This document shows positions 1 to 64,000 of a DNA stretch of 64,000 nucleotides, piece by piece (within the stretch, counting starts at the first letter, position 1; each line of letters opens with the position of its first letter). The stretch lies in the NCBI GenBank assembly GCA_037382365.1, contig JARRPZ010000003.1, positions 99 through 64,098 on the forward strand, written 5' to 3'. Position numbers and translations under genes: made by a program. Origin of the DNA: Gammaproteobacteria bacterium (lineage in GTDB: Bacteria > Pseudomonadota > Gammaproteobacteria > Steroidobacterales > Woeseiaceae). The notes under the pieces were generated by a model. The model worked only from the letters and a program-made list of their open reading frames with translations, was not told the DNA's origin and made no database searches.

Positions 1-2211
1 AGCGCCATATCGCCCGAAGATCTTCTGCGGCCGGAGAAAGCATTCCGCTACGAGGTCGTGGACGACGGTGAGTCGCTGCTGGTCCGGTGGACGGTGGAAC
101 CGGGCTATTACCTGTATCGCGAGAAGCTGGGCATCTCGACGAGCACGGCCGAGATACTGCTCGGGGAGCCGGTGCTGCCCGAAGGCGACATACACGAAGA
201 CGAGTATTTCGGGCGGCAGGAGATCTACCGCGGCGACTTCGACATGCGTGTGCCCTATGTGAACGAGGGCGCGCCGCAGGCGGTGCTGCTGCTGAAGTCC
301 CAGGGATGTGCCGATCTCGGCCTGTGCTATCCGCCGCAGCGCTGGGAGACGACGGTGGCGCTGGCGACCGGCAGCACGGCCGCGCCGTCCTCACCGGCTT
401 CGCCTCTCTCGCCGTTCGGTGCCCCGACCACGTCCCGGCTCGGCGGCGGCGAATTTCTGCCACCCGACGTCGCATTCCGCCCGGTGGTGACGGCCCTCGA
501 TGCCTACACGCTGGAGGTCGCCTGGCAGGTGGAGCCGGGCTACTACCTGTATCGGGACAAATTGACGGCTGCCGCCGATACGGACGGGGTGCGGCTCGGC
601 GCGCTCCGCACGCCACCCGGCGAGAAGAAATTCGACGAGTACTTCGGCGAGACCGAGGTGTACTACGAGGAGGTCATCGCCCGTGCTCCGCTCAGCCGAA
701 GCGCTGCCGGGCCAGCCGACCTGACGGTCACCCTCGGCTTCCAGGGCTGCGCCGAAGACGGCATCTGCTATCCGCCGCTGACCCGGGAAGTGAACGTCAC
801 GCTGCCCGCGGGCGCTATCAATGCCGCGCCGGGGACTGCGGACACGACCGGCATGCCGGTGTCCGAGCAGGATCGGCTGGCGGCGCTCATCGGCGAGGGC
901 AATCTGCTGGCCGTGCTGGCCACGTTCTTCGGCGCAGGACTACTGCTTTCACTGACACCCTGCGTCCTGCCGATGATCCCCATCCTCTCCGGCATCATCG
1001 CCGGCGAGGGTCGGGACGTGACGCCCGCGCGGGGCTTCACCCTGTCGCTGTCCTACGTACTCGGCATGGCGCTCACCTACACGATCGCAGGAGCGCTGTT
1101 CGCCGCGGCCGGCCAGCAGGTGCAGGCGATCTTCCAGCAGACATGGATACTCGTGACTTTCGCCGGCCTGTTCGTCGTCCTCGCGGCAGGCATGTTCGGC
1201 CTGTTCGACCTGCAGATGCCCTCCTCCGTGCAGACACGGATCGCCGCCATCAGCGGTCGCCAGCGGAGCGGCACGATGATCGGCGCGTTCGTGATGGGCG
1301 CGCTGTCGTCCCTGATCGTGACCGCCTGCGTGGCGCCGCCGCTGGTGGCGGCGCTCGCCGTGATCGGCCAGACGGGTGATGTCGTGCGGGGGGCCGCCGC
1401 CCTGTTCGCGCTGAGCCTGGGCATGGGTGCGCCGCTCCTGGCCGTCGGCGCCTCCGCCGGAAAGCTCATGGTGAAGGCAGGGCCCTGGATGGTCGCGATC
1501 AAGCATGCCTTCGGGTTCGTGATGCTGGGGCTGGCCATCTGGATGCTCGACCGGGTGCTGCCGGGACCGGTCACTCTCGCCCTCTGGGCCGTACTGATAT
1601 TCATCGCCGGCGTATTCCTGGGTGCGCTGACACCGCTGACGCCGGACTCCGGGGCCGCCCGGAAACTGGGCAAAGGCTTCGGCGCACTGGCGATGTTTTA
1701 CGGTGCGGTCCTGCTGCTCGGCGCCCTGGCCGGCGGCGAGGACCCCCTGCAGCCACTGCCCGGCGGCCGCGTCGCGTCCCTCGGCGGTGATGCGACCGGG
1801 ACCGCCCACGCGGAACTGGAATTCCGCCGCATAAAGACCGTAGCGGATCTCGAGCAGGCCGTGGCGCGGGCATCGGAACGTGGCCAGCCGGTCATGCTCG
1901 ATTTCTACGCGGACTGGTGCGTGTCCTGCAAGGAGATGGAGAAGTACACGTTTACCGATGCACGGGTCCGGGGCGAACTCGAGGACGTCGTGCTGCTGCA
2001 GGCGGACGTCACCGCCAACGACGAGCACGACCAGGCGCTTCTGAAGCACTTCCGGCTGTTCGGCCCGCCTTCCATCATCTTCTTCGGCCCGGACGGCCAA
2101 GAGCGCCGCGCCTATCAGGTGGTCGGGTTCATGCCGGCGGACGAATTCGCCGCCCATGCCGCCCGGGCCGTTGCAGCCGCTCCCTCGGCCGTCACCGCGC
2201 GCAGCGAGTGA
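1..2211 (+). CDS. dsbD: Thiol:disulfide interchange protein DsbD (5' end outside window), with two tandem N-terminal nDsbD-like domains
   Basis: Frame 1 is open from base 1 (SAISPEDLLRPEKAFRYEVV precedes the listed Met at 58). Two periplasmic modules each contain EPGYYLYR and end in a C-x5-C pair (GCADLGLCYPP, GCAEDGICYPP). A multi-pass membrane core carries CVLPMIP and CVAPPL. The C-terminal thioredoxin fold carries WCVSCK. Confidence 0.9.
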   Translation, partial: SAISPEDLLRPEKAFRYEVVDDGESLLVRWTVEPGYYLYREKLGISTSTAEILLGEPVLPEGDIHEDEYFGRQEIYRGDFDMRVPYVNEGAPQAVLLLKSQGCADLGLCYPPQRWETTVALATGSTAAPSSPASPLSPFGAPTTSRLGGGEFLPPDVAFRPVVTALDAYTLEVAWQVEPGYYLYRDKLTAAADTDGVRLGALRTPPGEKKFDEYFGETEVYYEEVIARAPLSRSAAGPADLTVTLGFQGCAEDGICYPPLTREVNVTLPAGAINAAPGTADTTGMPVSEQDRLAALIGEGNLLAVLATFFGAGLLLSLTPCVLPMIPILSGIIAGEGRDVTPARGFTLSLSYVLGMALTYTIAGALFAAAGQQVQAIFQQTWILVTFAGLFVVLAAGMFGLFDLQMPSSVQTRIAAISGRQRSGTMIGAFVMGALSSLIVTACVAPPLVAALAVIGQTGDVVRGAAALFALSLGMGAPLLAVGASAGKLMVKAGPWMVAIKHAFGFVMLGLAIWMLDRVLPGPVTLALWAVLIFIAGVFLGALTPLTPDSGAARKLGKGFGALAMFYGAVLLLGALAGGEDPLQPLPGGRVASLGGDATGTAHAELEFRRIKTVADLEQAVARASERGQPVMLDFYADWCVSCKEMEKYTFTDARVRGELEDVVLLQADVTANDEHDQALLKHFRLFGPPSIIFFGPDGQERRAYQVVGFMPADEFAAHAARAVAAAPSAVTARSE

Positions 2212-2221
2212 GATAGCCGCC

Positions 2222-2827
2222 GTGCCGCGCACCCTGCTCATCGTCGTACTCGCCGTCTCCGTCGCGGCCGGCATGGTGTTCTCACGCCTGCTGCTGCCGC
2301 CGGAACGCGCCCCCGACACCGCTCTCGCGGACGAGATGCGGGCGAGCGCGGCGCAGGCCACGGATGGCAGCATCCGGCTGCCGGACCTGGACGGGAACGA
2401 ACGCAGCCTCGACGACTGGGCGGGCAATGTCCGACTCGTGAACTTCTGGGCTACCTGGTGTGCTCCGTGCCGCCGCGAAATCCCGCTGCTGAAGGAGATC
2501 CAGGCCGCCCACGGCGACGCCGGGATACAGGTCATCGGGATCGCGGTGGACGACCTCGAGCCGGTCACCGGCTACGTGGCAGACATGGGATTCAACTACC
2601 CGGTGCTCGTCGGCCAGGAGGATGCGATCGCCGCCGCCGAGAGCTTCGGCATCGACTTCCTCGGCCTGCCGTTCACGCTGATCCTGAACCCGGAGGGCGA
2701 GCTGCTGAACGTCCATGTCGGCGAGTTCGACCGGGAGCAGGCAGCTGCCATGATCGAGGTGCTGCGCGGATACCTCGACGGCAGCCTGACTCCCGAACAG
2801 ACCCGTTCTGCCCTGGCCGATATCTGA
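2222..2827 (+). CDS. TlpA/ResA-like thioredoxin-fold thiol:disulfide oxidoreductase (membrane-anchored)
   Basis: The WCAPC active site sits in FWATWCAPCRREIPLL, and there is a hydrophobic N-terminal anchor (LLIVVLAVSVAAGMVF). I chose the GTG at 2222 because the track start at 2156 overlaps the dsbD 3' end. The start is uncertain. Confidence 0.8.
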   Translation: MPRTLLIVVLAVSVAAGMVFSRLLLPPERAPDTALADEMRASAAQATDGSIRLPDLDGNERSLDDWAGNVRLVNFWATWCAPCRREIPLLKEIQAAHGDAGIQVIGIAVDDLEPVTGYVADMGFNYPVLVGQEDAIAAAESFGIDFLGLPFTLILNPEGELLNVHVGEFDREQAAAMIEVLRGYLDGSLTPEQTRSALADI

Positions 2828-2934
2828 CCGACGGCGCCAGCGGCGCCCGGCGGCGGCGATTATTGTGCAATTCCCGGTTATGGGGGTTAAACTCGCCGCT
2901 AATTGCGGTGAACTGGCGGTGTATTGAGCGCATC

Positions 2935-3378
2935 ATGTCGCGACTGCTGCTCCTTAACGGACCCAATTTGAACCTGTTGGGAAAACGGGAGCCGACGGTC
3001 TACGGGGATGAGGGCCTCACCGCCGTGGAGAGTCGGTTGAAGACCCTCGCCCTCGATCTCGGGCACGACCTGGATTGCTACCAGCACAATGCGGAGCACG
3101 AGCTGGTGAGCCGCGTTCAGGCCTGCGGCAGTGACGGGACCAGTGCTCTCATCGTCAACCCCGGCGCCTACACCCACTCGAGCATCGCCCTGCGCGACGC
3201 ACTGCTCGGGATCGGTCGGCCGTTCGTCGAGGTGCATCTCTCCAATGTCTACGCCCGGGAAGGATTCCGCCACCGGAGTTTCTTCAGCGACGTGGCCGAG
3301 GGGACGATCGTCGGCCTCGGCGTCATCGGTTACGAACTGGCTCTGCTCGCCCTGCATCGCAGACTCGCGGACAACTGA
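2935..3378 (+). CDS. aroQ: 3-dehydroquinate dehydratase, type II
   Basis: [24 protein letters not shown] is the canonical AroQ N-terminus, and the length is about 147 aa. The ATG at 2935 lies inside the longer track ORF 2458..3378. Confidence 0.95.
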
Positions 3379-3392
3379 CGGAAGGCAAGCGT

Positions 3393-3896
3393 ATGGATAT
3401 AAGAAAGGTCAAGAAGCTGATCGAGCTGCTGGATGAGTCCGGTATCGCCGAAATCGAGATCACCGAGGGCGAGGAAGCCCTGCGCATCAGCCGTTACCCG
3501 GCCAACATGATGGTGGCGCCGCCCGTCGGCCAGTTCGCATACGGTGGTGCGCCGGCTGCGCCCCCACCAGATCCGGCAGCGGCGCCCGAGTCCCGCCCGT
3601 CCGGCGAGGACGGCGCCGCGGCCCAGGCCCGCGAAGCCGAGGACGAGGGCCACGTCGTGACCTCGCCCATGGTGGGCACGTTCTATGCGGCCCCGGCACC
3701 CGGGGCCAGCCCGTTCGTGCAGATCGGCGACCGGGTGAAAGCGGGCGACACCCTGTGCATCGTCGAGGCGATGAAGATGATGAACCCCATCGAGGCGGAC
3801 GTGGACGGCGTGATCAAATCGATCCGGGTCCAGAACGGCGAACCGGTCGAGTACGGGCAGGTGCTGTTCGTACTCGACCAGCGTGCCGGCGGGTGA
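3393..3896 (+). CDS. accB: Acetyl-CoA carboxylase biotin carboxyl carrier protein
   Basis: It has an Ala/Pro-rich linker and the biotinylation motif EAMKMMN, and it lies immediately upstream of accC. Confidence 0.95.
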
Positions 3897-3916
3897 GGAA
3901 GGGACCGGGCGCCGCC

Positions 3917-5257
3917 ATGCTTGAGAAAGTCGTCATCGCCAACCGCGGCGAGATCGCCCTGCGCATCCTGCGGGCCTGCCGGGAGATGGGCATCAAGACG
4001 GTCGCCGTGCATTCCACGGCCGATAGCAACCTGAAGCACGTGCTGCTGGCCGACGAGACCGTGTGTATCGGTCCTCCCCCCTCGACGGAGAGCTACCTGG
4101 ACATGCCGGCTATCATCAGCGCCGCGGAGGTCACGGACTCGGTGGCGGTACATCCGGGCTACGGCTTCCTATCGGAGAACGCGGATTTCGCCGAGCGCGT
4201 CGAGCAGAGCGGCTTCATCTTCGTCGGGCCGAAAGCAGAGAGTATCCGGCTGATGGGGGACAAGGTCTCCGCCATCCGGGCCATGAAGGAGGCCGGCGTG
4301 CCCTGCGTCCCGGGCTCGGACGGACCGCTGGGCGAGGACGGCGACGAGAATCTGCGCCTCGCCCGGGATATCGGCTACCCGGTCATCATCAAAGCTGCCG
4401 GCGGCGGTGGTGGTCGCGGCATGCGGGTCGTCCACAGTGAAGCCTCGCTGCTCGGTGCCGTCAACGTCACGCGGGCGGAGGCCAAGGCGGCCTTCGGCAA
4501 CGACCAGGTCTACATGGAGAAATTCCTCGAGCGGCCCCGGCACATCGAGTTCCAGGTGCTGGCGGACGGCCACGGCAATGCCGTCCACCTCGGAGAGCGG
4601 GACTGCTCGATGCAGCGCCGCCACCAGAAGGTGATCGAGGAAGCACCAGCCCCGGGGATCGGCGACGAGGAGCGCGAGCGCGTGGGCTCGCGCTGTGTAC
4701 AGGCCTGCCAGGAGATCGGCTACCGCAACGCGGGCACCTTCGAGTTCCTCTATCAGGACGGCGAATTCTATTTCATCGAGATGAACACCCGTCTGCAGGT
4801 CGAACACCCGGTCACGGAGATGGTCACCGGCATCGACATCGTCAAGGAGCAGCTGCGGATCGCTGCCGGCGAGAAGCTGCGTTTCACCCAGTCGGACATC
4901 CGCGTGACGGGCCACGCCATAGAGTGCCGCATCAACGCGGAGGATCCGAAGACCTTCATGCCTTCGCCGGGCCTGGTGCAGCTCTGGCACGCGCCCGGGG
5001 GGCCCGGCATCCGCGTGGACAGCCACCTCTACAGCGGTTACCGGGTCCCGCCCTATTACGACTCGATGATCGGCAAGGTCATCGCCTACGGCGAGAACCG
5101 GGACTCGGCCATCGCCCGGATGGGTATCGCACTGTCGGAGATCGTGGTGGAGGGCATAAAGACGAACGTGCCCCTGCACCAGGAGATCATGAATCACCAG
5201 GCTTTCAAGACCGGCGGTACCAATATCCACTACCTGGAGAAACGCCTGGGTCTGTGA
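3917..5257 (+). CDS. accC: Acetyl-CoA carboxylase biotin carboxylase subunit
   Basis: [33 protein letters not shown], then an ATP-grasp region ([10 protein letters not shown]), match AccC throughout. The ATG at 3917 lies inside track ORF 3755..5257. Confidence 0.97.
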
Positions 5258-5272
5258 GCCGGCGTCGGCAGG

Positions 5273-6157
5273 ATGTCGTGGCGACAGTTCAGCATGGAGC
5301 TCGCCGGGCTCGAATCGGGCAGGGTCGAGCAGGCGCTGATGTCCCTCGGCGCGCAGGCCGTCACCTACACTGACGCGGCGGATACGCCGGTGCTGGAGCC
5401 GGTCCGGGGGGAGACGCCGCTGTGGCCGTCCACCCGGGTGAGCGCTCTTTTTCCGGGCGAACTGGACGCCGCGGAAATCGCCGAGGCATTGCGTCATGCC
5501 CTCGCGCTCGACGCTCTGCCCCCCTGGCACATCGAGACACTCGAAGACCGCGCCTGGGAACGGGAATGGCTGAAGGACTTCCGGGCCATGCGCTTCGGGC
5601 AAAATCTATGGGTTTGTCCCACCGGTTACCAGGTGGAGGAGCCGGGCGCCGTCGTCATCCATCTCGACCCCGGTCTGGCATTCGGGACCGGCACCCACGC
5701 CACGACCGCGCTCTGCCTGGACTGGCTCGATGGCAGCTGGATGGAGGGTCGCCGTGTCCTCGATTACGGCTGCGGTTCCGGCATCCTCGCGGTGGCCGCG
5801 CTGCTGCTCGGCGCCGAGGAGGCCGTCGCCACTGACATAGACCCCCAGGCCCTGGACGCGTCCCGGGCGAACGCAGCCCGCAACGGGGTGAGCGACCGGC
5901 TGACCACACTCCAGCCCGCCGAGCTCGACGACGGACGATACGACGTCGTGCTCGCCAACATCCTCGCCACGCCCCTGATCGGACTGGCGCCGGATCTGGC
6001 GATGCGGACCCGTAGCGGCGGCGAAATCGTCTTATCGGGTATCCTGACCGGTCAGGAGAGCGAGATCCGGACCGCCTACGAACCCTGGTTCGACCTCGGC
6101 CCCGCCGCCACGCGCGACGACTGGATACTGATCAGCGGCCGACGCCGAGTAGACTGA
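5273..6157 (+). CDS. prmA: Ribosomal protein L11 methyltransferase
   Basis: The product is colinear with E. coli PrmA ([24 protein letters not shown] motif [10 protein letters not shown]). Confidence 0.93.
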
Positions 6158-6162
6158 AGACC

Positions 6163-7950
6163 GTGTACACCCAATGCGCTCATTGCCGGACGGCGTTCGA
6201 GATCGGGGCCGAAGACCTGAGGCGTGCGCATGGCCGTGTCCGTTGTGGGCAGTGCGGCAAGGAATTCGACGCGCTGGAAACACTGACGCCGGAACCGCCA
6301 CGGGCGTCGGACCGGGACGAGTATCCCTTCCCGGGACCTCGATCTGACCCGGGACCTCAATCTGAATTGGCCGGCCCCCGGCAGGACGATGCGCACATAC
6401 CGCAACTGGAAGCGGAAGAACCGGCCCCCGACTCTGCGGCGGCGGTTTCGTCCCCGGACGATACCGGAACGGCAACGGACTCCCGGACCCCGGGCGAACC
6501 GCAGCGCTTCGATGACGATACCCCTCTCGAACTCGTGCTGGCCTCGTTAGGCGGCGAGTCACCCGCGGAGAGGGAACACCAGGCGCAGCCCCCGGCCGAC
6601 GACGCCGCGACCGCAGCCGGGATCCCGGAGGAAGTACCGAGCGCGGTCGCACCGGAAGAGACCGACCTGGACGACGAGGACGAGTGGCGTGCCCTGCTCA
6701 CGGAACTGGGTCTGGACGATTCGATACTCGGTGGCGCCCTCGAATCGCTGCAGCCGTCACCGGAGGAGGAATCGGAGGAGGAAACGGAGGAGCAACCGGA
6801 AGTCGAGACGGAAGACGGGTACGAGTACGTCTACGTCTACGAGTACGAAGACGAGGGCGACGACTCAGCCGATTACGACGATGCGGACGTCGACGGTGAG
6901 GAAGAGGACGACGACGAGGGCTACTGGCTTACGGAGCACGAAGACGAAGGCGAAGAGCCCTTCGGAGCCGCGCATGAGGACGCGAAGGACGCCGAGGAAT
7001 CGTCCCGGCCCGCTGGCGAGGAGGCGGCCGGAGAGGGAACCGGGCCTGGTCTCGCCGCCGAAGCGTCGCCGCAATCCGAGCCGGAACCGGAACCCGAGCC
7101 GGAACCGGAACCCGAAGCCGAGCCGGAACCCGAAGCCGAGCCGGAACCCGAACCGGAACCCGAGGCCGAGCCGGAACCCGAGTCGGAATCGGAAGCCGAG
7201 CCGGAACCGGAGCTCGAACCCGGGCACGAGCTGGAAGCGGAGCCGGAGCAAGGAGCGGAGCCGGACCAGGTGGCCGTCGCGGCAATCCCCGTGGCAGCAT
7301 CCGAGGCCGGCGCGTCCCGGGACCGGCGACCATCGGTGGAGCCCTTCGTGGGACCTCCGGATTACCGGGAACCGCCACCGGTCACATCGGTGCATGCAGA
7401 GGAGCAAGTGCCCGAGGAACAACGCCTGCCGCACCGCTCCAGCGCGAGAGCCGCGATGTGGCCGACGCTCGCCGGCCTGCTGGTCCTGCTTCTGGGCGCC
7501 CAGGTCATCAACGGACAGCGGGCGGTCATTGCCACCCATCCCGGTATCGGCCCGGCTGTCCTCGGGGTCTACGAAGCGTTCGGCGTTCGGGTACGGCCCT
7601 ATTGGGATATCGACGCACTCTGTGTGGAGTCGTCCAGCGGTGACGCGGCAGCCGGTGCCCTGGAGATCACGACCGTCATCCGCAATCGGGGCGACCGGCC
7701 ACAACCTTACCCGCTCCTGCACGTCGCCGTCACCGATCGCTGGCAGGGCGCGATCGGCCGCCTGACCCTGGCGGCGGAAGACTACCTGCCCGCCGGGCGG
7801 AGGAGCGGGGAGGCGATGATGGAACCGGGCGCACGGATTCGGGCCGGCGCCAGTCTCTCGGATCCGGGCAACGAGGCCGCGGGCTATGAACTGCACGCCT
7901 GTTACCGGGACACCGACGGAGGCCTGCGCTGTTCCGGCGCCTGCCGCTGA
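6163..7950 (+). CDS. Zinc-ribbon (MJ0042-type) / DUF3426 family membrane protein with a very long acidic low-complexity linker
   Basis: The N-terminus has CxxC...CxxC (CAHCRTAF...RCGQCGKEF). About 350 aa of Asp/Glu/Pro-rich linker follow, then one TM helix ([17 protein letters not shown]) and a C-terminal globular domain. It occupies the same prmA-dusB position as the Pseudomonas DUF3426 gene. GTG start. Confidence 0.75.
7075..7270. repeat. In-frame tandem GAGCCGGAACC(G/C)-type repeats encoding (E/A)PEPE runs inside the DUF3426 gene
   Basis: Direct reading shows gagccggaaccggaacccgagccggaaccggaacccgaagccgagccggaacccgaagcc and so on, translating to [47 protein letters not shown]. Confidence 0.85.
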
Positions 7951-7956
7951 TCCACG

Positions 7957-8943
7957 ATGCGTATCGGCGACATCAGTGTCGAGTCCCCGGTCCTGCTCGC
8001 CCCGATGGCGGGGACGACCGATCTGCCGTTTCGGCGTCTGGCCCGGCACTATGGCGCGGGCCTGGCTGCTACCGAGATGACGACGGCGGATACCTCGTTG
8101 TGGCGATCGGAGAAGTCTCGCTACCGGCTGCGGCTCGAAGGTGACCCCAGGCCGCGGACCGTGCAGATCGCGGGCAGCGATCCGCTGGCAATGGCGGCGG
8201 CGGCGCAGGCCGCCGTGGAGGCCGGTGCCGATATCGTCGACATCAACATGGGCTGCCCGGCAAAGAAGGTCTGCCGGAAACTCGCCGGCTCCGCCTTGCT
8301 GCGCGACGAGAACCAGGTAGCAGCGATACTCTCCGCGGTGGTCGGCTCGGTCGGTGTCCCGGTGACGCTGAAGACCCGCACCGGCTGGGATCCGGACAAT
8401 CGCAACGGCGTGCGCATAGCGCGTCTCGCTGAAGACTGCGGCGTGCAGGCACTGGCGATCCACGGTCGCACCCGGGCATGCCGATTCGCGGGAAGCGCGG
8501 AATACGAGACTATCGCGCGCATCGTCGAGGCCGTCTCCATACCCGTTATCGCCAACGGCGACATCGACGGACCTGAAAAGGCACTTGAAGTTCTGCGTCT
8601 AACCGGTGCCGCTGCGGTGATGATCGGTCGCGCCGCCCAGGGCCGACCCTGGATATTCCGTGACGTCCTCGGTCTGCTGCGCGACGGGCGACACGCACGT
8701 CCGCTCGACGGCAACGAGCTACGTGATATCATCGTTGCCCACCTCGAGGATATGCACCGCTTCTACGGAGACGAGCGCGGCGTCCGGGTGGCTCGCAAAC
8801 ATCTGTCATGGTATTGCCGTTATCTCCGCGATGCGGACGCTTACCGTCAGCAGGTGCTGCGCGTGGAAAGCGCCCGGGAGCAGGTGCTTCTGACCGAGTG
8901 CTACTTCGGCGATTCGGCGCGGGATGGGGTCCTCGCCGCCTGA
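7957..8943 (+). CDS. dusB: tRNA-dihydrouridine synthase B
   Basis: It shows the Dus family pattern (LAPMAGTTDLPFRRL, DINMGCPAKKV, IANGDI) and lies directly upstream of fis as in E. coli and Pseudomonas. Confidence 0.93.
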   Translation: MRIGDISVESPVLLAPMAGTTDLPFRRLARHYGAGLAATEMTTADTSLWRSEKSRYRLRLEGDPRPRTVQIAGSDPLAMAAAAQAAVEAGADIVDINMGCPAKKVCRKLAGSALLRDENQVAAILSAVVGSVGVPVTLKTRTGWDPDNRNGVRIARLAEDCGVQALAIHGRTRACRFAGSAEYETIARIVEAVSIPVIANGDIDGPEKALEVLRLTGAAAVMIGRAAQGRPWIFRDVLGLLRDGRHARPLDGNELRDIIVAHLEDMHRFYGDERGVRVARKHLSWYCRYLRDADAYRQQVLRVESAREQVLLTECYFGDSARDGVLAA

Positions 8944-9022
8944 ACACACTGCCGGCTTACAGAGTCCAACTGATTGTGGCGCCCCCCAGCTGCCGCAATG
9001 ACGTGCGCGGAAAATAATCGAC

Positions 9023-9301
9023 GTGGCCAAATCCAGTCCAAAGAAGAGACGCCAGCCGAAGCTGGGTAATGAAAAATCGTTGAGCGATCACACCGAAGAA
9101 GCCCTCGAACAGTACTTCCGGAGCCTGAACGGACACCGGCCCGGCGATCTCTACGAGCTCGTGATGAGCGAGGTCGAAAGGCCGCTGTTCAGGACGGTCC
9201 TCGAATACACGGGCGGTAATCAGAGCGAAGCGGCCGTCATCCTCGGGATCAACCGGGGCACGCTGCGGAAGAAGCTCAAGGCGTACTCGCTGCTGCACTG
9301 A
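9023..9301 (+). CDS. fis: DNA-binding protein Fis
   Basis: The C-terminal HTH ([24 protein letters not shown]) and the preceding [14 protein letters not shown] are Fis-like. It follows dusB. GTG start. Confidence 0.85.
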
Positions 9302-9347
9302 CCACGACCACGCAGTAGCAGATTCCAGACCCCGGGGAACCGAACCG

Positions 9348-10895
9348 ATGACGCGAGCCCGCCGCGCGCTGATCAGTGTTTCCGACAAGACCGGCGCGGT
9401 GGCGCTGGCAGAGGGCCTCGCCGACGCGGGCTTCTCACTGCTCTCCACCGGCGGCACGGCGAAGACGCTGCGCGACGCCGGGCTGGACGTGACCGACGTC
9501 TCCTCGCATACCGGATTCCCGGAGATCATGGACGGTCGCGTCAAGACGCTGCATCCCCGCATCCACGGCGGTCTCCTGGGCCGGCGGGATGTCGATAGTG
9601 CCGCGATGGAAGAACACGGTATCGACGCCATCGACGTCCTGGCCGTCAATCTCTATCCGTTCGAAGAGACGGTGAGCGAACCGGAAGCGAGCCTCGCCGA
9701 CGCCGTCGAGAACATCGATATCGGCGGGCCGGCAATGATACGGGCGGCGGCGAAGAACCACCGCGACGTGCTGGTCCTGGTCGACCCGGCCGACTACGAG
9801 GCGGTGCTTGCCGCGTTGCGCGACGGCAACGTGGACGAGGAGCTGCGTCTCCGGCTGGCGGCGAAAGCCTTTACCCACACCGCGAGCTACGATGCGGCGA
9901 TATCGGCCTGGCTGAGCGATGCGGCGGGGATGAGCCGCCTGGGGAGCCGCTTCGCGGCCGGCGGTCGACTCGTACATGCGTTGCGCTACGGGGAGAACCC
10001 GCACCAGGAGGCAGCCTTCTATGCCGGGGCCGGCGACCTCCGGGGCACCCTTGCAGGCGCACGGCAGATCCAGGGCAAGGAACTCTCCTACAACAACATC
10101 GCCGATGCCGACGCCGCACTCGAATGCGTCCGACAGTTCGAGGGACCTGCCTGCGTGATCGTGAAACATGCGAATCCCTGCGGCGTCGCCGTTGCCGGCA
10201 GGCAGCTCGATGCCTACGAAAAGGCCTACGCCACCGATCCCGTTTCCGCCTTCGGCGGCATCATCGCCTTCAACACCCCACTGGAGGCGCGAGTGGCGCG
10301 GGAGATCGTCGAGCGCCAGTTCGTCGAAGTCATCGTGGCACCGGAACTGGGGGAAGGTGCCGCCGACGCGGTGGCGGAGAAGAAGAATGTGCGATTGCTG
10401 GTCATCGGCGAGACAGCCGACCTGCGTCCGGGCATCGAACTCAAGAGCGTCTCCGGCGGGTTGCTGGTGCAGCAGCGGGACGAGGGCCGGATCGGGGAAG
10501 CCGACCTGCGGGTGGTGACCCGGCGCGAACCCGGCGACGAGGAAATCGAGGATCTCCTCTTCGCCTGGCGTGTCGCGAAGTACGTCAAGTCGAACGCCAT
10601 CGTCTTCGCCCGTGGCGGAACGACCGTCGGCATCGGCGCCGGACAGATGAGTCGGGTCTATTCGACCCGCATCGCCGCTATCAAGGCAGCCGACGCCGGG
10701 CTCACGGTACGCGGCGCGGCCATGGCATCGGATGCGTTCTTCCCATTCCGCGACGGCATCGACTCCGCCGCCGAGCACGGCGTGGCCGCGGTCATACAGC
10801 CCGGCGGCTCCGTGCGCGACGAAGAGGTGATCGCCGCCGCCGACGAGCACGATATCGCGATGGTATTCACCGGCATGCGCCATTTCCGCCACTGA
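9348..10895 (+). CDS. purH: Bifunctional AICAR transformylase / IMP cyclohydrolase
   Basis: [20 protein letters not shown] and the C-terminal FTGMRHFRH are hallmark PurH segments. Confidence 0.97.
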
Positions 10896-10910
10896 CGAGG
10901 GAGGAAACGC

Positions 10911-12200
10911 GTGAACGTACTGATAGTCGGTGGTGGCGGACGCGAGCACGCCCTGGCGTGGAAATGCGCCGCTTCGCCGCGAGTGACCGAGGTCCTCGTC
11001 GCGCCGGGCAATGCGGGCACTGCGCTGGAGCCCGGTGTCAGAAACGTCGCCGTCGGCGCGGACGACATCGACGGCCTGCTCGACCTCGCGCGCCATGAAG
11101 GAATCGACCTGACGATCGTAGGTCCCGAGGTCCCCCTCGTCGCCGGTATCGTCGATCGGTTCCGGTCGGACGGACTTCGCTGTTTCGGCCCGACGGCGGA
11201 CGCGGCACGCCTGGAAGGTTCCAAGGCATACACCAAGGACTTCCTGGCGCGGCACCGCATCCCCACGGCTGCCTACGAGAATTTCTCGGAGCTCGCGCCC
11301 GCTCTCGAGTACATCCGGGACCGGGGAGCGCCGCTGGTCGTGAAGGCGGACGGTCTCGCCGCCGGCAAGGGGGTGGTCGTCGCGCACGATGTCGCGGAGG
11401 CGGAGACGGCAGCCCGCGATATGCTGGAGGGGGGCGCTTTCGGTGCGGCCGGCGGGCGTATCGTGGTGGAGGAATTCCTGGCGGGCGAGGAAGCGAGTTT
11501 CATCGTCATCACGGACGGTCGTCATATCGTCCCACTCGCGACGTCCCAGGATCACAAGGCACGGGACGACGGCGATGAGGGACCGAACACCGGCGGCATG
11601 GGCGCCTATTCGCCGGCGCCGATAGTCACCCCGGCGGTGCATGAGCGCATCATGCGCGAAGTGATCGAACCGACCGTGGCCGGCCTCGCCGCCGACGGCG
11701 TCGCGTACCTGGGATTCCTGTACGCGGGGCTGATGATCGACGAGCACGGCGCACCGAAGGTCCTCGAGTTCAACTGCCGTTTCGGAGATCCCGAGACCCA
11801 GCCCGTCATGGCGCGCCTCGACAGCGACCTGGTGGACCTCTGCGAGGCCGCCATGGACGGCGCGCTGGGCGAGATCACGGTGGAATGGGACACGCGCGCC
11901 TCGCTCGGGGTCGTCATGGCCGCGGGCGGGTATCCTGGCCGCTATCGAAAAGGCGATCCGATAGAAGGACTCCCGGAGGCGGCTGCTTTGGAAGGCGTGA
12001 AGGTCTTCCACGCCGGCACACGGCTGGAAGACGGCCGGGTCGTGACGGATGGCGGACGTGTGCTGTGCGTGGTCGGACTCGGCGATGACGTGACCGCGGC
12101 ACGCGACCTCGCCTACAGTGCCGTGGAACGGATCCGCTGGGACGGCGCCTATTACCGCCGGGATATCGGCCACCGTGCCCTCGCGCGTGAGCGTGGCTGA
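10911..12200 (+). CDS. purD: Phosphoribosylamine--glycine ligase
   Basis: [18 protein letters not shown], an ATP-grasp core and the C-terminal YRRDIG match PurD. GTG start. Confidence 0.97.
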
Positions 12201-12207
12201 GCCGTCG

Positions 12208-13401
12208 ATGGTCACGGTCTCCGAAGCGTGGCAGCACATCCTCGAGGTCCTGCCCGACTTCGGGAGTGAGACGGTCGCTCTGGAGGATGCCTGCGGACGG
12301 GTCCTTCGCCAGACGGTGACAGCGGAAAGGGACCAGCCGCCCTTCGACCGCGTCATGATGGACGGGATCGCCATCCGGCACACCGGCGCGCGTCGCTTCC
12401 GTCTCCAGGCCACGCAGCAGGCCGGCGATGCGCCAATAACGCTGTCGAGCGACGAGCACTGCATCGAGATCATGACCGGCGCCGTACTGCCTCCCGGCAC
12501 GGACACCGTCGTGCCGGTGGAACGCATCGCCGTCGCCGACGGCCATGCCGAGCTGGAAGCGGACTACGAGCCGGAGCGGGGGCAGTTCGTACACCGGCGC
12601 GGCTCCGACCACCCCGAAGGCGCGTTGCTGCTCGCACCCGGCAGCCTCATCGGCGGACCCGAGGCCGCCGTGCTCGCCTCCCAGGGGCTGGCCCGGGTCG
12701 CCGTCGGTCGGCATCCGGCCGTCGCCGTCGTCTCGACCGGCAACGAACTCGTCGGCCCGGAGCGGGCGTTGCAGCCCCAGGAGATCCGGGCGTCCAACGG
12801 ACCGGCGATGCTGGCGGTGCTGCGTCATAACGGGTTCGCCGGCTGCCGGGACATCCACCTGCGCGACGAGCCAGCGGCCATGCGGAATCAGCTCGGCGGA
12901 CTGCTCGAGGAGCACCGGGTCCTCATCCTCTCCGGCGGTGTCTCGAAGGGCAAGGCCGATTACGTCCCCGGGATCCTGTCGGAGCTGGGCGTCGAGGTGG
13001 TCTTCCACGGCGTGAGCCAGCGACCGGGCAAGCCGATGTGGTTCGGGGTACGGGACGATCGCCTCGTCTTCGCGCTGCCGGGTAACCCGGTCTCGACGCT
13101 GGTCTGTTTCCGCCGCTACGTAGTGCCGGCCCTGTTCGGCGCGGCCGGCCTCGCTCCGGCGACGCCCGAGACGGCGATCCTGTCGGCGGAATACCGGTTC
13201 AGGCCCTCGCTGACCTGCTTTCTCCCCGCGCATGTACGAACCGACGACGGGGGCAGGCTGATGGCGGCGCCGTCGCCGACGAATACCTCGGGCGATTTCA
13301 CGACACTCGCCGGCACCAGTGGATTCGTCGAACTCGATCGGGAGCGGGAAAACTTCCCCGCCGGGACGCCGGTACCCTTCTATCGCTGGCAAGCGGGCTA
13401 G
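12208..13401 (+). CDS. moeA: Molybdopterin molybdenumtransferase MoeA family
   Basis: MMDGIAIR, IMTGAVLPPGTDTVV, SGGVSKGKADY and LPGNPVS are colinear with E. coli MoeA. I chose the ATG at 12208, just after the purD stop. An earlier GTG at 12187 would overlap purD. Confidence 0.85.
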   Translation: MVTVSEAWQHILEVLPDFGSETVALEDACGRVLRQTVTAERDQPPFDRVMMDGIAIRHTGARRFRLQATQQAGDAPITLSSDEHCIEIMTGAVLPPGTDTVVPVERIAVADGHAELEADYEPERGQFVHRRGSDHPEGALLLAPGSLIGGPEAAVLASQGLARVAVGRHPAVAVVSTGNELVGPERALQPQEIRASNGPAMLAVLRHNGFAGCRDIHLRDEPAAMRNQLGGLLEEHRVLILSGGVSKGKADYVPGILSELGVEVVFHGVSQRPGKPMWFGVRDDRLVFALPGNPVSTLVCFRRYVVPALFGAAGLAPATPETAILSAEYRFRPSLTCFLPAHVRTDDGGRLMAAPSPTNTSGDFTTLAGTSGFVELDRERENFPAGTPVPFYRWQAG

Positions 13402-13417
13402 GCGCCCGCCCCGGCGC

Positions 13418-14674
13418 TCAGCGCTTCATCGCCTCGAAGAACTGGGCGTTGGTCTTCGTGTCCTGCAGCTTGGAGATCAGGAACTCGATGGCCGCGAGCT
13501 CGTCCATGGGATGGAGCACCTTCCGCAGTACCCACATCTTCTGCAGCTCGTCCGGTTCCGTCAGGTATTCCTCCTTGCGGGTACCGGAGCGATTGATGTT
13601 GATGGCGGGGAATACGCGCTTCTCGGCGATGCGGCGATCCAGGTGAATCTCCATGTTGCCGGTGCCCTTGAATTCCTCGTAGATCACGTCGTCCATCTTG
13701 GATCCGGTGTCGATCAGTGACGTGGCCAGGATCGTGAGGCTGCCACCCTCCTCGATGTTGCGCGCAGCGCCGAAGAACCGCTTCGGTCGATGCAGCGCAT
13801 TCGCATCCACGCCGCCGGTCAGCACCTTGCCGGACGACGGAACGACCGTGTTGTATGCGCGGGCGAGTCGGGTGATGGAATCCAGGAGGATGACCACGTC
13901 ACGTTTGTGTTCGGTCAGCCGCTTGGCCTTCTCGATCACCATCTCCGCCACCTGCACGTGCCGGCTCGCGGGTTCGTCGAATGTCGACGAGACCACTTCG
14001 CCCCGGACGGTGCGCTCCATCTCCGTCACCTCCTCGGGACGCTCATCGATGAGCAGCACGATGAGGTCGCATTCCGGATGGTTGGCAGCGATGGCGGAAG
14101 CGATGTTCTGCAGCAGCATCGTCTTTCCCGCCTTCGGCGGCGAGACGATCAGTCCACGCTGGCCCTTGCCGATCGGCGCCACCATGTCGATGATGCGCGC
14201 CGTCAAGTCCTCGGTGCTCCCGTTGCCCTGTTCGAGCTTCAGCCGTTCCTTCGGGAACAACGGCGTCAGGTTCTCGAACAGCACTTTGCTCTTCGCATTC
14301 TCCGGCGCGTCGAAATTGATCTGGCCGACTTTCAGCAGCGCAAAGTAGCGCTCGCCGTCTTTCGGCGGCCGGATCAGACCGGAGACCGTGTCGCCCGTAC
14401 GCAGATTGAAGCGACGGATCTGACTGGGCGAGACGTAGATGTCATCCGGACCCGCCAGGTAGGAGCTGTCGGCGGAACGCAGGAAACCGAAACCGTCCTG
14501 CAGTATCTCCAGCACGCCGTCGCCGTAGATGTCCTCGCCCTGCTTCGCGTGGGCTTTCAGCATCGCGAAGATGATGTCCTGCTTGCGTGAGCGGGCGAGG
14601 CCTTCCAGGCCCATGCCCTCCGCGAGCTCCACCAGCTCCGATGCGGGACGTGTCTTTAGCTCGGTGAGATTCAT
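13418..14674 (-). CDS. rho: Transcription termination factor Rho
   Basis: From [25 protein letters not shown] onward the product is colinear with E. coli Rho (418 aa versus 419 aa), including the Walker A motif PPKAGKT. The track ORF continues in frame upstream to a GTG at 14869 (see findings). Confidence 0.95.
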
Positions 14675-14865
14675 CACGTTCTTGCTGTCCGCCAGCTGTT
14701 CCGGCGTGATGACCTCGAGATTCTCCTCGTCGGCCGGGAGATCCTCGTATCCGTGCTGCGTGTTACCGCCTTTCCGCCGACGCGGCTTGCGCGGCGGCCC
14801 ATTCTGATTTTTGGGACGGGAAGATTGCTTCGACCGTCCCCTCGCTGAATTACCCAAGTAGCCTC
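14675..14865 (-). promoter_or_regulatory. Putative trxA-rho intergenic leader (possible rho autoregulatory leader)
   Basis: There are 191 nt between the trxA stop and the conserved Rho Met. The region holds GC-rich stem-loops (gggacgg at 14813-14819 pairs with ccgtccc at 14834-14840; ccgccg and cggcgg pair around 14774-14797). The upstream half has A/T-rich third codon positions. The call is by analogy to the E. coli rho leader and is not demonstrated. Confidence 0.35.
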
Positions 14866-15192
14866 TCACAAGTTGGCATCCAAAAACTCGGTCAATTGCG
14901 ACTTCGACATCGCACCCATTTTCTGTGCCTGAACCGCACCATCGCGGATCAGCATAAGCGTCGGGATACTGCGGATCCCGAATTTCGGCGGCGTGTTAGG
15001 ATTCTCGTCGATGTTGATCTTCGCCACAGTCAGACGATCGCCGTATTCATCCGCTACCGCGTCGAGCAGGGGCGCGATCATTTTGCAGGGACCGCACCAC
15101 TCGGCCCAGAAATCCAGCAGGACCGGTCTGCCCGACTGCAGCACGTCTTGTTCGAACGTGCTGTCACTCGTATGAACGATCTGGCCACCCAC
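14866..15192 (-). CDS. trxA: Thioredoxin 1
   Basis: [17 protein letters not shown] and the C-terminal EFLDANL are colinear with E. coli TrxA. GTG start preceded by GGGGAGG about 8 nt upstream. Confidence 0.95.
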
Positions 15193-15471
15193 CGGTCTTA
15201 ACCTCCCCGAAGCATCGAATGATTACCGTTTCCAGAGTCGGAGCTACTCCGACGGCGCATATTTCGAACGCGGCGGTCGCAACAGGTGACGGCGCGTTCC
15301 CGATAAGGCAATATGTCGCAGCTTTGTCGCCGGTCTCGTGCGGCTTCTCTTGAGCTTCGGTGGTAGCTAATTCTGGCAGGTGCGACGGGTGTCGCAGCGA
15401 ACTGGGCCTAATTTGAACCGTTCGCGACGGAATTTGCAAGCCTTACATTCACATTTTCCCGATGGGAACGC

Positions 15472-16869
15472 ATGTCTGAAAATCATCTCAGCGATCTGGC
15501 ATTCGGCGAGCTGGATCTGCCCGACGCATTACACAGAGGCATCGCCGATGCCGGATTCGAATACTGCACGCCGATACAGAGTCGGACACTGCCGATCGCT
15601 CTCGAAGGGCGCGACGTCGCCGGCCAGGCGCAGACCGGGACCGGCAAGACGGCCGCCTTCCTCATCGCGCTGTACACGCGTCTGCTCGCAAGCCGGCGCC
15701 CGGAAGGCAAGCAGTCTGCGCCGCGTGCCGTGATCCTCGCACCCACCCGCGAACTGGCGATACAGATCGCCGCAGACGCCGAAACCCTGGGTCGACATAC
15801 GGGTTTGGAACTCGCACTGGCCTACGGCGGCAAGGACTACGAAAAGCAGCGCGATCACATCGCCGCCGGGATCGACGTGCTCGTCGGCACGCCGGGGCGC
15901 ATCATCGACTACTTCAAACAGGGCGTATTCAACCTGAAACACGTCGAAGTCATGGTGCTCGACGAGGCGGACCGGATGTTCGATCTCGGCTTCATCAAGG
16001 ACATCCGCTATGTCCTGCGGAGGCTGCCGCCGCCGACGAAACGTCTCAACCTGCTGTTCTCGGCAACCCTCTCCCACCGTGTGATGGAACTCGCCTACGA
16101 GCACATGAACGATCCGGAGCTGATCCGGATAGAACCCGAGAAGGTCACCGCGGATCGGGTGCGCCAGGCCATCTACTATCCGTCGAACGAGGAGAAGCTG
16201 CCCCTGCTCATCAAGCTGCTGCGCGAGAAGGATGCGAAGCGCACGATGGTATTCGTGAACACGAAGCGGGAAGCGGAACGGCTCGAGGACACACTGCGTG
16301 CCAACGGCATCAATGCGCAGGCGATCTCGGGCGACGTCCCCCAGCGCAAGCGCGAGCGGATGCTGTCGGACTTCCAGAGCGGCGAGCTGGCGGTGCTGAT
16401 CGGCACCGACGTCGCATCACGCGGCCTGCACGTGCCGGACGTGAGTCACGTGTTCAACTATGATCTGCCGCAGGACCGGGAGGACTACGTGCATCGCATC
16501 GGACGCACGGCCCGTGCGGGTGCTTCCGGCGATGCGATCAGTTTCGGTTGTGAACAGTTCGTGGTATCGCTGCCGGATATCGAGGACTACATCGGCCACA
16601 AGATCCCGGTCGCCTCATTCGACCACGAGGCGCTGCCGGAGATCGAGCGTCCGCCGCGCCGCCAGCGGCGTCGGGCAGGTGCCGGCGACCGCCGTGGCGC
16701 TAGTGGCAAGCCCCCCGGCCGTGGCAATTCGAGCCGCCGTGGCGGCGGGGGCAAGTCTGCGGCGCGCGGCGACGGAGCGGGCCACTCGTCCGGTGGCGGC
16801 GACGACAAGCCGAAGAAGAAGCGTCGGCGCCGACGTCGGCCGAACAAATCCGGTGAGACGAGCCAGTAG
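15472..16869 (+). CDS. rhlB: ATP-dependent DEAD-box RNA helicase RhlB-like
   Basis: It has the Q motif, [12 protein letters not shown] (VLDEADRM), [13 protein letters not shown] and an Arg/Gly/Lys-rich C-terminal tail. It is divergent from trxA-rho as in E. coli. Confidence 0.85.
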
Positions 16870-16878
16870 GGAGCCAGA

Positions 16879-17679
16879 GTGCCAATTCTAAACAGACAGC
16901 AGGTATTGAAGGGTGTCACGGGGATCGCACGTGAGGCCGGACGCGCCATACTCGAGATCTACCGGACCAACTTCGACGTGGAGAGCAAGAGCGACGACTC
17001 GCCGGTGACGGCTGCCGACATGGCCGCCCACCGGGTGATCGTGGACGCACTGAGCGATCTGACCCCGGAGATGCCGGTACTCAGCGAAGAGGACGGCGTG
17101 CCGCCTTATTCCGAGCGCAGTGCCTGGCAGCGTTACTGGCTGGTCGATCCCCTGGACGGTACGAAGGAATTCATCAGCCGGAACGGCGAATTCACCGTCA
17201 ACATCGCCCTCATCGAGGCGCACCAGGCGGTCCTCGGCGTGGTCCACGTGCCGGTGCAGGACAAGACCTATACCGGCCTGCACGGCTACGGTGCGCGTCG
17301 GATCACGGGCGACGGGGACAGCGAGCAGATCCGGGTCGCCGAGGAATCCGCGCCGGCCGTACGCGTGGTCGGCAGCCGATCCCACCGATCCTCCGCGCTG
17401 GACGACTGGCTGGGGGAACTCGGAGAGCACGAGCTCGTCCCGATGGGCTCGTCACTGAAATTCTGCGTGGTCGCCGAAGGCGCCGCCGACGTTTATCCGA
17501 GGCTGGGACCGACGTCGGAGTGGGACACCGCCGCCGCCCAGGCCGTCGTAGAAGCCGCCGGCGGACGCGTGACCATCGCGGGCGGCGCACCGCTCGCCTA
17601 CAACACGAAGGCGGACATCCTCAATCCGCACTTCCTCGTCACCGGTCCGCGGGACCGGCAGTGGCCGCCGTTCGACTGA
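16879..17679 (+). CDS. cysQ: 3'(2'),5'-bisphosphate nucleotidase CysQ
   Basis: Inositol monophosphatase family motifs are present (SEEDG, WLVDPLDGTKEF, WDTAAAQAVVEAAGG), and the length is CysQ-like. GTG start after GGGAGC. Confidence 0.85.
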   Translation: MPILNRQQVLKGVTGIAREAGRAILEIYRTNFDVESKSDDSPVTAADMAAHRVIVDALSDLTPEMPVLSEEDGVPPYSERSAWQRYWLVDPLDGTKEFISRNGEFTVNIALIEAHQAVLGVVHVPVQDKTYTGLHGYGARRITGDGDSEQIRVAEESAPAVRVVGSRSHRSSALDDWLGELGEHELVPMGSSLKFCVVAEGAADVYPRLGPTSEWDTAAAQAVVEAAGGRVTIAGGAPLAYNTKADILNPHFLVTGPRDRQWPPFD

Positions 17680-17724
17680 CGCGGGGACTGGACAAGCGAC
17701 GGTTTTAGGCATAATTAGAAGACC

Positions 17725-17955
17725 GTGGACGGCGAGAATTTCGACAACACCATCGAGAGCGATGCGTTCCGCGATCTGGAGCGGCTCAAGGAGCTGCGCA
17801 TCAGCCATCGTGATCTCGACGACCTGATCGACCGCTTATCCGAAGATCCGCTGGTCGATCAGCTGCGGCTGCGCCGACTGAAGAAGCGCAAGCTGCAGCT
17901 GAAGGACATGATCTCCCGGCTCGAGAGCGAGCTCATCCCCGACCTGAACGCCTGA
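17725..17955 (+). CDS. DUF465 (YdcH-like) small protein
   Basis: LKKRKLQLKDMISRLE matches the E. coli YdcH segment KKQKLQLKDEM. The product is 76 aa, and its 3' end overlaps the convergent trhO by 23 nt. Confidence 0.7.
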   Translation: MDGENFDNTIESDAFRDLERLKELRISHRDLDDLIDRLSEDPLVDQLRLRRLKKRKLQLKDMISRLESELIPDLNA

Positions 17956-18901
17956 CTCCCTGCTGCCCCGCGTCGGCCGCCCTGTGCGCCGCGCCGATGT
18001 GCTTCTCGCCCCGGCTCGCCGCGAGTTCGACCTGGCGCCGGCGTTCGGCGAGCCGACCGGCCCGCCCGGGTTCGAGTTCATCGTGGCAGTGGGGACAGCT
18101 CACCCCCGGCCGGTAGTGGCTGGACGACAGATCATCGGGCGAGAGTGGTCGCCGGCACGCATGGCATTGGACATAATGTCCCGGCGCGAGCCGCTGGTCG
18201 ACCGCCACGCGGCTGTCGAAGACGAAGCACTCGCCCTGCCAGCGATTCTCTGGGCTGTCTGCCATTTCCTCCAGGTAGCGCAGGATGCCGCCTTCCAGCT
18301 GATACACCCGACGGAATCCGAGTTCGCGCATCATGGCCGTGGCCTTCTCGCACCGGATGCCACCGGTGCAGTACATGGCGACCGGACGCTCCCGGTCGCC
18401 GGCCAGTCGCTGCGCCACGAACCCGGGGAAATCGCGGAAGCTGCCGGTGCCCGGATCGATCGCCCCGGGGAAACGCCCGACATCGATCTCGTAACGATTG
18501 CGGGTGTCGATCACCAGCGTCTCCGGATCCGCGATGAGCCGATTCCAGTCCCGCGGCGCCACGCGCTCACCGGTCAGCGCGGGGACGTCCAGATCCGGTC
18601 TTCCGAGGCTGACGATCTCCGCACGCAGCCGCACCCGCAGACGCCGGAACGGGGCCTCGTCCGCCTCGGACCAGACCCCCTGCATTGCCTGCAGACCTTT
18701 ATGATCCGCCAGCCGATCCAGGAAAGCGGTCAGCCCCGCCCGATCGCCGGCGAGCGTGGCGTTGATGCCTTCCGGCGCGAGCAGCACCGTACCGACGAGG
18801 CCGCGGGAGCGGCCCGCCTCCAGCAGTGGTTCACGCAGCGAGGCATGGGCCGGCAGGCTGACGAAGCGGTAGAAGGAGACGACGTGACAATGGCCACTCA
18901 T
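17933..18901 (-). CDS. trhO: Rhodanese-domain tRNA uridine(34) hydroxylase TrhO (YceA/UPF0176 family)
   Basis: The N-terminus VVSFYRF...PEGINATLAG, the rhodanese active-site loop YCTGGIRCEK and a C-terminal Cys cluster (CHACRRP...CPHC) fit the family. Confidence 0.85.
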   Translation of the reverse strand: MSGHCHVVSFYRFVSLPAHASLREPLLEAGRSRGLVGTVLLAPEGINATLAGDRAGLTAFLDRLADHKGLQAMQGVWSEADEAPFRRLRVRLRAEIVSLGRPDLDVPALTGERVAPRDWNRLIADPETLVIDTRNRYEIDVGRFPGAIDPGTGSFRDFPGFVAQRLAGDRERPVAMYCTGGIRCEKATAMMRELGFRRVYQLEGGILRYLEEMADSPENRWQGECFVFDSRVAVDQRLAPGHYVQCHACRRPLSPDDLSSSHYRPGVSCPHCHDELEPGRAGRLAERRRQVELAASRGEKHIGAAHRAADAGQQGVRRSGRG

Positions 18902-18915
18902 GACGAATAAGTGTA

Positions 18916-21447
18916 TCAGCTGCGCTCCGCCGTTCGCGCACCCTGGCTGTCGTCTTCCGCCGCCGCCTCGTCTTCGGCAGGCAGTTCGCTCACGGCCGTG
19001 CTCAGGATGTGATGGCAGAGCTGCTCGCCCAGCACCTGGCGCGCGTCTTCCTCCACGCGCACGAGATCTTCGCCGAAGACGAGCCGCCCCTCTTTGTCCG
19101 TGGATACGGCACCGACCTTGCGCAGCGTCCGGATGAAGCCATGGAACAGCTTGCGATCGAAGAAATCCGGCGAACGCAGGCCGGACACCAGCGACAGACG
19201 CTGGGCCGAAAGCTCACAGATCCGCTCGAGGCGGGCCGGCGTCAGGCGGCCGGACCCGTAACGCTCGAGCAATGCGATGGTCATGTAGTAGCGCTGCAGC
19301 ATCGGCAACACCAGACGGCCCAGCTGGATGAGCTGGAAGGCGGCGACACTGCCGGCCCTCGGCCGGCGCAGGATCTGACCGTCCTCAGACAGCTTCAGCA
19401 GACCGAGTTCGCAGAAATGCCCGATGGCGCTGCGGACGCGGCCCTCCACTTCGGACGCTCGCCAGCGCAGGAAGAGCTCCTCGCGCACGTGGGGATAGGT
19501 CAGCGCGACGAGCCGGACCACTTCCGTGAGGGCCAGACGGCGGCTCTGGATGAAGCAGGCCGCGACCATGCCCGGAAGGGCGACGAGGTGCAGGACATTG
19601 TTCAGGAAATAGGTCATCAGCACCGCCTCGCTCTCGCGCATCAGGATGACGTCTCCGAGGGGATGTTGCTGGCGGCGGATGACGTCCATCTCCTCGCCGT
19701 GGGCGATGATCTCGTCCGGCCGCAGATCCGGGATGGTGACGGCGTCGCTGTACGAGAAGCGTCTCAGGAGATCGGGAAGCAAGGTCAGCTGGCGGGTCAG
19801 GGTGGACTCGGGCATGGTCTGGCGCGGCGTGGACAGCAGCGCCAGTGCGAGCAGCGCGATCGGCGTGACGGCCGCGGCCGAATTGATGCGCCACATGATC
19901 TGGCGCTCGAGTTCGTCGATGACCTCCGCCAGCCATGGCAGACGGTCACCTTCGGCGATCGTCTCCTGCCGCCAGCCCGGATGACGGCGATCGAGGAGCT
20001 CGTTCAGCTCCAGCGGCTCGCCGATGTTCACGTACACCTGGCCGAAGTTGTCGCGCAGCGCGCGCAGGGATCGCAGCAGGCCGAACACCGTCTCCTTCTG
20101 CTTCTCCTCGCCGGCGAGTTCGTTGATGAAGGCCTTGCCCTCCACGAGCTTCTCGTAGCCGAAATACACCGGCACGAACACCACCGGCCGGCGTGGATCC
20201 TGCAGGAACGACTCCACCGTCATCATCAGCATGCCGCCCTTCGGCCGTAACAGCCTGCCAGTGCGGCTGCGGCCGCCTTCCACGAAATACTCGATGCTGA
20301 AACCGCGGGTGATCAGCGCCCGCAGGTAACCATAGAAGACGGCTGCGTAGAGCCGGTTACCGCGGAAACTGCGTCGCAGGAAGAATGCGCCGCCGCGGCG
20401 CAGGATCGATCCGACCACCGGCAGATTCAGATTCACGCCGGCGGCGACGTAAGGCAGGGACAGACCGCGGTGGTAGAGCACGTAGGAGAGGAGGATGTAG
20501 TCGAAGTGGCTGCGGTGACACGGCACGTAGACGACTTCCCTGCCCTCCGCGACCGCCTGCAGGCGCTCGATGCCATTCAGCCGCATGCCGTCGTAGATTC
20601 GGTGCAGCGCCCAGGTGAGTACCTTGTCGAGGAAGCGCACCATCGGGTAGGACATGTCGGCCGCGATCTCCTGCGCATAGGCACGGGCTTTACGCTGCAG
20701 GCGTTCCCTTTCCTGCGCGTCGCCTTTCGCCTCGTGCGCGATCACGGCCCTCACGCTCTCGCTGCGCAGTACCGCATTGACCAGCGTGCGTCGGTGGGAG
20801 AGATCCGGTCCCAGGGTGGCGATCCGACGCTGTCGGAAGTGGACCCGCAGGATCCGGGAGATCTTCCTGGAGGTCAGTGTCGCGCCCTGTCCCTCGTCGG
20901 CCACCCGCCTCACCGACAGGGGTTCGCTGAAGTGGACCAGCGTCGCGCGACCGTACAGGATCGTGGTGAGGAACTTCCGCAGGCGGCCGGCGATTTCCCA
21001 TTGTTCGCTGAACAGCACCTTGAACCAGGAGTGCTCTTTCTCCGGCGCCCGCCCCCAGTAGACGGCCACCGGCACCAGCAGGAGGTCCTCGTCCGTATTC
21101 TCGACGGCAGCACCGACCAGTCGCTCGAGCCGGGGCGATATCTGTTTGCGCTGACGGCGGAAAAACAGCCCGCGGTAGGTCCTCAGGACGATCAGCGCGG
21201 AGGACTCCTGCCGGCCGCCGTACCAGAGGCCGTCGCCCGGCGTCGGCAGCCCGTAGCGCGTGCACACCTGCTCGAGGGCCAGGCGGTCGGCGAGGCCACC
21301 GTACTCGAGCACGTAGCAGATCCGCGTGCCCTGCGGACCCACCACGTCCCCCGGCGCGTCGGGGAGGACCGCCGGCCGTATCCAGAGGCGCGTGCTACGC
21401 GTGAGCAGCCAGATCAGCGGCCGACGCAGGAAACCGGGGGTGCTCAT
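18916..21447 (-). CDS. plsB: Glycerol-3-phosphate acyltransferase
   Basis: It has the H(X)4D motif HRSHFDYILLSYVLY, FVEGGRSRTGRLL and a PlsB-like length (843 aa from the ATG at 21447). The first 99 codons of the track ORF (up to 21744) are Ser/Arg/Pro-rich and overlap otsB, so I excluded them. Confidence 0.93.
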   Translation of the reverse strand: MSTPGFLRRPLIWLLTRSTRLWIRPAVLPDAPGDVVGPQGTRICYVLEYGGLADRLALEQVCTRYGLPTPGDGLWYGGRQESSALIVLRTYRGLFFRRQRKQISPRLERLVGAAVENTDEDLLLVPVAVYWGRAPEKEHSWFKVLFSEQWEIAGRLRKFLTTILYGRATLVHFSEPLSVRRVADEGQGATLTSRKISRILRVHFRQRRIATLGPDLSHRRTLVNAVLRSESVRAVIAHEAKGDAQERERLQRKARAYAQEIAADMSYPMVRFLDKVLTWALHRIYDGMRLNGIERLQAVAEGREVVYVPCHRSHFDYILLSYVLYHRGLSLPYVAAGVNLNLPVVGSILRRGGAFFLRRSFRGNRLYAAVFYGYLRALITRGFSIEYFVEGGRSRTGRLLRPKGGMLMMTVESFLQDPRRPVVFVPVYFGYEKLVEGKAFINELAGEEKQKETVFGLLRSLRALRDNFGQVYVNIGEPLELNELLDRRHPGWRQETIAEGDRLPWLAEVIDELERQIMWRINSAAAVTPIALLALALLSTPRQTMPESTLTRQLTLLPDLLRRFSYSDAVTIPDLRPDEIIAHGEEMDVIRRQQHPLGDVILMRESEAVLMTYFLNNVLHLVALPGMVAACFIQSRRLALTEVVRLVALTYPHVREELFLRWRASEVEGRVRSAIGHFCELGLLKLSEDGQILRRPRAGSVAAFQLIQLGRLVLPMLQRYYMTIALLERYGSGRLTPARLERICELSAQRLSLVSGLRSPDFFDRKLFHGFIRTLRKVGAVSTDKEGRLVFGEDLVRVEEDARQVLGEQLCHHILSTAVSELPAEDEAAAEDDSQGARTAERS

Positions 21448-21520
21448 GCGGCGGATTCTACCGAATGCCGCGGCCCGGAGTGTTTGCAAAGCGCCGCGCG
21501 GTACGCAATGCTCGCCATCA

Positions 21521-22294
21521 GTGACAAGAACGGCAACGAACCTGAAACCCAGACCCCCCGTTCGGCACCCGGAAGACTGGGCGCTGTTCCTCGACGTGGA
21601 CGGCACCCTGCTCGGCTTCCGTGACGATCCGGCCGAGGTGGTCTCCACGCCGGGGCTGAACGCACTGCTCGCAGGGCTCGGCGAAGGGCTGAGCGGCGCT
21701 CTCGCCGTCGTGAGCGGCCGGCCGGTGCAGGACATCGATCGCATATTCCGACCGCTCGTGCTGCCTGCGGCAGGCGCTCACGGTCTCGAGATCCGCATGC
21801 ATCCGGAGGATGACGTCGAGTACCGGAAAGGCACCCGGCTGCCGGACCCGGTGATGGACCGCCTGCAGGCCTTCGTCGCGGCTCGACCGGGCGTCCTGCT
21901 CGAACACAAGCCCCGCGGCGTCGCGCTGCACTACCGGCGCGCCCCCGGAGCGGCGGACGAGGTGCGTGCCGAGATGCACGCTATCGACGAAGAACTCGGC
22001 GCATCGTTCCGCCTGCTGGAGGGCAAGATGGTCTGCGAACTCATGCCGGGCGGACGCAGCAAAGGCAAGGCGATCGAGGACTTCATGACGGTCGCACCGT
22101 TCGCGGGCCGGGTGCCGGTGTTCGTCGGTGACGACGTGACGGACGAAGCCGGATTCTCGGTGGTGAACGAGCTCGGCGGACACTCCGTGCAGGTCACGGA
22201 CCCGGCCAGGGATGCCGGCACGCTGGCGCGCTGGTCCCTGCCGGATATCGATGCCGTGAGCGGCTGGCTCTCGGAAGTGGTGGCGGCGCTGTGA
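21521..22294 (+). CDS. otsB: Trehalose-6-phosphate phosphatase
   Basis: It has the HAD motif I FLDVDGTLL, GDDVTDE and an OtsB-like length. I chose the GTG at 21521; the in-frame ATG at 21446 would overlap the divergent plsB start codon. The start is uncertain. Confidence 0.8.
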   Translation: MTRTATNLKPRPPVRHPEDWALFLDVDGTLLGFRDDPAEVVSTPGLNALLAGLGEGLSGALAVVSGRPVQDIDRIFRPLVLPAAGAHGLEIRMHPEDDVEYRKGTRLPDPVMDRLQAFVAARPGVLLEHKPRGVALHYRRAPGAADEVRAEMHAIDEELGASFRLLEGKMVCELMPGGRSKGKAIEDFMTVAPFAGRVPVFVGDDVTDEAGFSVVNELGGHSVQVTDPARDAGTLARWSLPDIDAVSGWLSEVVAAL

Positions 22295-22334
22295 GCGAGG
22301 ACCGGCAGCACCAGGGTCGAACAAGAGGTTGCAC

Positions 22335-24122
22335 ATGACGGATCTGAATCTCGGTGTCATCGGCAATTGCCAGATCGCCTCCCTCGTCGACAGCCGGGGC
22401 GTGATGGTCTGGTGCTGTCTGCCCCAGCTGGACGGCGACCCGGTATTCTGCCGGCTGCTGCGCGACGAGGAAGACAGGAACAGACCGGGCTATTACGAGA
22501 TCGAGCTGCAGGACTTCGAACGGGCCGAACAAAACTACGTCCCGAATACGCCCATCCTGCGCACGACCCTCTACGACCGGCACGGCGGCGCCGTGGTCAT
22601 CACGGACTTCGCCCCCCGCTATCCCTACATGGGCCGCATGTTCCGCCCCATGATGCTGATCCGCGCCGTCGAACCGCTGAGTGGCAGCCCGAGGATCCGC
22701 ATCCGGCTGAATCCCGCCCGGGAATACGGGCGCAAAGCGTGCAAGGCCCGGCGGGGCAGCAACCACATCCGCTATCTCGGTTCCGGCATGCGGGTGCGCC
22801 TGACGACCGACGTGTCGATCACCCGCGTGCTGGACCAGTCGAGTTTCGTGCTCGACCGACCCGTGCACCTGATCCTCGGGCCGGACGAATCCATACCGGA
22901 AGCCGTCTCGGACACCTATCACAATCATCTGGAGGCGACCGAGCGCTTCTGGCGCGGCTGGTCCCGCGGCCTCGCCATCCCGTTCGAATGGCAGGAGGCC
23001 GTGATCCGCGCCGCCATCACGCTGAAGCTCTGCACCTTCGAGGACACGGGCGCCGTGATCGCCGCCATGACCACCTCGATCCCGGAAGCCCCCGGCAGCG
23101 GCCGCAACTGGGACTACCGCTACTGCTGGCTGCGCGACAGCTACTTCGTCGTGAAGGTTCTGAACCGGCTCGGCGCCACGAAGACGATGGAGGAGTACCT
23201 GCGCTACATCATCGACGTGTCGACGGAGGCGGGGCTCAGCGAACTGCAGCCGGTCTATTCGATCAGCGGTCAGGCGGATCTCACGGAGAGCGTGGTCGAG
23301 TCGCTCTCCGGCTATCGGGGTATGGGGCCGGTGCGCGTGGGCAACCAGGCCTACGAGCAGAGCCAGCACGACGTGTACGGGGCTGTCGTGCTCTCGTCCA
23401 CCCAGATGTTCTTCGACCAGCGTCTGACCCACCCGGGCGGCATGGGCGAATTCCAGCTGCTCGAACAGCTCGGCGCGATCGCCGTGCGCCTCTACGACCA
23501 GCCCGACGCAGGCCTCTGGGAATATCGGGGACGCCAGCGCGTGCACACCTTCTCCAGCCTGATGTGCTGGGCCGCCTGCGATCGCCTGGCCCGCATCGCC
23601 GCGGGTCTCGGGCTGGCCGACCGTGCCGCCTACTGGGGCCGGCAGGCGGCCCACATCCACAAAGTCATCTGCGAGCAGGCCTGGGACGACCGGCAGCAGT
23701 CCTTCACGGAGAGCTTCGGCCGTCCGGAGATGGACGCGAGCCTGCTCACCATGCACTACCTGGGGTTCCTGGACGCCGACGATCCGCGCTTCGTCGGCAC
23801 CGTGAAGGCCATCGAGAAGGAACTGCGGCGTGGCAAGCATGTATTCCGCTACGCTGCAGCGGACGATTTCGGCGAGCCCGAGAACGCTTTCAACATCTGT
23901 ACGTTCTGGTACATCGACGCGCTCGCGGCCGTCGGGCGTGGCGAAGAGGCACGGGAACTCTACGAGCACATGCTGGAGTGCAGGAACCCGCTCGGCATGC
24001 TGTCCGAGGACATCGACACGCGGGACAATTCCCTGTGGGGCAACTTCCCGCAGACCTACAGCATGGCCGGCATCATCGACGGTGCCATGCGCCTCAGCAG
24101 GAGCTGGGAAGAAGCCATCTAG
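22335..24122 (+). CDS. Glycoside hydrolase family 15 (glucoamylase/trehalase-like)
   Basis: GVIGNCQIASLVD, NWDYRYCWLRDS and WGNFPQTYSMAG are typical bacterial GH15 segments. The ATG at 22335 is preceded by AGAGG 6 nt upstream. Confidence 0.85.
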   Translation: MTDLNLGVIGNCQIASLVDSRGVMVWCCLPQLDGDPVFCRLLRDEEDRNRPGYYEIELQDFERAEQNYVPNTPILRTTLYDRHGGAVVITDFAPRYPYMGRMFRPMMLIRAVEPLSGSPRIRIRLNPAREYGRKACKARRGSNHIRYLGSGMRVRLTTDVSITRVLDQSSFVLDRPVHLILGPDESIPEAVSDTYHNHLEATERFWRGWSRGLAIPFEWQEAVIRAAITLKLCTFEDTGAVIAAMTTSIPEAPGSGRNWDYRYCWLRDSYFVVKVLNRLGATKTMEEYLRYIIDVSTEAGLSELQPVYSISGQADLTESVVESLSGYRGMGPVRVGNQAYEQSQHDVYGAVVLSSTQMFFDQRLTHPGGMGEFQLLEQLGAIAVRLYDQPDAGLWEYRGRQRVHTFSSLMCWAACDRLARIAAGLGLADRAAYWGRQAAHIHKVICEQAWDDRQQSFTESFGRPEMDASLLTMHYLGFLDADDPRFVGTVKAIEKELRRGKHVFRYAAADDFGEPENAFNICTFWYIDALAAVGRGEEARELYEHMLECRNPLGMLSEDIDTRDNSLWGNFPQTYSMAGIIDGAMRLSRSWEEAI

Positions 24123-24142
24123 CGATACGAGGGGAGCCGGAC

Positions 24143-25546
24143 GTGAATGATGAGGCAGGGAACGGCAATGGCAGGCTGATCACCGTATCCAACCGGGTCG
24201 CCATGCCCAACCCCAATCGACCTGCGGCAGGCGGTCTCGCCGTCGGGGTACTCGCCGCCCTGGAGGAAGAAGGCGGCGTCTGGTTCGGATGGGACGGCAA
24301 GCTCACGGCCAGCGACAGTCACGATCCCCAGCACGTCACCCGGGGCAATATAACCTTCTCCACCATCGACCTGAACGAGCGAGAGTACGAGCTCTACTAC
24401 AACGGCTTCAGTAACCGGGTGCTCTGGCCCCTGTTCCACTACCTCCTGAGCTACATGCTCTACGACCGCCGCGATTTCGAGGCCTATCTGCGGGTGAACG
24501 CCCTGTTCGCCCGCAAGCTGAAGCCACTGCTCAGACCCGACGACATCATCTGGGTGCACGATTACCACCTCATCCCGCTGGCCGCAGAACTGCGCAATGC
24601 GGGCGTCGACCAGCCCATCGGTTTCTTCCTGCACGTGCCTTTCCCCGGTTACGACGTGCTGCAGGCGCTGCCCGACCATGAATACCTGTTGCGCTCGCTC
24701 TCCGCCTACGACGTCGTCGGTTTCCAGACGGAACGCGATCTCGCTTCCTTCCGGGAGGCGATGACCCACCCGATCATCGGCGGCGAGCTCGCCGAGGGCA
24801 ATCGGATCGACGTGCCGGGCGGATCGCTGATCGCCGACGTCTATCCCATCGGTATCGACGTCGAGGGCATCAGCGAACTCGCCGAGCAGAACAAGGACTC
24901 GCCGAACGTCAAACGCATGCGTGACAGCCTGGGGAGCCGCGAGTTGCTGATCGGCGTGGACCGGCTGGATTATTCGAAAGGCCTGCGGCGTCGATTCCTC
25001 GCCTACGAGCGGCTGCTGGAGCGTTATCCCTCGAACCAGGGCAATCTCGTCTTCATGCAGATCGCGCCGCCGACGCGGGTCGGCATCCGCGCCTACGAGG
25101 AGATCCGCGCCGAACTGGAACGCACGGCCGGCCAGATCAACGGACGCTTCGCGGACATGGACTGGGTGCCGATCCGCTACCTGAACAAGGGATTCGATCG
25201 TCCCACGCTCATGGGCATGCTGCGCAGCGCCCGCGTCGGGCTCGTCACGCCGATCCGTGACGGCATGAATCTGGTGGCCAAGGAATACCTCGCCTCCCAG
25301 GACCCCGAGGATCCTGGCGTGCTGGTCCTCTCCAAGCTCGCCGGTGCTTCCCAGGAACTCACGGATGCCGTGCTGGTGAATCCCTACGATACGGAAGATG
25401 TCGCGGACGGCATCAACCGTTCGCTGCATATGCCCCGCGAGGAACGGTGCGAACGTCACGCACGCATGAGCGAGACGCTGCGGCGCAACGATATCACCGC
25501 CTGGCGGACACGCTTCGTCGCCGATCTCAGGAAGAGACGCCGGTGA
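24143..25546 (+). CDS. otsA: Alpha,alpha-trehalose-phosphate synthase (UDP-forming)
   Basis: The GT20 pattern is present ([47 protein letters not shown]). The GTG at 24143 follows GGGGAG. The upstream part of track ORF 22367..25546 is out-of-frame overlap with the GH15 gene. Confidence 0.92.
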
Positions 25547-26523
25547 ACGACGATCTCCGCGATCGGTGGCTGATCGCCGACATCGGCGGCACGAACAGTC
25601 GCGTCGGCTGCTGGCAACGCGGCAGTCCCCATCACCGCATCGAGCAAATTCGCGTGATGCAGAATGGCAATTTCGCGAACCTCGAGGGCATGCTGCGCCA
25701 CTATGTCGACGCACTCGACGGCCCGCCGCCCCGCGCGGCCGGCCTCGCCATCGCCGCGCCCATCACCGGCAACCGGGTCGACATGCTGAATATCGCCTGG
25801 TCGTTCGAGCAGGACCGCCTGGCCGGCGAATTCGGTTTCTCCGAGCTGTACGCCATCAACGACTTCGAAGCCATCGCCTGTGCCCTCCCCTCGCTGCGCG
25901 CCGAGGACTGCGTCGATATCGGTGGGGGCGCCGGGATGGCCGGCCGCAGCATGGCCGTCCTCGGCCCGGGTACCGGCCTCGGGGTGGCGGGACTCGTCAC
26001 GGGCGATGCGGGCTATATCCCGGTGAGCGGAGAAGGCGGGCACATGACCCTGCCGGCGGTGAACGACGAGGAGATGCGCGTCATCACCCGGGTGCGCGAC
26101 GAACTGGGCCATTGCTCCGCGGAGCGAATCCTCTCCGGTGAGGGCCTGGCGCGGCTGCATCAGGGTCTGCATGGCGGCGACCGACCGAAGCCGAAGGACG
26201 TCAGCGATGCCGCCGGTGCGGGTGATGCGGCCGCCATCCGCACGTTCAACCTGTTCTTCGATTTCCTCGGCACGGTGGCCTCGGACGTCGCCCTGGTATT
26301 CGGCGCACTCGCCGGCGTCTATATCGCCGGCGGCATCGTGCCGGCCAATCTGGGGCTCTTCCGACGCTCGCGCTTCACCGAACGTTTCATAGACAAGGGC
26401 CGCTACCGGGCTTACCTCGCCGGCATCCCGCTGAAGCTGATCACCGCCGCCACGCCGGGACTGACCGGCATGGCCGCTTTCTGTGACCCGGACTCGCGCA
26501 TCCAGACCCAGCGGACGCGCTGA
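25543..26523 (+). CDS. glk: Glucokinase
   Basis: LIADIGGTNSRV, LGPGTGLG and GGHM are present, and the length is Glk-like. The GTG at 25543 overlaps the otsA TGA (GTGA). Confidence 0.88.
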   Translation: MNDDLRDRWLIADIGGTNSRVGCWQRGSPHHRIEQIRVMQNGNFANLEGMLRHYVDALDGPPPRAAGLAIAAPITGNRVDMLNIAWSFEQDRLAGEFGFSELYAINDFEAIACALPSLRAEDCVDIGGGAGMAGRSMAVLGPGTGLGVAGLVTGDAGYIPVSGEGGHMTLPAVNDEEMRVITRVRDELGHCSAERILSGEGLARLHQGLHGGDRPKPKDVSDAAGAGDAAAIRTFNLFFDFLGTVASDVALVFGALAGVYIAGGIVPANLGLFRRSRFTERFIDKGRYRAYLAGIPLKLITAATPGLTGMAAFCDPDSRIQTQRTR

Positions 26524-26668
26524 TCGGGGCGACGGAGGGGCCGGTGATCATGGCCTGACCGCCACTGATCGGTGCGCGTATCGCGTGACCTCCGGTCGTG
26601 CTTCGCGCAGCCACTCACGATAGCATCGGGATCCGGAATCACATCAATCGTCACCAGGGAGACAAGCG

Positions 26669-27271
26669 ATGACGCGGATACTCGTTCTCTACTACAGCAT
26701 GTACGGCCATACCGAGACGATGGCGAAGGCGGTGGCGGAAGGCGCCGCCGGCGTCGAGGGGACCGAGGTCACGCTGAAACGCGTACCGGAGCTCGTGCCC
26801 GAGAAGATCCTGGAGGAATCCGGCGCCAAGACGGATCAGGACGCCGAGATAGCGGAACCGGCCGAACTGGCCGATTACGACGCCATCATCTTCGGTACGC
26901 CGACCCGCTTCGGCAACATGTGCGCGCAGATGCGTAATTTCCTGGACCAGACCGGCGGGCTGTGGGCGAACGGGAAACTGGCGGGCAAGGTCGGCAGTGT
27001 CTTCACCTCCACGGCCTCCCAGCACGGCGGCCAGGAGACCACGATCACCTCGTTCCACAACACCCTGATCCATCACGGCATGGTGATCGTGGGCGTGCCC
27101 TACACCTGCCAGCTGCTGACGACGATGGACGAGGTGATGGGTGGAAGCGCCTACGGCGCCGCCACGCTCGCCGGTGCCGACGGCAGCCGTACCCCGTCGG
27201 AGAAGGAACTCACGATCGCGCGCTTCCAGGGTGAACACGTCGCGGGGATCGCGAAGAAGCTGACTGCGTAG
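26669..27271 (+). CDS. wrbA: NAD(P)H:quinone oxidoreductase WrbA (flavodoxin-like)
   Basis: [26 protein letters not shown] and SQHGGQETT match WrbA throughout. Confidence 0.93.
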
Positions 27272-27438
27272 GATTCGATCCGGCGGGCGCCCTGGCCCAC
27301 AAGGCGCCCAGCCGGCGACAGATGGAGCAGTTGCAGCTCACGAGCCACATCGGGTCTTGCGAGACCTCGAAACGCACGGCCCCGCAGTGGTCGTCTCTCG
27401 GCGCACCGACGTCGGCCGGCCTTCCCCGCGAGGCTGCA
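27272..27438 (-). pseudogene. Possible remnant of a GFA/CENP-V family (Cys-rich zinc-binding) gene
   Basis: The minus-strand translation contains HCGAVRFEV...CNCSICRRLGALWA, typical of the N-terminal third of GFA-family proteins. The only nearby ATG (27438) is in a different frame. The similarity ends where the ORF runs into the convergent wrbA 3' end, so the C-terminal two-thirds of the family are missing. Confidence 0.35.
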
Positions 27439-27441
27439 TGC

Positions 27442-27657
27442 TCACTCCGGCGACCGGCCCTCGGCTTCCTCCAGCGCCTCGTCCATGGCCTTCTTGCGAT
27501 CCCGGCCAAGCTCTTCCACGGCCTTCGCCCGATCCATCGTGTCGGTCATCGGATCGAGTACGTCAACCCGCTCCTCGTGCGTCTCCTCCGGCTCCCGGTC
27601 CGGCCCGCCGCAGGCACACAACCACAGGCACACACAGGTCAGCAGCAGATGTCGCAT
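27442..27657 (-). CDS. Small putative lipoprotein (hypothetical)
   Basis: MRHLLLTCVCLWLCACGG looks like a signal peptide with a lipobox-like LCAC. The rest is acidic and helical. The ATG follows GGGGAG and lies 1 nt downstream of the esterase gene stop codon (TGA 27659-27661), so the two genes abut. Confidence 0.55.
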   Translation of the reverse strand: MRHLLLTCVCLWLCACGGPDREPEETHEERVDVLDPMTDTMDRAKAVEELGRDRKKAMDEALEEAEGRSPE

Positions 27658-27658
27658 T

Positions 27659-28180
27659 TCACGCTCCCCGGCGCCCGGCCACACGCTCGATGAACAGCCG
27701 CAGCAGAGCGTTGATGGTATCGATGTTCGCCGTCAGACGATGATCGCCATCGAGGACATGCAGCGTCGCCTTCGCCTCTCGCGCGAAACGCAGGCTGTTC
27801 TCCACCGGGACCACGTCGTCGCCCCAGCCGTGCACGATCTCCAGCGGACAGTCCGGCGGGGGCGGAGTGAGCGATTCGTAACCCGGCATGTAATAAGCCG
27901 GCGCGAGGACGAAGACGCCGTCCACCTCGTGCCGACCGCTGGCGGCGGTCGCCACGTGGCCGCCCATGCTGGAGCCGACGAGGATGACCGGGTGGTCCGT
28001 TCGCCCGAGGACGCCGACGAGCTTGTCCACACGCTCACCCGGGTCTGCCATTCCCTGATAATCGACCGAATCGGCCCGGGCACCGAGATCCCGGACCATG
28101 GCGGCCATGGCCGTGATCTTGCTGCCCCACGGGCCGCTCTCCTGACCGTGCGAGAAGATGACGTCGAGATCGTTGATCAC
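27659..28180 (-). CDS. Small alpha/beta hydrolase (YqiA-like esterase fold)
   Basis: It has the nucleophile elbow GSSMGG, later D and H residues (GWGDDVV, GDHRL) and about 173 aa. I chose the GTG at 28180 because AGGAG lies about 9 nt upstream; the track start at 28270 overlaps the previous gene. Confidence 0.7.
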   Translation of the reverse strand: MINDLDVIFSHGQESGPWGSKITAMAAMVRDLGARADSVDYQGMADPGERVDKLVGVLGRTDHPVILVGSSMGGHVATAASGRHEVDGVFVLAPAYYMPGYESLTPPPPDCPLEIVHGWGDDVVPVENSLRFAREAKATLHVLDGDHRLTANIDTINALLRLFIERVAGRRGA

Positions 28181-28223
28181 TATCCGATTCTCCTGCCGTC
28201 GGGTGGATACTGTCGGCTGAATA

Positions 28224-29585
28224 TTACTGGGCCGCCCGCAGTCGCTGGCGGATCTCCTCACGTGCCTCACGCAGGATGGTGTCCCGGTCCAGGCTGCTCA
28301 GGATCTCGGAGACCACCCGCTTCGGGCCGCCGTCGCCCCACGACTTGCCCTGGGCGAGATACTGGTCGGCCACGCGCCCGACCACGTAGGTGCTGTAGTA
28401 GGCGATGGCGCCCTGTGCCCCTGCCGTGACCAGAGTCGAGAGCCCACCGGTCCCTACCTTCAGTGCGCTCGAGACGAAATGCACGGCCCAGACCGTGCCC
28501 ATCAGTGCGGCGGCCTCCGTCATGATCACCCGCACCAGGGTACCCGCCTCGCGACGCGCGATGGGCAGATCGTAGATCCGGGACAGATGGACGACCATGC
28601 CGATGTCGATGAAGGCCGCGGCGAACAGGTCCGCGACCGGCACCGGATTCAGGGCGACCGCCGCGCCCTTGGCGATGCAATAGGTACGCACGACTCTTTC
28701 CGCCACTTCCCGGCGCGCCTCGAGGATCCTCTGGCCGACCTTGTCCGTGAGATCGGCGGCGAAGATCGAGGCATTCAGCGCGGCGAGCGTCTTGCCCTCC
28801 CGTTGCAGGATCTCCCACAGCCTGAGCCGCAGCGCCTCCACGTCGGCCGGCGGCCGACGCAGCGTCTCGTGCTCTTCGCCATCCGGCTCCCGTGTGATCA
28901 CGGTCCGCGGCGCCGGATCGGCGGCAGCCGGGATCACGTTGCGGGGATCGATCACCCCGTCTACGCGCTCCCGCAGCGCCCGGAGCAGAGCCTGCCGCTC
29001 GTCATCGTCGTAGCGGTCGGCCTTGTTCAGGACGAGCACCACCGGGCGCCCCATGCGCACCACGGTCTGCAGGGCATCGAACTCCGTGGCCGTCATGTCG
29101 CCGTCGACCACGAACATGACGAGGTCGGCACGGCCCGCGACCTCGCGGGCCAACTCCTCGCGCTCCTCGCCCCCGGCCTCGTCGATGCCGGGCGTGTCGA
29201 TCACGTAGACGCCGCCGACCTCTTCCTCGCGCAGCGCATGCATGGAGGTGGTGCGGGTCTCGCCGTGCAGCGGGCTCACGGCGAAGAGATTCTCGCCGAT
29301 CAGGGCGTTGAGCAGCGACGACTTGCCCGTGCTGACCCGGCCCAGGGCGGCGATATGGACATGGCCGTGCTCGAGTTTCTCGAGCATCGCCTGCACCTGA
29401 CGATAGTCTTCGGACAGGGCCTCGCGGACGCCCGCGGGCAGACGCCGGTCGCCGAGCAACTCGCGCAGACTCTCGCGGGCGAGATCCAGGTGGTCCGCGC
29501 TCGCGTCGTCAGTCGTCGTCGAGTCGCGATCGTTCGCGGAGGGCGATCTGCGCCACCCGCCGAACACCCGTTTCCAGATATTCAC
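28224..29585 (-). CDS. P-loop GTPase fused to a DUF697-like C-terminal membrane-associated domain (paralog B)
   Basis: G1 is GRVSTGKSSLLNAL, G3 is DTPG and G4 is NKAD. A helical linker follows, then a hydrophobic Gly/Ala-rich C-terminal region resembling YcjF/DUF697. The GTG at 29585 would overlap paralog A by 77 nt; an alternative TTG lies at 29459. Confidence 0.75.
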   Translation of the reverse strand: MNIWKRVFGGWRRSPSANDRDSTTTDDASADHLDLARESLRELLGDRRLPAGVREALSEDYRQVQAMLEKLEHGHVHIAALGRVSTGKSSLLNALIGENLFAVSPLHGETRTTSMHALREEEVGGVYVIDTPGIDEAGGEEREELAREVAGRADLVMFVVDGDMTATEFDALQTVVRMGRPVVLVLNKADRYDDDERQALLRALRERVDGVIDPRNVIPAAADPAPRTVITREPDGEEHETLRRPPADVEALRLRLWEILQREGKTLAALNASIFAADLTDKVGQRILEARREVAERVVRTYCIAKGAAVALNPVPVADLFAAAFIDIGMVVHLSRIYDLPIARREAGTLVRVIMTEAAALMGTVWAVHFVSSALKVGTGGLSTLVTAGAQGAIAYYSTYVVGRVADQYLAQGKSWGDGGPKRVVSEILSSLDRDTILREAREEIRQRLRAAQ

Positions 29586-31005
29586 TCAGATTTTCCTCGA
29601 AACGCTCGGCTGCGGCCTCCGGCGAGAATCGTCCGTGGGCCGCGAGGGCCTGGACCAGGCTGCGGCCCAGGGCATCGAAGATCAGCCCATAGGCTACGGC
29701 ATGGACCAGTCCGCCCGCCACCGTGCCCACTCCCGGGAACGCTTTCAGCCCGTTGCCGGCGACGGCGAGGGTGAGCGGCAAGGCCCTGCCTACCCGGCTC
29801 TGGCTGAGATTCAGGAACTGCTCGACGTCCAGGTCGCGCGGCGAGATACCGTAGAGCGCGGACAGGGAGCGGGTCATGGCGGTGCCCAGGTAGCCCTGGA
29901 TCACGATGTCGGTGCCCGGGCTCACGGCGGCCAGCGCACCGATCACGGCCTTGCGGGTGTAGGAACGGATGATCTCCTCGGCGCGGCGGGCACGGTACGC
30001 CGTCTGCGCCGCCTGCAGCTTCTCGGTGGCCAGCGCGAAGACGGCGGCGTCGCGGCGTCTGTCGAGATCGTCCCGGTCGCGGGCGAGCTGCTCGTTCAGG
30101 GCGAGCACGAGTTCGGCGACGTCGGGTTCGCGGCGGCGGCGGCGCTCGACCAGCCGCCCCTCGCCGTCCTCCTCCAGCACCGTCTCGTCCTCCCGCGCGC
30201 TGACGCGCACGGCGACCGCCGGTTCCTTCGAATCCAGGTCCTGCAGGCGCGCCTGGAGCCGTTCCATGATCAGATGCAGGTCTTCCTTCGTATACTGATC
30301 GGTCTTGTTCAGCACCAGGATCGTCGGTTTGCCGACGGCCACCAGCTGCGCGAGCGCCTCGGCTTCGGGGCGGGCGAGATCACCGTCGCAGAGATAGAGG
30401 ACGACGTGGGCCCGCAGTGCCTCCTCCCGCGCCACGGCGTCGAACTCGGCGCCCACGCCGCCGGTACCCGGCACATCGACCAGCACGACTTCCCGGCCGT
30501 TCGGGCTCTGCCAGTGATACCGCCTGATCTCCCGCGTCGAGCCGCCGACCGGACTGGTCTCCACGTCGGCGCCCGGCACCAGGGCCCGGATCAGGGAACT
30601 CTTGCCGGTGCTGATCTCGCCGAATACCGCCAGGTGGATACGACCGCTCTCACGGCGTTCGGCGAGGTTCGTCAGTTCGTCGCGCGCCGCGGCGACATCG
30701 ATGCCGGCCGCCTCGGCCTCGCCGAGCCGCTCGGTCAGTGCTTCTTCGCTGAAGACGGGACGCTCTCTCTCCCCCTCGCCACTGCGCCTCGGCAACAGGA
30801 ATCGCCACACGATCCAGACCGCGCCGGCAGCGATGGCCACGAGCAGTGTGGTATAGCCGATCACGAGCCAGAGCGGCGCCTCGCGCAGGCGGTCCCACAC
30901 GTTCAGCGCCGACTCGGTGATGAACAGCATGGCCGCGATCACCGCCACCACGAGCAGTGTCACCGCCAGGATCAGCACGATCCGCAGGATGCGATCGACC
31001 TTCAT
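29509..31005 (-). CDS. Membrane-anchored P-loop GTPase fused to a DUF697-like domain (paralog A)
   Basis: There are two N-terminal TM helices (ILRIVLILAVTLLVVAVIAAMLFI; LWLVIGYTTLLVAIAAGAVWIVW). G1 is GEISTGKSSLIRAL, G3 is DVPG and G4 is NKTD. The C-terminal region (AVIGALAAVSPGTDIVIQGYL...) is DUF697-like. Confidence 0.75.
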   Translation of the reverse strand: MKVDRILRIVLILAVTLLVVAVIAAMLFITESALNVWDRLREAPLWLVIGYTTLLVAIAAGAVWIVWRFLLPRRSGEGERERPVFSEEALTERLGEAEAAGIDVAAARDELTNLAERRESGRIHLAVFGEISTGKSSLIRALVPGADVETSPVGGSTREIRRYHWQSPNGREVVLVDVPGTGGVGAEFDAVAREEALRAHVVLYLCDGDLARPEAEALAQLVAVGKPTILVLNKTDQYTKEDLHLIMERLQARLQDLDSKEPAVAVRVSAREDETVLEEDGEGRLVERRRRREPDVAELVLALNEQLARDRDDLDRRRDAAVFALATEKLQAAQTAYRARRAEEIIRSYTRKAVIGALAAVSPGTDIVIQGYLGTAMTRSLSALYGISPRDLDVEQFLNLSQSRVGRALPLTLAVAGNGLKAFPGVGTVAGGLVHAVAYGLIFDALGRSLVQALAAHGRFSPEAAAERFEENLSEYLETGVRRVAQIALRERSRLDDD

Positions 31006-31081
31006 GGGGCGACAGTCTAACCGCTGCGCCCAGCGATCGGGCAGCCGGCACCGCGGGCGAGGACCCGTGATCGGCCGCCGT

Positions 31082-32482
31082 TCAGCGCCCGCGGAAAAAC
31101 CAGGCGATGCTCATGGCGGCGGCGAGCGGCAACAGGCGCTCCGCGGCATCACCGGGTGCGGCCGGGAGCCAGTGCAGTATGACGGTGAGCCCCGCACCGG
31201 TGACGAGCGTTGCCAGCGTGGCGCCGACGCCGACCGGTCGACCGAGCACACGCATCAGCAGCAACGGGCCGAACGCCGAGCCCACCGCATGCCATGCGAA
31301 CAGCACACGGGTGAAGATATCCTCGGCGACGAAGATGGCGAGCGCGGCAGCGGCCACGCACAGGAGCAGGACGGTCAGGCGGGACAGGGACAGACGGGAG
31401 TTCTGCGCCGGGCTGCCGGCGTTCCAGTCGTGGGCCACGCAGGACGCGGCGACCAGCAGCTGGCTGTCCGCGGTCGACATGATCGCCGAGAGCACCGCCG
31501 CGAGCACGAAACCGGCGACGAACGGCGGCAGTACCTGCGCCGAGGTTTCGAACAGGACCTGTTCGCCGTCACCGACTTCGTAGAGCACCCGCGCGCACAG
31601 GCCGAGCAGCAGCATGCCGGCATAGACGATCACCGCCCAGCCTATCGCTATGACCCGCGCGCGACGCAGCGACGCCTCGTCGCGCAGGGCCATGAAGCGG
31701 TTCACGACGTGGGGCTGACCGGGATAGCCGAGACCGATGCCGAGCGTACCGAGGACGAACGCCAAACCCATGGCACCGCCGAAAGGCCCGGTGAGCGACA
31801 GTACCTCCGGCGAGGCATCCGCCAGCAGTCCGGCCGCCAGACCCGCCGGTCCGCCGACCGCCAGCAGGGCAGCCAGGGGGACGAGCACCGCCGTGGCTGC
31901 CATCATCAGTCCCTGGATCAGATCGGAAACCGATACCGCCCAGAATCCGCCCAGTAACGTGTAGGCGAGGACGATGGCGACGCCGGCGAGGATCGCCGCT
32001 TCCCGGGACCAGCCGAAGTGGGACTGGAAGGCCTTGCCGGCTCCTTCGAACTGGGAGGCGATATAGAACATGAAGCAGAACAGCACGATCACCGCGGCAA
32101 CGCGCAGCACCCGCTGCCTCGACGCACCGAATTCCACCGGCGCGATGATCTCGGCCACGGTGATGGCGCCGGTCTCCCGCGACAGCAGCCTGAGACGCGG
32201 CGCGATCAGGAACCAGTTGATCAGGAATCCACCCAGGGTGGCCGGGAAGAGCCACAGGGCGGACAGCCCCCAGCCGTACGCCGCTCCGCTCACCGCGAGC
32301 AGCGTCCAGGCGGAGGAGGAACTCGCGGAGCCGCTGAGCGCGGCCAGCCAGGGCCCGAGACGACGGCCACCGAGGAAGAAGTCCGTGTTGTCCCGGTTAC
32401 GGCCCCGGGCCCAGACGCCGATCGCCAGCAGCACGACCCCGTAGCCGAGCAGCGTGTACAGGATGACGTCGTTCTGGGACAT
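31082..32482 (-). CDS. Sodium:solute symporter family transporter (PutP/PanF-like)
   Basis: The product is a multi-pass hydrophobic protein with the SSF N-terminal pattern ([31 protein letters not shown]). Confidence 0.85.
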
Positions 32483-32550
32483 GCTGCGGAGTCTACTGGA
32501 CCAGGAGCGGCTTTAGCCCCGATCCCCGCCCGTTCAGTAAACTGCCCCCC

Positions 32551-35500
32551 ATGAGCACTACCGGCTGGCAGTTCTGGATCGATCGCGGCGGCACGTTCAC
32601 CGACGTCATCGGACGCTCACCCGCCGGTGACCTCGTGACGGCCAAGCTGCTGTCCGAGGCACCCGGCCGGTACGACGATGCGGCGGTGGAAGGCGTGCGC
32701 CGGCTGCTCGCCGCGTCGGGCGCGGATGCACCGCGGATCGACGCCATCAAGATGGGTACCACCGTCGCGACGAATGCCCTGCTCGAGCGCCGGGGCGAAC
32801 CCACCGTACTCGTCGTCACGAAGGGGTTCCGGGACGCGCTGGCCATCGCGTACCAGAACCGTCCCGACATCTTCGCGCTTGAGATCCGCAAGCCGATGCC
32901 GCTGGAGACCGAGGTCATCGAGGCGCACGAGCGTATCGCTACCGATGGCACCGTATTGCAGGAACTCGATCCGGAAACGCTCCGTGGCGAACTGGCGGCG
33001 GCGAGGCGACGCGGTATCGACTCCGTCGCCATCTGTCTGGTGCACGGCTATCGATGGACCGAGCACGAGCAACGCATCGCAGCGATTGCCGCCGAGGCAG
33101 GGTTCAGCCAGATTTCCGTCTCCCACGAGACCGGAGCGGTGATCAAATTCGTCAGCCGCGCGCAGACGACCCTCGTGGACGCGTATCTGTCGCCCGTGCT
33201 CTACCGGTATGTGAATCGACTCGGACGCGCCCTGGAGAGTGTCGCGAGGCCCCGGCGGCTGCAGATGATGCAATCGAGCGGCGGACTCATCGACGCCGCC
33301 CGGCTGCGGGGCAAGGACGCGGTACTCTCCGGACCCGCGGGCGGTGTGGTCGGCATGGTGCAGACCGCGACTGCGGCCGGCTTCGAGCGGCTGATCGGCT
33401 TCGACATGGGAGGCACGTCCACCGACGTGTCCGCCTGGGCCGGCGAATACGTCCGCAGCCTGGACTCGGAAGTCGCCGGCGTACGGCTGCGCGCGCCGAT
33501 GATGGAGATCCACACCATCGCGGCGGGTGGCGGCTCCGTGCTCGGCTTCCGCGACGGACGCTTCCGTGTCGGTCCGGAGTCCGCCGGAGCGGACCCGGGA
33601 CCTGCGTGCTACCGGCGCGGGGGACCTGCCACGATCACCGATGCGAACGTGGTCCTCGGGCGCATCCCGGAGGCGCACTTTCCTGCCGTATTCGGCCCCG
33701 GCGCGGACCAGCGCCTGGATCCAGGCGCCAGCCGCGCCGCACTGCAGGACTGCGTCGCCGCGGCCAACGCCGGGCAAGGTCATGGTCTTTCCCTCGAGGA
33801 GGTGGCGGAGGGCTATCTCCGTATCGCCGTCGAGAACATGGCCAACGCCATCCGCCGGATAACGGTGGAGCGCGGCGAAGACGTCCGGGACTTCACGCTC
33901 TGCTGTTTCGGCGGCGCGGGCGGCCAGCACGCGTGTCGGGTCGCCGACGTCCTCGGCATACGCTCCGTGTGGCTGCATCCCCTGGCCGGGCTGCTGTCCG
34001 CCTACGGCATGGGACTCGCCGATCTGATCGCATGGCGGACGGAGAGCATCGAGCAGCCACTCGAGGAAGCAATCGACGCGGCGCAGCGGGTGCGCGCGCG
34101 GCTGCTGGACGAGTGCCGCGCGGAACTGACGTCTCAGGGCATCGCGGAAGAAGCACTGGAGGTCGCCGTACGCTACGGGATCCGCACCGGCGGCAGCGAT
34201 ACCGTGCTGGAGGTCCCGGAGGGCACCGCAGAAGCCGTGACCGGAAAATTTGCGGCGGCGCACCGCGCCCGATTCGGCGTCGCGCCGGCAGACGACCCGC
34301 TCGTACTGGCCGCCATCACGGTCGAGGTACGCGGGCGCGACGAGTTGCCCCGGGGATTCCCGGGGCCGGGATCCGGCGACGAGGCGCCGACGCCCCTCGA
34401 ATATGCCGCCGTGTGGCTGGACGGTGACCGCCACGAGGTACCCGTCTACGCCCGCGCCGATCTCGGCGCCGGCCAGCGCATCGCATCCCCCGCGATCGTT
34501 ATCGAGGACAACGCGACCACGGTCATCGAGCCGGGATGGGAGGGCACACTGAACGAACACGGGCACCTGCTGCTGACGCGCACCCGGGCGCCGGCCGACC
34601 AACGCGTTTCCAGCGAGGCGGACCCGGTGATGCTGGAGGTCTTCAACAACCTGTACATGCACATCGCCGAGCAGATGGGGACGGTGCTGCGCCACACGGC
34701 GCACTCAGTGAACATCAAGGAGCGACTGGATTATTCCTGCGCCGTGTTCGACCGGGCGGGCCGGCTGATCGCCAACGCGCCCCACATGCCCGTCCATCTG
34801 GGCTCCATGGGCGACAGCGTCGCCACTGTGATCGAGGCTAACCGGGGCGATATCCGGCGCGGCGATTCCTGGATGCTGAATGCCCCCTACAACGGCGGCA
34901 CGCACCTGCCGGATATCACGGTGGTCACGCCCTACTTCGCGGAGCGTGACGCTGCGGAGCCGGCGTTCTGGCTCGCCTCCCGCGCTCACCATGCCGACGT
35001 GGGCGGACTCACGCCCGGCTCCATGCCGCCCGACAGCCGGCAAATCGGGGAGGAAGGCATCCTGCTGGACAACGTCCGCCTCGCCCGTGACGGGCACCTG
35101 CTGGCAGCCGAAGCACTCGCCCTGTTCGAGGCCGGCGACTGGCCGGCCCGCAAGCCGGCCCGCAACCTCACCGATCTGAAGGCACAACTCGCCGCCAACG
35201 AGGAGGGCATCCGCCAGCTCGATCGGGCGATCGCCCGCTACGGGCGAGAGGTCGTGGATGCGTACATGGAGCATGTCCGCGAGAACGCCGCCGCCAGCGT
35301 ACGGCGGCTGATCGCCGGGCTGTCGGACGGCCGCTTCGAATACCCGATGGACTCGGGTGAACGAATCCGCGTGGCCGTCACCGTCACCGACGATCGCGCG
35401 CGGGTGGACTTCACCGGGACCAGTCCCCAGTCGCCCACCAATTTCAACGCACCGGAGTCGGTCACCCGGGCCGCGGTGCTGTACGTCTTCCGGACCCTCG

Positions 35501-36192
35501 TCGCGGAGTCGATACCGCTCAATGCGGGCTGCCTCGAACCCCTCGACATCCATGTGCCGCCCGGTACGCTGCTCAGTCCGCGCTATCCGGCCGCCGTCGT
35601 CGCCGGCAATGTCGAGACCTCACAGTGCGTGACCGATGCGCTCTACGGCGCCCTCGGCGCCCTCGCCGCCTCCCAGGGCACGATGAATAATCTGACCTTC
35701 GGCGACGACGAGCATCAGTACTACGAGACCATCGCCGGCGGTGCCGGCGCGGGTCCCGGTTTCGACGGCGCCGATGCCGTGCAGACTCATATGACGAATT
35801 CGCGCCTGACGGACCCGGAGGTGCTGGAAGGCCGCTTCCCCGTGCTGGTCGAGGAATTCTCGATCCTGGACGGCACCGGCGGCAGCGGCCGCCACCGGGG
35901 TGGCAATGGTTGTCGCCGCGTGATCCGTTTCCTCGCGCCCATGAGTGTCTCCATCCTGTCCGGACACCGACGAGTCGCACCGTTCGGGCTCGAGGGCGGC
36001 GGCGATGCCGCCGTCGGCCGCAATCGGCTGCGCCGCGCGGACGGGACCATGGAATCACTGGCCGCGGTCGACACCCGGGAGGTGGCGGCGGGAGATGCCA
36101 TCCTGATCGATACGCCGGGCGGCGGCGGATTCGGCGCCGCTACCGGGGACGACCCGAGCGCGGACGAGGGACCGAGCGGCGCGGACCGGTAG
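32551..36192 (+). CDS. Fused hydantoinase A/B family protein, 5-oxoprolinase (ATP-hydrolysing)-like
   Basis: The 1213-aa product starts [14 protein letters not shown] (HyuA-type). The second half has [22 protein letters not shown]-like ([15 protein letters not shown]) and GGGGFG near the C-terminus (HyuB-type). Confidence 0.9.
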
Positions 36193-36214
36193 GCGGCAAA
36201 CGCGTCCCAGCGCC

Positions 36215-37777
36215 TCAGCCCGCCGCGACGCGGGAGCCCGTGAATGCCGCGCGACTGATCCGGGAACCGCCCGGTTCCTGCACCAGCGAGTAAACCCGCA
36301 GCTCGTGCTGGTCCGCCGGACGGAAACCGAGCAGGATGCCCACCGACTGCCGCCCCAGCGCAGCCGCGGTATTCGTGGACGAGTTGCACCGAACGAACCA
36401 GGCGCCGTCACCGGGGACACCGAAGGCGCCCGCGCCCTCCAGACGCTGCAGGAATTCCGCCACCTGCCGCTCGACCGCGCGCCAGAGGACTCGCTCACTG
36501 CGACGAAACAACACCCAGCGCGTCGATCGTTCCACCCGCTGCAGGATGAAATGGGCGAGTCGCTCGGTGGTGAGCCGGGTGGCACCGCCCAGTACGCCGC
36601 CGGAGTACGTAACATCGCCTTGCGGCCGGACACGCCGATCGGCACCACGGCACAGCGCGATCACACCGTGCTGGCGGAGTACGCCAGCCTGGGGCGGCGT
36701 CACGTCGAGGACCGGGCGCAGAGTACGGCAGAACGGAGCGCCCTCTGCCGGCGGGAGCCAGACGTGCTCCGACTCGTCGTTACGAGCCAGCAGCCCGGCG
36801 AGCGCGCCACCAACCGCGATCTCGCCGTCCTCGGGGCGCCTCTCGTCGGTCATCCGCGGGAAATAGGTGACCAGATGCGGGCTGCGGAAGCCGTCCCTGC
36901 GCAGCCCGATCTCGAACTCGTCGCAGGAAGAGCACCCGGCCGGCGGGTCCACGACGAGGAACGCACCCCGCCGCCGGCAGAATCTCTCCGCCGCCATCAG
37001 AAATGCGGCTCCCGTGTCGCTGCCGGGACCGAGCGGCGGTGCGTAGAGCAGGCTGAAATGCTCCACGGCCTGCAGCGCGAAAAGGCCGCTGTAGCTGCGG
37101 GCCGATCCGATCAGGTCGTAATCCGTCAGAGGATGCCCGTCGGTGCCGGGGCGGTCGACCGGGACATAGGAGACCGACCGGTCCGCGCCGCGCGTGCGGG
37201 TCGCATCGGGCCGGCATTCCGGCAGGGTCCCTTCGACCCGCACGAGTCCGGAGCCGAGCAGGACATCACGGACATTCGATTCTTCGCCGTCCCGGCACGT
37301 CAGGCCGCGGAAAATCTCCTGGTCGTCGATCAGCCGGGTCTGCGGGGATATCCGCTGCAACGTCAGGTTGAAACGGCTGCCATCCGATCCCGGCCTGTCG
37401 TCCAGCCCGTCGTAGTCGACCGACGCGCGGAAGGTCTCGCTCGAGCCGGGATTCCTCGCTGTCAGGGTGAGGCCCTGATCACCCGCGGGCAGGGTCAGGG
37501 AGGCGCCGGTTGCACCGTTGGCGACCCGCACGATGACCGCGCGACGCCCGCCATGGGCGAAGAATTGTTCGACGGCCGAGCCGACGCCGCCGATCTGCCC
37601 GTGTCCACCGAAGCATCGCTTGAATTCTGCGAAGGAGGTGACGGTGACGGGGAGGTCGACCGGTCCGCACAGAGCGCGGCCTACGAATGCCGCGGTCGTG
37701 GCGGGTTCAGTCGGTATGGACTGATCCTCAGCCGGCATCTCCCCAACGGTGATGCCGGTGTATGCCACATCGTTCAA
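36215..37777 (-). CDS. Phage tail sheath family protein homolog (divergent, apparently orphan)
   Basis: The N-terminus AYTGITVGEM...TTAAFVGRALCGPVDLPVTVTSFAEFKRCFGG resembles the sheath N-terminus. Central segments are GLFALQAVEHFSLLYAPP and CRRRGAFLVVDPP. The C-terminus RWVLFRRSERVLWRAVERQVAEFLQRLEGAGAFG...AWFVRCNSSTN...LLGFRPADQHELRVYSLVQ resembles the sheath C-terminal domain. The start is uncertain (TTG 37777, GTG 37768 or ATG 37738); the track start at 37873 would overlap the divergent neighbour's start. Confidence 0.6.
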   Translation of the reverse strand: MNDVAYTGITVGEMPAEDQSIPTEPATTAAFVGRALCGPVDLPVTVTSFAEFKRCFGGHGQIGGVGSAVEQFFAHGGRRAVIVRVANGATGASLTLPAGDQGLTLTARNPGSSETFRASVDYDGLDDRPGSDGSRFNLTLQRISPQTRLIDDQEIFRGLTCRDGEESNVRDVLLGSGLVRVEGTLPECRPDATRTRGADRSVSYVPVDRPGTDGHPLTDYDLIGSARSYSGLFALQAVEHFSLLYAPPLGPGSDTGAAFLMAAERFCRRRGAFLVVDPPAGCSSCDEFEIGLRRDGFRSPHLVTYFPRMTDERRPEDGEIAVGGALAGLLARNDESEHVWLPPAEGAPFCRTLRPVLDVTPPQAGVLRQHGVIALCRGADRRVRPQGDVTYSGGVLGGATRLTTERLAHFILQRVERSTRWVLFRRSERVLWRAVERQVAEFLQRLEGAGAFGVPGDGAWFVRCNSSTNTAAALGRQSVGILLGFRPADQHELRVYSLVQEPGGSRISRAAFTGSRVAAG

Positions 37778-37871
37778 ATGAAGATCGCTCTTCGTTCTTC
37801 GCCGCCCCGTTTTCGATTCTACGGACTGTGGCGCAGAGTTACCATGCCCCCTGCGACCGACGGGAGACCCC

Positions 37872-38939
37872 ATGCAGACACCGCGCGGCTACAGCCACCT
37901 CCATCTCGCACATCCGACGCTGAGCCGATTGCCGCGCGAGTTCCTTGGCGACTACCCGACGCCGGTTCAACGTCGTCGGGACGGGCCACTTCGCCTGTGG
38001 ATCAAGCGTGACGATCTGAGCCATCCGATCTACGGAGGCAACAAGCTCCGTAAACTCGAATACCTGCTCGGCCAGGCGATATCGCGGGGGCATCGCAGCG
38101 TTGTGACCTTCGGTGCCGCCGGATCGAATCATGCACTGGCCACTGCCGTGCATGCGGCCGGCCTCGGACTGAGCTGCCTGTGCATACTCGGACCGCAGCC
38201 GCCGTCTCCCGCCGTTCGACGGACGCTGAATGCACATCTCGCCCTCGGCACGACGCTCGTTCCCTGGGAGCGCCGTCGATCGCAGCGCCTCGATCTGTAT
38301 CGCCGGCTCTTCCGCGGACCCGGGCCGGCACATCGTCCGTGGATCATCCCGATCGGCGGCTCCACCTGGCATGGCACCGTCGGATTCGTGAACGCGGCCT
38401 ACGAACTCGCCCGGCAGGTACGGGACGGGGAGCTGCCGGAGCCGGCGCTGATCTACCTGCCGCTGGGCACCATGGGCACGGTCGCCGGCCTTGCCACCGG
38501 TCTGGCCGCGACCGGTCTCGGGACCCGGGTCGTTGCCGTCCGGGTCGTCGTGGAGAAGATCGCGGACGAACGCCGCACACGGCGTCTCGGCGCCAAGACC
38601 GCCGAGCTGCTGCACCGTCTCGATCCCGGCTTCCCCGCTCTCGACCCCGGCGACCTGAATCTCGAGGTCCGGGACGAGTTCCTCGGCGAGGGCTATGCGG
38701 TCCCGACACCGGCCGCGCGCCGTGCGGTCGACTGGGCGGCACGGCATGCCGGGCTCAGGCTCGAGACGACCTATTCCGGGAAGGCCCTGTCGGCGTTGCT
38801 GGCCGACGCGGACGCCGGCCGGCTGGACCGTCGCGAGGTCCTGTTCTGGAATACCTACAATTCGGCGCCGCTCGCGATGCCGGACGATCACCCGATCCGG
38901 GAGGGACTGCCCGGGCCGCTGGCCCGCTACTTCAGCTGA
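37872..38939 (+). CDS. PLP-dependent ACC deaminase / D-cysteine desulfhydrase family protein
   Basis: YGGNKLRKLEYLL carries the PLP lysine. GAAGSNHA and the Gly-rich loop GTMGTVAGL also fit the fold-type II family. Confidence 0.8.
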   Translation: MQTPRGYSHLHLAHPTLSRLPREFLGDYPTPVQRRRDGPLRLWIKRDDLSHPIYGGNKLRKLEYLLGQAISRGHRSVVTFGAAGSNHALATAVHAAGLGLSCLCILGPQPPSPAVRRTLNAHLALGTTLVPWERRRSQRLDLYRRLFRGPGPAHRPWIIPIGGSTWHGTVGFVNAAYELARQVRDGELPEPALIYLPLGTMGTVAGLATGLAATGLGTRVVAVRVVVEKIADERRTRRLGAKTAELLHRLDPGFPALDPGDLNLEVRDEFLGEGYAVPTPAARRAVDWAARHAGLRLETTYSGKALSALLADADAGRLDRREVLFWNTYNSAPLAMPDDHPIREGLPGPLARYFS

Positions 38940-39685
38940 CGGCGGGCGACGAGGGTACGCCAGTTATCCAGGGAATAGAGGTGGGAGTAGAGAGACGCCA
39001 GTTCCCCCGAGCGGTGCCACTCGTAGACGGTGTCCTTGTCCAGGTCCGTCAGCTTGCCGGCGTCGACGCAGACGTAGCTCGCGAGCGGCCGGGCCTCCGA
39101 CTCGCCTTGCGGCGTATAGGTCGCCTGCTGGGTCGTGAGCAGGTCGAGATCCTTCAAGCGCTGGCAGAGCTGCTGCGTGTGGGCCCGCTCCGCCTCGAAC
39201 TGGGAGCAGAAGCGGATCATCTGCGTGATTTCCTCCGAGATCTCGCCATCGGTAAAGAACGGATACCTGGGATTCTCGGTCACCGCCGGCGCTGCGCGGT
39301 CGATCACCATCGCCGTGCGTCCCTTGTCGTCGCGGGCGAAGGCGAACGGGTAACAGCGAAGATAGGACGGCACGTAGCAGAGCGGGTCCCACTCACCCTG
39401 CTCGTCCACGAACAGGTTCCGGTCGTCCAGCACGGCGACGACGGCCAGCGGCACCGGGTCCTCCAGTGACGAGAATACGATGGGGTAGTGTCGCTGTGCC
39501 GTGGAGAACTCGTTGAAGGTCAGCGGGATCGCGCGGACGTTACTGACGAATTCGAAAGGATGCTCGGGCGGCGTCACGCCGAGCGACCCGTGGTGATCCC
39601 GGGTCAGGAGTTCCGGCTGCCGATACAGAAAAGCGCCGCCGGTCAGTACCGGCTGCTCCGGCGCTTTCGTGGAATCATCTGTCAC
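38927..39685 (-). CDS. SapC family protein
   Basis: FSTAQRHYPIVF, NLFVDEQGEWD, YVPSYLRCYPF and the C-terminal helical part fit the SapC family pattern. The GTG at 39685 is preceded by GGGAGGAGAG. The 3' end overlaps the convergent PLP-enzyme gene by 13 nt. Confidence 0.7.
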   Translation of the reverse strand: MTDDSTKAPEQPVLTGGAFLYRQPELLTRDHHGSLGVTPPEHPFEFVSNVRAIPLTFNEFSTAQRHYPIVFSSLEDPVPLAVVAVLDDRNLFVDEQGEWDPLCYVPSYLRCYPFAFARDDKGRTAMVIDRAAPAVTENPRYPFFTDGEISEEITQMIRFCSQFEAERAHTQQLCQRLKDLDLLTTQQATYTPQGESEARPLASYVCVDAGKLTDLDKDTVYEWHRSGELASLYSHLYSLDNWRTLVARRQLK

Positions 39686-39836
39686 GCTTCTCTCCTCCCT
39701 GCTCCTTTTCGCCTCCCTCGTCGGGCCGCACGGGAACACCTTTCTGCTTGTCGTCTTCGGTCGGCGCCTGTTCTTCCCGGGACTCCGCCTCCTTGCGGTC
39801 GATCTCCTCGAGCATCACCTTCAGCCATTCGCTCAT
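39675..39836 (-). CDS. Possible small acidic protein (53 aa; below the ORF-track size cutoff)
   Basis: Hand translation gives MSEWLKVMLEEIDRKEAESREEQAPTEDDKQKGVPVRPDEGGEKEQGGEKRDR*. Third positions are mostly G/C in the first half. Its TGA overlaps the SapC start region by 11 nt. I found no homology and only a weak SD. Confidence 0.3.
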   Translation of the reverse strand: MSEWLKVMLEEIDRKEAESREEQAPTEDDKQKGVPVRPDEGGEKEQGGEKRDR

Positions 39837-39874
39837 GTCACCCACCGGGCCCGCTCCTGCCGCAGCAGCGCCAA

Positions 39875-41032
39875 TCAGCGCGTGACCGGCTCGTCCGCCG
39901 GTTCGGCCGCGTCGGCTTCCACCATCTCGTCGAGCAGTTCGGCGACTTCCGCGAGGGTGGGCTCGTCCGGATCCGGTTCGACTACGTTGGCGACGAGGCG
40001 GATCCGCCGCGCCAGTTCGTTATCGTCGCGATAGAGTATCCGGATAGGGATGCCGCGCGCGTCCGCCGCGGCCCGGACCGCGTTGCGTCGCTCGTGCTCC
40101 TCCGCGAACGCTCCCGATTCCCGGCGGGCGCTCTGCATCAGCGCATCGAGCATCGCCGCGGGATCGCGCTGGTCATCCGCGAGCGGTGGATGCGCTTCGA
40201 AAAAGAACTCGCCGTCGCGCCGTCCGTACAGGACGGGCTGATTGACGATCCGTACCGGGGTCCCTCGATCCACGAGTTCGTACAGCGTCTCGATATTCTC
40301 CGGGTACAGGCGCACACAGCCGTGGCTCACCCGCATGCCGACGCCGTAGGGCTGGTTGGTGCCGTGGATAAGATAGCCGGGCATGTCCAGTTTCAGCACA
40401 CGGTGGCCGAGGGGATTGTCCGGTCCCGGTTCCACCACGGCCGGCAGCGGATCACCCGCCTCCGCGTGTTCCCGGCGCACCGAAGCCGGCGGGTACCACG
40501 TCGGGTCGCGCGCCTTGTCGATCACCTTCGTGCTGCCGGTCGGCGTCTCCCAGCCCTCGCGCCCGATACCGACCGGGTGCGTGATCACCGTCCGGCGCCC
40601 GTCTTCGCCGGCCGGCGGGAAGTAGAACAGTCGTTTCGCCGCGATGTTCAGCACGATGCCTTCGCGCGGCGCATCCGGCAGCACGAACTGGGTCGGCAGA
40701 GTGATCACCGTGCCCTCTCCCGGCAACCAGGGGTCCACGCCGGGATTCGCCTGCACCAGTTCGTCGTGGCCGAGCCCGTAGGCACGTGCGATGTCCGCAA
40801 AAGTATCCGACTCCCGGGACAGGATGACCTGGACTTCTCCGACGACGCCCTGCTCCGGCGACGCCAGCTCGTGCACGTCCGACGCGAGCGGCTCCTGCTC
40901 GACCAGCGTGTCGATCCAGCGTACCGGTTCCGCCGGTTCCTCCGGCTCGCCGCTCGTGGCACAGCCCGCCAGCACTGCCGCCGCGGTGGCCAGGCATGAC
41001 AGTCGGCCGATCTGGTTGGCAATCATGGACAC
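39875..41032 (-). CDS. L,D-transpeptidase lipoprotein (LysM + YkuD domains)
   Basis: It has a lipobox (LAGCAT), a LysM-like segment (DTFADIARAYGLGHDELVQANPG), the YkuD catalytic motif HGTNQPYGVGMRVSHGCVRL and an ErfK/YcfS-like C-terminal extension. Confidence 0.88.
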   Translation of the reverse strand: MSMIANQIGRLSCLATAAAVLAGCATSGEPEEPAEPVRWIDTLVEQEPLASDVHELASPEQGVVGEVQVILSRESDTFADIARAYGLGHDELVQANPGVDPWLPGEGTVITLPTQFVLPDAPREGIVLNIAAKRLFYFPPAGEDGRRTVITHPVGIGREGWETPTGSTKVIDKARDPTWYPPASVRREHAEAGDPLPAVVEPGPDNPLGHRVLKLDMPGYLIHGTNQPYGVGMRVSHGCVRLYPENIETLYELVDRGTPVRIVNQPVLYGRRDGEFFFEAHPPLADDQRDPAAMLDALMQSARRESGAFAEEHERRNAVRAAADARGIPIRILYRDDNELARRIRLVANVVEPDPDEPTLAEVAELLDEMVEADAAEPADEPVTR

Positions 41033-41113
41033 GGGTAGGGATTCTAGCGGATGGCAGCGCAGGCCGCCTCACGTATCGGAGCGCGGCGAGCAGTGGGCGG
41101 CGGCGCAGCCGGT

Positions 41114-41863
41114 TCAGTCTTCCGGCGGTTTTCGGCAGGCGAGCATCGACAGGGGCCATACGACCTGACGCCGTCCGGGGCCCCAGCATCGTCGCAGGGG
41201 CGCCACGAGCGCAGACAAGGGATCCTCTCCCGTCGCCCGGCGGCAGCGCTGCACCGCGGACCAGGTCGCCAGGTAGCCCAGCATGTCCGCGGCTTCCCAC
41301 GCCGCCTCCATGCGGAATGACGGCGTCTGCAGTCTCGGCCACGGCGACCGGAGCGTCTCGTAACCCGACTCGATGTGCCGCCGCTCCGCCGGCCAGTAAG
41401 GGCCCAGCACGTCGCGATAGAGAGCGAGGATCAGGTCGTCGACGGACGGCTCCACCCGGCAGAGCTGGTAACACCACGCCGCGAACAGCCCGTCAGCGCG
41501 GAGCACGCGTGCCAGTTCGGCGTGGAAGTCCTCCGTGTCGAACCAGTGCAGCGCCTGGGCCACCGTGACCAGATCGGCGCTGCCCGGGCCCAGACCCGAG
41601 GCGTCGGCCGGTGCCACTCGGTAGCGCACGCCGGGCATCTGCGGCGCGCTCTCGATCTGCCGCGCACTCGCGTCCGTCGCTTCGACCTGCCGGAAGTGGC
41701 GGGCGAGTCCGGCGGCTGCCTGTCCGCTGCCGGTGGCGCAGTCCCATGCCAGTCCCCGCGCGGGCGCCTCGGCGGCCAGCCAGACGAACAGGCTCTCCGG
41801 ATAGCGCGGGCGGTACCGCGAATAGCCCTCCGAGACCCCGGAAAAGTGGTCGCGGAAGGTCAT
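41114..41863 (-). CDS. Class I SAM-dependent methyltransferase
   Basis: The SAM-binding motif is AWDCATGSGQAA, followed by LVTVAQALHWFD (Methyltransf_11-like). The ATG at 41863 overlaps the upstream gene's TGA (ATGA). Confidence 0.8.
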   Translation of the reverse strand: MTFRDHFSGVSEGYSRYRPRYPESLFVWLAAEAPARGLAWDCATGSGQAAAGLARHFRQVEATDASARQIESAPQMPGVRYRVAPADASGLGPGSADLVTVAQALHWFDTEDFHAELARVLRADGLFAAWCYQLCRVEPSVDDLILALYRDVLGPYWPAERRHIESGYETLRSPWPRLQTPSFRMEAAWEAADMLGYLATWSAVQRCRRATGEDPLSALVAPLRRCWGPGRRQVVWPLSMLACRKPPED

Positions 41864-42594
41864 CGCTCCATCCGCCCGGCGATCCATATCCAGCCTTCGC
41901 GGACCGCCAGATCGGCATCTTCGGGCGCCGCGCAGGCACCGCTCAGAAAATCCACGCCGGCCAGCCCGGCCAGCGCGGCATCGAGAATGTCGGCATTGGC
42001 GACCATCGCATCCTGGTGGCGACCCGCCGCCAGTTCGCCGGCAAGTCCCCCGAGGATCTGGCGACGGAGCGCCTGCGCGGCGGCAGGCTTGTACCGGCTC
42101 GCGGGCAGACCCCGCACCAGCAGCACCGCCGCGGGATAGACCTCGATCGCCGCGCTCGCTTCGATCGCCGGTCGCCAGGCCAGCGGTATCGTCTCGCCAC
42201 GCCGCTGGCGCAGTTCCGAGAGCAGCGCCAGGGCGGACGCGGCGGTACGGGCGATACGATCCGCGCCGACTTCCAGCGGCTGCTTGCCGAGTCGCGCCCG
42301 CACGAACTCGTCCGTCCTGCGGCGGAACAGCCGGTTCGCTTCCGGAACCGCCAGCGCGTCACCGGCTCGATGGGGCCCCAGACTACGGCCGAGCGCCATG
42401 GGCCAGCCGAGCGGGGCATCGAGACAGAACAGGGCCGGCTCGCGCCCGGCGGCGGCGTCGGCGATCGCCGCGACCGACCCGCCCGCTTCGCCCAGTGTCG
42501 CCATCGTCACCCTCGCAAGCTGCCCGTCCCAATCGAGCGCGACCACACCCGTCTTGCGCGGATCGGTGGCGCAGTCGATACCGACGATGCGCAT
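41860..42594 (-). CDS. DUF429-like protein (predicted RNase H-fold nuclease)
   Basis: The N-terminus MRIVGIDCATDPRKTGVVAL...FCLDAPLGWP resembles DUF429/RNase-H-like families, and later conserved acidic residues are present (ADILDAAL). The assignment is from memory of the family pattern only. Confidence 0.5.
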   Translation of the reverse strand: MRIVGIDCATDPRKTGVVALDWDGQLARVTMATLGEAGGSVAAIADAAAGREPALFCLDAPLGWPMALGRSLGPHRAGDALAVPEANRLFRRRTDEFVRARLGKQPLEVGADRIARTAASALALLSELRQRRGETIPLAWRPAIEASAAIEVYPAAVLLVRGLPASRYKPAAAQALRRQILGGLAGELAAGRHQDAMVANADILDAALAGLAGVDFLSGACAAPEDADLAVREGWIWIAGRMER

Positions 42595-42596
42595 CG

Positions 42597-43286
42597 CTAG
42601 CGCGGCGCCGCCGGGAGGGCGACGACCGCGTCCGGCGCGATGGCGTACACCCGATCCCCCGCCCCGGGACGCACGTTCCTGGCACCGGTGAAGCTGCCGA
42701 AAGCCGGCAGCACGGCGTGGCGCTCGAGGAACCAGAAGACCGGCAGGCGGATGCTGTCGCCGCCGCCCCGCAGCCGCATCGCCGGATGCAGGTGACCGCC
42801 GAGGCCGTAGCCGCGAGGATCCGGCTCCGGTTCGTGCTGCAGGACGAAGGGGCGCTCCAGGCGGGATTCCGGATACCAGCGGATGCGTCGATCCATGCGC
42901 TGGCGCGTCGCGGGGCGGTCGTGATTGCCCGCGACGATGCTGACCTCGGCAGGGATGCCGTGGAGCCAGTCACCGATGTGATCGAGCCATCGGTCCTCGT
43001 CGCCCGGCGGGGCATGCGTGAAATCGCCGAGCACGGCGAGTTCCTCCGCACCGAACGAGCGCACCAGCGTGTCGAGCCGGCCCAGGTCCGATTCGGTAGC
43101 GCCGCCGGGCACGGCGAGACCGGCTCGCCCGAAGGCCCATTCCTTGCCGAGATGCACATCGGCCACCAGCAGCATGCGCCGCCGGGGCCAGTACAGGGCG
43201 CGGTCGTGATGCAGCAACAGCTCCTCTCCCGCGCACTCGATGGCGAGCTGGCCTCCGTCCGCCGTGGCGCCGCACGCGACGCTCAC
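42597..43286 (-). CDS. pdeM: Ligase-associated DNA damage response endonuclease PdeM (metallophosphoesterase)
   Basis: Calcineurin-like motifs are present (VADVHLGK, GDFTH, GNHD, GHLHP). The GTG at 43286 overlaps the helicase TGA (GTGA). The upstream part of track ORF 42597..43850 overlaps the helicase gene and is rejected. Confidence 0.8.
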   Translation of the reverse strand: MSVACGATADGGQLAIECAGEELLLHHDRALYWPRRRMLLVADVHLGKEWAFGRAGLAVPGGATESDLGRLDTLVRSFGAEELAVLGDFTHAPPGDEDRWLDHIGDWLHGIPAEVSIVAGNHDRPATRQRMDRRIRWYPESRLERPFVLQHEPEPDPRGYGLGGHLHPAMRLRGGGDSIRLPVFWFLERHAVLPAFGSFTGARNVRPGAGDRVYAIAPDAVVALPAAPR

Positions 43287-45748
43287 GCGCTCTTCCTCCG
43301 CCGGCTTGCGGAGCGCTCCAGCGAGGCCGCCATGCGTACGACCCGCTCGCGCCAGGATTCGCTGGACATGATCTGGCTCTGCAGGCGCTCCGCCCACAGC
43401 GGGAAGGCCAGCGGCGTCAGTCGCTCGGGACGCTCCAGGACGATGCGGCGCCCGGCGATCGATTCGAGCGCGCCACGCATGCGGCGGGTCTCGAGCTGAT
43501 TCTCCAGCACCTCGCGCCTGGCCTGATCGAGCAGCAGGTTGCCGCTGTCGTAGCGCTCGAGCACGTCGAAGATGAGGCCGCTCGACGCCTGCACCTGACG
43601 GGTGGACTTGCCCCGCCCCGGATAGCCCTGGAACACGAGGCCGGCGATCCGGGCGATATCGCGGAACCGGCGTTTCGCGATCTCGGAAGTGTTCATGCAG
43701 GCGAGGAGATCGCCTTCCAGATCGCCGGGCACCAGCACCTCGCGCAGCCGTGCCTCGTCCACGGCCGGCGGTTCGCGGGACAGCAGCTCGAGTCCGTAAT
43801 CGTTCGCGGACAGCGTATAGGTCGCCGATGCGTCCCGGGACAGCCGCCATGCGAGCAGGGTCGCGAGGCCCTCGTGGACCAGGCGCCCGGCGAAGGGATA
43901 CAGGAACAGACTCCAGCCCTCGCGGGTCCGGGTGAGCTCGGCCAGCAGCTCGTCCGGCACCGGCAGCCGCGACCAGCGCTTCTGCAGATCCAGCAGACCG
44001 GCGAGGGCCGTCACTTCGGCCGGCTGCCCGGTCGCGGACTGTGCCGCCTCGAGGACCTCGAGCACGCTGTCGGCCAGTTCGGTCGACAGCGGCATCCGGC
44101 CGCCCTGCCAGCGCGGCACGGTGCGCTTCCCGCGCTTCGCGCGCCGGACGTAGGCGGTCATGTCCCGCACCTGCGCGAGTTCCACCAGGCGGCCGGCGAA
44201 CAGGAACCGGTCCCCGCGTTCCAGGCGGGAGATGAACGACTCCTCGATCGTGCCCAGCGACCCCCCGGTCAGCCAGCGGATATTCATCGCCGTGTCACTC
44301 GCTATGGTGCCGATGCCCATGCGGTGGCGCTGGCCGATGCCCCGGTCGGTCACCCGGTAGCGCCCGTCGATTTCCTCGACGCGGCGGTACCGGGGATAGC
44401 CCTGCAATGCCTGGCCGCCCCGCGTGATGAAATCCATGACCCACTGCCATTCGGCGTCGGTGAGCCCGGCGAAAGCATGCGTGGTGCTCACCTCGTCGCG
44501 CATGGCCCCGGCCTCGAAGCCACCGCCCAGCGCCACGGTGACGAGATGCTGGGCCAGCACGTCCAGGGAGCGCGTGAGCGGTCGGCGGGCCTCGATGCGG
44601 CCCTGTTCGGCGGCTCGCCGGGCGGCCGCGATCTCGACCAGTTCGAAGGCATGGGTGGGCACGCACAGCACTTCCGAGACGGCGCCGGGACGGTGGCCGC
44701 TGCGCCCGGCGCGCTGCAGCAGCCGTGCCACCCCTTTCGGACTGCCGACCTGCAGCACGCGGTCGACGGGACTGAAATCCACCCCCAGGTCGAGGGAGGA
44801 GGTGCAGACGACGCAGATCAGCTCGCCGGCCCGCAGCGCATCCTCGATCCGCTTCCGGAGCTTGCGATCGATGGAGCCGTGATGCAGTGCGATACGCCCC
44901 ACCCAGTCGGGCCGCTCGTCCACCAGCGCCTGGAACCACAGTTCGGCCTGGGAGCGGGTATTGGTGAACAGCAGCGTGGAATTGGCCGCTGCGATCGCTT
45001 CCACGACCGCCGGCAGGAGCTTGATTCCCAGGTGGCCGGCCCACGGAAAGCGCTCGAGGGTCCGGGGCAGGACCGAGCGGATGCGGACGCTCTTCGGAGC
45101 CGAGCCGCGCACCAGCCGGCCCCGGCCCCGCGGGCCGAGCAGAACGTCCCTGGCCTCTTCCAGATTGGCGAGCGTCGCCGACAATCCCCACGTCTTCAAC
45201 GCGGGAGCGATGCCGCGGAGACGGGAAAGGCAGAGTTCCAGCTGCACGCCCCGCTTGGTGCCGAGAAGCTCGTGCCACTCGTCCACCACGACGGCCTGCA
45301 ACCCGCGGAACCACTGCGCGCCGTCCGCATAGCTCAACAGCACGGACAGGCTCTCGGGCGTGGTGATCAGCGCTTCCGGCGGCTGCCGGCGCTGGCGGGC
45401 GCGAACCGATTGCGAGGTATCGCCGCTGCGGACCTCCACTCGCCAGCCGCTGCCGAGTGCCTCCGCCGCCTCGGCCAGGTTTTCACGCGTGTCCACGGCG
45501 AGCGCCCGCAGCGGCGTGATCCACAGGATGCGCAGCCCGGCCCGGGACACGCCCTCCTCCGCTTCCGCCGCGGCCTCGGCCAGCGGCCCGAGCCATGCCG
45601 CCAGCGACTTCCCGCTGCCGGTGGGAGAATGGATGAGGCCGGATTCGCCGGCGAGGTAAGCCTCGCAGGCCTCCCTCTGGAAGTCGAACAGCGCCCGCCC
45701 GCCGGCGGCGAGCCACTCGTCCAACCGGGTCTCGAAGGAGCGGTTCAC
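43283..45748 (-). CDS. Ligase-associated DNA damage response DEXH-box helicase (Lhr-like)
   Basis: Motif I is SPTGSGKS and motif II is DEWH (VVVDEWHELLG). QRAGRSGH and a long Lhr-type C-terminal region follow. GTG start overlaps the ligase stop. Confidence 0.9.
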   Translation of the reverse strand: MNRSFETRLDEWLAAGGRALFDFQREACEAYLAGESGLIHSPTGSGKSLAAWLGPLAEAAAEAEEGVSRAGLRILWITPLRALAVDTRENLAEAAEALGSGWRVEVRSGDTSQSVRARQRRQPPEALITTPESLSVLLSYADGAQWFRGLQAVVVDEWHELLGTKRGVQLELCLSRLRGIAPALKTWGLSATLANLEEARDVLLGPRGRGRLVRGSAPKSVRIRSVLPRTLERFPWAGHLGIKLLPAVVEAIAAANSTLLFTNTRSQAELWFQALVDERPDWVGRIALHHGSIDRKLRKRIEDALRAGELICVVCTSSLDLGVDFSPVDRVLQVGSPKGVARLLQRAGRSGHRPGAVSEVLCVPTHAFELVEIAAARRAAEQGRIEARRPLTRSLDVLAQHLVTVALGGGFEAGAMRDEVSTTHAFAGLTDAEWQWVMDFITRGGQALQGYPRYRRVEEIDGRYRVTDRGIGQRHRMGIGTIASDTAMNIRWLTGGSLGTIEESFISRLERGDRFLFAGRLVELAQVRDMTAYVRRAKRGKRTVPRWQGGRMPLSTELADSVLEVLEAAQSATGQPAEVTALAGLLDLQKRWSRLPVPDELLAELTRTREGWSLFLYPFAGRLVHEGLATLLAWRLSRDASATYTLSANDYGLELLSREPPAVDEARLREVLVPGDLEGDLLACMNTSEIAKRRFRDIARIAGLVFQGYPGRGKSTRQVQASSGLIFDVLERYDSGNLLLDQARREVLENQLETRRMRGALESIAGRRIVLERPERLTPLAFPLWAERLQSQIMSSESWRERVVRMAASLERSASRRRKSA

Positions 45749-47346
45749 GGCGCCGGCACCAGCGCCTGCACGCTCTCTATGTCGTCGGCGTCTCGTATCG
45801 CGAGATCCCTCCGCCAGCGGGCGATGCGCGGGAAGCGCAGGGCCACCCCGGACTTGTGACGGCTGGACGCGTTAATGCCCTCGAACGCGATCTCGAAGAC
45901 GTGCTCCGGCCGCACCGAACGCACGGGCCCGAAGCGCTCGACGGTATTGCGGCGTATCCATCGATCAAGCTCGCGGATCTCGCCGTTGTCCAGGCCGGAG
46001 TAGGCCTTCGCGATGGGCACGAGGTCGTCGTCGCGCCAGACCGCGAAAGTATAGTCCGTGTAAAGATTCGCCCGCCGCCCGTGTCCGGGCTGTGCATAGA
46101 TCATGACCGCGTCGACGGTGTGCGGCTCCACTTTCCACTTCCACCACAGGCCCCGTTTGCGACCGGTGCCGTAGGGGGAATCCAGGGCCTTCAGCATCAG
46201 GCCCTCGACGCGCCGCTCCCGGGACTCCTCGCGCAGCGCCGCGTAGGCGGACCAGTCGGCGGCGGACAACAGTGGCGACAAGCGCAGGGCCCCGACGTCG
46301 CCCGGCAGGACCTCGACCAGCGCCGCTCGCCGCTCTGCCATCGGCCGCTGGCGGATGTCTTCCCCGCCGTGCTCCAGGAGATCGTAGGCCAGGAAAACGA
46401 CCGGGACTTCGGCCAGCAGCTTCGCGCCGACCCGCTTGCGGCCGATGCGGCGCTGCAGGGCGCCGAAATCCATCACGCCCGACCGCGCATCCCAGGCCAG
46501 GAGTTCACCGTCCAGCACCGTGCCGTCGCCAAGGGCTGCCGACGCATCGCGCACTTCCGGGAATCGCTCGGTGATCAGGTCCTCGCCTCGCGACCAGAGG
46601 AAGGTGCTGCCGCCGCGCCGCACCAGCTGGGCGCGGATGCCGTCCCATTTCCATTCGACCTGCCAGCCCTCGGGAGCACCGAGGTCGGTCGGTATCGACT
46701 GTCCCTCCAGCGGGGCGGCGAGACAGAACGGGTAGGGACGCGAGATATCCGCCTCGCCGTCGTCCGGCGACAGCAGCGCCTTGAAGAATCGAGGGCTCGG
46801 CTCCCAGTGTCCCATGAGCCGGTGCAGGATCACCGGCCGCGGCAGATCGGCCGTCTCGGCCAGCGCCCGGGCGACGAGCGTCTGGGACACGCCGACTCGC
46901 AACGCGCCGGTCAGCAGCTTGTTCAGCAGGTAGCTCCGCTCGTAGTCCAGGGTCGCCCACCACCGCTTTACGCGCTCCCCCCGGTCCTCGATGTCGAGAT
47001 CCTTCAGCGGCAGGATCTCCTGCTCCAGCCACCCGGCGAGCGAGCGATCGTCGGCCGGCGCGGGCTGCGCCGTATCCGTGAGCAGGGCGATCGTCTCCGC
47101 GAGGTCGCCGACCGTGGCGTAGGTGTCGTCCACCAGCCAGTCCGGCAGATCGACGCACTCGTACAGCCACTGCCGCAGCCGGGCCGGACCGACCAGCCGC
47201 TTGATCCGTCGGCCCGACAGGAAATACACGGCCCAGGCCGCGTCTGCGGGCGGCGCATTCGAGAAATAGCGGACCATCGCCGCCACCTTGAGATTGGTGG
47301 AGGTGGTCTGGTCGAGTTCCTGGTAGAGCCGGCTGAAACTACGCAC
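45745..47346 (-). CDS. ATP-dependent DNA ligase
   Basis: It has the adenylation motif I EWKWDGIR, later ligase motifs (EGLMLK, WWKWK) and an OB-fold C-terminus. Confidence 0.9.
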   Translation of the reverse strand: MRSFSRLYQELDQTTSTNLKVAAMVRYFSNAPPADAAWAVYFLSGRRIKRLVGPARLRQWLYECVDLPDWLVDDTYATVGDLAETIALLTDTAQPAPADDRSLAGWLEQEILPLKDLDIEDRGERVKRWWATLDYERSYLLNKLLTGALRVGVSQTLVARALAETADLPRPVILHRLMGHWEPSPRFFKALLSPDDGEADISRPYPFCLAAPLEGQSIPTDLGAPEGWQVEWKWDGIRAQLVRRGGSTFLWSRGEDLITERFPEVRDASAALGDGTVLDGELLAWDARSGVMDFGALQRRIGRKRVGAKLLAEVPVVFLAYDLLEHGGEDIRQRPMAERRAALVEVLPGDVGALRLSPLLSAADWSAYAALREESRERRVEGLMLKALDSPYGTGRKRGLWWKWKVEPHTVDAVMIYAQPGHGRRANLYTDYTFAVWRDDDLVPIAKAYSGLDNGEIRELDRWIRRNTVERFGPVRSVRPEHVFEIAFEGINASSRHKSGVALRFPRIARWRRDLAIRDADDIESVQALVPAP

Positions 47347-47357
47347 GGCGGCGTCTC

Positions 47358-48350
47358 CTACTGGTCATCGCCGCTGCCCTCGTAGGCCGTCTCGAGCGCC
47401 GACGCGTCGACACCGTGCTCGCGCAGCAGGCGCACCAGGGCATCGGTGTGACCGTGGGTCGCGAGCACACGGGAAGCACCCGTCTCGTCGATCGTGCGCA
47501 GCAGCGAGGGCCAGTCCGCGTGGTCCGACAGCACGAACCCCCGGTCGTAGCCACGGCGGCGGCGCTGACCCCGGATGCGCATCCAGCCCGAACAGAAGCC
47601 GGTGCTTGCCGAACGGAATCGGCGCATCCAGGTGCTGCCCGCGGCGCCCGGCGGCGCGATGACGAGTTCACCGGCATAATCGCGCTGCTGCCGAAGATCC
47701 ACCTTCTCGGTCGGCAGCATCTCGACGCCGGCCTCCCGGTAGACCTCCACCAGCGCCTCGACGGCCCCGTGCACGAACACCGTTGCATCCGTGTACGCCA
47801 TCAATTCCGCGAGCACCCGCTGTGCCTTGCCGAGTGCATAGCAGAAGAGCACCGACGGGCGGCCCTGTTCCCGGTTGCCCTGCCACCAGTCGTGGATCTC
47901 CCGGGCGGTCTCGCTGCCCGGCCGCCAGCGGTAGACCGGCAGCGCGAAGGTCGCCTCGGTGATGAACGTATCGCAGGGCACGACCTCGAACGGCGCGCAG
48001 GTCGGATCCGGATCCCGCTTGTAGTCGCCGGAGACGACCCAGACGCCCTGCGCCGACTCGATCCGGATCTGCGCGGAGCCGAGCACGTGACCGGCGGGAT
48101 GGAAAGAGACGACGGTGTCTTCGAAGCTCAGGCGCTCGCCCCAGTCGACCGGCCGGATATCCGCGGCGTCGCCGAGACGTTTCCTGAGCAGGCCGACGCC
48201 GGGCGCCGCCGCGTAGTACACGTCCGAGCCCGGGCGGGCATGGTCGGCATGGGCATGGGTGACGAGGGCCGTTGCGCTCGGGCGCCAGGGATCGATGTGG
48301 AAGCCGCCGGCCGCGCAGGCGAGGCCGGTGTCGGTCGCGCGGATCAGCAC
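47358..48350 (-). CDS. Ligase-associated DNA damage response exonuclease (metallo-beta-lactamase / beta-CASP fold)
   Basis: The MBL motif THAHADHA and later H/D motifs are present, and it is the first gene of the exonuclease-ligase-helicase-PdeM set. GTG start 8 nt after the M48 gene stop. Confidence 0.85.
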   Translation of the reverse strand: MLIRATDTGLACAAGGFHIDPWRPSATALVTHAHADHARPGSDVYYAAAPGVGLLRKRLGDAADIRPVDWGERLSFEDTVVSFHPAGHVLGSAQIRIESAQGVWVVSGDYKRDPDPTCAPFEVVPCDTFITEATFALPVYRWRPGSETAREIHDWWQGNREQGRPSVLFCYALGKAQRVLAELMAYTDATVFVHGAVEALVEVYREAGVEMLPTEKVDLRQQRDYAGELVIAPPGAAGSTWMRRFRSASTGFCSGWMRIRGQRRRRGYDRGFVLSDHADWPSLLRTIDETGASRVLATHGHTDALVRLLREHGVDASALETAYEGSGDDQ

Positions 48351-48358
48351 GCCCGGCT

Positions 48359-49207
48359 TCAGGACTCCGGCTTCTTGATGGCCGGGCGCGCGCCGCAGTC
48401 GGGTGTCTTGCCCGCCGACTTCGCTTCGTTGTAGAGCTTCAGGGCGACGGGATAGTGAGCGACCAGTTTATCGATGCGGTCGTCGCTCGACGGGTGGGTG
48501 GACAGGAACTCCGGCGGCTCGTTCTCGTTCGCCTTCTGCATGTTCTTCCACAGCGCGACGCTCTCGCGGGGATCGAAGCCGGCACGCGCCATGTAATCGA
48601 TGCCCACGATGTCGGCCTCCCGTTCCTGGAGCCGTGTGAATGGCAGTGTCACGCCGAGCTGGGCGGCCATCTGGATCGCGGTGGACGCGCTCTGATTGGC
48701 CATGTAGGTGCCGCCGACGATCGCACTCAGGAATCCCACGGTATAGCCGGTCGCGACCGCCCGCGAGGCCCGCTCGTTCGGATGCCGGGCCGTGACGTGC
48801 GCCACCTCGTGGCCCATGACGGCCGCCAGCTGATCGTCGTTCTCGGTGACGCCGAGCAGGCCGGTGAACACCGTGATCTTGCCGCCCGGGAGCACGAATG
48901 CATTCACCTCGGGCCGATCCACCACCGCCAGTTCCCAGTTCAGATTGGCCATCTCGCCTTCCAGCTGCCCGACGATGGCGTTCGCCACGCAGGCGACGAA
49001 GTCGATGGTCGCGCGGTCCGTCGATAGGGGCATCTCCGCCCGGAGCTGGGTGAAGGCCGCCTCACCCTGCGCTTCCAGCTCTTCCTCGTCCTTGAGGATC
49101 AGCTGACTGCGACCCGTGGGCGACGTGGCACAGGCGGCGAGCATCGCCACGATGACGCCTGCGACGGCGAGACGGGAGAATCTGAAATGCTGCATGGCCG
49201 TTTCCAT
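48359..49207 (-). CDS. M48 family zinc metalloprotease lipoprotein
   Basis: It has the HEVAHVTARH zinc motif, a signal peptide with lipobox (VAMLAACAT) and the C-terminal STHPSSDDR. The start is ATG 49207 or 49195; the track start at 49351 overlaps sohB. Confidence 0.85.
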   Translation of the reverse strand: METAMQHFRFSRLAVAGVIVAMLAACATSPTGRSQLILKDEEELEAQGEAAFTQLRAEMPLSTDRATIDFVACVANAIVGQLEGEMANLNWELAVVDRPEVNAFVLPGGKITVFTGLLGVTENDDQLAAVMGHEVAHVTARHPNERASRAVATGYTVGFLSAIVGGTYMANQSASTAIQMAAQLGVTLPFTRLQEREADIVGIDYMARAGFDPRESVALWKNMQKANENEPPEFLSTHPSSDDRIDKLVAHYPVALKLYNEAKSAGKTPDCGARPAIKKPES

Positions 49208-49314
49208 CAGTGCGAAACCGTTCTGATCCCGAAAAATATAAGACTGGCGGCCCGGAAGCGAGTTCCGGGCGGGATGAGCAGGACGAACCCCGCGCCCCGC
49301 GCCGGAGGACCGGC

Positions 49315-50337
49315 TCATCGCAGGTATCGGCTCTCCTGCAGGCGCCGCCACACGATATCCGCGGCGCGCTCCGCGAGTGCGTCCATCGAATGCAGCACCT
49401 TCTTCGGCAGGGGCTGCTTCACTTCGTAACTCACCTTGTAGACGTCCCGGCCCTCGACGGCGCCCGCCAGGAGTTCGTCGCTCGTCGCCAGTCCGTCGGC
49501 GAGCGCGAGTTCCAGCGCACGGGTGCCGTACCAGTGCTCGCCGGTCGCCACTTTCTCCATGTCCACATCCGGCCGGTAGCGCGTGATCGCGGCCTGGAAG
49601 AGTTCGTGCACGTCCTCGAGTTCCTGGCGCAATTTGTCCCGATCCTCGTCCGTGTTCTCGCCGAACATGGTCACCGTGCGCTTGTAGCGGCCCGCGGTGA
49701 TCTGCTCGAAGTCCACGCCATGGTTGTCGAGCAGCCGGTTGAAGTTCGGCAACTGGGCGAGCACGCCGATCGAGCCCAGGATGGCGAAGGGAGCGGCGAT
49801 GATGCGGTCGGCGATGCAGGCCATGAGGTAGCCGCCGCTCGCCGCGATACGATCGACGGCGACCGTGAGTTTCAGACCCGCCTCCCGCAGCCGCACCAGC
49901 TGGGAAGCCGCGAGCCCGTGCTCGTGCACCATGCCGCCGGCATTCTCCAGGCGCAGGAGTACTTCGTCATCCTCTTTCGCGACCGCCAGGATCGCGCTCA
50001 CCTCCTCGCGCAGCGCCGCCACCTCCGTCGCCTTGATGTCACCCTTGAAATCGATCACGAAGGTGCGCGGGCGGGTCTCGTCGCTCTTGGCCGCGCGCTT
50101 GGCAGACGCCTTCTCGGCCTTCGCCAGCGCCTTGGCCGCCTTGCGATTGACGACACTCTTCTTCAGCGTACCGGCGAGCTTGCGGTAGCGTTCGTTGAGG
50201 TTCTCCACCTTGAGTCCCTCGCCGCCGGAGACCTTCCGGGAGGCGGCGGCGGCGAACGCGATAATCACCAGGATGGCGCCGACGAAGGTCACCGTCTTGG
50301 CCAGGAACAGGCCGTAATCCGCGAGGAATTCTCCCAT
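49315..50337 (-). CDS. sohB: Protease SohB (S49 peptidase family)
   Basis: An N-terminal TM helix is followed by the S49 core (DFKGDI, AASGGYLMAC, GSIGV). The length is close to E. coli SohB. Confidence 0.88.
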   Translation of the reverse strand: MGEFLADYGLFLAKTVTFVGAILVIIAFAAAASRKVSGGEGLKVENLNERYRKLAGTLKKSVVNRKAAKALAKAEKASAKRAAKSDETRPRTFVIDFKGDIKATEVAALREEVSAILAVAKEDDEVLLRLENAGGMVHEHGLAASQLVRLREAGLKLTVAVDRIAASGGYLMACIADRIIAAPFAILGSIGVLAQLPNFNRLLDNHGVDFEQITAGRYKRTVTMFGENTDEDRDKLRQELEDVHELFQAAITRYRPDVDMEKVATGEHWYGTRALELALADGLATSDELLAGAVEGRDVYKVSYEVKQPLPKKVLHSMDALAERAADIVWRRLQESRYLR

Positions 50338-50351
50338 AACGCCCTGCCCCG

Positions 50352-51368
50352 TCAGGAAGCCGCCTCGGCCGGGATGCCGACGTTGTTCCGCTCGAGCACC
50401 CGTTCCGCCCGATAACTCGAACGCACCAGCGGACCGGCCACGACCTCGAGGAAGCCACGGGCGAGGCCCTGGCGCCGGTAAGCCGCGAATTCGTCGGGAG
50501 AGACGAAGCGCTCGACGGCCAGATGGTTCCTGGTCGGCTGCAGATACTGGCCGAGCGTCAGGATATCAACGTCCGCCGCACGCAGGTCGTCCATGGTCTC
50601 CAGTATCTCTTCGTCCGTCTCGCCGAGACCCAGCATCAGGCTGGTCTTCGTGAGTACGTCGGGTCGGTGGCGTTTCGCATGGGCCAGGACGGCCATCGTC
50701 TGGTCGTAGCCGGCGCGCGGGTCGCGCACCGGATGCGTCAGCCGGCGCACCGTCTCCACATTCTGCGCGAAGACCTCGAGTCCGGAATCGACCAGTGTCT
50801 CCACGGCGGTCTCGTCGCCGCCGAAGTCCGGGGTCAGCGCCTCCACCGCCGTCTGCGGCCGCAGCGCCTTGATGGCGCGAACACAGGCGGCATAGTGGGC
50901 GGCACCGCCATCCGGCAGATCATCCCGATCCACCGACGTCAGCACCACGTAATCCAGATTCATGAGATCGACCGCGCGGGCCGTGTTGGCAGGTTCTTCC
51001 GGATCCAGCCAGCCCCGCGGATTGCCGGTGTCCACGGCACAGAAGCGACAGGCGCGCGTGCATACGGAGCCCATCACCATGATGGTCGCCGTGCCCGCAT
51101 TCCAGCACTCCCCGACATTCGGGCATTTCGATTCCTCGCACACCGTACTGAGCCGGTTCGCGCGGACCGTCTGCCGCACCTCCGCATATTTCTCGCCCGA
51201 CGGCATCTTCGCGCGCAACCAGCGCGGCTTCCCGCCTCGCGTGACCGGCTGCGGTTCCCGCGCGCTCTTCACGCCGTCCTTGATCGCCGTGAATCCGGTA
51301 TCGGTGCGATATTTCTCGCCGCTCCTCACGATGGGGATGCCTCGGAATCCGGCCCTGATCTCTGTCAT
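50352..51368 (-). CDS. lipA: Lipoyl synthase
   Basis: It has the [12 protein letters not shown] auxiliary cluster motif and the radical-SAM CTRACRFC. Confidence 0.96.
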
Positions 51369-51487
51369 GGAACTCCCTTCTGGATGCCGCTGGCCAAATG
51401 CAGATCGGCCCGCTATTGTCGCATGCCGTCCGGTGGCATCAAACTTGGTCGCAGTTTTGTCGCCGGTTCACCGCCACGGGGAACGAC

Positions 51488-52309
51488 ATGGCATTGCAGG
51501 GACACCTGAGGAAACTCCGCGTCGAGCACGATGCGCCGGTCACCTACCGGCTGCGGCTCGACGAAGCGGAGGAGACGCTGAACGATTATATCGGCCGTGA
51601 GATCGCCCTGGCCCACACCGGTGACATCCACTGCGTCGCCTGCGGCCGCAGGACCTCCAGGAGCTTCAATCAGGGCTACTGCTTCCCCTGCGCCCGTGGC
51701 CTCGCCCGCTGCGATATCTGCATCGTGCGTCCGGAGCGCTGCCACTTCCACGAGGGCACCTGCCGCGAGCCGGACTGGGGCCAGGCGCACTGCATGCGGG
51801 GTCACGTGGTCTATCTCGCCAACTCCTCCGGACTGAAAGTGGGCATCACCCGGGAGTCGCAGATCCCCACCCGGTGGATCGATCAGGGCGCGCGTCAGGC
51901 GTTGCCGATCCTGCGCGTCGCGAGTCGGCTCGTCGCCGGCCTCGCCGAAGTGGCCATCGGCCGGCACGTCGCGGACAAGACCGACTGGCGGCGAATGCTG
52001 AAAGGCGACCCGGAGCCACGGTCGCTGGCGACCCACCGGGACGAACTGCTCGATCTGGCCGGGGAAGCACTCGACGCGATCGTCTCCGAATTCGGCACCG
52101 GCACGGTGGAGTGGCTCAGCGACGCCGAAGAGGTCGGGATCGACTATCCTGTCGTCGAGTACCCGGAGAAAGTGCGCGCGCTGAACTTCGACAAGACCCC
52201 CGAACTGAGCGGCCGGCTCATGGGTATCAAGGGGCAGTATCTGATCCTGGACACGGGCGTCCTGAACGTGCGCAAGTACGCCGGCTACGAGGTGACCTTC
52301 GAAGGCTGA
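51488..52309 (+). CDS. DUF2797 family protein (Cys-rich)
   Basis: The Cys cluster CVACGR...CFPC...CDICI...CHFHEGTC is followed by VYLANSSGLKVGIT. The pattern is recalled for DUF2797. ATG at 51488. Confidence 0.6.
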   Translation: MALQGHLRKLRVEHDAPVTYRLRLDEAEETLNDYIGREIALAHTGDIHCVACGRRTSRSFNQGYCFPCARGLARCDICIVRPERCHFHEGTCREPDWGQAHCMRGHVVYLANSSGLKVGITRESQIPTRWIDQGARQALPILRVASRLVAGLAEVAIGRHVADKTDWRRMLKGDPEPRSLATHRDELLDLAGEALDAIVSEFGTGTVEWLSDAEEVGIDYPVVEYPEKVRALNFDKTPELSGRLMGIKGQYLILDTGVLNVRKYAGYEVTFEG

Positions 52310-52351
52310 CCACGATCGCCTGGCGTCGTGGGCGGCTGCATCCGGTCGACC

Positions 52352-52576
52352 TCAGTGCAGTCGGGACCAGGTCAGCAGTCGGACGCAGTCCACGTCCAGA
52401 TCGAAGTTCTTGGCGAGCAGGACCTGGATGGCGTCGCCATCCAGTTCGGCGTCCGCCGGGCGCCAGATCTCGACGATACCGCTGAACTCGTCGCCATGCC
52501 GGCCACCCGACTCGGTCAGGAGGAACTCCGTGTAGAACTTTTCGCAGTACTCCGCCATGAGCCCGAGGATAGGCAT
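52352..52576 (-). CDS. Hypothetical small protein (74 aa), family not recognised
   Basis: The ORF has consistently G/C-rich third positions (coding-like). I recognised no motif. Confidence 0.45.
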   Translation of the reverse strand: MPILGLMAEYCEKFYTEFLLTESGGRHGDEFSGIVEIWRPADAELDGDAIQVLLAKNFDLDVDCVRLLTWSRLH

Positions 52577-52830
52577 CCCTCACGCCCCCAGACTGTGAGC
52601 GGGCGCACAGAACGGCCTTCCGCCCCCCTTTCCCCGTCCCGTACCGTCCTGCGGATCGGTCCGGGCAGATACCACCTGGACGCGGCCTGCCGTTCGATGA
52701 TCGTCTTGCTCCACCGCTGCATGTCGTTCATTTCGTTTTCCCGTCGTTCGAAAAAATTGTCCCTTTACATCCATAGATGCCACCGAGACCGATTTGGTTG
52801 CAACGGCGTACGGCCGGACATCTGCGCCGG

Positions 52831-52975
52831 GCAGCAGGACCTTCAGGCCCGAAAGGATCCATGGGAGCGGCTTCAGCCGCGGTCGGGAGCTGCAGGAGCG
52901 GCTTCAGCCGCCATAAGGCGCTGTAGCAGCGGCTTCAGCCGCGATTCGGAATCGGGCCTGAAGGCCCTCCTACCG
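52831..52975. repeat. Cluster of REP-like palindromic intergenic repeats
   Basis: agcggcttcagccgc (hairpin GCGGC-TTCA-GCCGC) occurs three times with 31-nt spacing (52866, 52897, 52928). It is flanked by ccttcaggcc and gggcctgaaggccc hairpins and the gattcggaatcgg motif. Confidence 0.65.
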
Positions 52976-53869
52976 ATTCGAGCGCCACCAGTCGGCGATG
53001 ATGCCGCCGGTGGTCCGGTTCACCAGGTAGCCGTACTCGCTGTGCACGTGCAGTTCGCCCTCCCGGCGAAAGAAATTGAGCACCTCGTAATCCTCGATGT
53101 CCTCCACGAGTCCGGCCGCGATCATCTCTCCGAAGTCGCGGCGTGCGGAACGATCGAGGGCGGTCAGCTCACCGATCGCCGCGATGTTCACCCAGCGACG
53201 GATATTCGTCGGGTAGCGTTCCACACCGTCCGCCACGTTGCTCTTCAGCCGGCGCTGCACGAAGCGCTGTCCCAGCGGACTGCCGAGCGTCAGGAACAGG
53301 TCGACCCGTCCCGCGCGGTCGTCCACCCGCGACAGTTCCCACAGAGCGTCCCATGCGATCACCGACCCCATCGAATGACCGATCAGCAGTACGGGCCTGT
53401 TCTCGAGCCACGCCGCCTCCAGCCGGATCTCGAGGCGGTGTCTGATACGCCTGCCGATATCCGCGACGTTGTGCACGTAGCGACGCACATCGGCGAGGGT
53501 CACCTGCATCCGCTCGTCGGCGAGATGCGGGATCAGGAAAGGCAGCATGTCACCCAGCAGATACGCGAGGCGCAGCAGTCGCTTGCTCCAGGAGCGCGCT
53601 TCGGCGACGTCGCGCTCCGTCGGGCCGGGCTTCTGCAGCAGCTCCTCGATGGCCGGGAGATCCGGATCGATGGCGGCATGGGAGCCGTAAAAGAGCCAGG
53701 TCCAGTCGGCCAGCGTCAGGCAGCCAGGGCACGATCGCATGGCCGCTGCGACCTGTTCGTCGGCCCGCCGCACGCCTTCGAGCAGAGTGCGCCAGACCTG
53801 CTGGCGATGCAGGTCCGGTTCCGGTTTTGGCCTCATACCGGGCACGAAGACGATGACGGGTCGCGTCAT
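52970..53869 (-). CDS. Alpha/beta hydrolase (lipase-like, GHSMGS nucleophile elbow)
   Basis: VIVFVPGMRPKP, LIGHSMGSVIAW and LGSPLG are present. Specificity is unknown. Confidence 0.7.
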   Translation of the reverse strand: MTRPVIVFVPGMRPKPEPDLHRQQVWRTLLEGVRRADEQVAAAMRSCPGCLTLADWTWLFYGSHAAIDPDLPAIEELLQKPGPTERDVAEARSWSKRLLRLAYLLGDMLPFLIPHLADERMQVTLADVRRYVHNVADIGRRIRHRLEIRLEAAWLENRPVLLIGHSMGSVIAWDALWELSRVDDRAGRVDLFLTLGSPLGQRFVQRRLKSNVADGVERYPTNIRRWVNIAAIGELTALDRSARRDFGEMIAAGLVEDIEDYEVLNFFRREGELHVHSEYGYLVNRTTGGIIADWWRSNR

Positions 53870-53885
53870 GGCAGCGGTCGCGGTT

Positions 53886-54578
53886 TCAGTCGCTCTCGAG
53901 CAGATCGAGCAGGCCGTGGAAATCTTCGACGATGACGTGGGGAGGCAGCAAGGTCTGCGGCCATGTCTCGCCGCGCCGGTTCACCCACGCCGTCAGCAGG
54001 CCGGCCCGCCGGGCGCCCTCGATGTCGTGGTCGGGATGATCACCGACATGCAGCACGTGGCCGGGATCGCTCCCGGCGTGCTCCATCGCTTGTTCGAATA
54101 TCCGTCGATCGGGCTTCGGCGCGCCCGCGGACACCGCGGTCACGATGCCATGGAAGAAGTGGGCGACGCCGATACGGTGCAGATCCGCATTCCCGTTGGT
54201 GACGGCGACGAGCCGGTAACGTCCGGCCAGATGCTCCAGTGCGGGCCGCACGTCGGCGAAGAACTCGACTTCGTTGCGATGGCGATCGAAGACGTCGAAA
54301 GCCTCGTCCGCCAGCGATTCCGGATAATCGACGCGCCGGGCCATCTCCTGCATCACCGCACGGCGCAGGAAGCGGAAATCGTGGCTCTGATCCGGATTGG
54401 CAGCCGCCACCTCTTCGCGCAGCGCCATCATGTCCGCCGGCGCGAATCGCTGGGGAATGCGCGGATAGTGCTGACGCAGCCAGTCCCCGAGCTTGCGCTC
54501 GGCGCGGCGGATCACCGGGGCGACGTCCCACAGCGTATCGTCCAGGTCGATGGTCAACGCTCGGATGTTGCTCAGCAT
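53886..54578 (-). CDS. HAD-IA family hydrolase
   Basis: Motif I is [15 protein letters not shown] and the motif IV-like [12 protein letters not shown] follow. I chose the ATG at 54578. Confidence 0.8.
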
Positions 54579-54658
54579 GGCTAAGGCGGATCTCCGGACC
54601 GACGGGCCGCTATAATGTCGGCTCCGTCCATCCGATAACAAGTCGAGGCCCGCAGGGA

Positions 54659-55078
54659 ATGAAATATCTGCACACCATGGTACGCGTCAGCGACCTCGAC
54701 GAGTCGCTCGACTTCTACTGCAAAAAGCTGGGTATGCGCGAGATCCGCCGCTACGACAGCGACCAGGGCCGCTTCACGCTGGTCTTCGTGGCGCCGCCGG
54801 GCAACGAGGACTGTCCGCTGGAGCTCACCTACAACTGGGACCCGGAAGAGTACGGCGAGGGCCGCAATTTCGGACACGTCGCCTATCAGGTAGACGATAT
54901 CTACGACACCTGCCGCAGACTCATGGACGCGGGCGTCACCATCAATCGCCCGCCGCGTGACGGCCGCATGGCGTTCGTGCGCTCGCCGGACAACATCTCC
55001 GTCGAACTGCTGCAGCGAGGCGATGCGCTGCCGCCGGAAGAGCCCTGGAAGTCGATGGAGAACACCGGGCACTGGTAA
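54659..55078 (+). CDS. gloA: Lactoylglutathione lyase (glyoxalase I)
   Basis: [29 protein letters not shown] and the C-terminal SVELLQ are colinear with GloA. Confidence 0.92.
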
Positions 55079-55100
55079 CACCGCCCGCCGATCCCCGGCG

Positions 55101-55246
55101 CCGGCGGGCCTTCGGGCCCGATTCGTATGAGTGGGAGTGGCGACTGCCGCGGACGCGCCGAAAGAACATACAGGAGCGGCTCTGGGCGCGATGCGGAATC
55201 GGCCGCGATCGGAAATCGGGGCTCAAGCCCCTCCTGCGGGGCCCCG
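55101..55246. repeat. Second REP-like repeat cluster (same family as 52831-52975)
   Basis: It contains gggccttcgggcccgattcg, caggagcggctctgggcgcgatgcggaatcgg and ccgcgatcggaaatcggggctcaagcccctcctg. These share the gat(t)cggaa(t)cgg core and GC hairpins with the first cluster. Confidence 0.55.
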
Positions 55247-56161
55247 CTACGAGTGGCGCTCGCGGCTCGATCGGGACACGCTCGGCTGATCGAGCGCGGA
55301 GGAGGCGGGCGATGCGGGCGAGCGCAGCGTAATCAGCAGCACGCCGCCCAGCGTCAGGAGGCCGCCGACGACCATACGCGGTGTGAGCTGATCATCCAGC
55401 AGGAGCACGCCGAACATCACGCCGAACAACGTGGACATCAGCATCAGCGGCGAGATCAGCGAGACGTCGTAGCGCTGCACGAGGTAGTAGGTCGCGCCGT
55501 GGCCGAACAGGCTCGCGCCGATGGCCGAGAAACCGACCGCTGCCCAGCCGAGCGCGTCGGTACCGGCGACCGCCGCTGCCTGCCCCTCCTCCAGCGTCAG
55601 CGACGCCGCCAGCAGCAGCGGCCAGGAGATCGTGGCCAGCCAGCCCTGCAGCTCGAAAACGCCGACATTCTCGAGCTTCTTCATCAGCAGCATGCCCGTC
55701 GCGGCCATCAGCGCGCCCGATATCACGAACGCCAGCGCCGGCAGGTAGCCCAGCACCCGTGGATCGAAACCGATGATCATGACGCCGGCGAAAGCGAGCC
55801 CGATGCCGGTCCAGCGCTTCCAGCGCACCTGCTCACCGAGGAAGATGATCGACAGCACCGTCGAGAACGGCACCACCAGTTGCAGCGCGATGGCGACGGT
55901 CGACACGTCGTCGGCCAGCGCCAGCCCCTGGTAAATCAGCGTGAAATGCAGCGCCCCCATGCTGAGCGCCACGCCGACGATGAGCGCCATGCGGCCGCGC
56001 ATGATGCGCAGCACGGGGAACAGCACCAGAAACAGGAGCAGGAATCGCAATGCGGCGAACAGCAGCGGGGGCAGCTGACCCATCGCGAACTTCGCCGCCA
56101 CCAGATTGAAGCCGAACACCAGGTTGATGGCGATGACGAGCGCGATATGCGGCAGGGTCAT
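55247..56161 (-). CDS. EamA/DMT superfamily transporter
   Basis: The product has about ten TM segments and duplicated EamA-like halves. I chose the ATG at 56161 (MTLPHIALVIAINLVFG). Confidence 0.85.
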   Translation of the reverse strand: MTLPHIALVIAINLVFGFNLVAAKFAMGQLPPLLFAALRFLLLFLVLFPVLRIMRGRMALIVGVALSMGALHFTLIYQGLALADDVSTVAIALQLVVPFSTVLSIIFLGEQVRWKRWTGIGLAFAGVMIIGFDPRVLGYLPALAFVISGALMAATGMLLMKKLENVGVFELQGWLATISWPLLLAASLTLEEGQAAAVAGTDALGWAAVGFSAIGASLFGHGATYYLVQRYDVSLISPLMLMSTLFGVMFGVLLLDDQLTPRMVVGGLLTLGGVLLITLRSPASPASSALDQPSVSRSSRERHS

Positions 56162-56218
56162 GGATCGGCCCGGGAACGGAGGGGAAGCCGCGCAGGATAC
56201 CACTCGCCACGGTGGCGG

Positions 56219-57070
56219 TCAGACGGCGGCGGTCTCCGGTCCGAGCCGGCAGTGCTCCCAGGCGAGCATCGCGCGTTTCCGATCCGGACCCCAGCGGTAA
56301 CCGCCGAGTTCTCCGTTCCGCCGCAGCACGCGGTGACACGGGATCAGCCAGGCGACCGGATTGGCACCGACCGCATTGCCGACCGCACGGCTCGCCCCCG
56401 GTCTGCCGATCGCCGCAGCCAGTCGTCCGTAGTCGGTCGTTTCGCCCGCGGATACGGCCAGCAGAGCACGCCAGACCTGTTGCTGGAAATTGGTGCCGCG
56501 GACGTGCAGCACGCGGCCGCCGGCAGCACCGTCGAAGATGCCGCGGAGCACCTCGCCGGCGGCCTCGTCGGCCACGATCCGGGCGCCCGGCCAGGCGCGG
56601 GAGAGGTCGGCCTGCGCTTCCCTCTCACTGCGCTCGCCGAGAAAGCCGAGTTCGACGATGCCACGATCGCTGCGGGCGACGAAGGCCGGGCCGAACGGCG
56701 TGTCGCCGCAGCCGGCACGCAGCAGCACGCCACGCCCGCCACTCTTGAATTCACCCGGGCTGACGGCTTCCACCGTCACGAACAGGTCGTGCAGCCGGCC
56801 GGGACCGGACAGACCGGCTTCCCATGCGGCGTCTTCCACGCTGGCGCCATCCAGCAGATCACGCTCGGCCCGGACCAGCCGCAGGCGGTTGAGATAGCGG
56901 GCCGGAGACAGGCCGGACCAGCGCCGGAACAGACGGCTGAAGTGCGCGGGGCTCAGTCCGGCAACGGCGGCGACGTCGTCGATCGACGGATGCGCCAGGA
57001 AGTTCGCGTCCATCCAGGCGATGGCGCGCTCGATGCGACGGTAGTCTTCCTGTCTGAGTGCACACTGCAT
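56219..57070 (-). CDS. AraC-type HTH fused to methylated-DNA--protein-cysteine methyltransferase (Ada/Ogt-like)
   Basis: The N-terminal AraC HTH (SPAHFSRLFRRWSGLSPARYL) is followed by the C-terminal MGMT active site IPCHRV. ATG at 57070. Confidence 0.85.
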   Translation of the reverse strand: MQCALRQEDYRRIERAIAWMDANFLAHPSIDDVAAVAGLSPAHFSRLFRRWSGLSPARYLNRLRLVRAERDLLDGASVEDAAWEAGLSGPGRLHDLFVTVEAVSPGEFKSGGRGVLLRAGCGDTPFGPAFVARSDRGIVELGFLGERSEREAQADLSRAWPGARIVADEAAGEVLRGIFDGAAGGRVLHVRGTNFQQQVWRALLAVSAGETTDYGRLAAAIGRPGASRAVGNAVGANPVAWLIPCHRVLRRNGELGGYRWGPDRKRAMLAWEHCRLGPETAAV

Positions 57071-57120
57071 GGACCGGAGAGTAGTACCGCGGGCGACGGC
57101 GTACCACCCGATTCCTGCGC

Positions 57121-58758
57121 TCAGGCGAGGCGTGCAAGCACTCCGTCGGTCTCTTCCGCCTGCCCCCCACGGCCGCCCCGCACGAAGGCATCCAGTTCGC
57201 GCACGAGGGCGCGGCCGTCCCAGGCCCCTTCGCCGGTGCCGTAACGGCTCCGGTTTAGCGCCTCGAGCTGCCCTGCGAGGCCAGCCGGCACCCGCGCCGC
57301 GAGCTCGCCCAGCGAGCGAGGCGGCGAGTCGGGCCAGCGGACGCTGCCCCATGCCAGCAGCGCCTCGGTGCACGCCGCGGTATCCGTTCCCCGACAGGCT
57401 TCCCTGACCGCTTTCAGTCGCCGTGCCTCGAGGCGGAATCGCGGCGCCTCTCGAGGCTCGCTCACCACGCGTGGCGTCCGGCGGCGGCTATACCACCAGG
57501 CGATCAGCGTGAGCGCCCAACCGCCGGCGAGGAGCAGGCTGATCCGGTACCAGAAGTCGTCGGTCGGCACGGGCGCCGGAGGCAACGCTTCCGAGGCGGG
57601 GGGACCGCCTGCAGCCGGTTCTGGCGCCGGCGGGACGGCGCCGGGGAGCACCTCGAGCCGCGTCGGCTCGAGCGTCGCCACTCTCCATTCGCCGGCCCGG
57701 ATGTCCCACCAGGGGATTTCGACCGTTTCGAAGCGCAGTTCGCCATCCCGGGCTGCGACCAGGGCGTAGCGGTCCGTTCGGATGCCCTGCACGCCCTGTT
57801 CGATACCGACGGTCTCCAGTTCGGGCTGGTCCGGGTAGCTGCGGACGCCGTCGGGCACCGGCAGATCCGGCGGCGGAATCTGGTTGGCCAGCAGACCCGC
57901 GGCTGCGAGCCGCACGGTACGGGTCACGGGTTCGCCGGCCGTCACGGGCCCGCCGTCCGGATCCCATTCCTGCTCCAGTGTCACGTCCAGTGCCGGCAGC
58001 CAGGCGGCATCAGGGTGAGCCGCGGGTGGGGGTGGCACGGGTCGGACCTCGACGTCGATCGACTCGGACAGGAATACCTTCCGGCCCGAGGCCCGGCCGG
58101 GCTCCCGCACCCGCGCCTGGAAGCGGGATGCGCCGATCGAGAGCGTCCCGCTCGCCTGTGGGAACAGGGCATAGCGTCGCTCGACCACCGCATAGGTGCG
58201 CCCGCCTATCACCGACTCGTAGCGCCGATCATCGCCCAGCGGCTGGACGAGCACCTCCACCCCGCCGAAGTCCGGCTGATCGAGACGGGGCTGCAGCGGG
58301 GACACGCCGATGAAGATCTTCACCGTGTATATCACCTGGGCCTGCACCCAGGTCTCGGGCGAGTCCACCTCGGCCAGCAGGAAGATGTCCGCCTCTCCCG
58401 GCGGCGACTTGCTAATCGGGTCCACATCGATGGTGAGGGGTGCGCTCGATTCGTTGCCCACCGGGACCGCGGGCACCACGAGTTCGCCGGTCCGCTTCGC
58501 CATCAGCGACACTGCCCAGGTCCGCGAACGGCTGACGCGGCCGTTCACGATCGTCGTGCTCGACGTCTGATTGCGGCCGAGGACCTCGAAGTCCTCCTCG
58601 AGCACGGCGAGATCCGGCTCACCGGCCGTCTCGCCATCGACCTCGATCAACAGCGTGAGCGACTCGTTGATCTCGATCCGGTTGCGGTCGACGGTGGCCG
58701 TCACCGCCGCGAACACCGCGGCCGGCGCCAGGAAGATCAGCAGCACGAGCCACCTCAC
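57121..58758 (-). CDS. batD: BatD-like (oxygen tolerance) protein
   Basis: A signal peptide is followed by the typical BatD opening TATVDRNRIEINESLTLLIEV, repeated beta-rich modules and a C-terminal TM helix. The GTG at 58758 overlaps the upstream TGA (GTGA). Confidence 0.75.
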   Translation of the reverse strand: MRWLVLLIFLAPAAVFAAVTATVDRNRIEINESLTLLIEVDGETAGEPDLAVLEEDFEVLGRNQTSSTTIVNGRVSRSRTWAVSLMAKRTGELVVPAVPVGNESSAPLTIDVDPISKSPPGEADIFLLAEVDSPETWVQAQVIYTVKIFIGVSPLQPRLDQPDFGGVEVLVQPLGDDRRYESVIGGRTYAVVERRYALFPQASGTLSIGASRFQARVREPGRASGRKVFLSESIDVEVRPVPPPPAAHPDAAWLPALDVTLEQEWDPDGGPVTAGEPVTRTVRLAAAGLLANQIPPPDLPVPDGVRSYPDQPELETVGIEQGVQGIRTDRYALVAARDGELRFETVEIPWWDIRAGEWRVATLEPTRLEVLPGAVPPAPEPAAGGPPASEALPPAPVPTDDFWYRISLLLAGGWALTLIAWWYSRRRTPRVVSEPREAPRFRLEARRLKAVREACRGTDTAACTEALLAWGSVRWPDSPPRSLGELAARVPAGLAGQLEALNRSRYGTGEGAWDGRALVRELDAFVRGGRGGQAEETDGVLARLA

Positions 58759-60623
58759 CACGGCTCCACCCCCTCGTCGGTCCACAGCCGGTTGCCGTCC
58801 TGATCACGGCCCTGGCGTTGATACTGGTCGCGGAACTTGCGCCTCAGCAGACCACCCGGGTCGTTCGGCACCCGACGGAGCCATTGCTCCATCGCCTGCA
58901 TCTGCTCCTGCTCGCTCCGCTCCTCCGCGGTGAGGCCTGCCGCCACCGGCCGGCGCTCCTCGCTGTCTTCTCCGCTCTCGCCCGCCTCGGCGGCCCGGCG
59001 CATCGCCTCCTGCAATTCCTCGATCGCCTCCTGATCGTCCGGGGAAGAAGGGCTCGACGTGCCGTCGGATCCCGCCTGCCGGCTGCCGGCACCGCCCTCC
59101 TGCCGCTCCTGGTCGCCGCTCTGGCCGCCGGAATCGCCAGACTCCGACCCTTCGCCTTCCTCACCGCCCTGCTCGCCGCTGTCGCCGGCCTGCTGCTCGG
59201 CGTCGCTCTGCTCCCGATCCTCGCCTTCGCCGGATTGCCCCTCGCCGCCGCCCTGCTGCTGTTGCTGCAGGGCGCGCCACAGCACCTCCCGGTTATGCCG
59301 CGCGTCCTCGTGTTCGGGTGCTTCCGCCAGCGCCTGCTCGTAGGCCTGGATCGCCGCCTCGTATTCGCCCTGTCGGGCCAGCGCATTACCCCGGTTGTAA
59401 TGGGCATCCGCCGTATCCAGCCCCGCGAACGCCCTGGCGCTGTCCACGTAGTCGCCGGCCCGATAGCGGGCCGCTCCCTGCCAAGCCGGGTCCTCGAACA
59501 GCGCTGCCGCCTCGTCCGCGCGGCCCGCCTCCAGCGCCCGTGCGCCACGCTGGTCCCGATTCAGCCAGAGGTCCTGCCAGTCGGCGGCCCGGGCGGGTTG
59601 TGGCAGGGGCAGCACCAGGATGACGATCATCACCAGCCAGCCGCGGCGGAATGCGAGCGCCGCCAGCGGCAACAGCGCCAGCGTCAGCCATGGCCCCTGG
59701 TCGTGCCAGAGTTCCGTGTAGAACTGCTCGCCGCCCTCCTCTTCGGCGCGGGCCGCGGGTCCCATCGCCGCGAGCAGCGCGCGGAGATCCGCATCATCGA
59801 CGCTGAGGCGACGATAAACGCCCTCGCCGGCCGCGGCGATCTCCCGCAGGATGCCCTCGTCCAGGGCCGGCAGTACCATCCGACCGCTGTCGTCCGTCAC
59901 GAAGCCCCCGTCCGCCTTCGGCACCGGTCCGCCCTCCTCGGTACCGACGCCGAGCACCGACACGCGGTAGCCGTCCCGCCGCAGACTGTCGGCCACCGGC
60001 AGCGGATCGCCGGCGCCGCCGTCGGTGATCAGCAGCACGTGGCCCTGCCTCGCCCCGGCCTGGGTCAGCAGCTCCCGGGCCTTCTCCAGCGCGCGGGCGG
60101 GCAGGCTGCCGCGGCTCGGCATGATGTCGGTGTCGAGACTGCCGATGAGGGCGGCGATGGTCTCCGTGTCGTCGGTGAGCGGCGTCACGGTGAAGGCATG
60201 CGCCGTGTAGACGATGAGTGCGGTCTGCCCGTCCTGACGGCGTTCCATCAGATCCCGCAGTTTCAGGCGCGCCCGCTCGAGGCGACTGGGAGAGACGTCG
60301 GCCGCGTCCATGGAACGCGAGAGATCGAGGGCGACGACGAGGGCATCACCGCCACGATACAGCGGCTGCTTCTGCCGCTCCCATGTCGGCCCCGCCATCG
60401 CCAGCGAAGCCAGTACGGCGATGGCACCGGCCAGCCACGCGGCCGGACGCGTGCGGCGGTGCTCCCCCCGATCCTCGAGCACCCACGGTCTCAGCCGTTC
60501 GTCCACCACCGCCCGCCAGCTGCCGGCATCCAGCGGGCGCCTGGCGCGCCAGGCGATGAGCGCCAGCGCCGCCGGTATCGCCAGCAGCCACAGCGGGCGG
60601 AGGAACTGAAACTCAGCCGGCAC
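58755..60623 (-). CDS. batB: VWA-domain protein fused to TPR region (BatB-BatC-like) with an acidic Gly/Glu/Ser-rich tail
   Basis: The N-terminus is FQFLRPLWLL plus TM helices. The VWA MIDAS is DLSRSM. TPR-like repeats follow (HYNRGNALARQGEYEAAIQAYEQAL), then a low-complexity acidic tail. Confidence 0.8.
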   Translation of the reverse strand: MPAEFQFLRPLWLLAIPAALALIAWRARRPLDAGSWRAVVDERLRPWVLEDRGEHRRTRPAAWLAGAIAVLASLAMAGPTWERQKQPLYRGGDALVVALDLSRSMDAADVSPSRLERARLKLRDLMERRQDGQTALIVYTAHAFTVTPLTDDTETIAALIGSLDTDIMPSRGSLPARALEKARELLTQAGARQGHVLLITDGGAGDPLPVADSLRRDGYRVSVLGVGTEEGGPVPKADGGFVTDDSGRMVLPALDEGILREIAAAGEGVYRRLSVDDADLRALLAAMGPAARAEEEGGEQFYTELWHDQGPWLTLALLPLAALAFRRGWLVMIVILVLPLPQPARAADWQDLWLNRDQRGARALEAGRADEAAALFEDPAWQGAARYRAGDYVDSARAFAGLDTADAHYNRGNALARQGEYEAAIQAYEQALAEAPEHEDARHNREVLWRALQQQQQGGGEGQSGEGEDREQSDAEQQAGDSGEQGGEEGEGSESGDSGGQSGDQERQEGGAGSRQAGSDGTSSPSSPDDQEAIEELQEAMRRAAEAGESGEDSEERRPVAAGLTAEERSEQEQMQAMEQWLRRVPNDPGGLLRRKFRDQYQRQGRDQDGNRLWTDEGVEPW

Positions 60624-61683
60624 GGGCCAGCTCCCCCCCGGCCGCGCGATTGCGCAATCCCGACAACGCTGTGACAGCCATTCCCGCCAGCATCAAAAGG
60701 AGCGCGACGCCAAGCGGCCAGTAGAAAACATCGATCACGGGCCGCATGCCGCCTTCCTCCGTCGCGGCGGGCTCCAGCTCGTCGAGGATTCGATAGATCT
60801 CCTGCAGCGATGCGGTATCGGTCGCACGGAAATACCGTCCACCGGTCACCTCGGCGATGCGCGTCAGCGTCGCCTCGTCGAGATCCATGGACGGATTGAC
60901 CTGACGCATGCGGTTGCCGAGCAACGAGGGGATCTCCATGCGTTCGGCCCCGATGCCTATGGTGTAGACCGTGAGCCCGACCTGGCCGGCCAGCTCCGCG
61001 GCCTTCAGCGGCGCGATGGAGCCGGCAGTATTCGCCCCATCGGTGAGCAGCACCAGCACCTGTTCGCCCGCCTCCCGCCCGGCGCGGCGTTCGTCGTGCA
61101 CCCGCTTGACGGCCAGCGTGATCGCATCGCCGATGGCGGTCTTCTCGCCCGCGAGACCGATGACCGCTTCGAACAGCAGCGTCTTCACGGTCTCGCGGTC
61201 GAACGTGAGCGGTGCCTGCAGATACGCCTGCTCGCCGAACAGGATCAGGCCCAGGCGGTCGCCTTCGCGGCGATCGATGAACTCGCCGGCCACCGCCTTC
61301 GTGGCCGCCAGGCGGTTCACCGTGCGACTGCCCAGCGTGAAGTCCCGCGCTTCCATGCTGCCGGAGAGATCCACCGCCAGCATGAGATTGCGCCCGGTGA
61401 CCGGCGCCTCCAGGGCGTCGCCGGTGATCTGGGGCCGGGCCGCCGCGACGATCAGGAGCAACCAGGCGAGGATCGCGAGCAGCAGGCTCGGGCGGAGCGC
61501 GAATGTCCGCTCGCCACCTTCCGCACTGGGGAAAAAGGTCGTCGATGGCACGCGCAGCGCGGCCTCGGTGGCGGCCGGCGCGGCCGGCAGGAGACGACGC
61601 ACGAGGAACGGCAGGGGGACGAGCGCGAACACCCACGGCCACGCGAACTCCACCGCCTCGAGCAGACCCGGCAGGGTGTTCAC
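60613..61683 (-). CDS. batA: VWA-domain membrane protein BatA-like
   Basis: It has the N-terminus FAWPWVFALVPLP, the MIDAS motif DLSGSM, VLLTDGANT and a C-terminal TM helix. GTG start overlaps the upstream TGA. Confidence 0.8.
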   Translation of the reverse strand: MNTLPGLLEAVEFAWPWVFALVPLPFLVRRLLPAAPAATEAALRVPSTTFFPSAEGGERTFALRPSLLLAILAWLLLIVAAARPQITGDALEAPVTGRNLMLAVDLSGSMEARDFTLGSRTVNRLAATKAVAGEFIDRREGDRLGLILFGEQAYLQAPLTFDRETVKTLLFEAVIGLAGEKTAIGDAITLAVKRVHDERRAGREAGEQVLVLLTDGANTAGSIAPLKAAELAGQVGLTVYTIGIGAERMEIPSLLGNRMRQVNPSMDLDEATLTRIAEVTGGRYFRATDTASLQEIYRILDELEPAATEEGGMRPVIDVFYWPLGVALLLMLAGMAVTALSGLRNRAAGGELARAG

Positions 61684-62159
61684 GGCGCAGCCTCCAGGTG
61701 CCGGAGACGTGCGCGGCAGACCCCCAGCAGTGCCATCGCGTCACCCACGGCCGCCTCCTCCGGCGGCCGGTAGGGTGCCTCCGCCAGGCACCGCCCCGGA
61801 CCATCGCTGAAGGGTCTGCCCTCGAGTCCGCGATCGAGCCACGCGAGCCAGTCGCGGCCGGTCAGTCCCGCCACCTCCCTCCTCGGCTCGACCGTGATCG
61901 CGGCCCTGCGCATCAGCACGGACAGTTCCTTCGCCAGTCGGGCCACGTCCCCGTGATCGGCGTAGTCCTGCTCGATGCGCCGCAGTTCGGCGAGGGCGGC
62001 CCGCCGGACCCGGGTGCGCCGCCGCCACACCAGCCAGACCACCACGCCGGCTGCCAGGAATACGATGCCGGCCAGCACCCACCAGCCCGGGGCCGGCGGC
62101 CACCAGTCCACCGTTTCCGGCAGGTGGATATCACGCAGGGGCAAATCGGCCGGCGACAC
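61680..62159 (-). CDS. DUF4381 domain protein
   Basis: PPAPGWWVLAGIVFLAAG (TM) is followed by a helical domain. It holds the standard position between the DUF58 and BatA genes. Confidence 0.7.
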   Translation of the reverse strand: MSPADLPLRDIHLPETVDWWPPAPGWWVLAGIVFLAAGVVVWLVWRRRTRVRRAALAELRRIEQDYADHGDVARLAKELSVLMRRAAITVEPRREVAGLTGRDWLAWLDRGLEGRPFSDGPGRCLAEAPYRPPEEAAVGDAMALLGVCRARLRHLEAAP

Positions 62160-62169
62160 GTCGTCCTCC

Positions 62170-63129
62170 TCAGCGCGGTCGCTGGGTCAGCACACGGGAC
62201 AGCAGATCCACCGGATCGTCACGAGTGTCCGCGCTCACCCAGCGCATGCGGTAACGGTCGAACAGCGTCGTCATCTCCTCGTAGCGCCGGCGGTAATCCG
62301 CCGCGTAGCGCTCCCGCAGACGACGGTCGTCCGTCTCCAGTGTCGCCTCGCCCCGCGCATCCCGCAGGCGATAGCGTCCCGGCGGGGGCAATGCTTCCTC
62401 CATCGGATCGTGGACGAAGAAGACGATCACGTCGTTGTGCCGCCCGATGTCGGCCAGACAGCGGCGAGCGCCGGCGCCGAAGTCCCGGAAATCGCTGAAC
62501 AGCACCACCAGACTCCCCGTATGGGCCACCCGGCGCAACCCGCCCATCGCGGATTCCGCCGCCTCGGCACTGAGACCCGGATCGAATGCGCGGCGTTCCC
62601 ACACCGGCGCCGAGGATATCTCGTGCAGGAAGCGGAGCACGGCGCGGCGGCCGAGCCGGGGGCGGAGTTCGCGATGGAAGTCCTCCGCGAACAGGAAACC
62701 GCCGACCCGATCGCCGTGCACCATCGCGACCCACGCGAGCAGGGCCGCCGCCCGCGACACCAGCACCGACTTGAACACACCCCGGGTCGCGAAATGCATC
62801 GCCGCCCGCAGATCGAGCCACAGCAGGACCGGCCGCTCCCGCTCCTCGCGGAATAATTTCGTGAACGGCTTGCCGCTGCGCGCGGTGACTCGCCAGTCGA
62901 TGTTGCGGGGATCGTCGCCTTCCTGGTAAGGGCGTGCCTCGGCAAACTCCATGCCCCGACCTTTGAAATGGGAGAGATATTGCCCCCCGCGGCGGGACCT
63001 GGCGCGCATGGCCTCGAGGCTGAGCAGACGGGCCGGCGCCGCGAGGCGGATCAGTTCCGCCTGGGTCACGCGTACCGGGGACCCCTCGCCCGCTGCCTGC
63101 GAATTGCCCGTGCTGCCGCCCGTGCTCAT
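62170..63129 (-). CDS. DUF58 domain protein
   Basis: GMEFAEARPYQEGDDPRNIDWRVTAR is the DUF58 signature, and the gene follows moxR. ATG at 63129. Confidence 0.85.
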   Translation of the reverse strand: MSTGGSTGNSQAAGEGSPVRVTQAELIRLAAPARLLSLEAMRARSRRGGQYLSHFKGRGMEFAEARPYQEGDDPRNIDWRVTARSGKPFTKLFREERERPVLLWLDLRAAMHFATRGVFKSVLVSRAAALLAWVAMVHGDRVGGFLFAEDFHRELRPRLGRRAVLRFLHEISSAPVWERRAFDPGLSAEAAESAMGGLRRVAHTGSLVVLFSDFRDFGAGARRCLADIGRHNDVIVFFVHDPMEEALPPPGRYRLRDARGEATLETDDRRLRERYAADYRRRYEEMTTLFDRYRMRWVSADTRDDPVDLLSRVLTQRPR

Positions 63130-63136
63130 GGCGCGC

Positions 63137-64000
<864 letters not shown>

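Follow-up and report, generated by a model that had tools for sequence, protein, structure and literature searches.

Sheath proteins are machine parts: wrapped around a tube, they hold energy in store until it is released from the baseplate. What, then, might a sheath-like gene be doing by itself among housekeeping genes? The question is raised by a gene within the 64-kb window analysed here (the whole 64,000-nucleotide stretch of DNA), which a first-pass annotation made from the sequence described as an orphan, divergent homologue of contractile-tail sheaths.

The gene and its sheath fold

The minus-strand reading frame described in that annotation exists, and it contains every peptide quoted there. 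In the ORF listing it spans 36215..37873(-) and encodes 552 aa. The start assumed for it, the ATG at 37873, was misplaced; this ATG overlaps the start codon of the divergent PALP gene at 37872. The low GC3 of the first ~40 codons of the long frame (~0.62), together with a −10-like box, a GGAG site and a TTG start common to the orthologues, identifies the TTG at 37777 as the true start. This TTG is kept in 54 of 66 orthologous loci, and a TAGAAT-type box lies ~36-40 nt from the start codon, at near-fixed spacing, in ~50 of the 66. The resulting protein is 100% identical to the 520-aa database gene call (P0001; MEJ2601862.1), whose NCBI product name is 'hypothetical protein'. The gene and its surroundings comprise the following features.

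36215..37777, minus strand: orphan sheath-like CDS, 520 aa; TTG start at 37777-37775, stop at 36217-36215
37778..37871, no strand: divergent intergenic region common to the sheath-like gene and the PLP-enzyme gene
37821-37816, minus strand: putative −10-like TAGAAT in the intergenic region
37792-37788, minus strand: putative weak ribosome-binding site, AAGAG
37872..38939, plus strand: PLP-enzyme gene of the D-cysteine desulfhydrase / ACC-deaminase family, divergent neighbour (Pfam PALP, 2.8e-34)
39875..41032, minus strand: YkuD-type L,D-transpeptidase gene, upstream on the same strand (Pfam YkuD, 3.9e-23; LdtE-like in NCBIfam)

A generic scan of the intergenic region for sigma-70 promoters and terminators found nothing, a result that is uninformative in such high-GC DNA. 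A candidate 5′-UTR hairpin, ATCTGAC/GTCAGAT, enclosing the ribosome-binding site, showed 88.6% pairing on pair counting, with covariation not above that of shuffles. RNAalifold did not recover this hairpin, and the window's own leader is without it.

The proposed sheath homology proved real. The first-pass annotation had recommended hmmscan against the Pfam sheath models, and these fail: Phage_sheath_1C (PF17482) scored 12.1 bits (E = 0.21), below its gathering cut-off of 26.9, and Phage_sheath_1 (PF04984) was not reported. A precomputed Pfam match is likewise absent for most members of the clade described below. NCBIfam gave no match to the sheath-like protein, and PADLOC-DB v2 gave none to it, to the PALP enzyme or to the YkuD protein. 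As these three resources provide no usable family, the homology call rests on PHROGs, the PDB and the fold. PHROG 23, 'tail sheath', matched the protein at 1.3e-19, and phmmer aligned the PDB sheaths 9ezm, 8bl4 and 8bky over its full length (4.6e-24 to 1e-20); a family profile matched 8bky at 1.3e-47. The AlphaFold model (pLDDT 89.3, pTM 0.89) shows the predicted product with a full three-domain sheath fold. Its best Foldseek match in the PDB is the contractile injection system (CIS) sheath 9ezm (2.2e-28), followed by T4 gp18, Lin1278, S. coelicolor CIS, PVC and AFP sheaths, and the search against BFVD reached 8.6e-29. The top structural matches in PDB and BFVD were sheaths without exception. 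Searches with Pfam, NCBIfam and Foldseek revealed neither an enzyme family nor a ligand-binding domain.

Genomic setting and related loci

The gene is indeed an orphan within the 64-kb window. Pfam searches of the 42 other genes returned housekeeping functions only and no integrase, the window contains no tRNAs and no Rfam matches, and no repeats are present at the locus. HMMs for the tube, T4_baseplate-like, Pvc16-like (Pvc16_N) and AAA ATPase proteins of canonical relatives had no matches in the window or in the clade loci. The tube model was built from the tube protein of the nearest canonical relatives. Once cleaned, it gave 0 matches at E <= 10 in the window and 94 related loci (+/-10 kb around matches; 1.6 Mb, six frames), and as a positive control it recovered the tube in 69/69 canonical loci and 8/8 viral loci. 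An initial version had matched four loci (L089, L093, L094 and L064). Those matches were artefacts of a contaminated training cluster, which held 35 alternate-frame shadow ORFs lying inside the 3′ ends of sheath genes, and the cleaned model does not reproduce them. De novo clustering of neighbouring genes in the best 80 of 538 loci yielded no baseplate, spike, cap or AAA+ ATPase family. Elsewhere in the window, a weak match to a sigma-54 activator HMM at 9002-9298 is a Fis-like ORF after dusB rather than a CIS regulator.

The gene is not singular, as it had first seemed, but a member of a large conserved clade. A database search with the protein returned 1376 matches and a genome scan gave 538 candidate loci; the best 80 of these belong to Woeseiaceae, Steroidobacteraceae or related MAGs, plus Lentisalinibacter isolates. 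In Woeseiales and Steroidobacterales, two orders whose members live in sediment and soil, genes of the clade are found at a single syntenic place on the chromosome, and representatives at 442-567 bits show the same synteny. Within the best 80 of 538 loci, the most persistent syntenic neighbour is the YkuD gene, upstream in 67-69 (and also upstream in L090, L091 and L094). The PALP gene is divergent and adjoining in 56 of the 80 and absent in Steroidobacteraceae-type loci, and an oxoprolinase gene is nearby in 22. NCBIfam D-Cys desulfhydrase family matches to the PLP enzyme fell below their cut-offs. A larger conserved block also takes in LipA-like radical SAM, S49, M48 and MTase genes along with YkuD. 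Because the YkuD/PALP synteny is part of this block, it supports vertical inheritance and not a functional link; YkuD or PALP as functional partners are unsupported, the more so as PALP is missing from some loci.

The first-pass annotation had proposed comparing the intactness, synteny and dN/dS of orthologues. Besides the shared position in two orders, this comparison gave an intact ORF of 498-737 aa in 80/80 loci (the best 80 of 538) and a dN/dS of 0.15 (0.147 against an 83% identical orthologue, 0.245 against a 70% one), with values of 0.056-0.242 for neighbouring genes. Divergence of the sheath-like protein tracks that of its neighbours (83% identity vs 78-95%). The A/T-rich third positions noted earlier are weakly borne out, GC3 being 0.806 against 0.840 +/- 0.030 and ninth lowest among 43 genes. 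At z = -1.1, however, the gene is no compositional outlier. On a neighbour-joining, midpoint-rooted tree the clade separates from canonical representatives, and its monophyly therefore depends on rooting within canonical sheaths. The nearest canonical relatives are CIS sheaths with a tube gene immediately after them.

Constraint within the protein

Conservation was mapped onto the segments below.

37697..37777, minus strand: N-terminal arm, residues 1-27, with GITVGE (PGVYVEE in canonical sheaths)
37133..37507, minus strand: beta-rich insertion, approximately domain 3, residues 91-215; approximate bounds, inferred from secondary structure
36275..36817, minus strand: inner core domain, approximately domain 1, residues 321-501, the conserved C-terminal region of sheaths, here under relaxed constraint; approximate bounds
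36743..36766, minus strand: HVWLPPAE, degenerate counterpart of GVWKAPAG, residues 338-345, from alignment with 148 representatives
36608..36634, minus strand: RVRPQGDVT, degenerate counterpart of VWGARTL, residues 382-390, in a beta-hairpin (E372-377 / E383-386)
36218..36274, minus strand: clade-specific C-terminal tail, residues 502-520

The altered motifs singled out in the first-pass annotation are real and hold clade-wide. Of the 148 aligned representatives, none above ~360 bits has GVWKAPAG or VWGARTL, and nearly every lower-scoring one does; W384, G385, R387 and T388 show little or no variation in the canonical alignment (A2). The inner domain that carries both motifs has lost 0.5 to 1.3 bits of relative information against canonical representatives (-0.5 to -1.3), and its dN is 0.163, compared with 0.075-0.076 in domains 2b and 3. 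Conservation of the beta-rich insertion, whose DSSP strands fall at residues 93-182 in the AlphaFold model, exceeds that of canonical relatives by +0.6 to +1.4 bits. The clade-specific invariants are E114, Q141, R142, Q153, Y220 and G256, and the first four occur in 85-98% of clade representatives versus 5-11% of canonical ones. Constraint has thus moved, with domain 1 relaxed and domains 2 and 3 tighter. This is the reverse of canonical CIS sheaths, in which domains 1 and 2 are conserved and domain 3 is the most variable (PMC11566945).

The N-terminal arm and C-terminal tail are conserved even though they lie outside the monomer fold. The arm is disordered in the monomer model (pLDDT 34-72), yet its residues 6-16 reach 3.30 bits, above the mean of 2.72 for the whole protein. 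G8, I9, T10, V11 and E13 are nearly invariant in the clade, and the arm follows the canonical strand pattern (GITVxE vs PGVYVEE). In assembled sheaths the N-arm strand joins the beta-sheet of a neighbouring subunit, and N-arm and C-tail both have a role in the sheath mesh (PMC6088184). Residues 502-514 of the tail carry 2.98 bits, and block 501-520 holds 1.05 bits in the clade vs 0.31 in canonical representatives. Alignments of PDB sheaths end at profile position 499-502, and the listed canonical representatives end at ~500.

A probable role apart from contraction

Among the three readings offered in the first-pass annotation (a decayed remnant, a sheath belonging to a locus now split, or a sheath fold exapted to act by itself), the exapted gene is favoured and the decayed remnant is rejected. 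The favoured reading draws on intact frames in 80/80 loci, a dN/dS of 0.15, fixed synteny, a conserved promoter and TTG, clade invariants and the lack of a nearby tube. The product is probably a contractile-sheath protein that has been domesticated and does its work with neither tube nor baseplate. A relaxed tube-facing domain combined with newly constrained outer domains is the pattern expected if the protein took a different role, and it suggests that this lone sheath-fold gene now does a different cellular job.

One course of events would account for these features. An ancestor of the two orders may have kept a CIS sheath gene after loss of the other components. Constraint on the tube-facing, contraction-driving inner domain would then have relaxed, allowing GVWKAPAG and VWGARTL to decay, while the protein would have kept its N-terminal arm, gained the C-terminal tail and come to carry new invariant polar residues in its outer domains. 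Subunits could still associate by the arm-exchange 'mesh' common to all sheaths, giving a static, tube-less tubule or oligomer in the cytoplasm, much like polysheath. Its outward-facing domains 2 and 3 would bind a new cellular partner, and the conserved TTG start may keep the protein level low. Judged from sequence, the working form of the domesticated sheath is possibly such a static polymer, with the conserved arms as the only ground for inferring polymerisation. We put forward more tentatively the fuller version of this idea: a natural tube-less sheath polymer, formed by arm exchange as a non-contractile nanotube or cytoskeleton-like scaffold with the outer domains as binding platform, which may have been a core structure since the common ancestor of Woeseiales and Steroidobacterales and would be the first stand-alone exapted sheath.

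Sheaths are able to polymerise without a tube (PMC6088184, PMC6357053), and some, such as the diffocin CD1363 sheath, are monomeric on their own (PMC6088184). Here the acceptor region lies within the relaxed domain 1, whose beta-hairpin has lost its motif, so assembly may be impaired. The protein might instead act alone as a soluble monomer or small oligomer, with a newly conserved polar patch on domains 2 and 3 that binds a ligand or protein or performs catalysis, and with the N-arm binding a partner or folding back on the protein. This alternative would fit the concentration of clade-specific invariant polar residues at residues 114-256, the relaxed inner domain with its lost hairpin motif, and the precedent of sheath proteins that fail to self-assemble (PMC6088184). 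We nevertheless regard it as rather unlikely: the N-arm is nearly invariant and retains the canonical strand pattern, the Pfam, NCBIfam and Foldseek searches revealed no enzyme or ligand-binding family, and all of the top structural matches are sheaths.

Explanations that keep the gene tied to a contractile or mobile element fare worse. A working CIS sheath encoded apart from its tube, baseplate and spike genes, with these in another part of the genome, would account for the retained N-arm and for an intact gene under selection. Such a split locus is improbable, given that two near-invariant motifs are lost and the inner domain has become the least constrained part of the protein. In addition, the tube gene follows the sheath in 69/69 nearest canonical and 8/8 viral loci, the gene sits within a housekeeping synteny block conserved over two orders and, as weak evidence, two comparative-genomics papers on Woeseiales and Woeseiaceae mention no contractile system. 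Loss of the surrounding cluster, degenerate motifs and failing Pfam models are also what a prophage, tailocin or CIS remnant on its way to becoming a pseudogene would leave behind, but that origin is contradicted by 80/80 intact frames (best 80 of 538), by a dN/dS of 0.15 equal to that of housekeeping neighbours, by 43 invariant columns over 114 sequences, and by a conserved promoter and start alongside newly gained invariants; we give it almost no weight. Recent arrival as cargo of a mobile element or anti-phage defence island is just as hard to credit. A GC3 slightly under the window mean and a distant canonical-motif relative (P0201, at L089) that adjoins a TIR-domain protein speak for it; synteny in two orders and co-divergence with the neighbours contradict it, and there is no integrase, tRNA, repeat, GC3 deviation beyond z = -1.1 or PADLOC match to go with it. 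Moreover, no clade member is found on any of 2.9 million viral contigs.

The favoured reading, a domesticated stand-alone sheath, matters beyond this locus. A sheath kept alone under purifying selection in two orders implies that the fold can function apart from contraction and injection. In the searchable literature no description was found of an orphan or stand-alone sheath, or of a CIS in Steroidobacter or Woeseiaceae. The gene escapes the present Pfam and NCBIfam models, and genome screens that use sheath homologues as CIS markers would miscount the genomes that carry it. In marine sediments, Woeseiales account for 1-22% of 16S sequences (PMC7082342). Cultured carriers exist (Lentisalinibacter), which makes the question directly testable, and the protein offers a natural starting point for self-assembling protein nanotubes.

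Among known systems, the closest are CIS sheaths (Cis2; Afp2-4; Pvc2-4; PF04984, PF17482), which have the same three-domain fold, align over the full length, follow the same N-arm pattern and share the blocks AAFVGxAxxGP, FFxxGG, DPP, YxP and an R..W..F helix; the nearest canonical representatives are ~30% identical to the sheath-like protein. Unlike them, the clade has no adjoining tube, T4_baseplate-like, Pvc16-like or AAA+ ATPase genes, has lost GVWKAPAG/VWGARTL, shows a relaxed domain 1 and tighter domains 2/3, bears an extra C-terminal tail and falls below Pfam gathering thresholds. Its gene is chromosomal and vertically inherited, whereas canonical CIS sheaths belong to mobile or patchily distributed clusters. 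The closest solved structures are the cytoplasmic and T6SS-like CIS sheaths of Streptomyces coelicolor (8bky, 8bl4, 9gtp) and Halogeometricum borinquense (9ezm), which resemble the protein in sequence (family profile, 1.3e-47), structure (Foldseek 2e-28, TM ~0.7), length and three-domain organisation. Those are contractile sheaths, built up from a baseplate along a Cis1 tube; their partner genes are absent here, and their conservation pattern (PMC11566945) is reversed in the clade.

Polysheaths (T4 gp18, phiKZ gp29, FV3 gp053) come nearest to the proposed assembly, as sheath protein alone forms stable hollow tubules by arm exchange. They are, however, by-products or in-vitro products of tube-requiring proteins, whereas the tube-less state predicted here would be the native one, favoured by selection. 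The T6SS TssB/TssC sheath is of phage type and was taken over by bacteria to serve as a cellular machine encoded on the chromosome, but it keeps an Hcp tube, baseplate, spike, ClpV recycling and a two-protein sheath, none of which is found here. Encapsulins, nanocompartments with the HK97 capsid fold, differ in fold and assembly and have cargo genes next door, whereas no cargo or partner has been identified at the sheath-like gene. The parallel is conceptual, in that cells have kept a phage structural fold for a non-viral role once the remaining virion genes had gone; if the polymer reading is true, the clade would be to sheaths what encapsulins are to capsids.

Sheath ancestry and gene start

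The minus-strand ORF at 36215..37873 (552 aa) that the first-pass annotation read as a contractile-sheath homologue is present in the window, with all of the quoted peptides inside it. The Pfam search proposed as a check did not bear the reading out: Phage_sheath_1C reached only 12.1 bits (E = 0.21), short of the 26.9-bit cut-off, and the protein had no match in NCBIfam. Despite this failure, homology to sheaths is settled by other evidence. The protein matches PHROG 23 'tail sheath' (1.3e-19) and, over its full length, solved CIS sheaths (9ezm at 4.6e-24; 8bl4 and 8bky at ~1e-20); with the family profile as query, 8bky scores 1.3e-47. An AlphaFold model from a 114-sequence alignment (pLDDT 89.3, pTM 0.89) was put to the Foldseek comparison also proposed earlier, and it matched sheaths exclusively. 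In the PDB the model came closest to the CIS sheath of Halogeometricum borinquense (2.2e-28), and T4 gp18, Lin1278 and the Streptomyces coelicolor CIS, PVC and AFP sheaths came next; the top match among predicted viral structures scored 8.6e-29. Phages are remote in sequence, with matches in 8 of 50,697 phage records and a best identity of 23%. By fold and ancestry the protein belongs to the sheath superfamily, yet it lacks the features that define a working contractile module.

The NCBI entry (MEJ2601862.1) is named 'hypothetical protein', as are other members of the clade of stand-alone relatives, some of which carry the automatic IMG label 'phage tail sheath protein FI'. Neither PADLOC nor NCBIfam nor Pfam has a family that covers the clade, and the literature searched describes neither a stand-alone sheath nor contractile systems for the clade's lineages.

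The ATG start at 37873 gave way to a TTG at 37777. GC3 over the initial ~40 codons of the 552-aa ORF is non-coding (~0.62), and the public gene call (P0001, 520 aa, 100% identical) starts at the TTG. Start codons could be assigned in 66 orthologous loci: TTG in 54, GTG in 10 and ATG in 2. These loci share an upstream layout in which a TAGAAT-type -10 box lies at near-fixed spacing, ~36-40 nt from the start, together with a GGAG ribosome-binding site. Because the public call and this common layout agree, the features of the gene are taken as follows.

36215..37777, minus strand: coding sequence of the sheath-like protein
37778-37871: conserved upstream region with -10 box, ribosome-binding site and non-ATG start (compared across loci L008-L087)

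In three orthologue comparisons, dS was low in codons 1-27 (window 37697-37777), at 0.11-0.32 versus 0.4-1.2 in other gene segments, which hints at constraint on the 5' end of the mRNA. The conserved non-ATG start suggests translation that is deliberately low or regulated; the conserved TTG and depressed early dS, taken together, likewise suggest controlled, probably low, translation. As a separate observation, a 5'-UTR ATCTGAC is complementary to GTCAGAT, which spans the G of the start codon plus codons 2-3; the two segments flank the Shine-Dalgarno sequence (-32 to +24 around the start codon). It occurs in L013, L016, L020, L041 and ~30 other Woeseiaceae-type loci and is absent from the window. 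Pairing is possible in 88.6% of cells versus 24-46% in slid controls; covariation was no higher than in shuffles, and the RNAalifold prediction lacks the stem.

A vertically inherited clade in a housekeeping neighbourhood

The sheath-like protein belongs to a large clade that has been inherited vertically. In the protein database, 1376 relatives score E <= 1e-5; orthologues at 64-83% identity give way to a plateau at ~40%, made up of ~517-aa proteins. A scan of species-representative genomes found at least 538 candidate loci. The best 80 of these all come from Woeseiaceae, Steroidobacteraceae (the two families represent two orders) or unclassified gammaproteobacterial MAGs, together with two cultured species, Lentisalinibacter sediminis and L. 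orientalis. Of these best 80 loci, 67-69 have a YkuD L,D-transpeptidase gene on the same strand, upstream of the sheath-like gene. In 56 of the 80, the Woeseiaceae type, a PLP-enzyme gene sits between YkuD and the sheath-like gene, divergent from the latter; it is missing from Steroidobacteraceae-type loci. A convergent oxoprolinase gene follows downstream in 22 of the 80. Synteny reaches further, to radical SAM, S49, M48 and MTase genes, and therefore speaks for a stable place in the chromosome, not for a specific functional link. Four relatives spread along the score gradient (P0127, P0136, P0160 and P0150) share the neighbourhood, and P0150 retains part of the motif signature.

Frameshifted orthologues with dN/dS near 1, the outcome named in advance as evidence against the reading, did not appear. 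The ORF is intact in 80/80 loci (498-737 aa), and dN/dS against the 83% orthologue is 0.147, with window neighbours at 0.056-0.242 in the same comparison. Amino-acid identity also tracks the neighbours (83% for the sheath-like protein, 78-95% for them).

Within the window, the description of the gene as an orphan holds: by Pfam and NCBIfam, 42 other genes of the window show housekeeping functions only. They include DsbD, AccBC, PrmA, DusB, PurH, PurD, MoeA, Rho, a DEAD helicase, PlsB, GH15, glucokinase, two slr1306-type GTPases, an SSF transporter, oxoprolinase, the PLP enzyme, SapC, YkuD, a ligase-associated repair block (exonuclease, ligase, Lhr), M48 and S49 peptidases, a radical SAM lipoyl-synthase-like protein and a Bat/VWA operon. 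A tRNA search of the window agreed with the earlier reading in finding none, and Rfam gave no matches there. The suggested A/T enrichment at third positions is not significant, since GC3 is 0.806 against 0.840 +/- 0.030 (z = -1.1).

Other features of the window
6163-7950, plus strand: 595-aa ORF with an N-terminal zinc ribbon (CxxC...CxxC) and a C-terminal membrane-anchored domain
9023-9301, plus strand: 92-aa ORF directly 3' of the Dus gene, matching the HTH end of sigma-54 activators (E = 6.5e-4)
28224-31005, minus strand: tandem slr1306-family GTPases (MMR_HSR1, with DUF697 on one)
42594-48350: ligase-associated DNA-damage-response block (exonuclease TIGR04122, ATP-dependent ligase, Lhr helicase, probably a Metallophos gene, DUF429)

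The 595-aa ORF contains a very long acidic Glu/Pro-rich repeat region with many EPEP units, because of which the GC3 gene filter left it out. The 92-aa ORF and the Dus gene most likely form the usual dusB-fis pair. The tandem GTPases recur in 34 of 80 related loci, 5-6 kb from the sheath-like gene, probably as conserved synteny only. The ligase-associated block separates MTase/YkuD from M48, S49 and radical SAM, which adjoin in most other Woeseiaceae loci, and is probably a lineage-specific insertion.

An arrangement absent from the window was seen in ~20 Woeseiaceae loci (L013, L015, L017, L021, L027-L030, L038, L039, L041-L043, L056, L074, L077, L081). An ECF-type sigma factor gene lies ~60 bp 3' of the sheath-like gene on the same strand, followed by genes for a putative anti-sigma protein, a small secreted protein, DUF1800 and DUF1501. 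An operon link to envelope signalling is possible.

Canonical relatives and the missing tube

An exhaustive profile search returned 15,821 representatives at E <= 0.001 (2,422 at E <= 1e-30), with continuously declining scores. Among the top 148, which were aligned, all proteins above ~360 bits lack the canonical GVWKAPAG and VWGARTL motifs and nearly all below carry both. In a distance-based neighbour-joining tree, 39 canonical-motif tips form one group apart from 67 motif-lacking proteins. The nearest canonical relatives supplied a control set of 80 loci. There, the sheath gene is followed by genes for a gp19-type tube (PF06841), a T4_baseplate-like protein, a Pvc16_N protein and an AAA+ ATPase, and the clade's nearest relatives are therefore bona fide contractile injection systems.

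Early tube-HMM matches were spurious, arising from alternate-frame shadow ORFs in the training set, and the HMM was cleaned. The cleaned model found a tube in all 69 of the 69 control loci in which 600 nt or more follow the sheath gene and in 8/8 relatives on IMG/VR viral contigs, six of which (including all at >=31% identity) carry both canonical motifs. Across the window and 94 related loci (1.6 Mb of locus sequence in six frames), it had zero matches even at E <= 10.

One canonical-motif protein also lacks a tube by the cleaned HMM: P0201 (519 aa; L089:8001-11153; JGI 3300007643, Ga0104854_10125877), whose gene is directly followed by that of a 514-aa TIR_2/ThsB-like protein (PADLOC PDLC00420, 2.9e-20). 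Here a TIR effector may be the partner of a sheath that lacks a tube independently of the clade, the sole such case among the loci examined.

Shifted constraint and a proposed role

In published sheath structures, domains 1 and 2 are inward-facing, contraction-driving and conserved, and domain 3 is the most variable (PMC11566945). Relative to the nearest canonical representatives, the clade reverses the conservation pattern. Residues 81-280 are more conserved than in canonical sheaths (+0.5 to +1.4 bits), while residues 301-500, the inner core, are less so (-0.3 to -1.3 bits). In the comparison with the 83% orthologue, domain 1 has a dN of 0.163, and domains 2b and 3 have 0.075-0.076. Six clade-invariant residues (E114, Q141, R142, Q153, Y220 and G256) occur in 85-98% of the clade's representatives and 0-11% of the canonical ones. 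The N-terminal arm, PGVYVEE in canonical sheaths, reads GITVxE in the clade and is nearly invariant, with 3.30 bits where the whole protein averages 2.72, although the monomer model leaves it disordered (pLDDT 34-72). The C-terminal tail found in this clade is conserved as well. Once a sheath has assembled, its domain-1 beta-sheet is extended by the N-terminal strand and by the C-terminal strand of a neighbour, which gives the 'interwoven mesh' (PMC6088184).

From the losses of motifs and constraint, we infer that the sheath-like protein would no longer grip a tube or switch between extended and contracted states. Self-association would continue through the retained arms, and the outer-domain gains may form a new binding surface. 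The main rival is a non-polymer role, because the diffocin sheath remains monomeric (PMC6088184). A tube-less polymer is physically plausible by analogy, since the sheath proteins of T4, phiKZ and FV3 form polysheaths without tube or baseplate (PMC6088184, PMC6357053).
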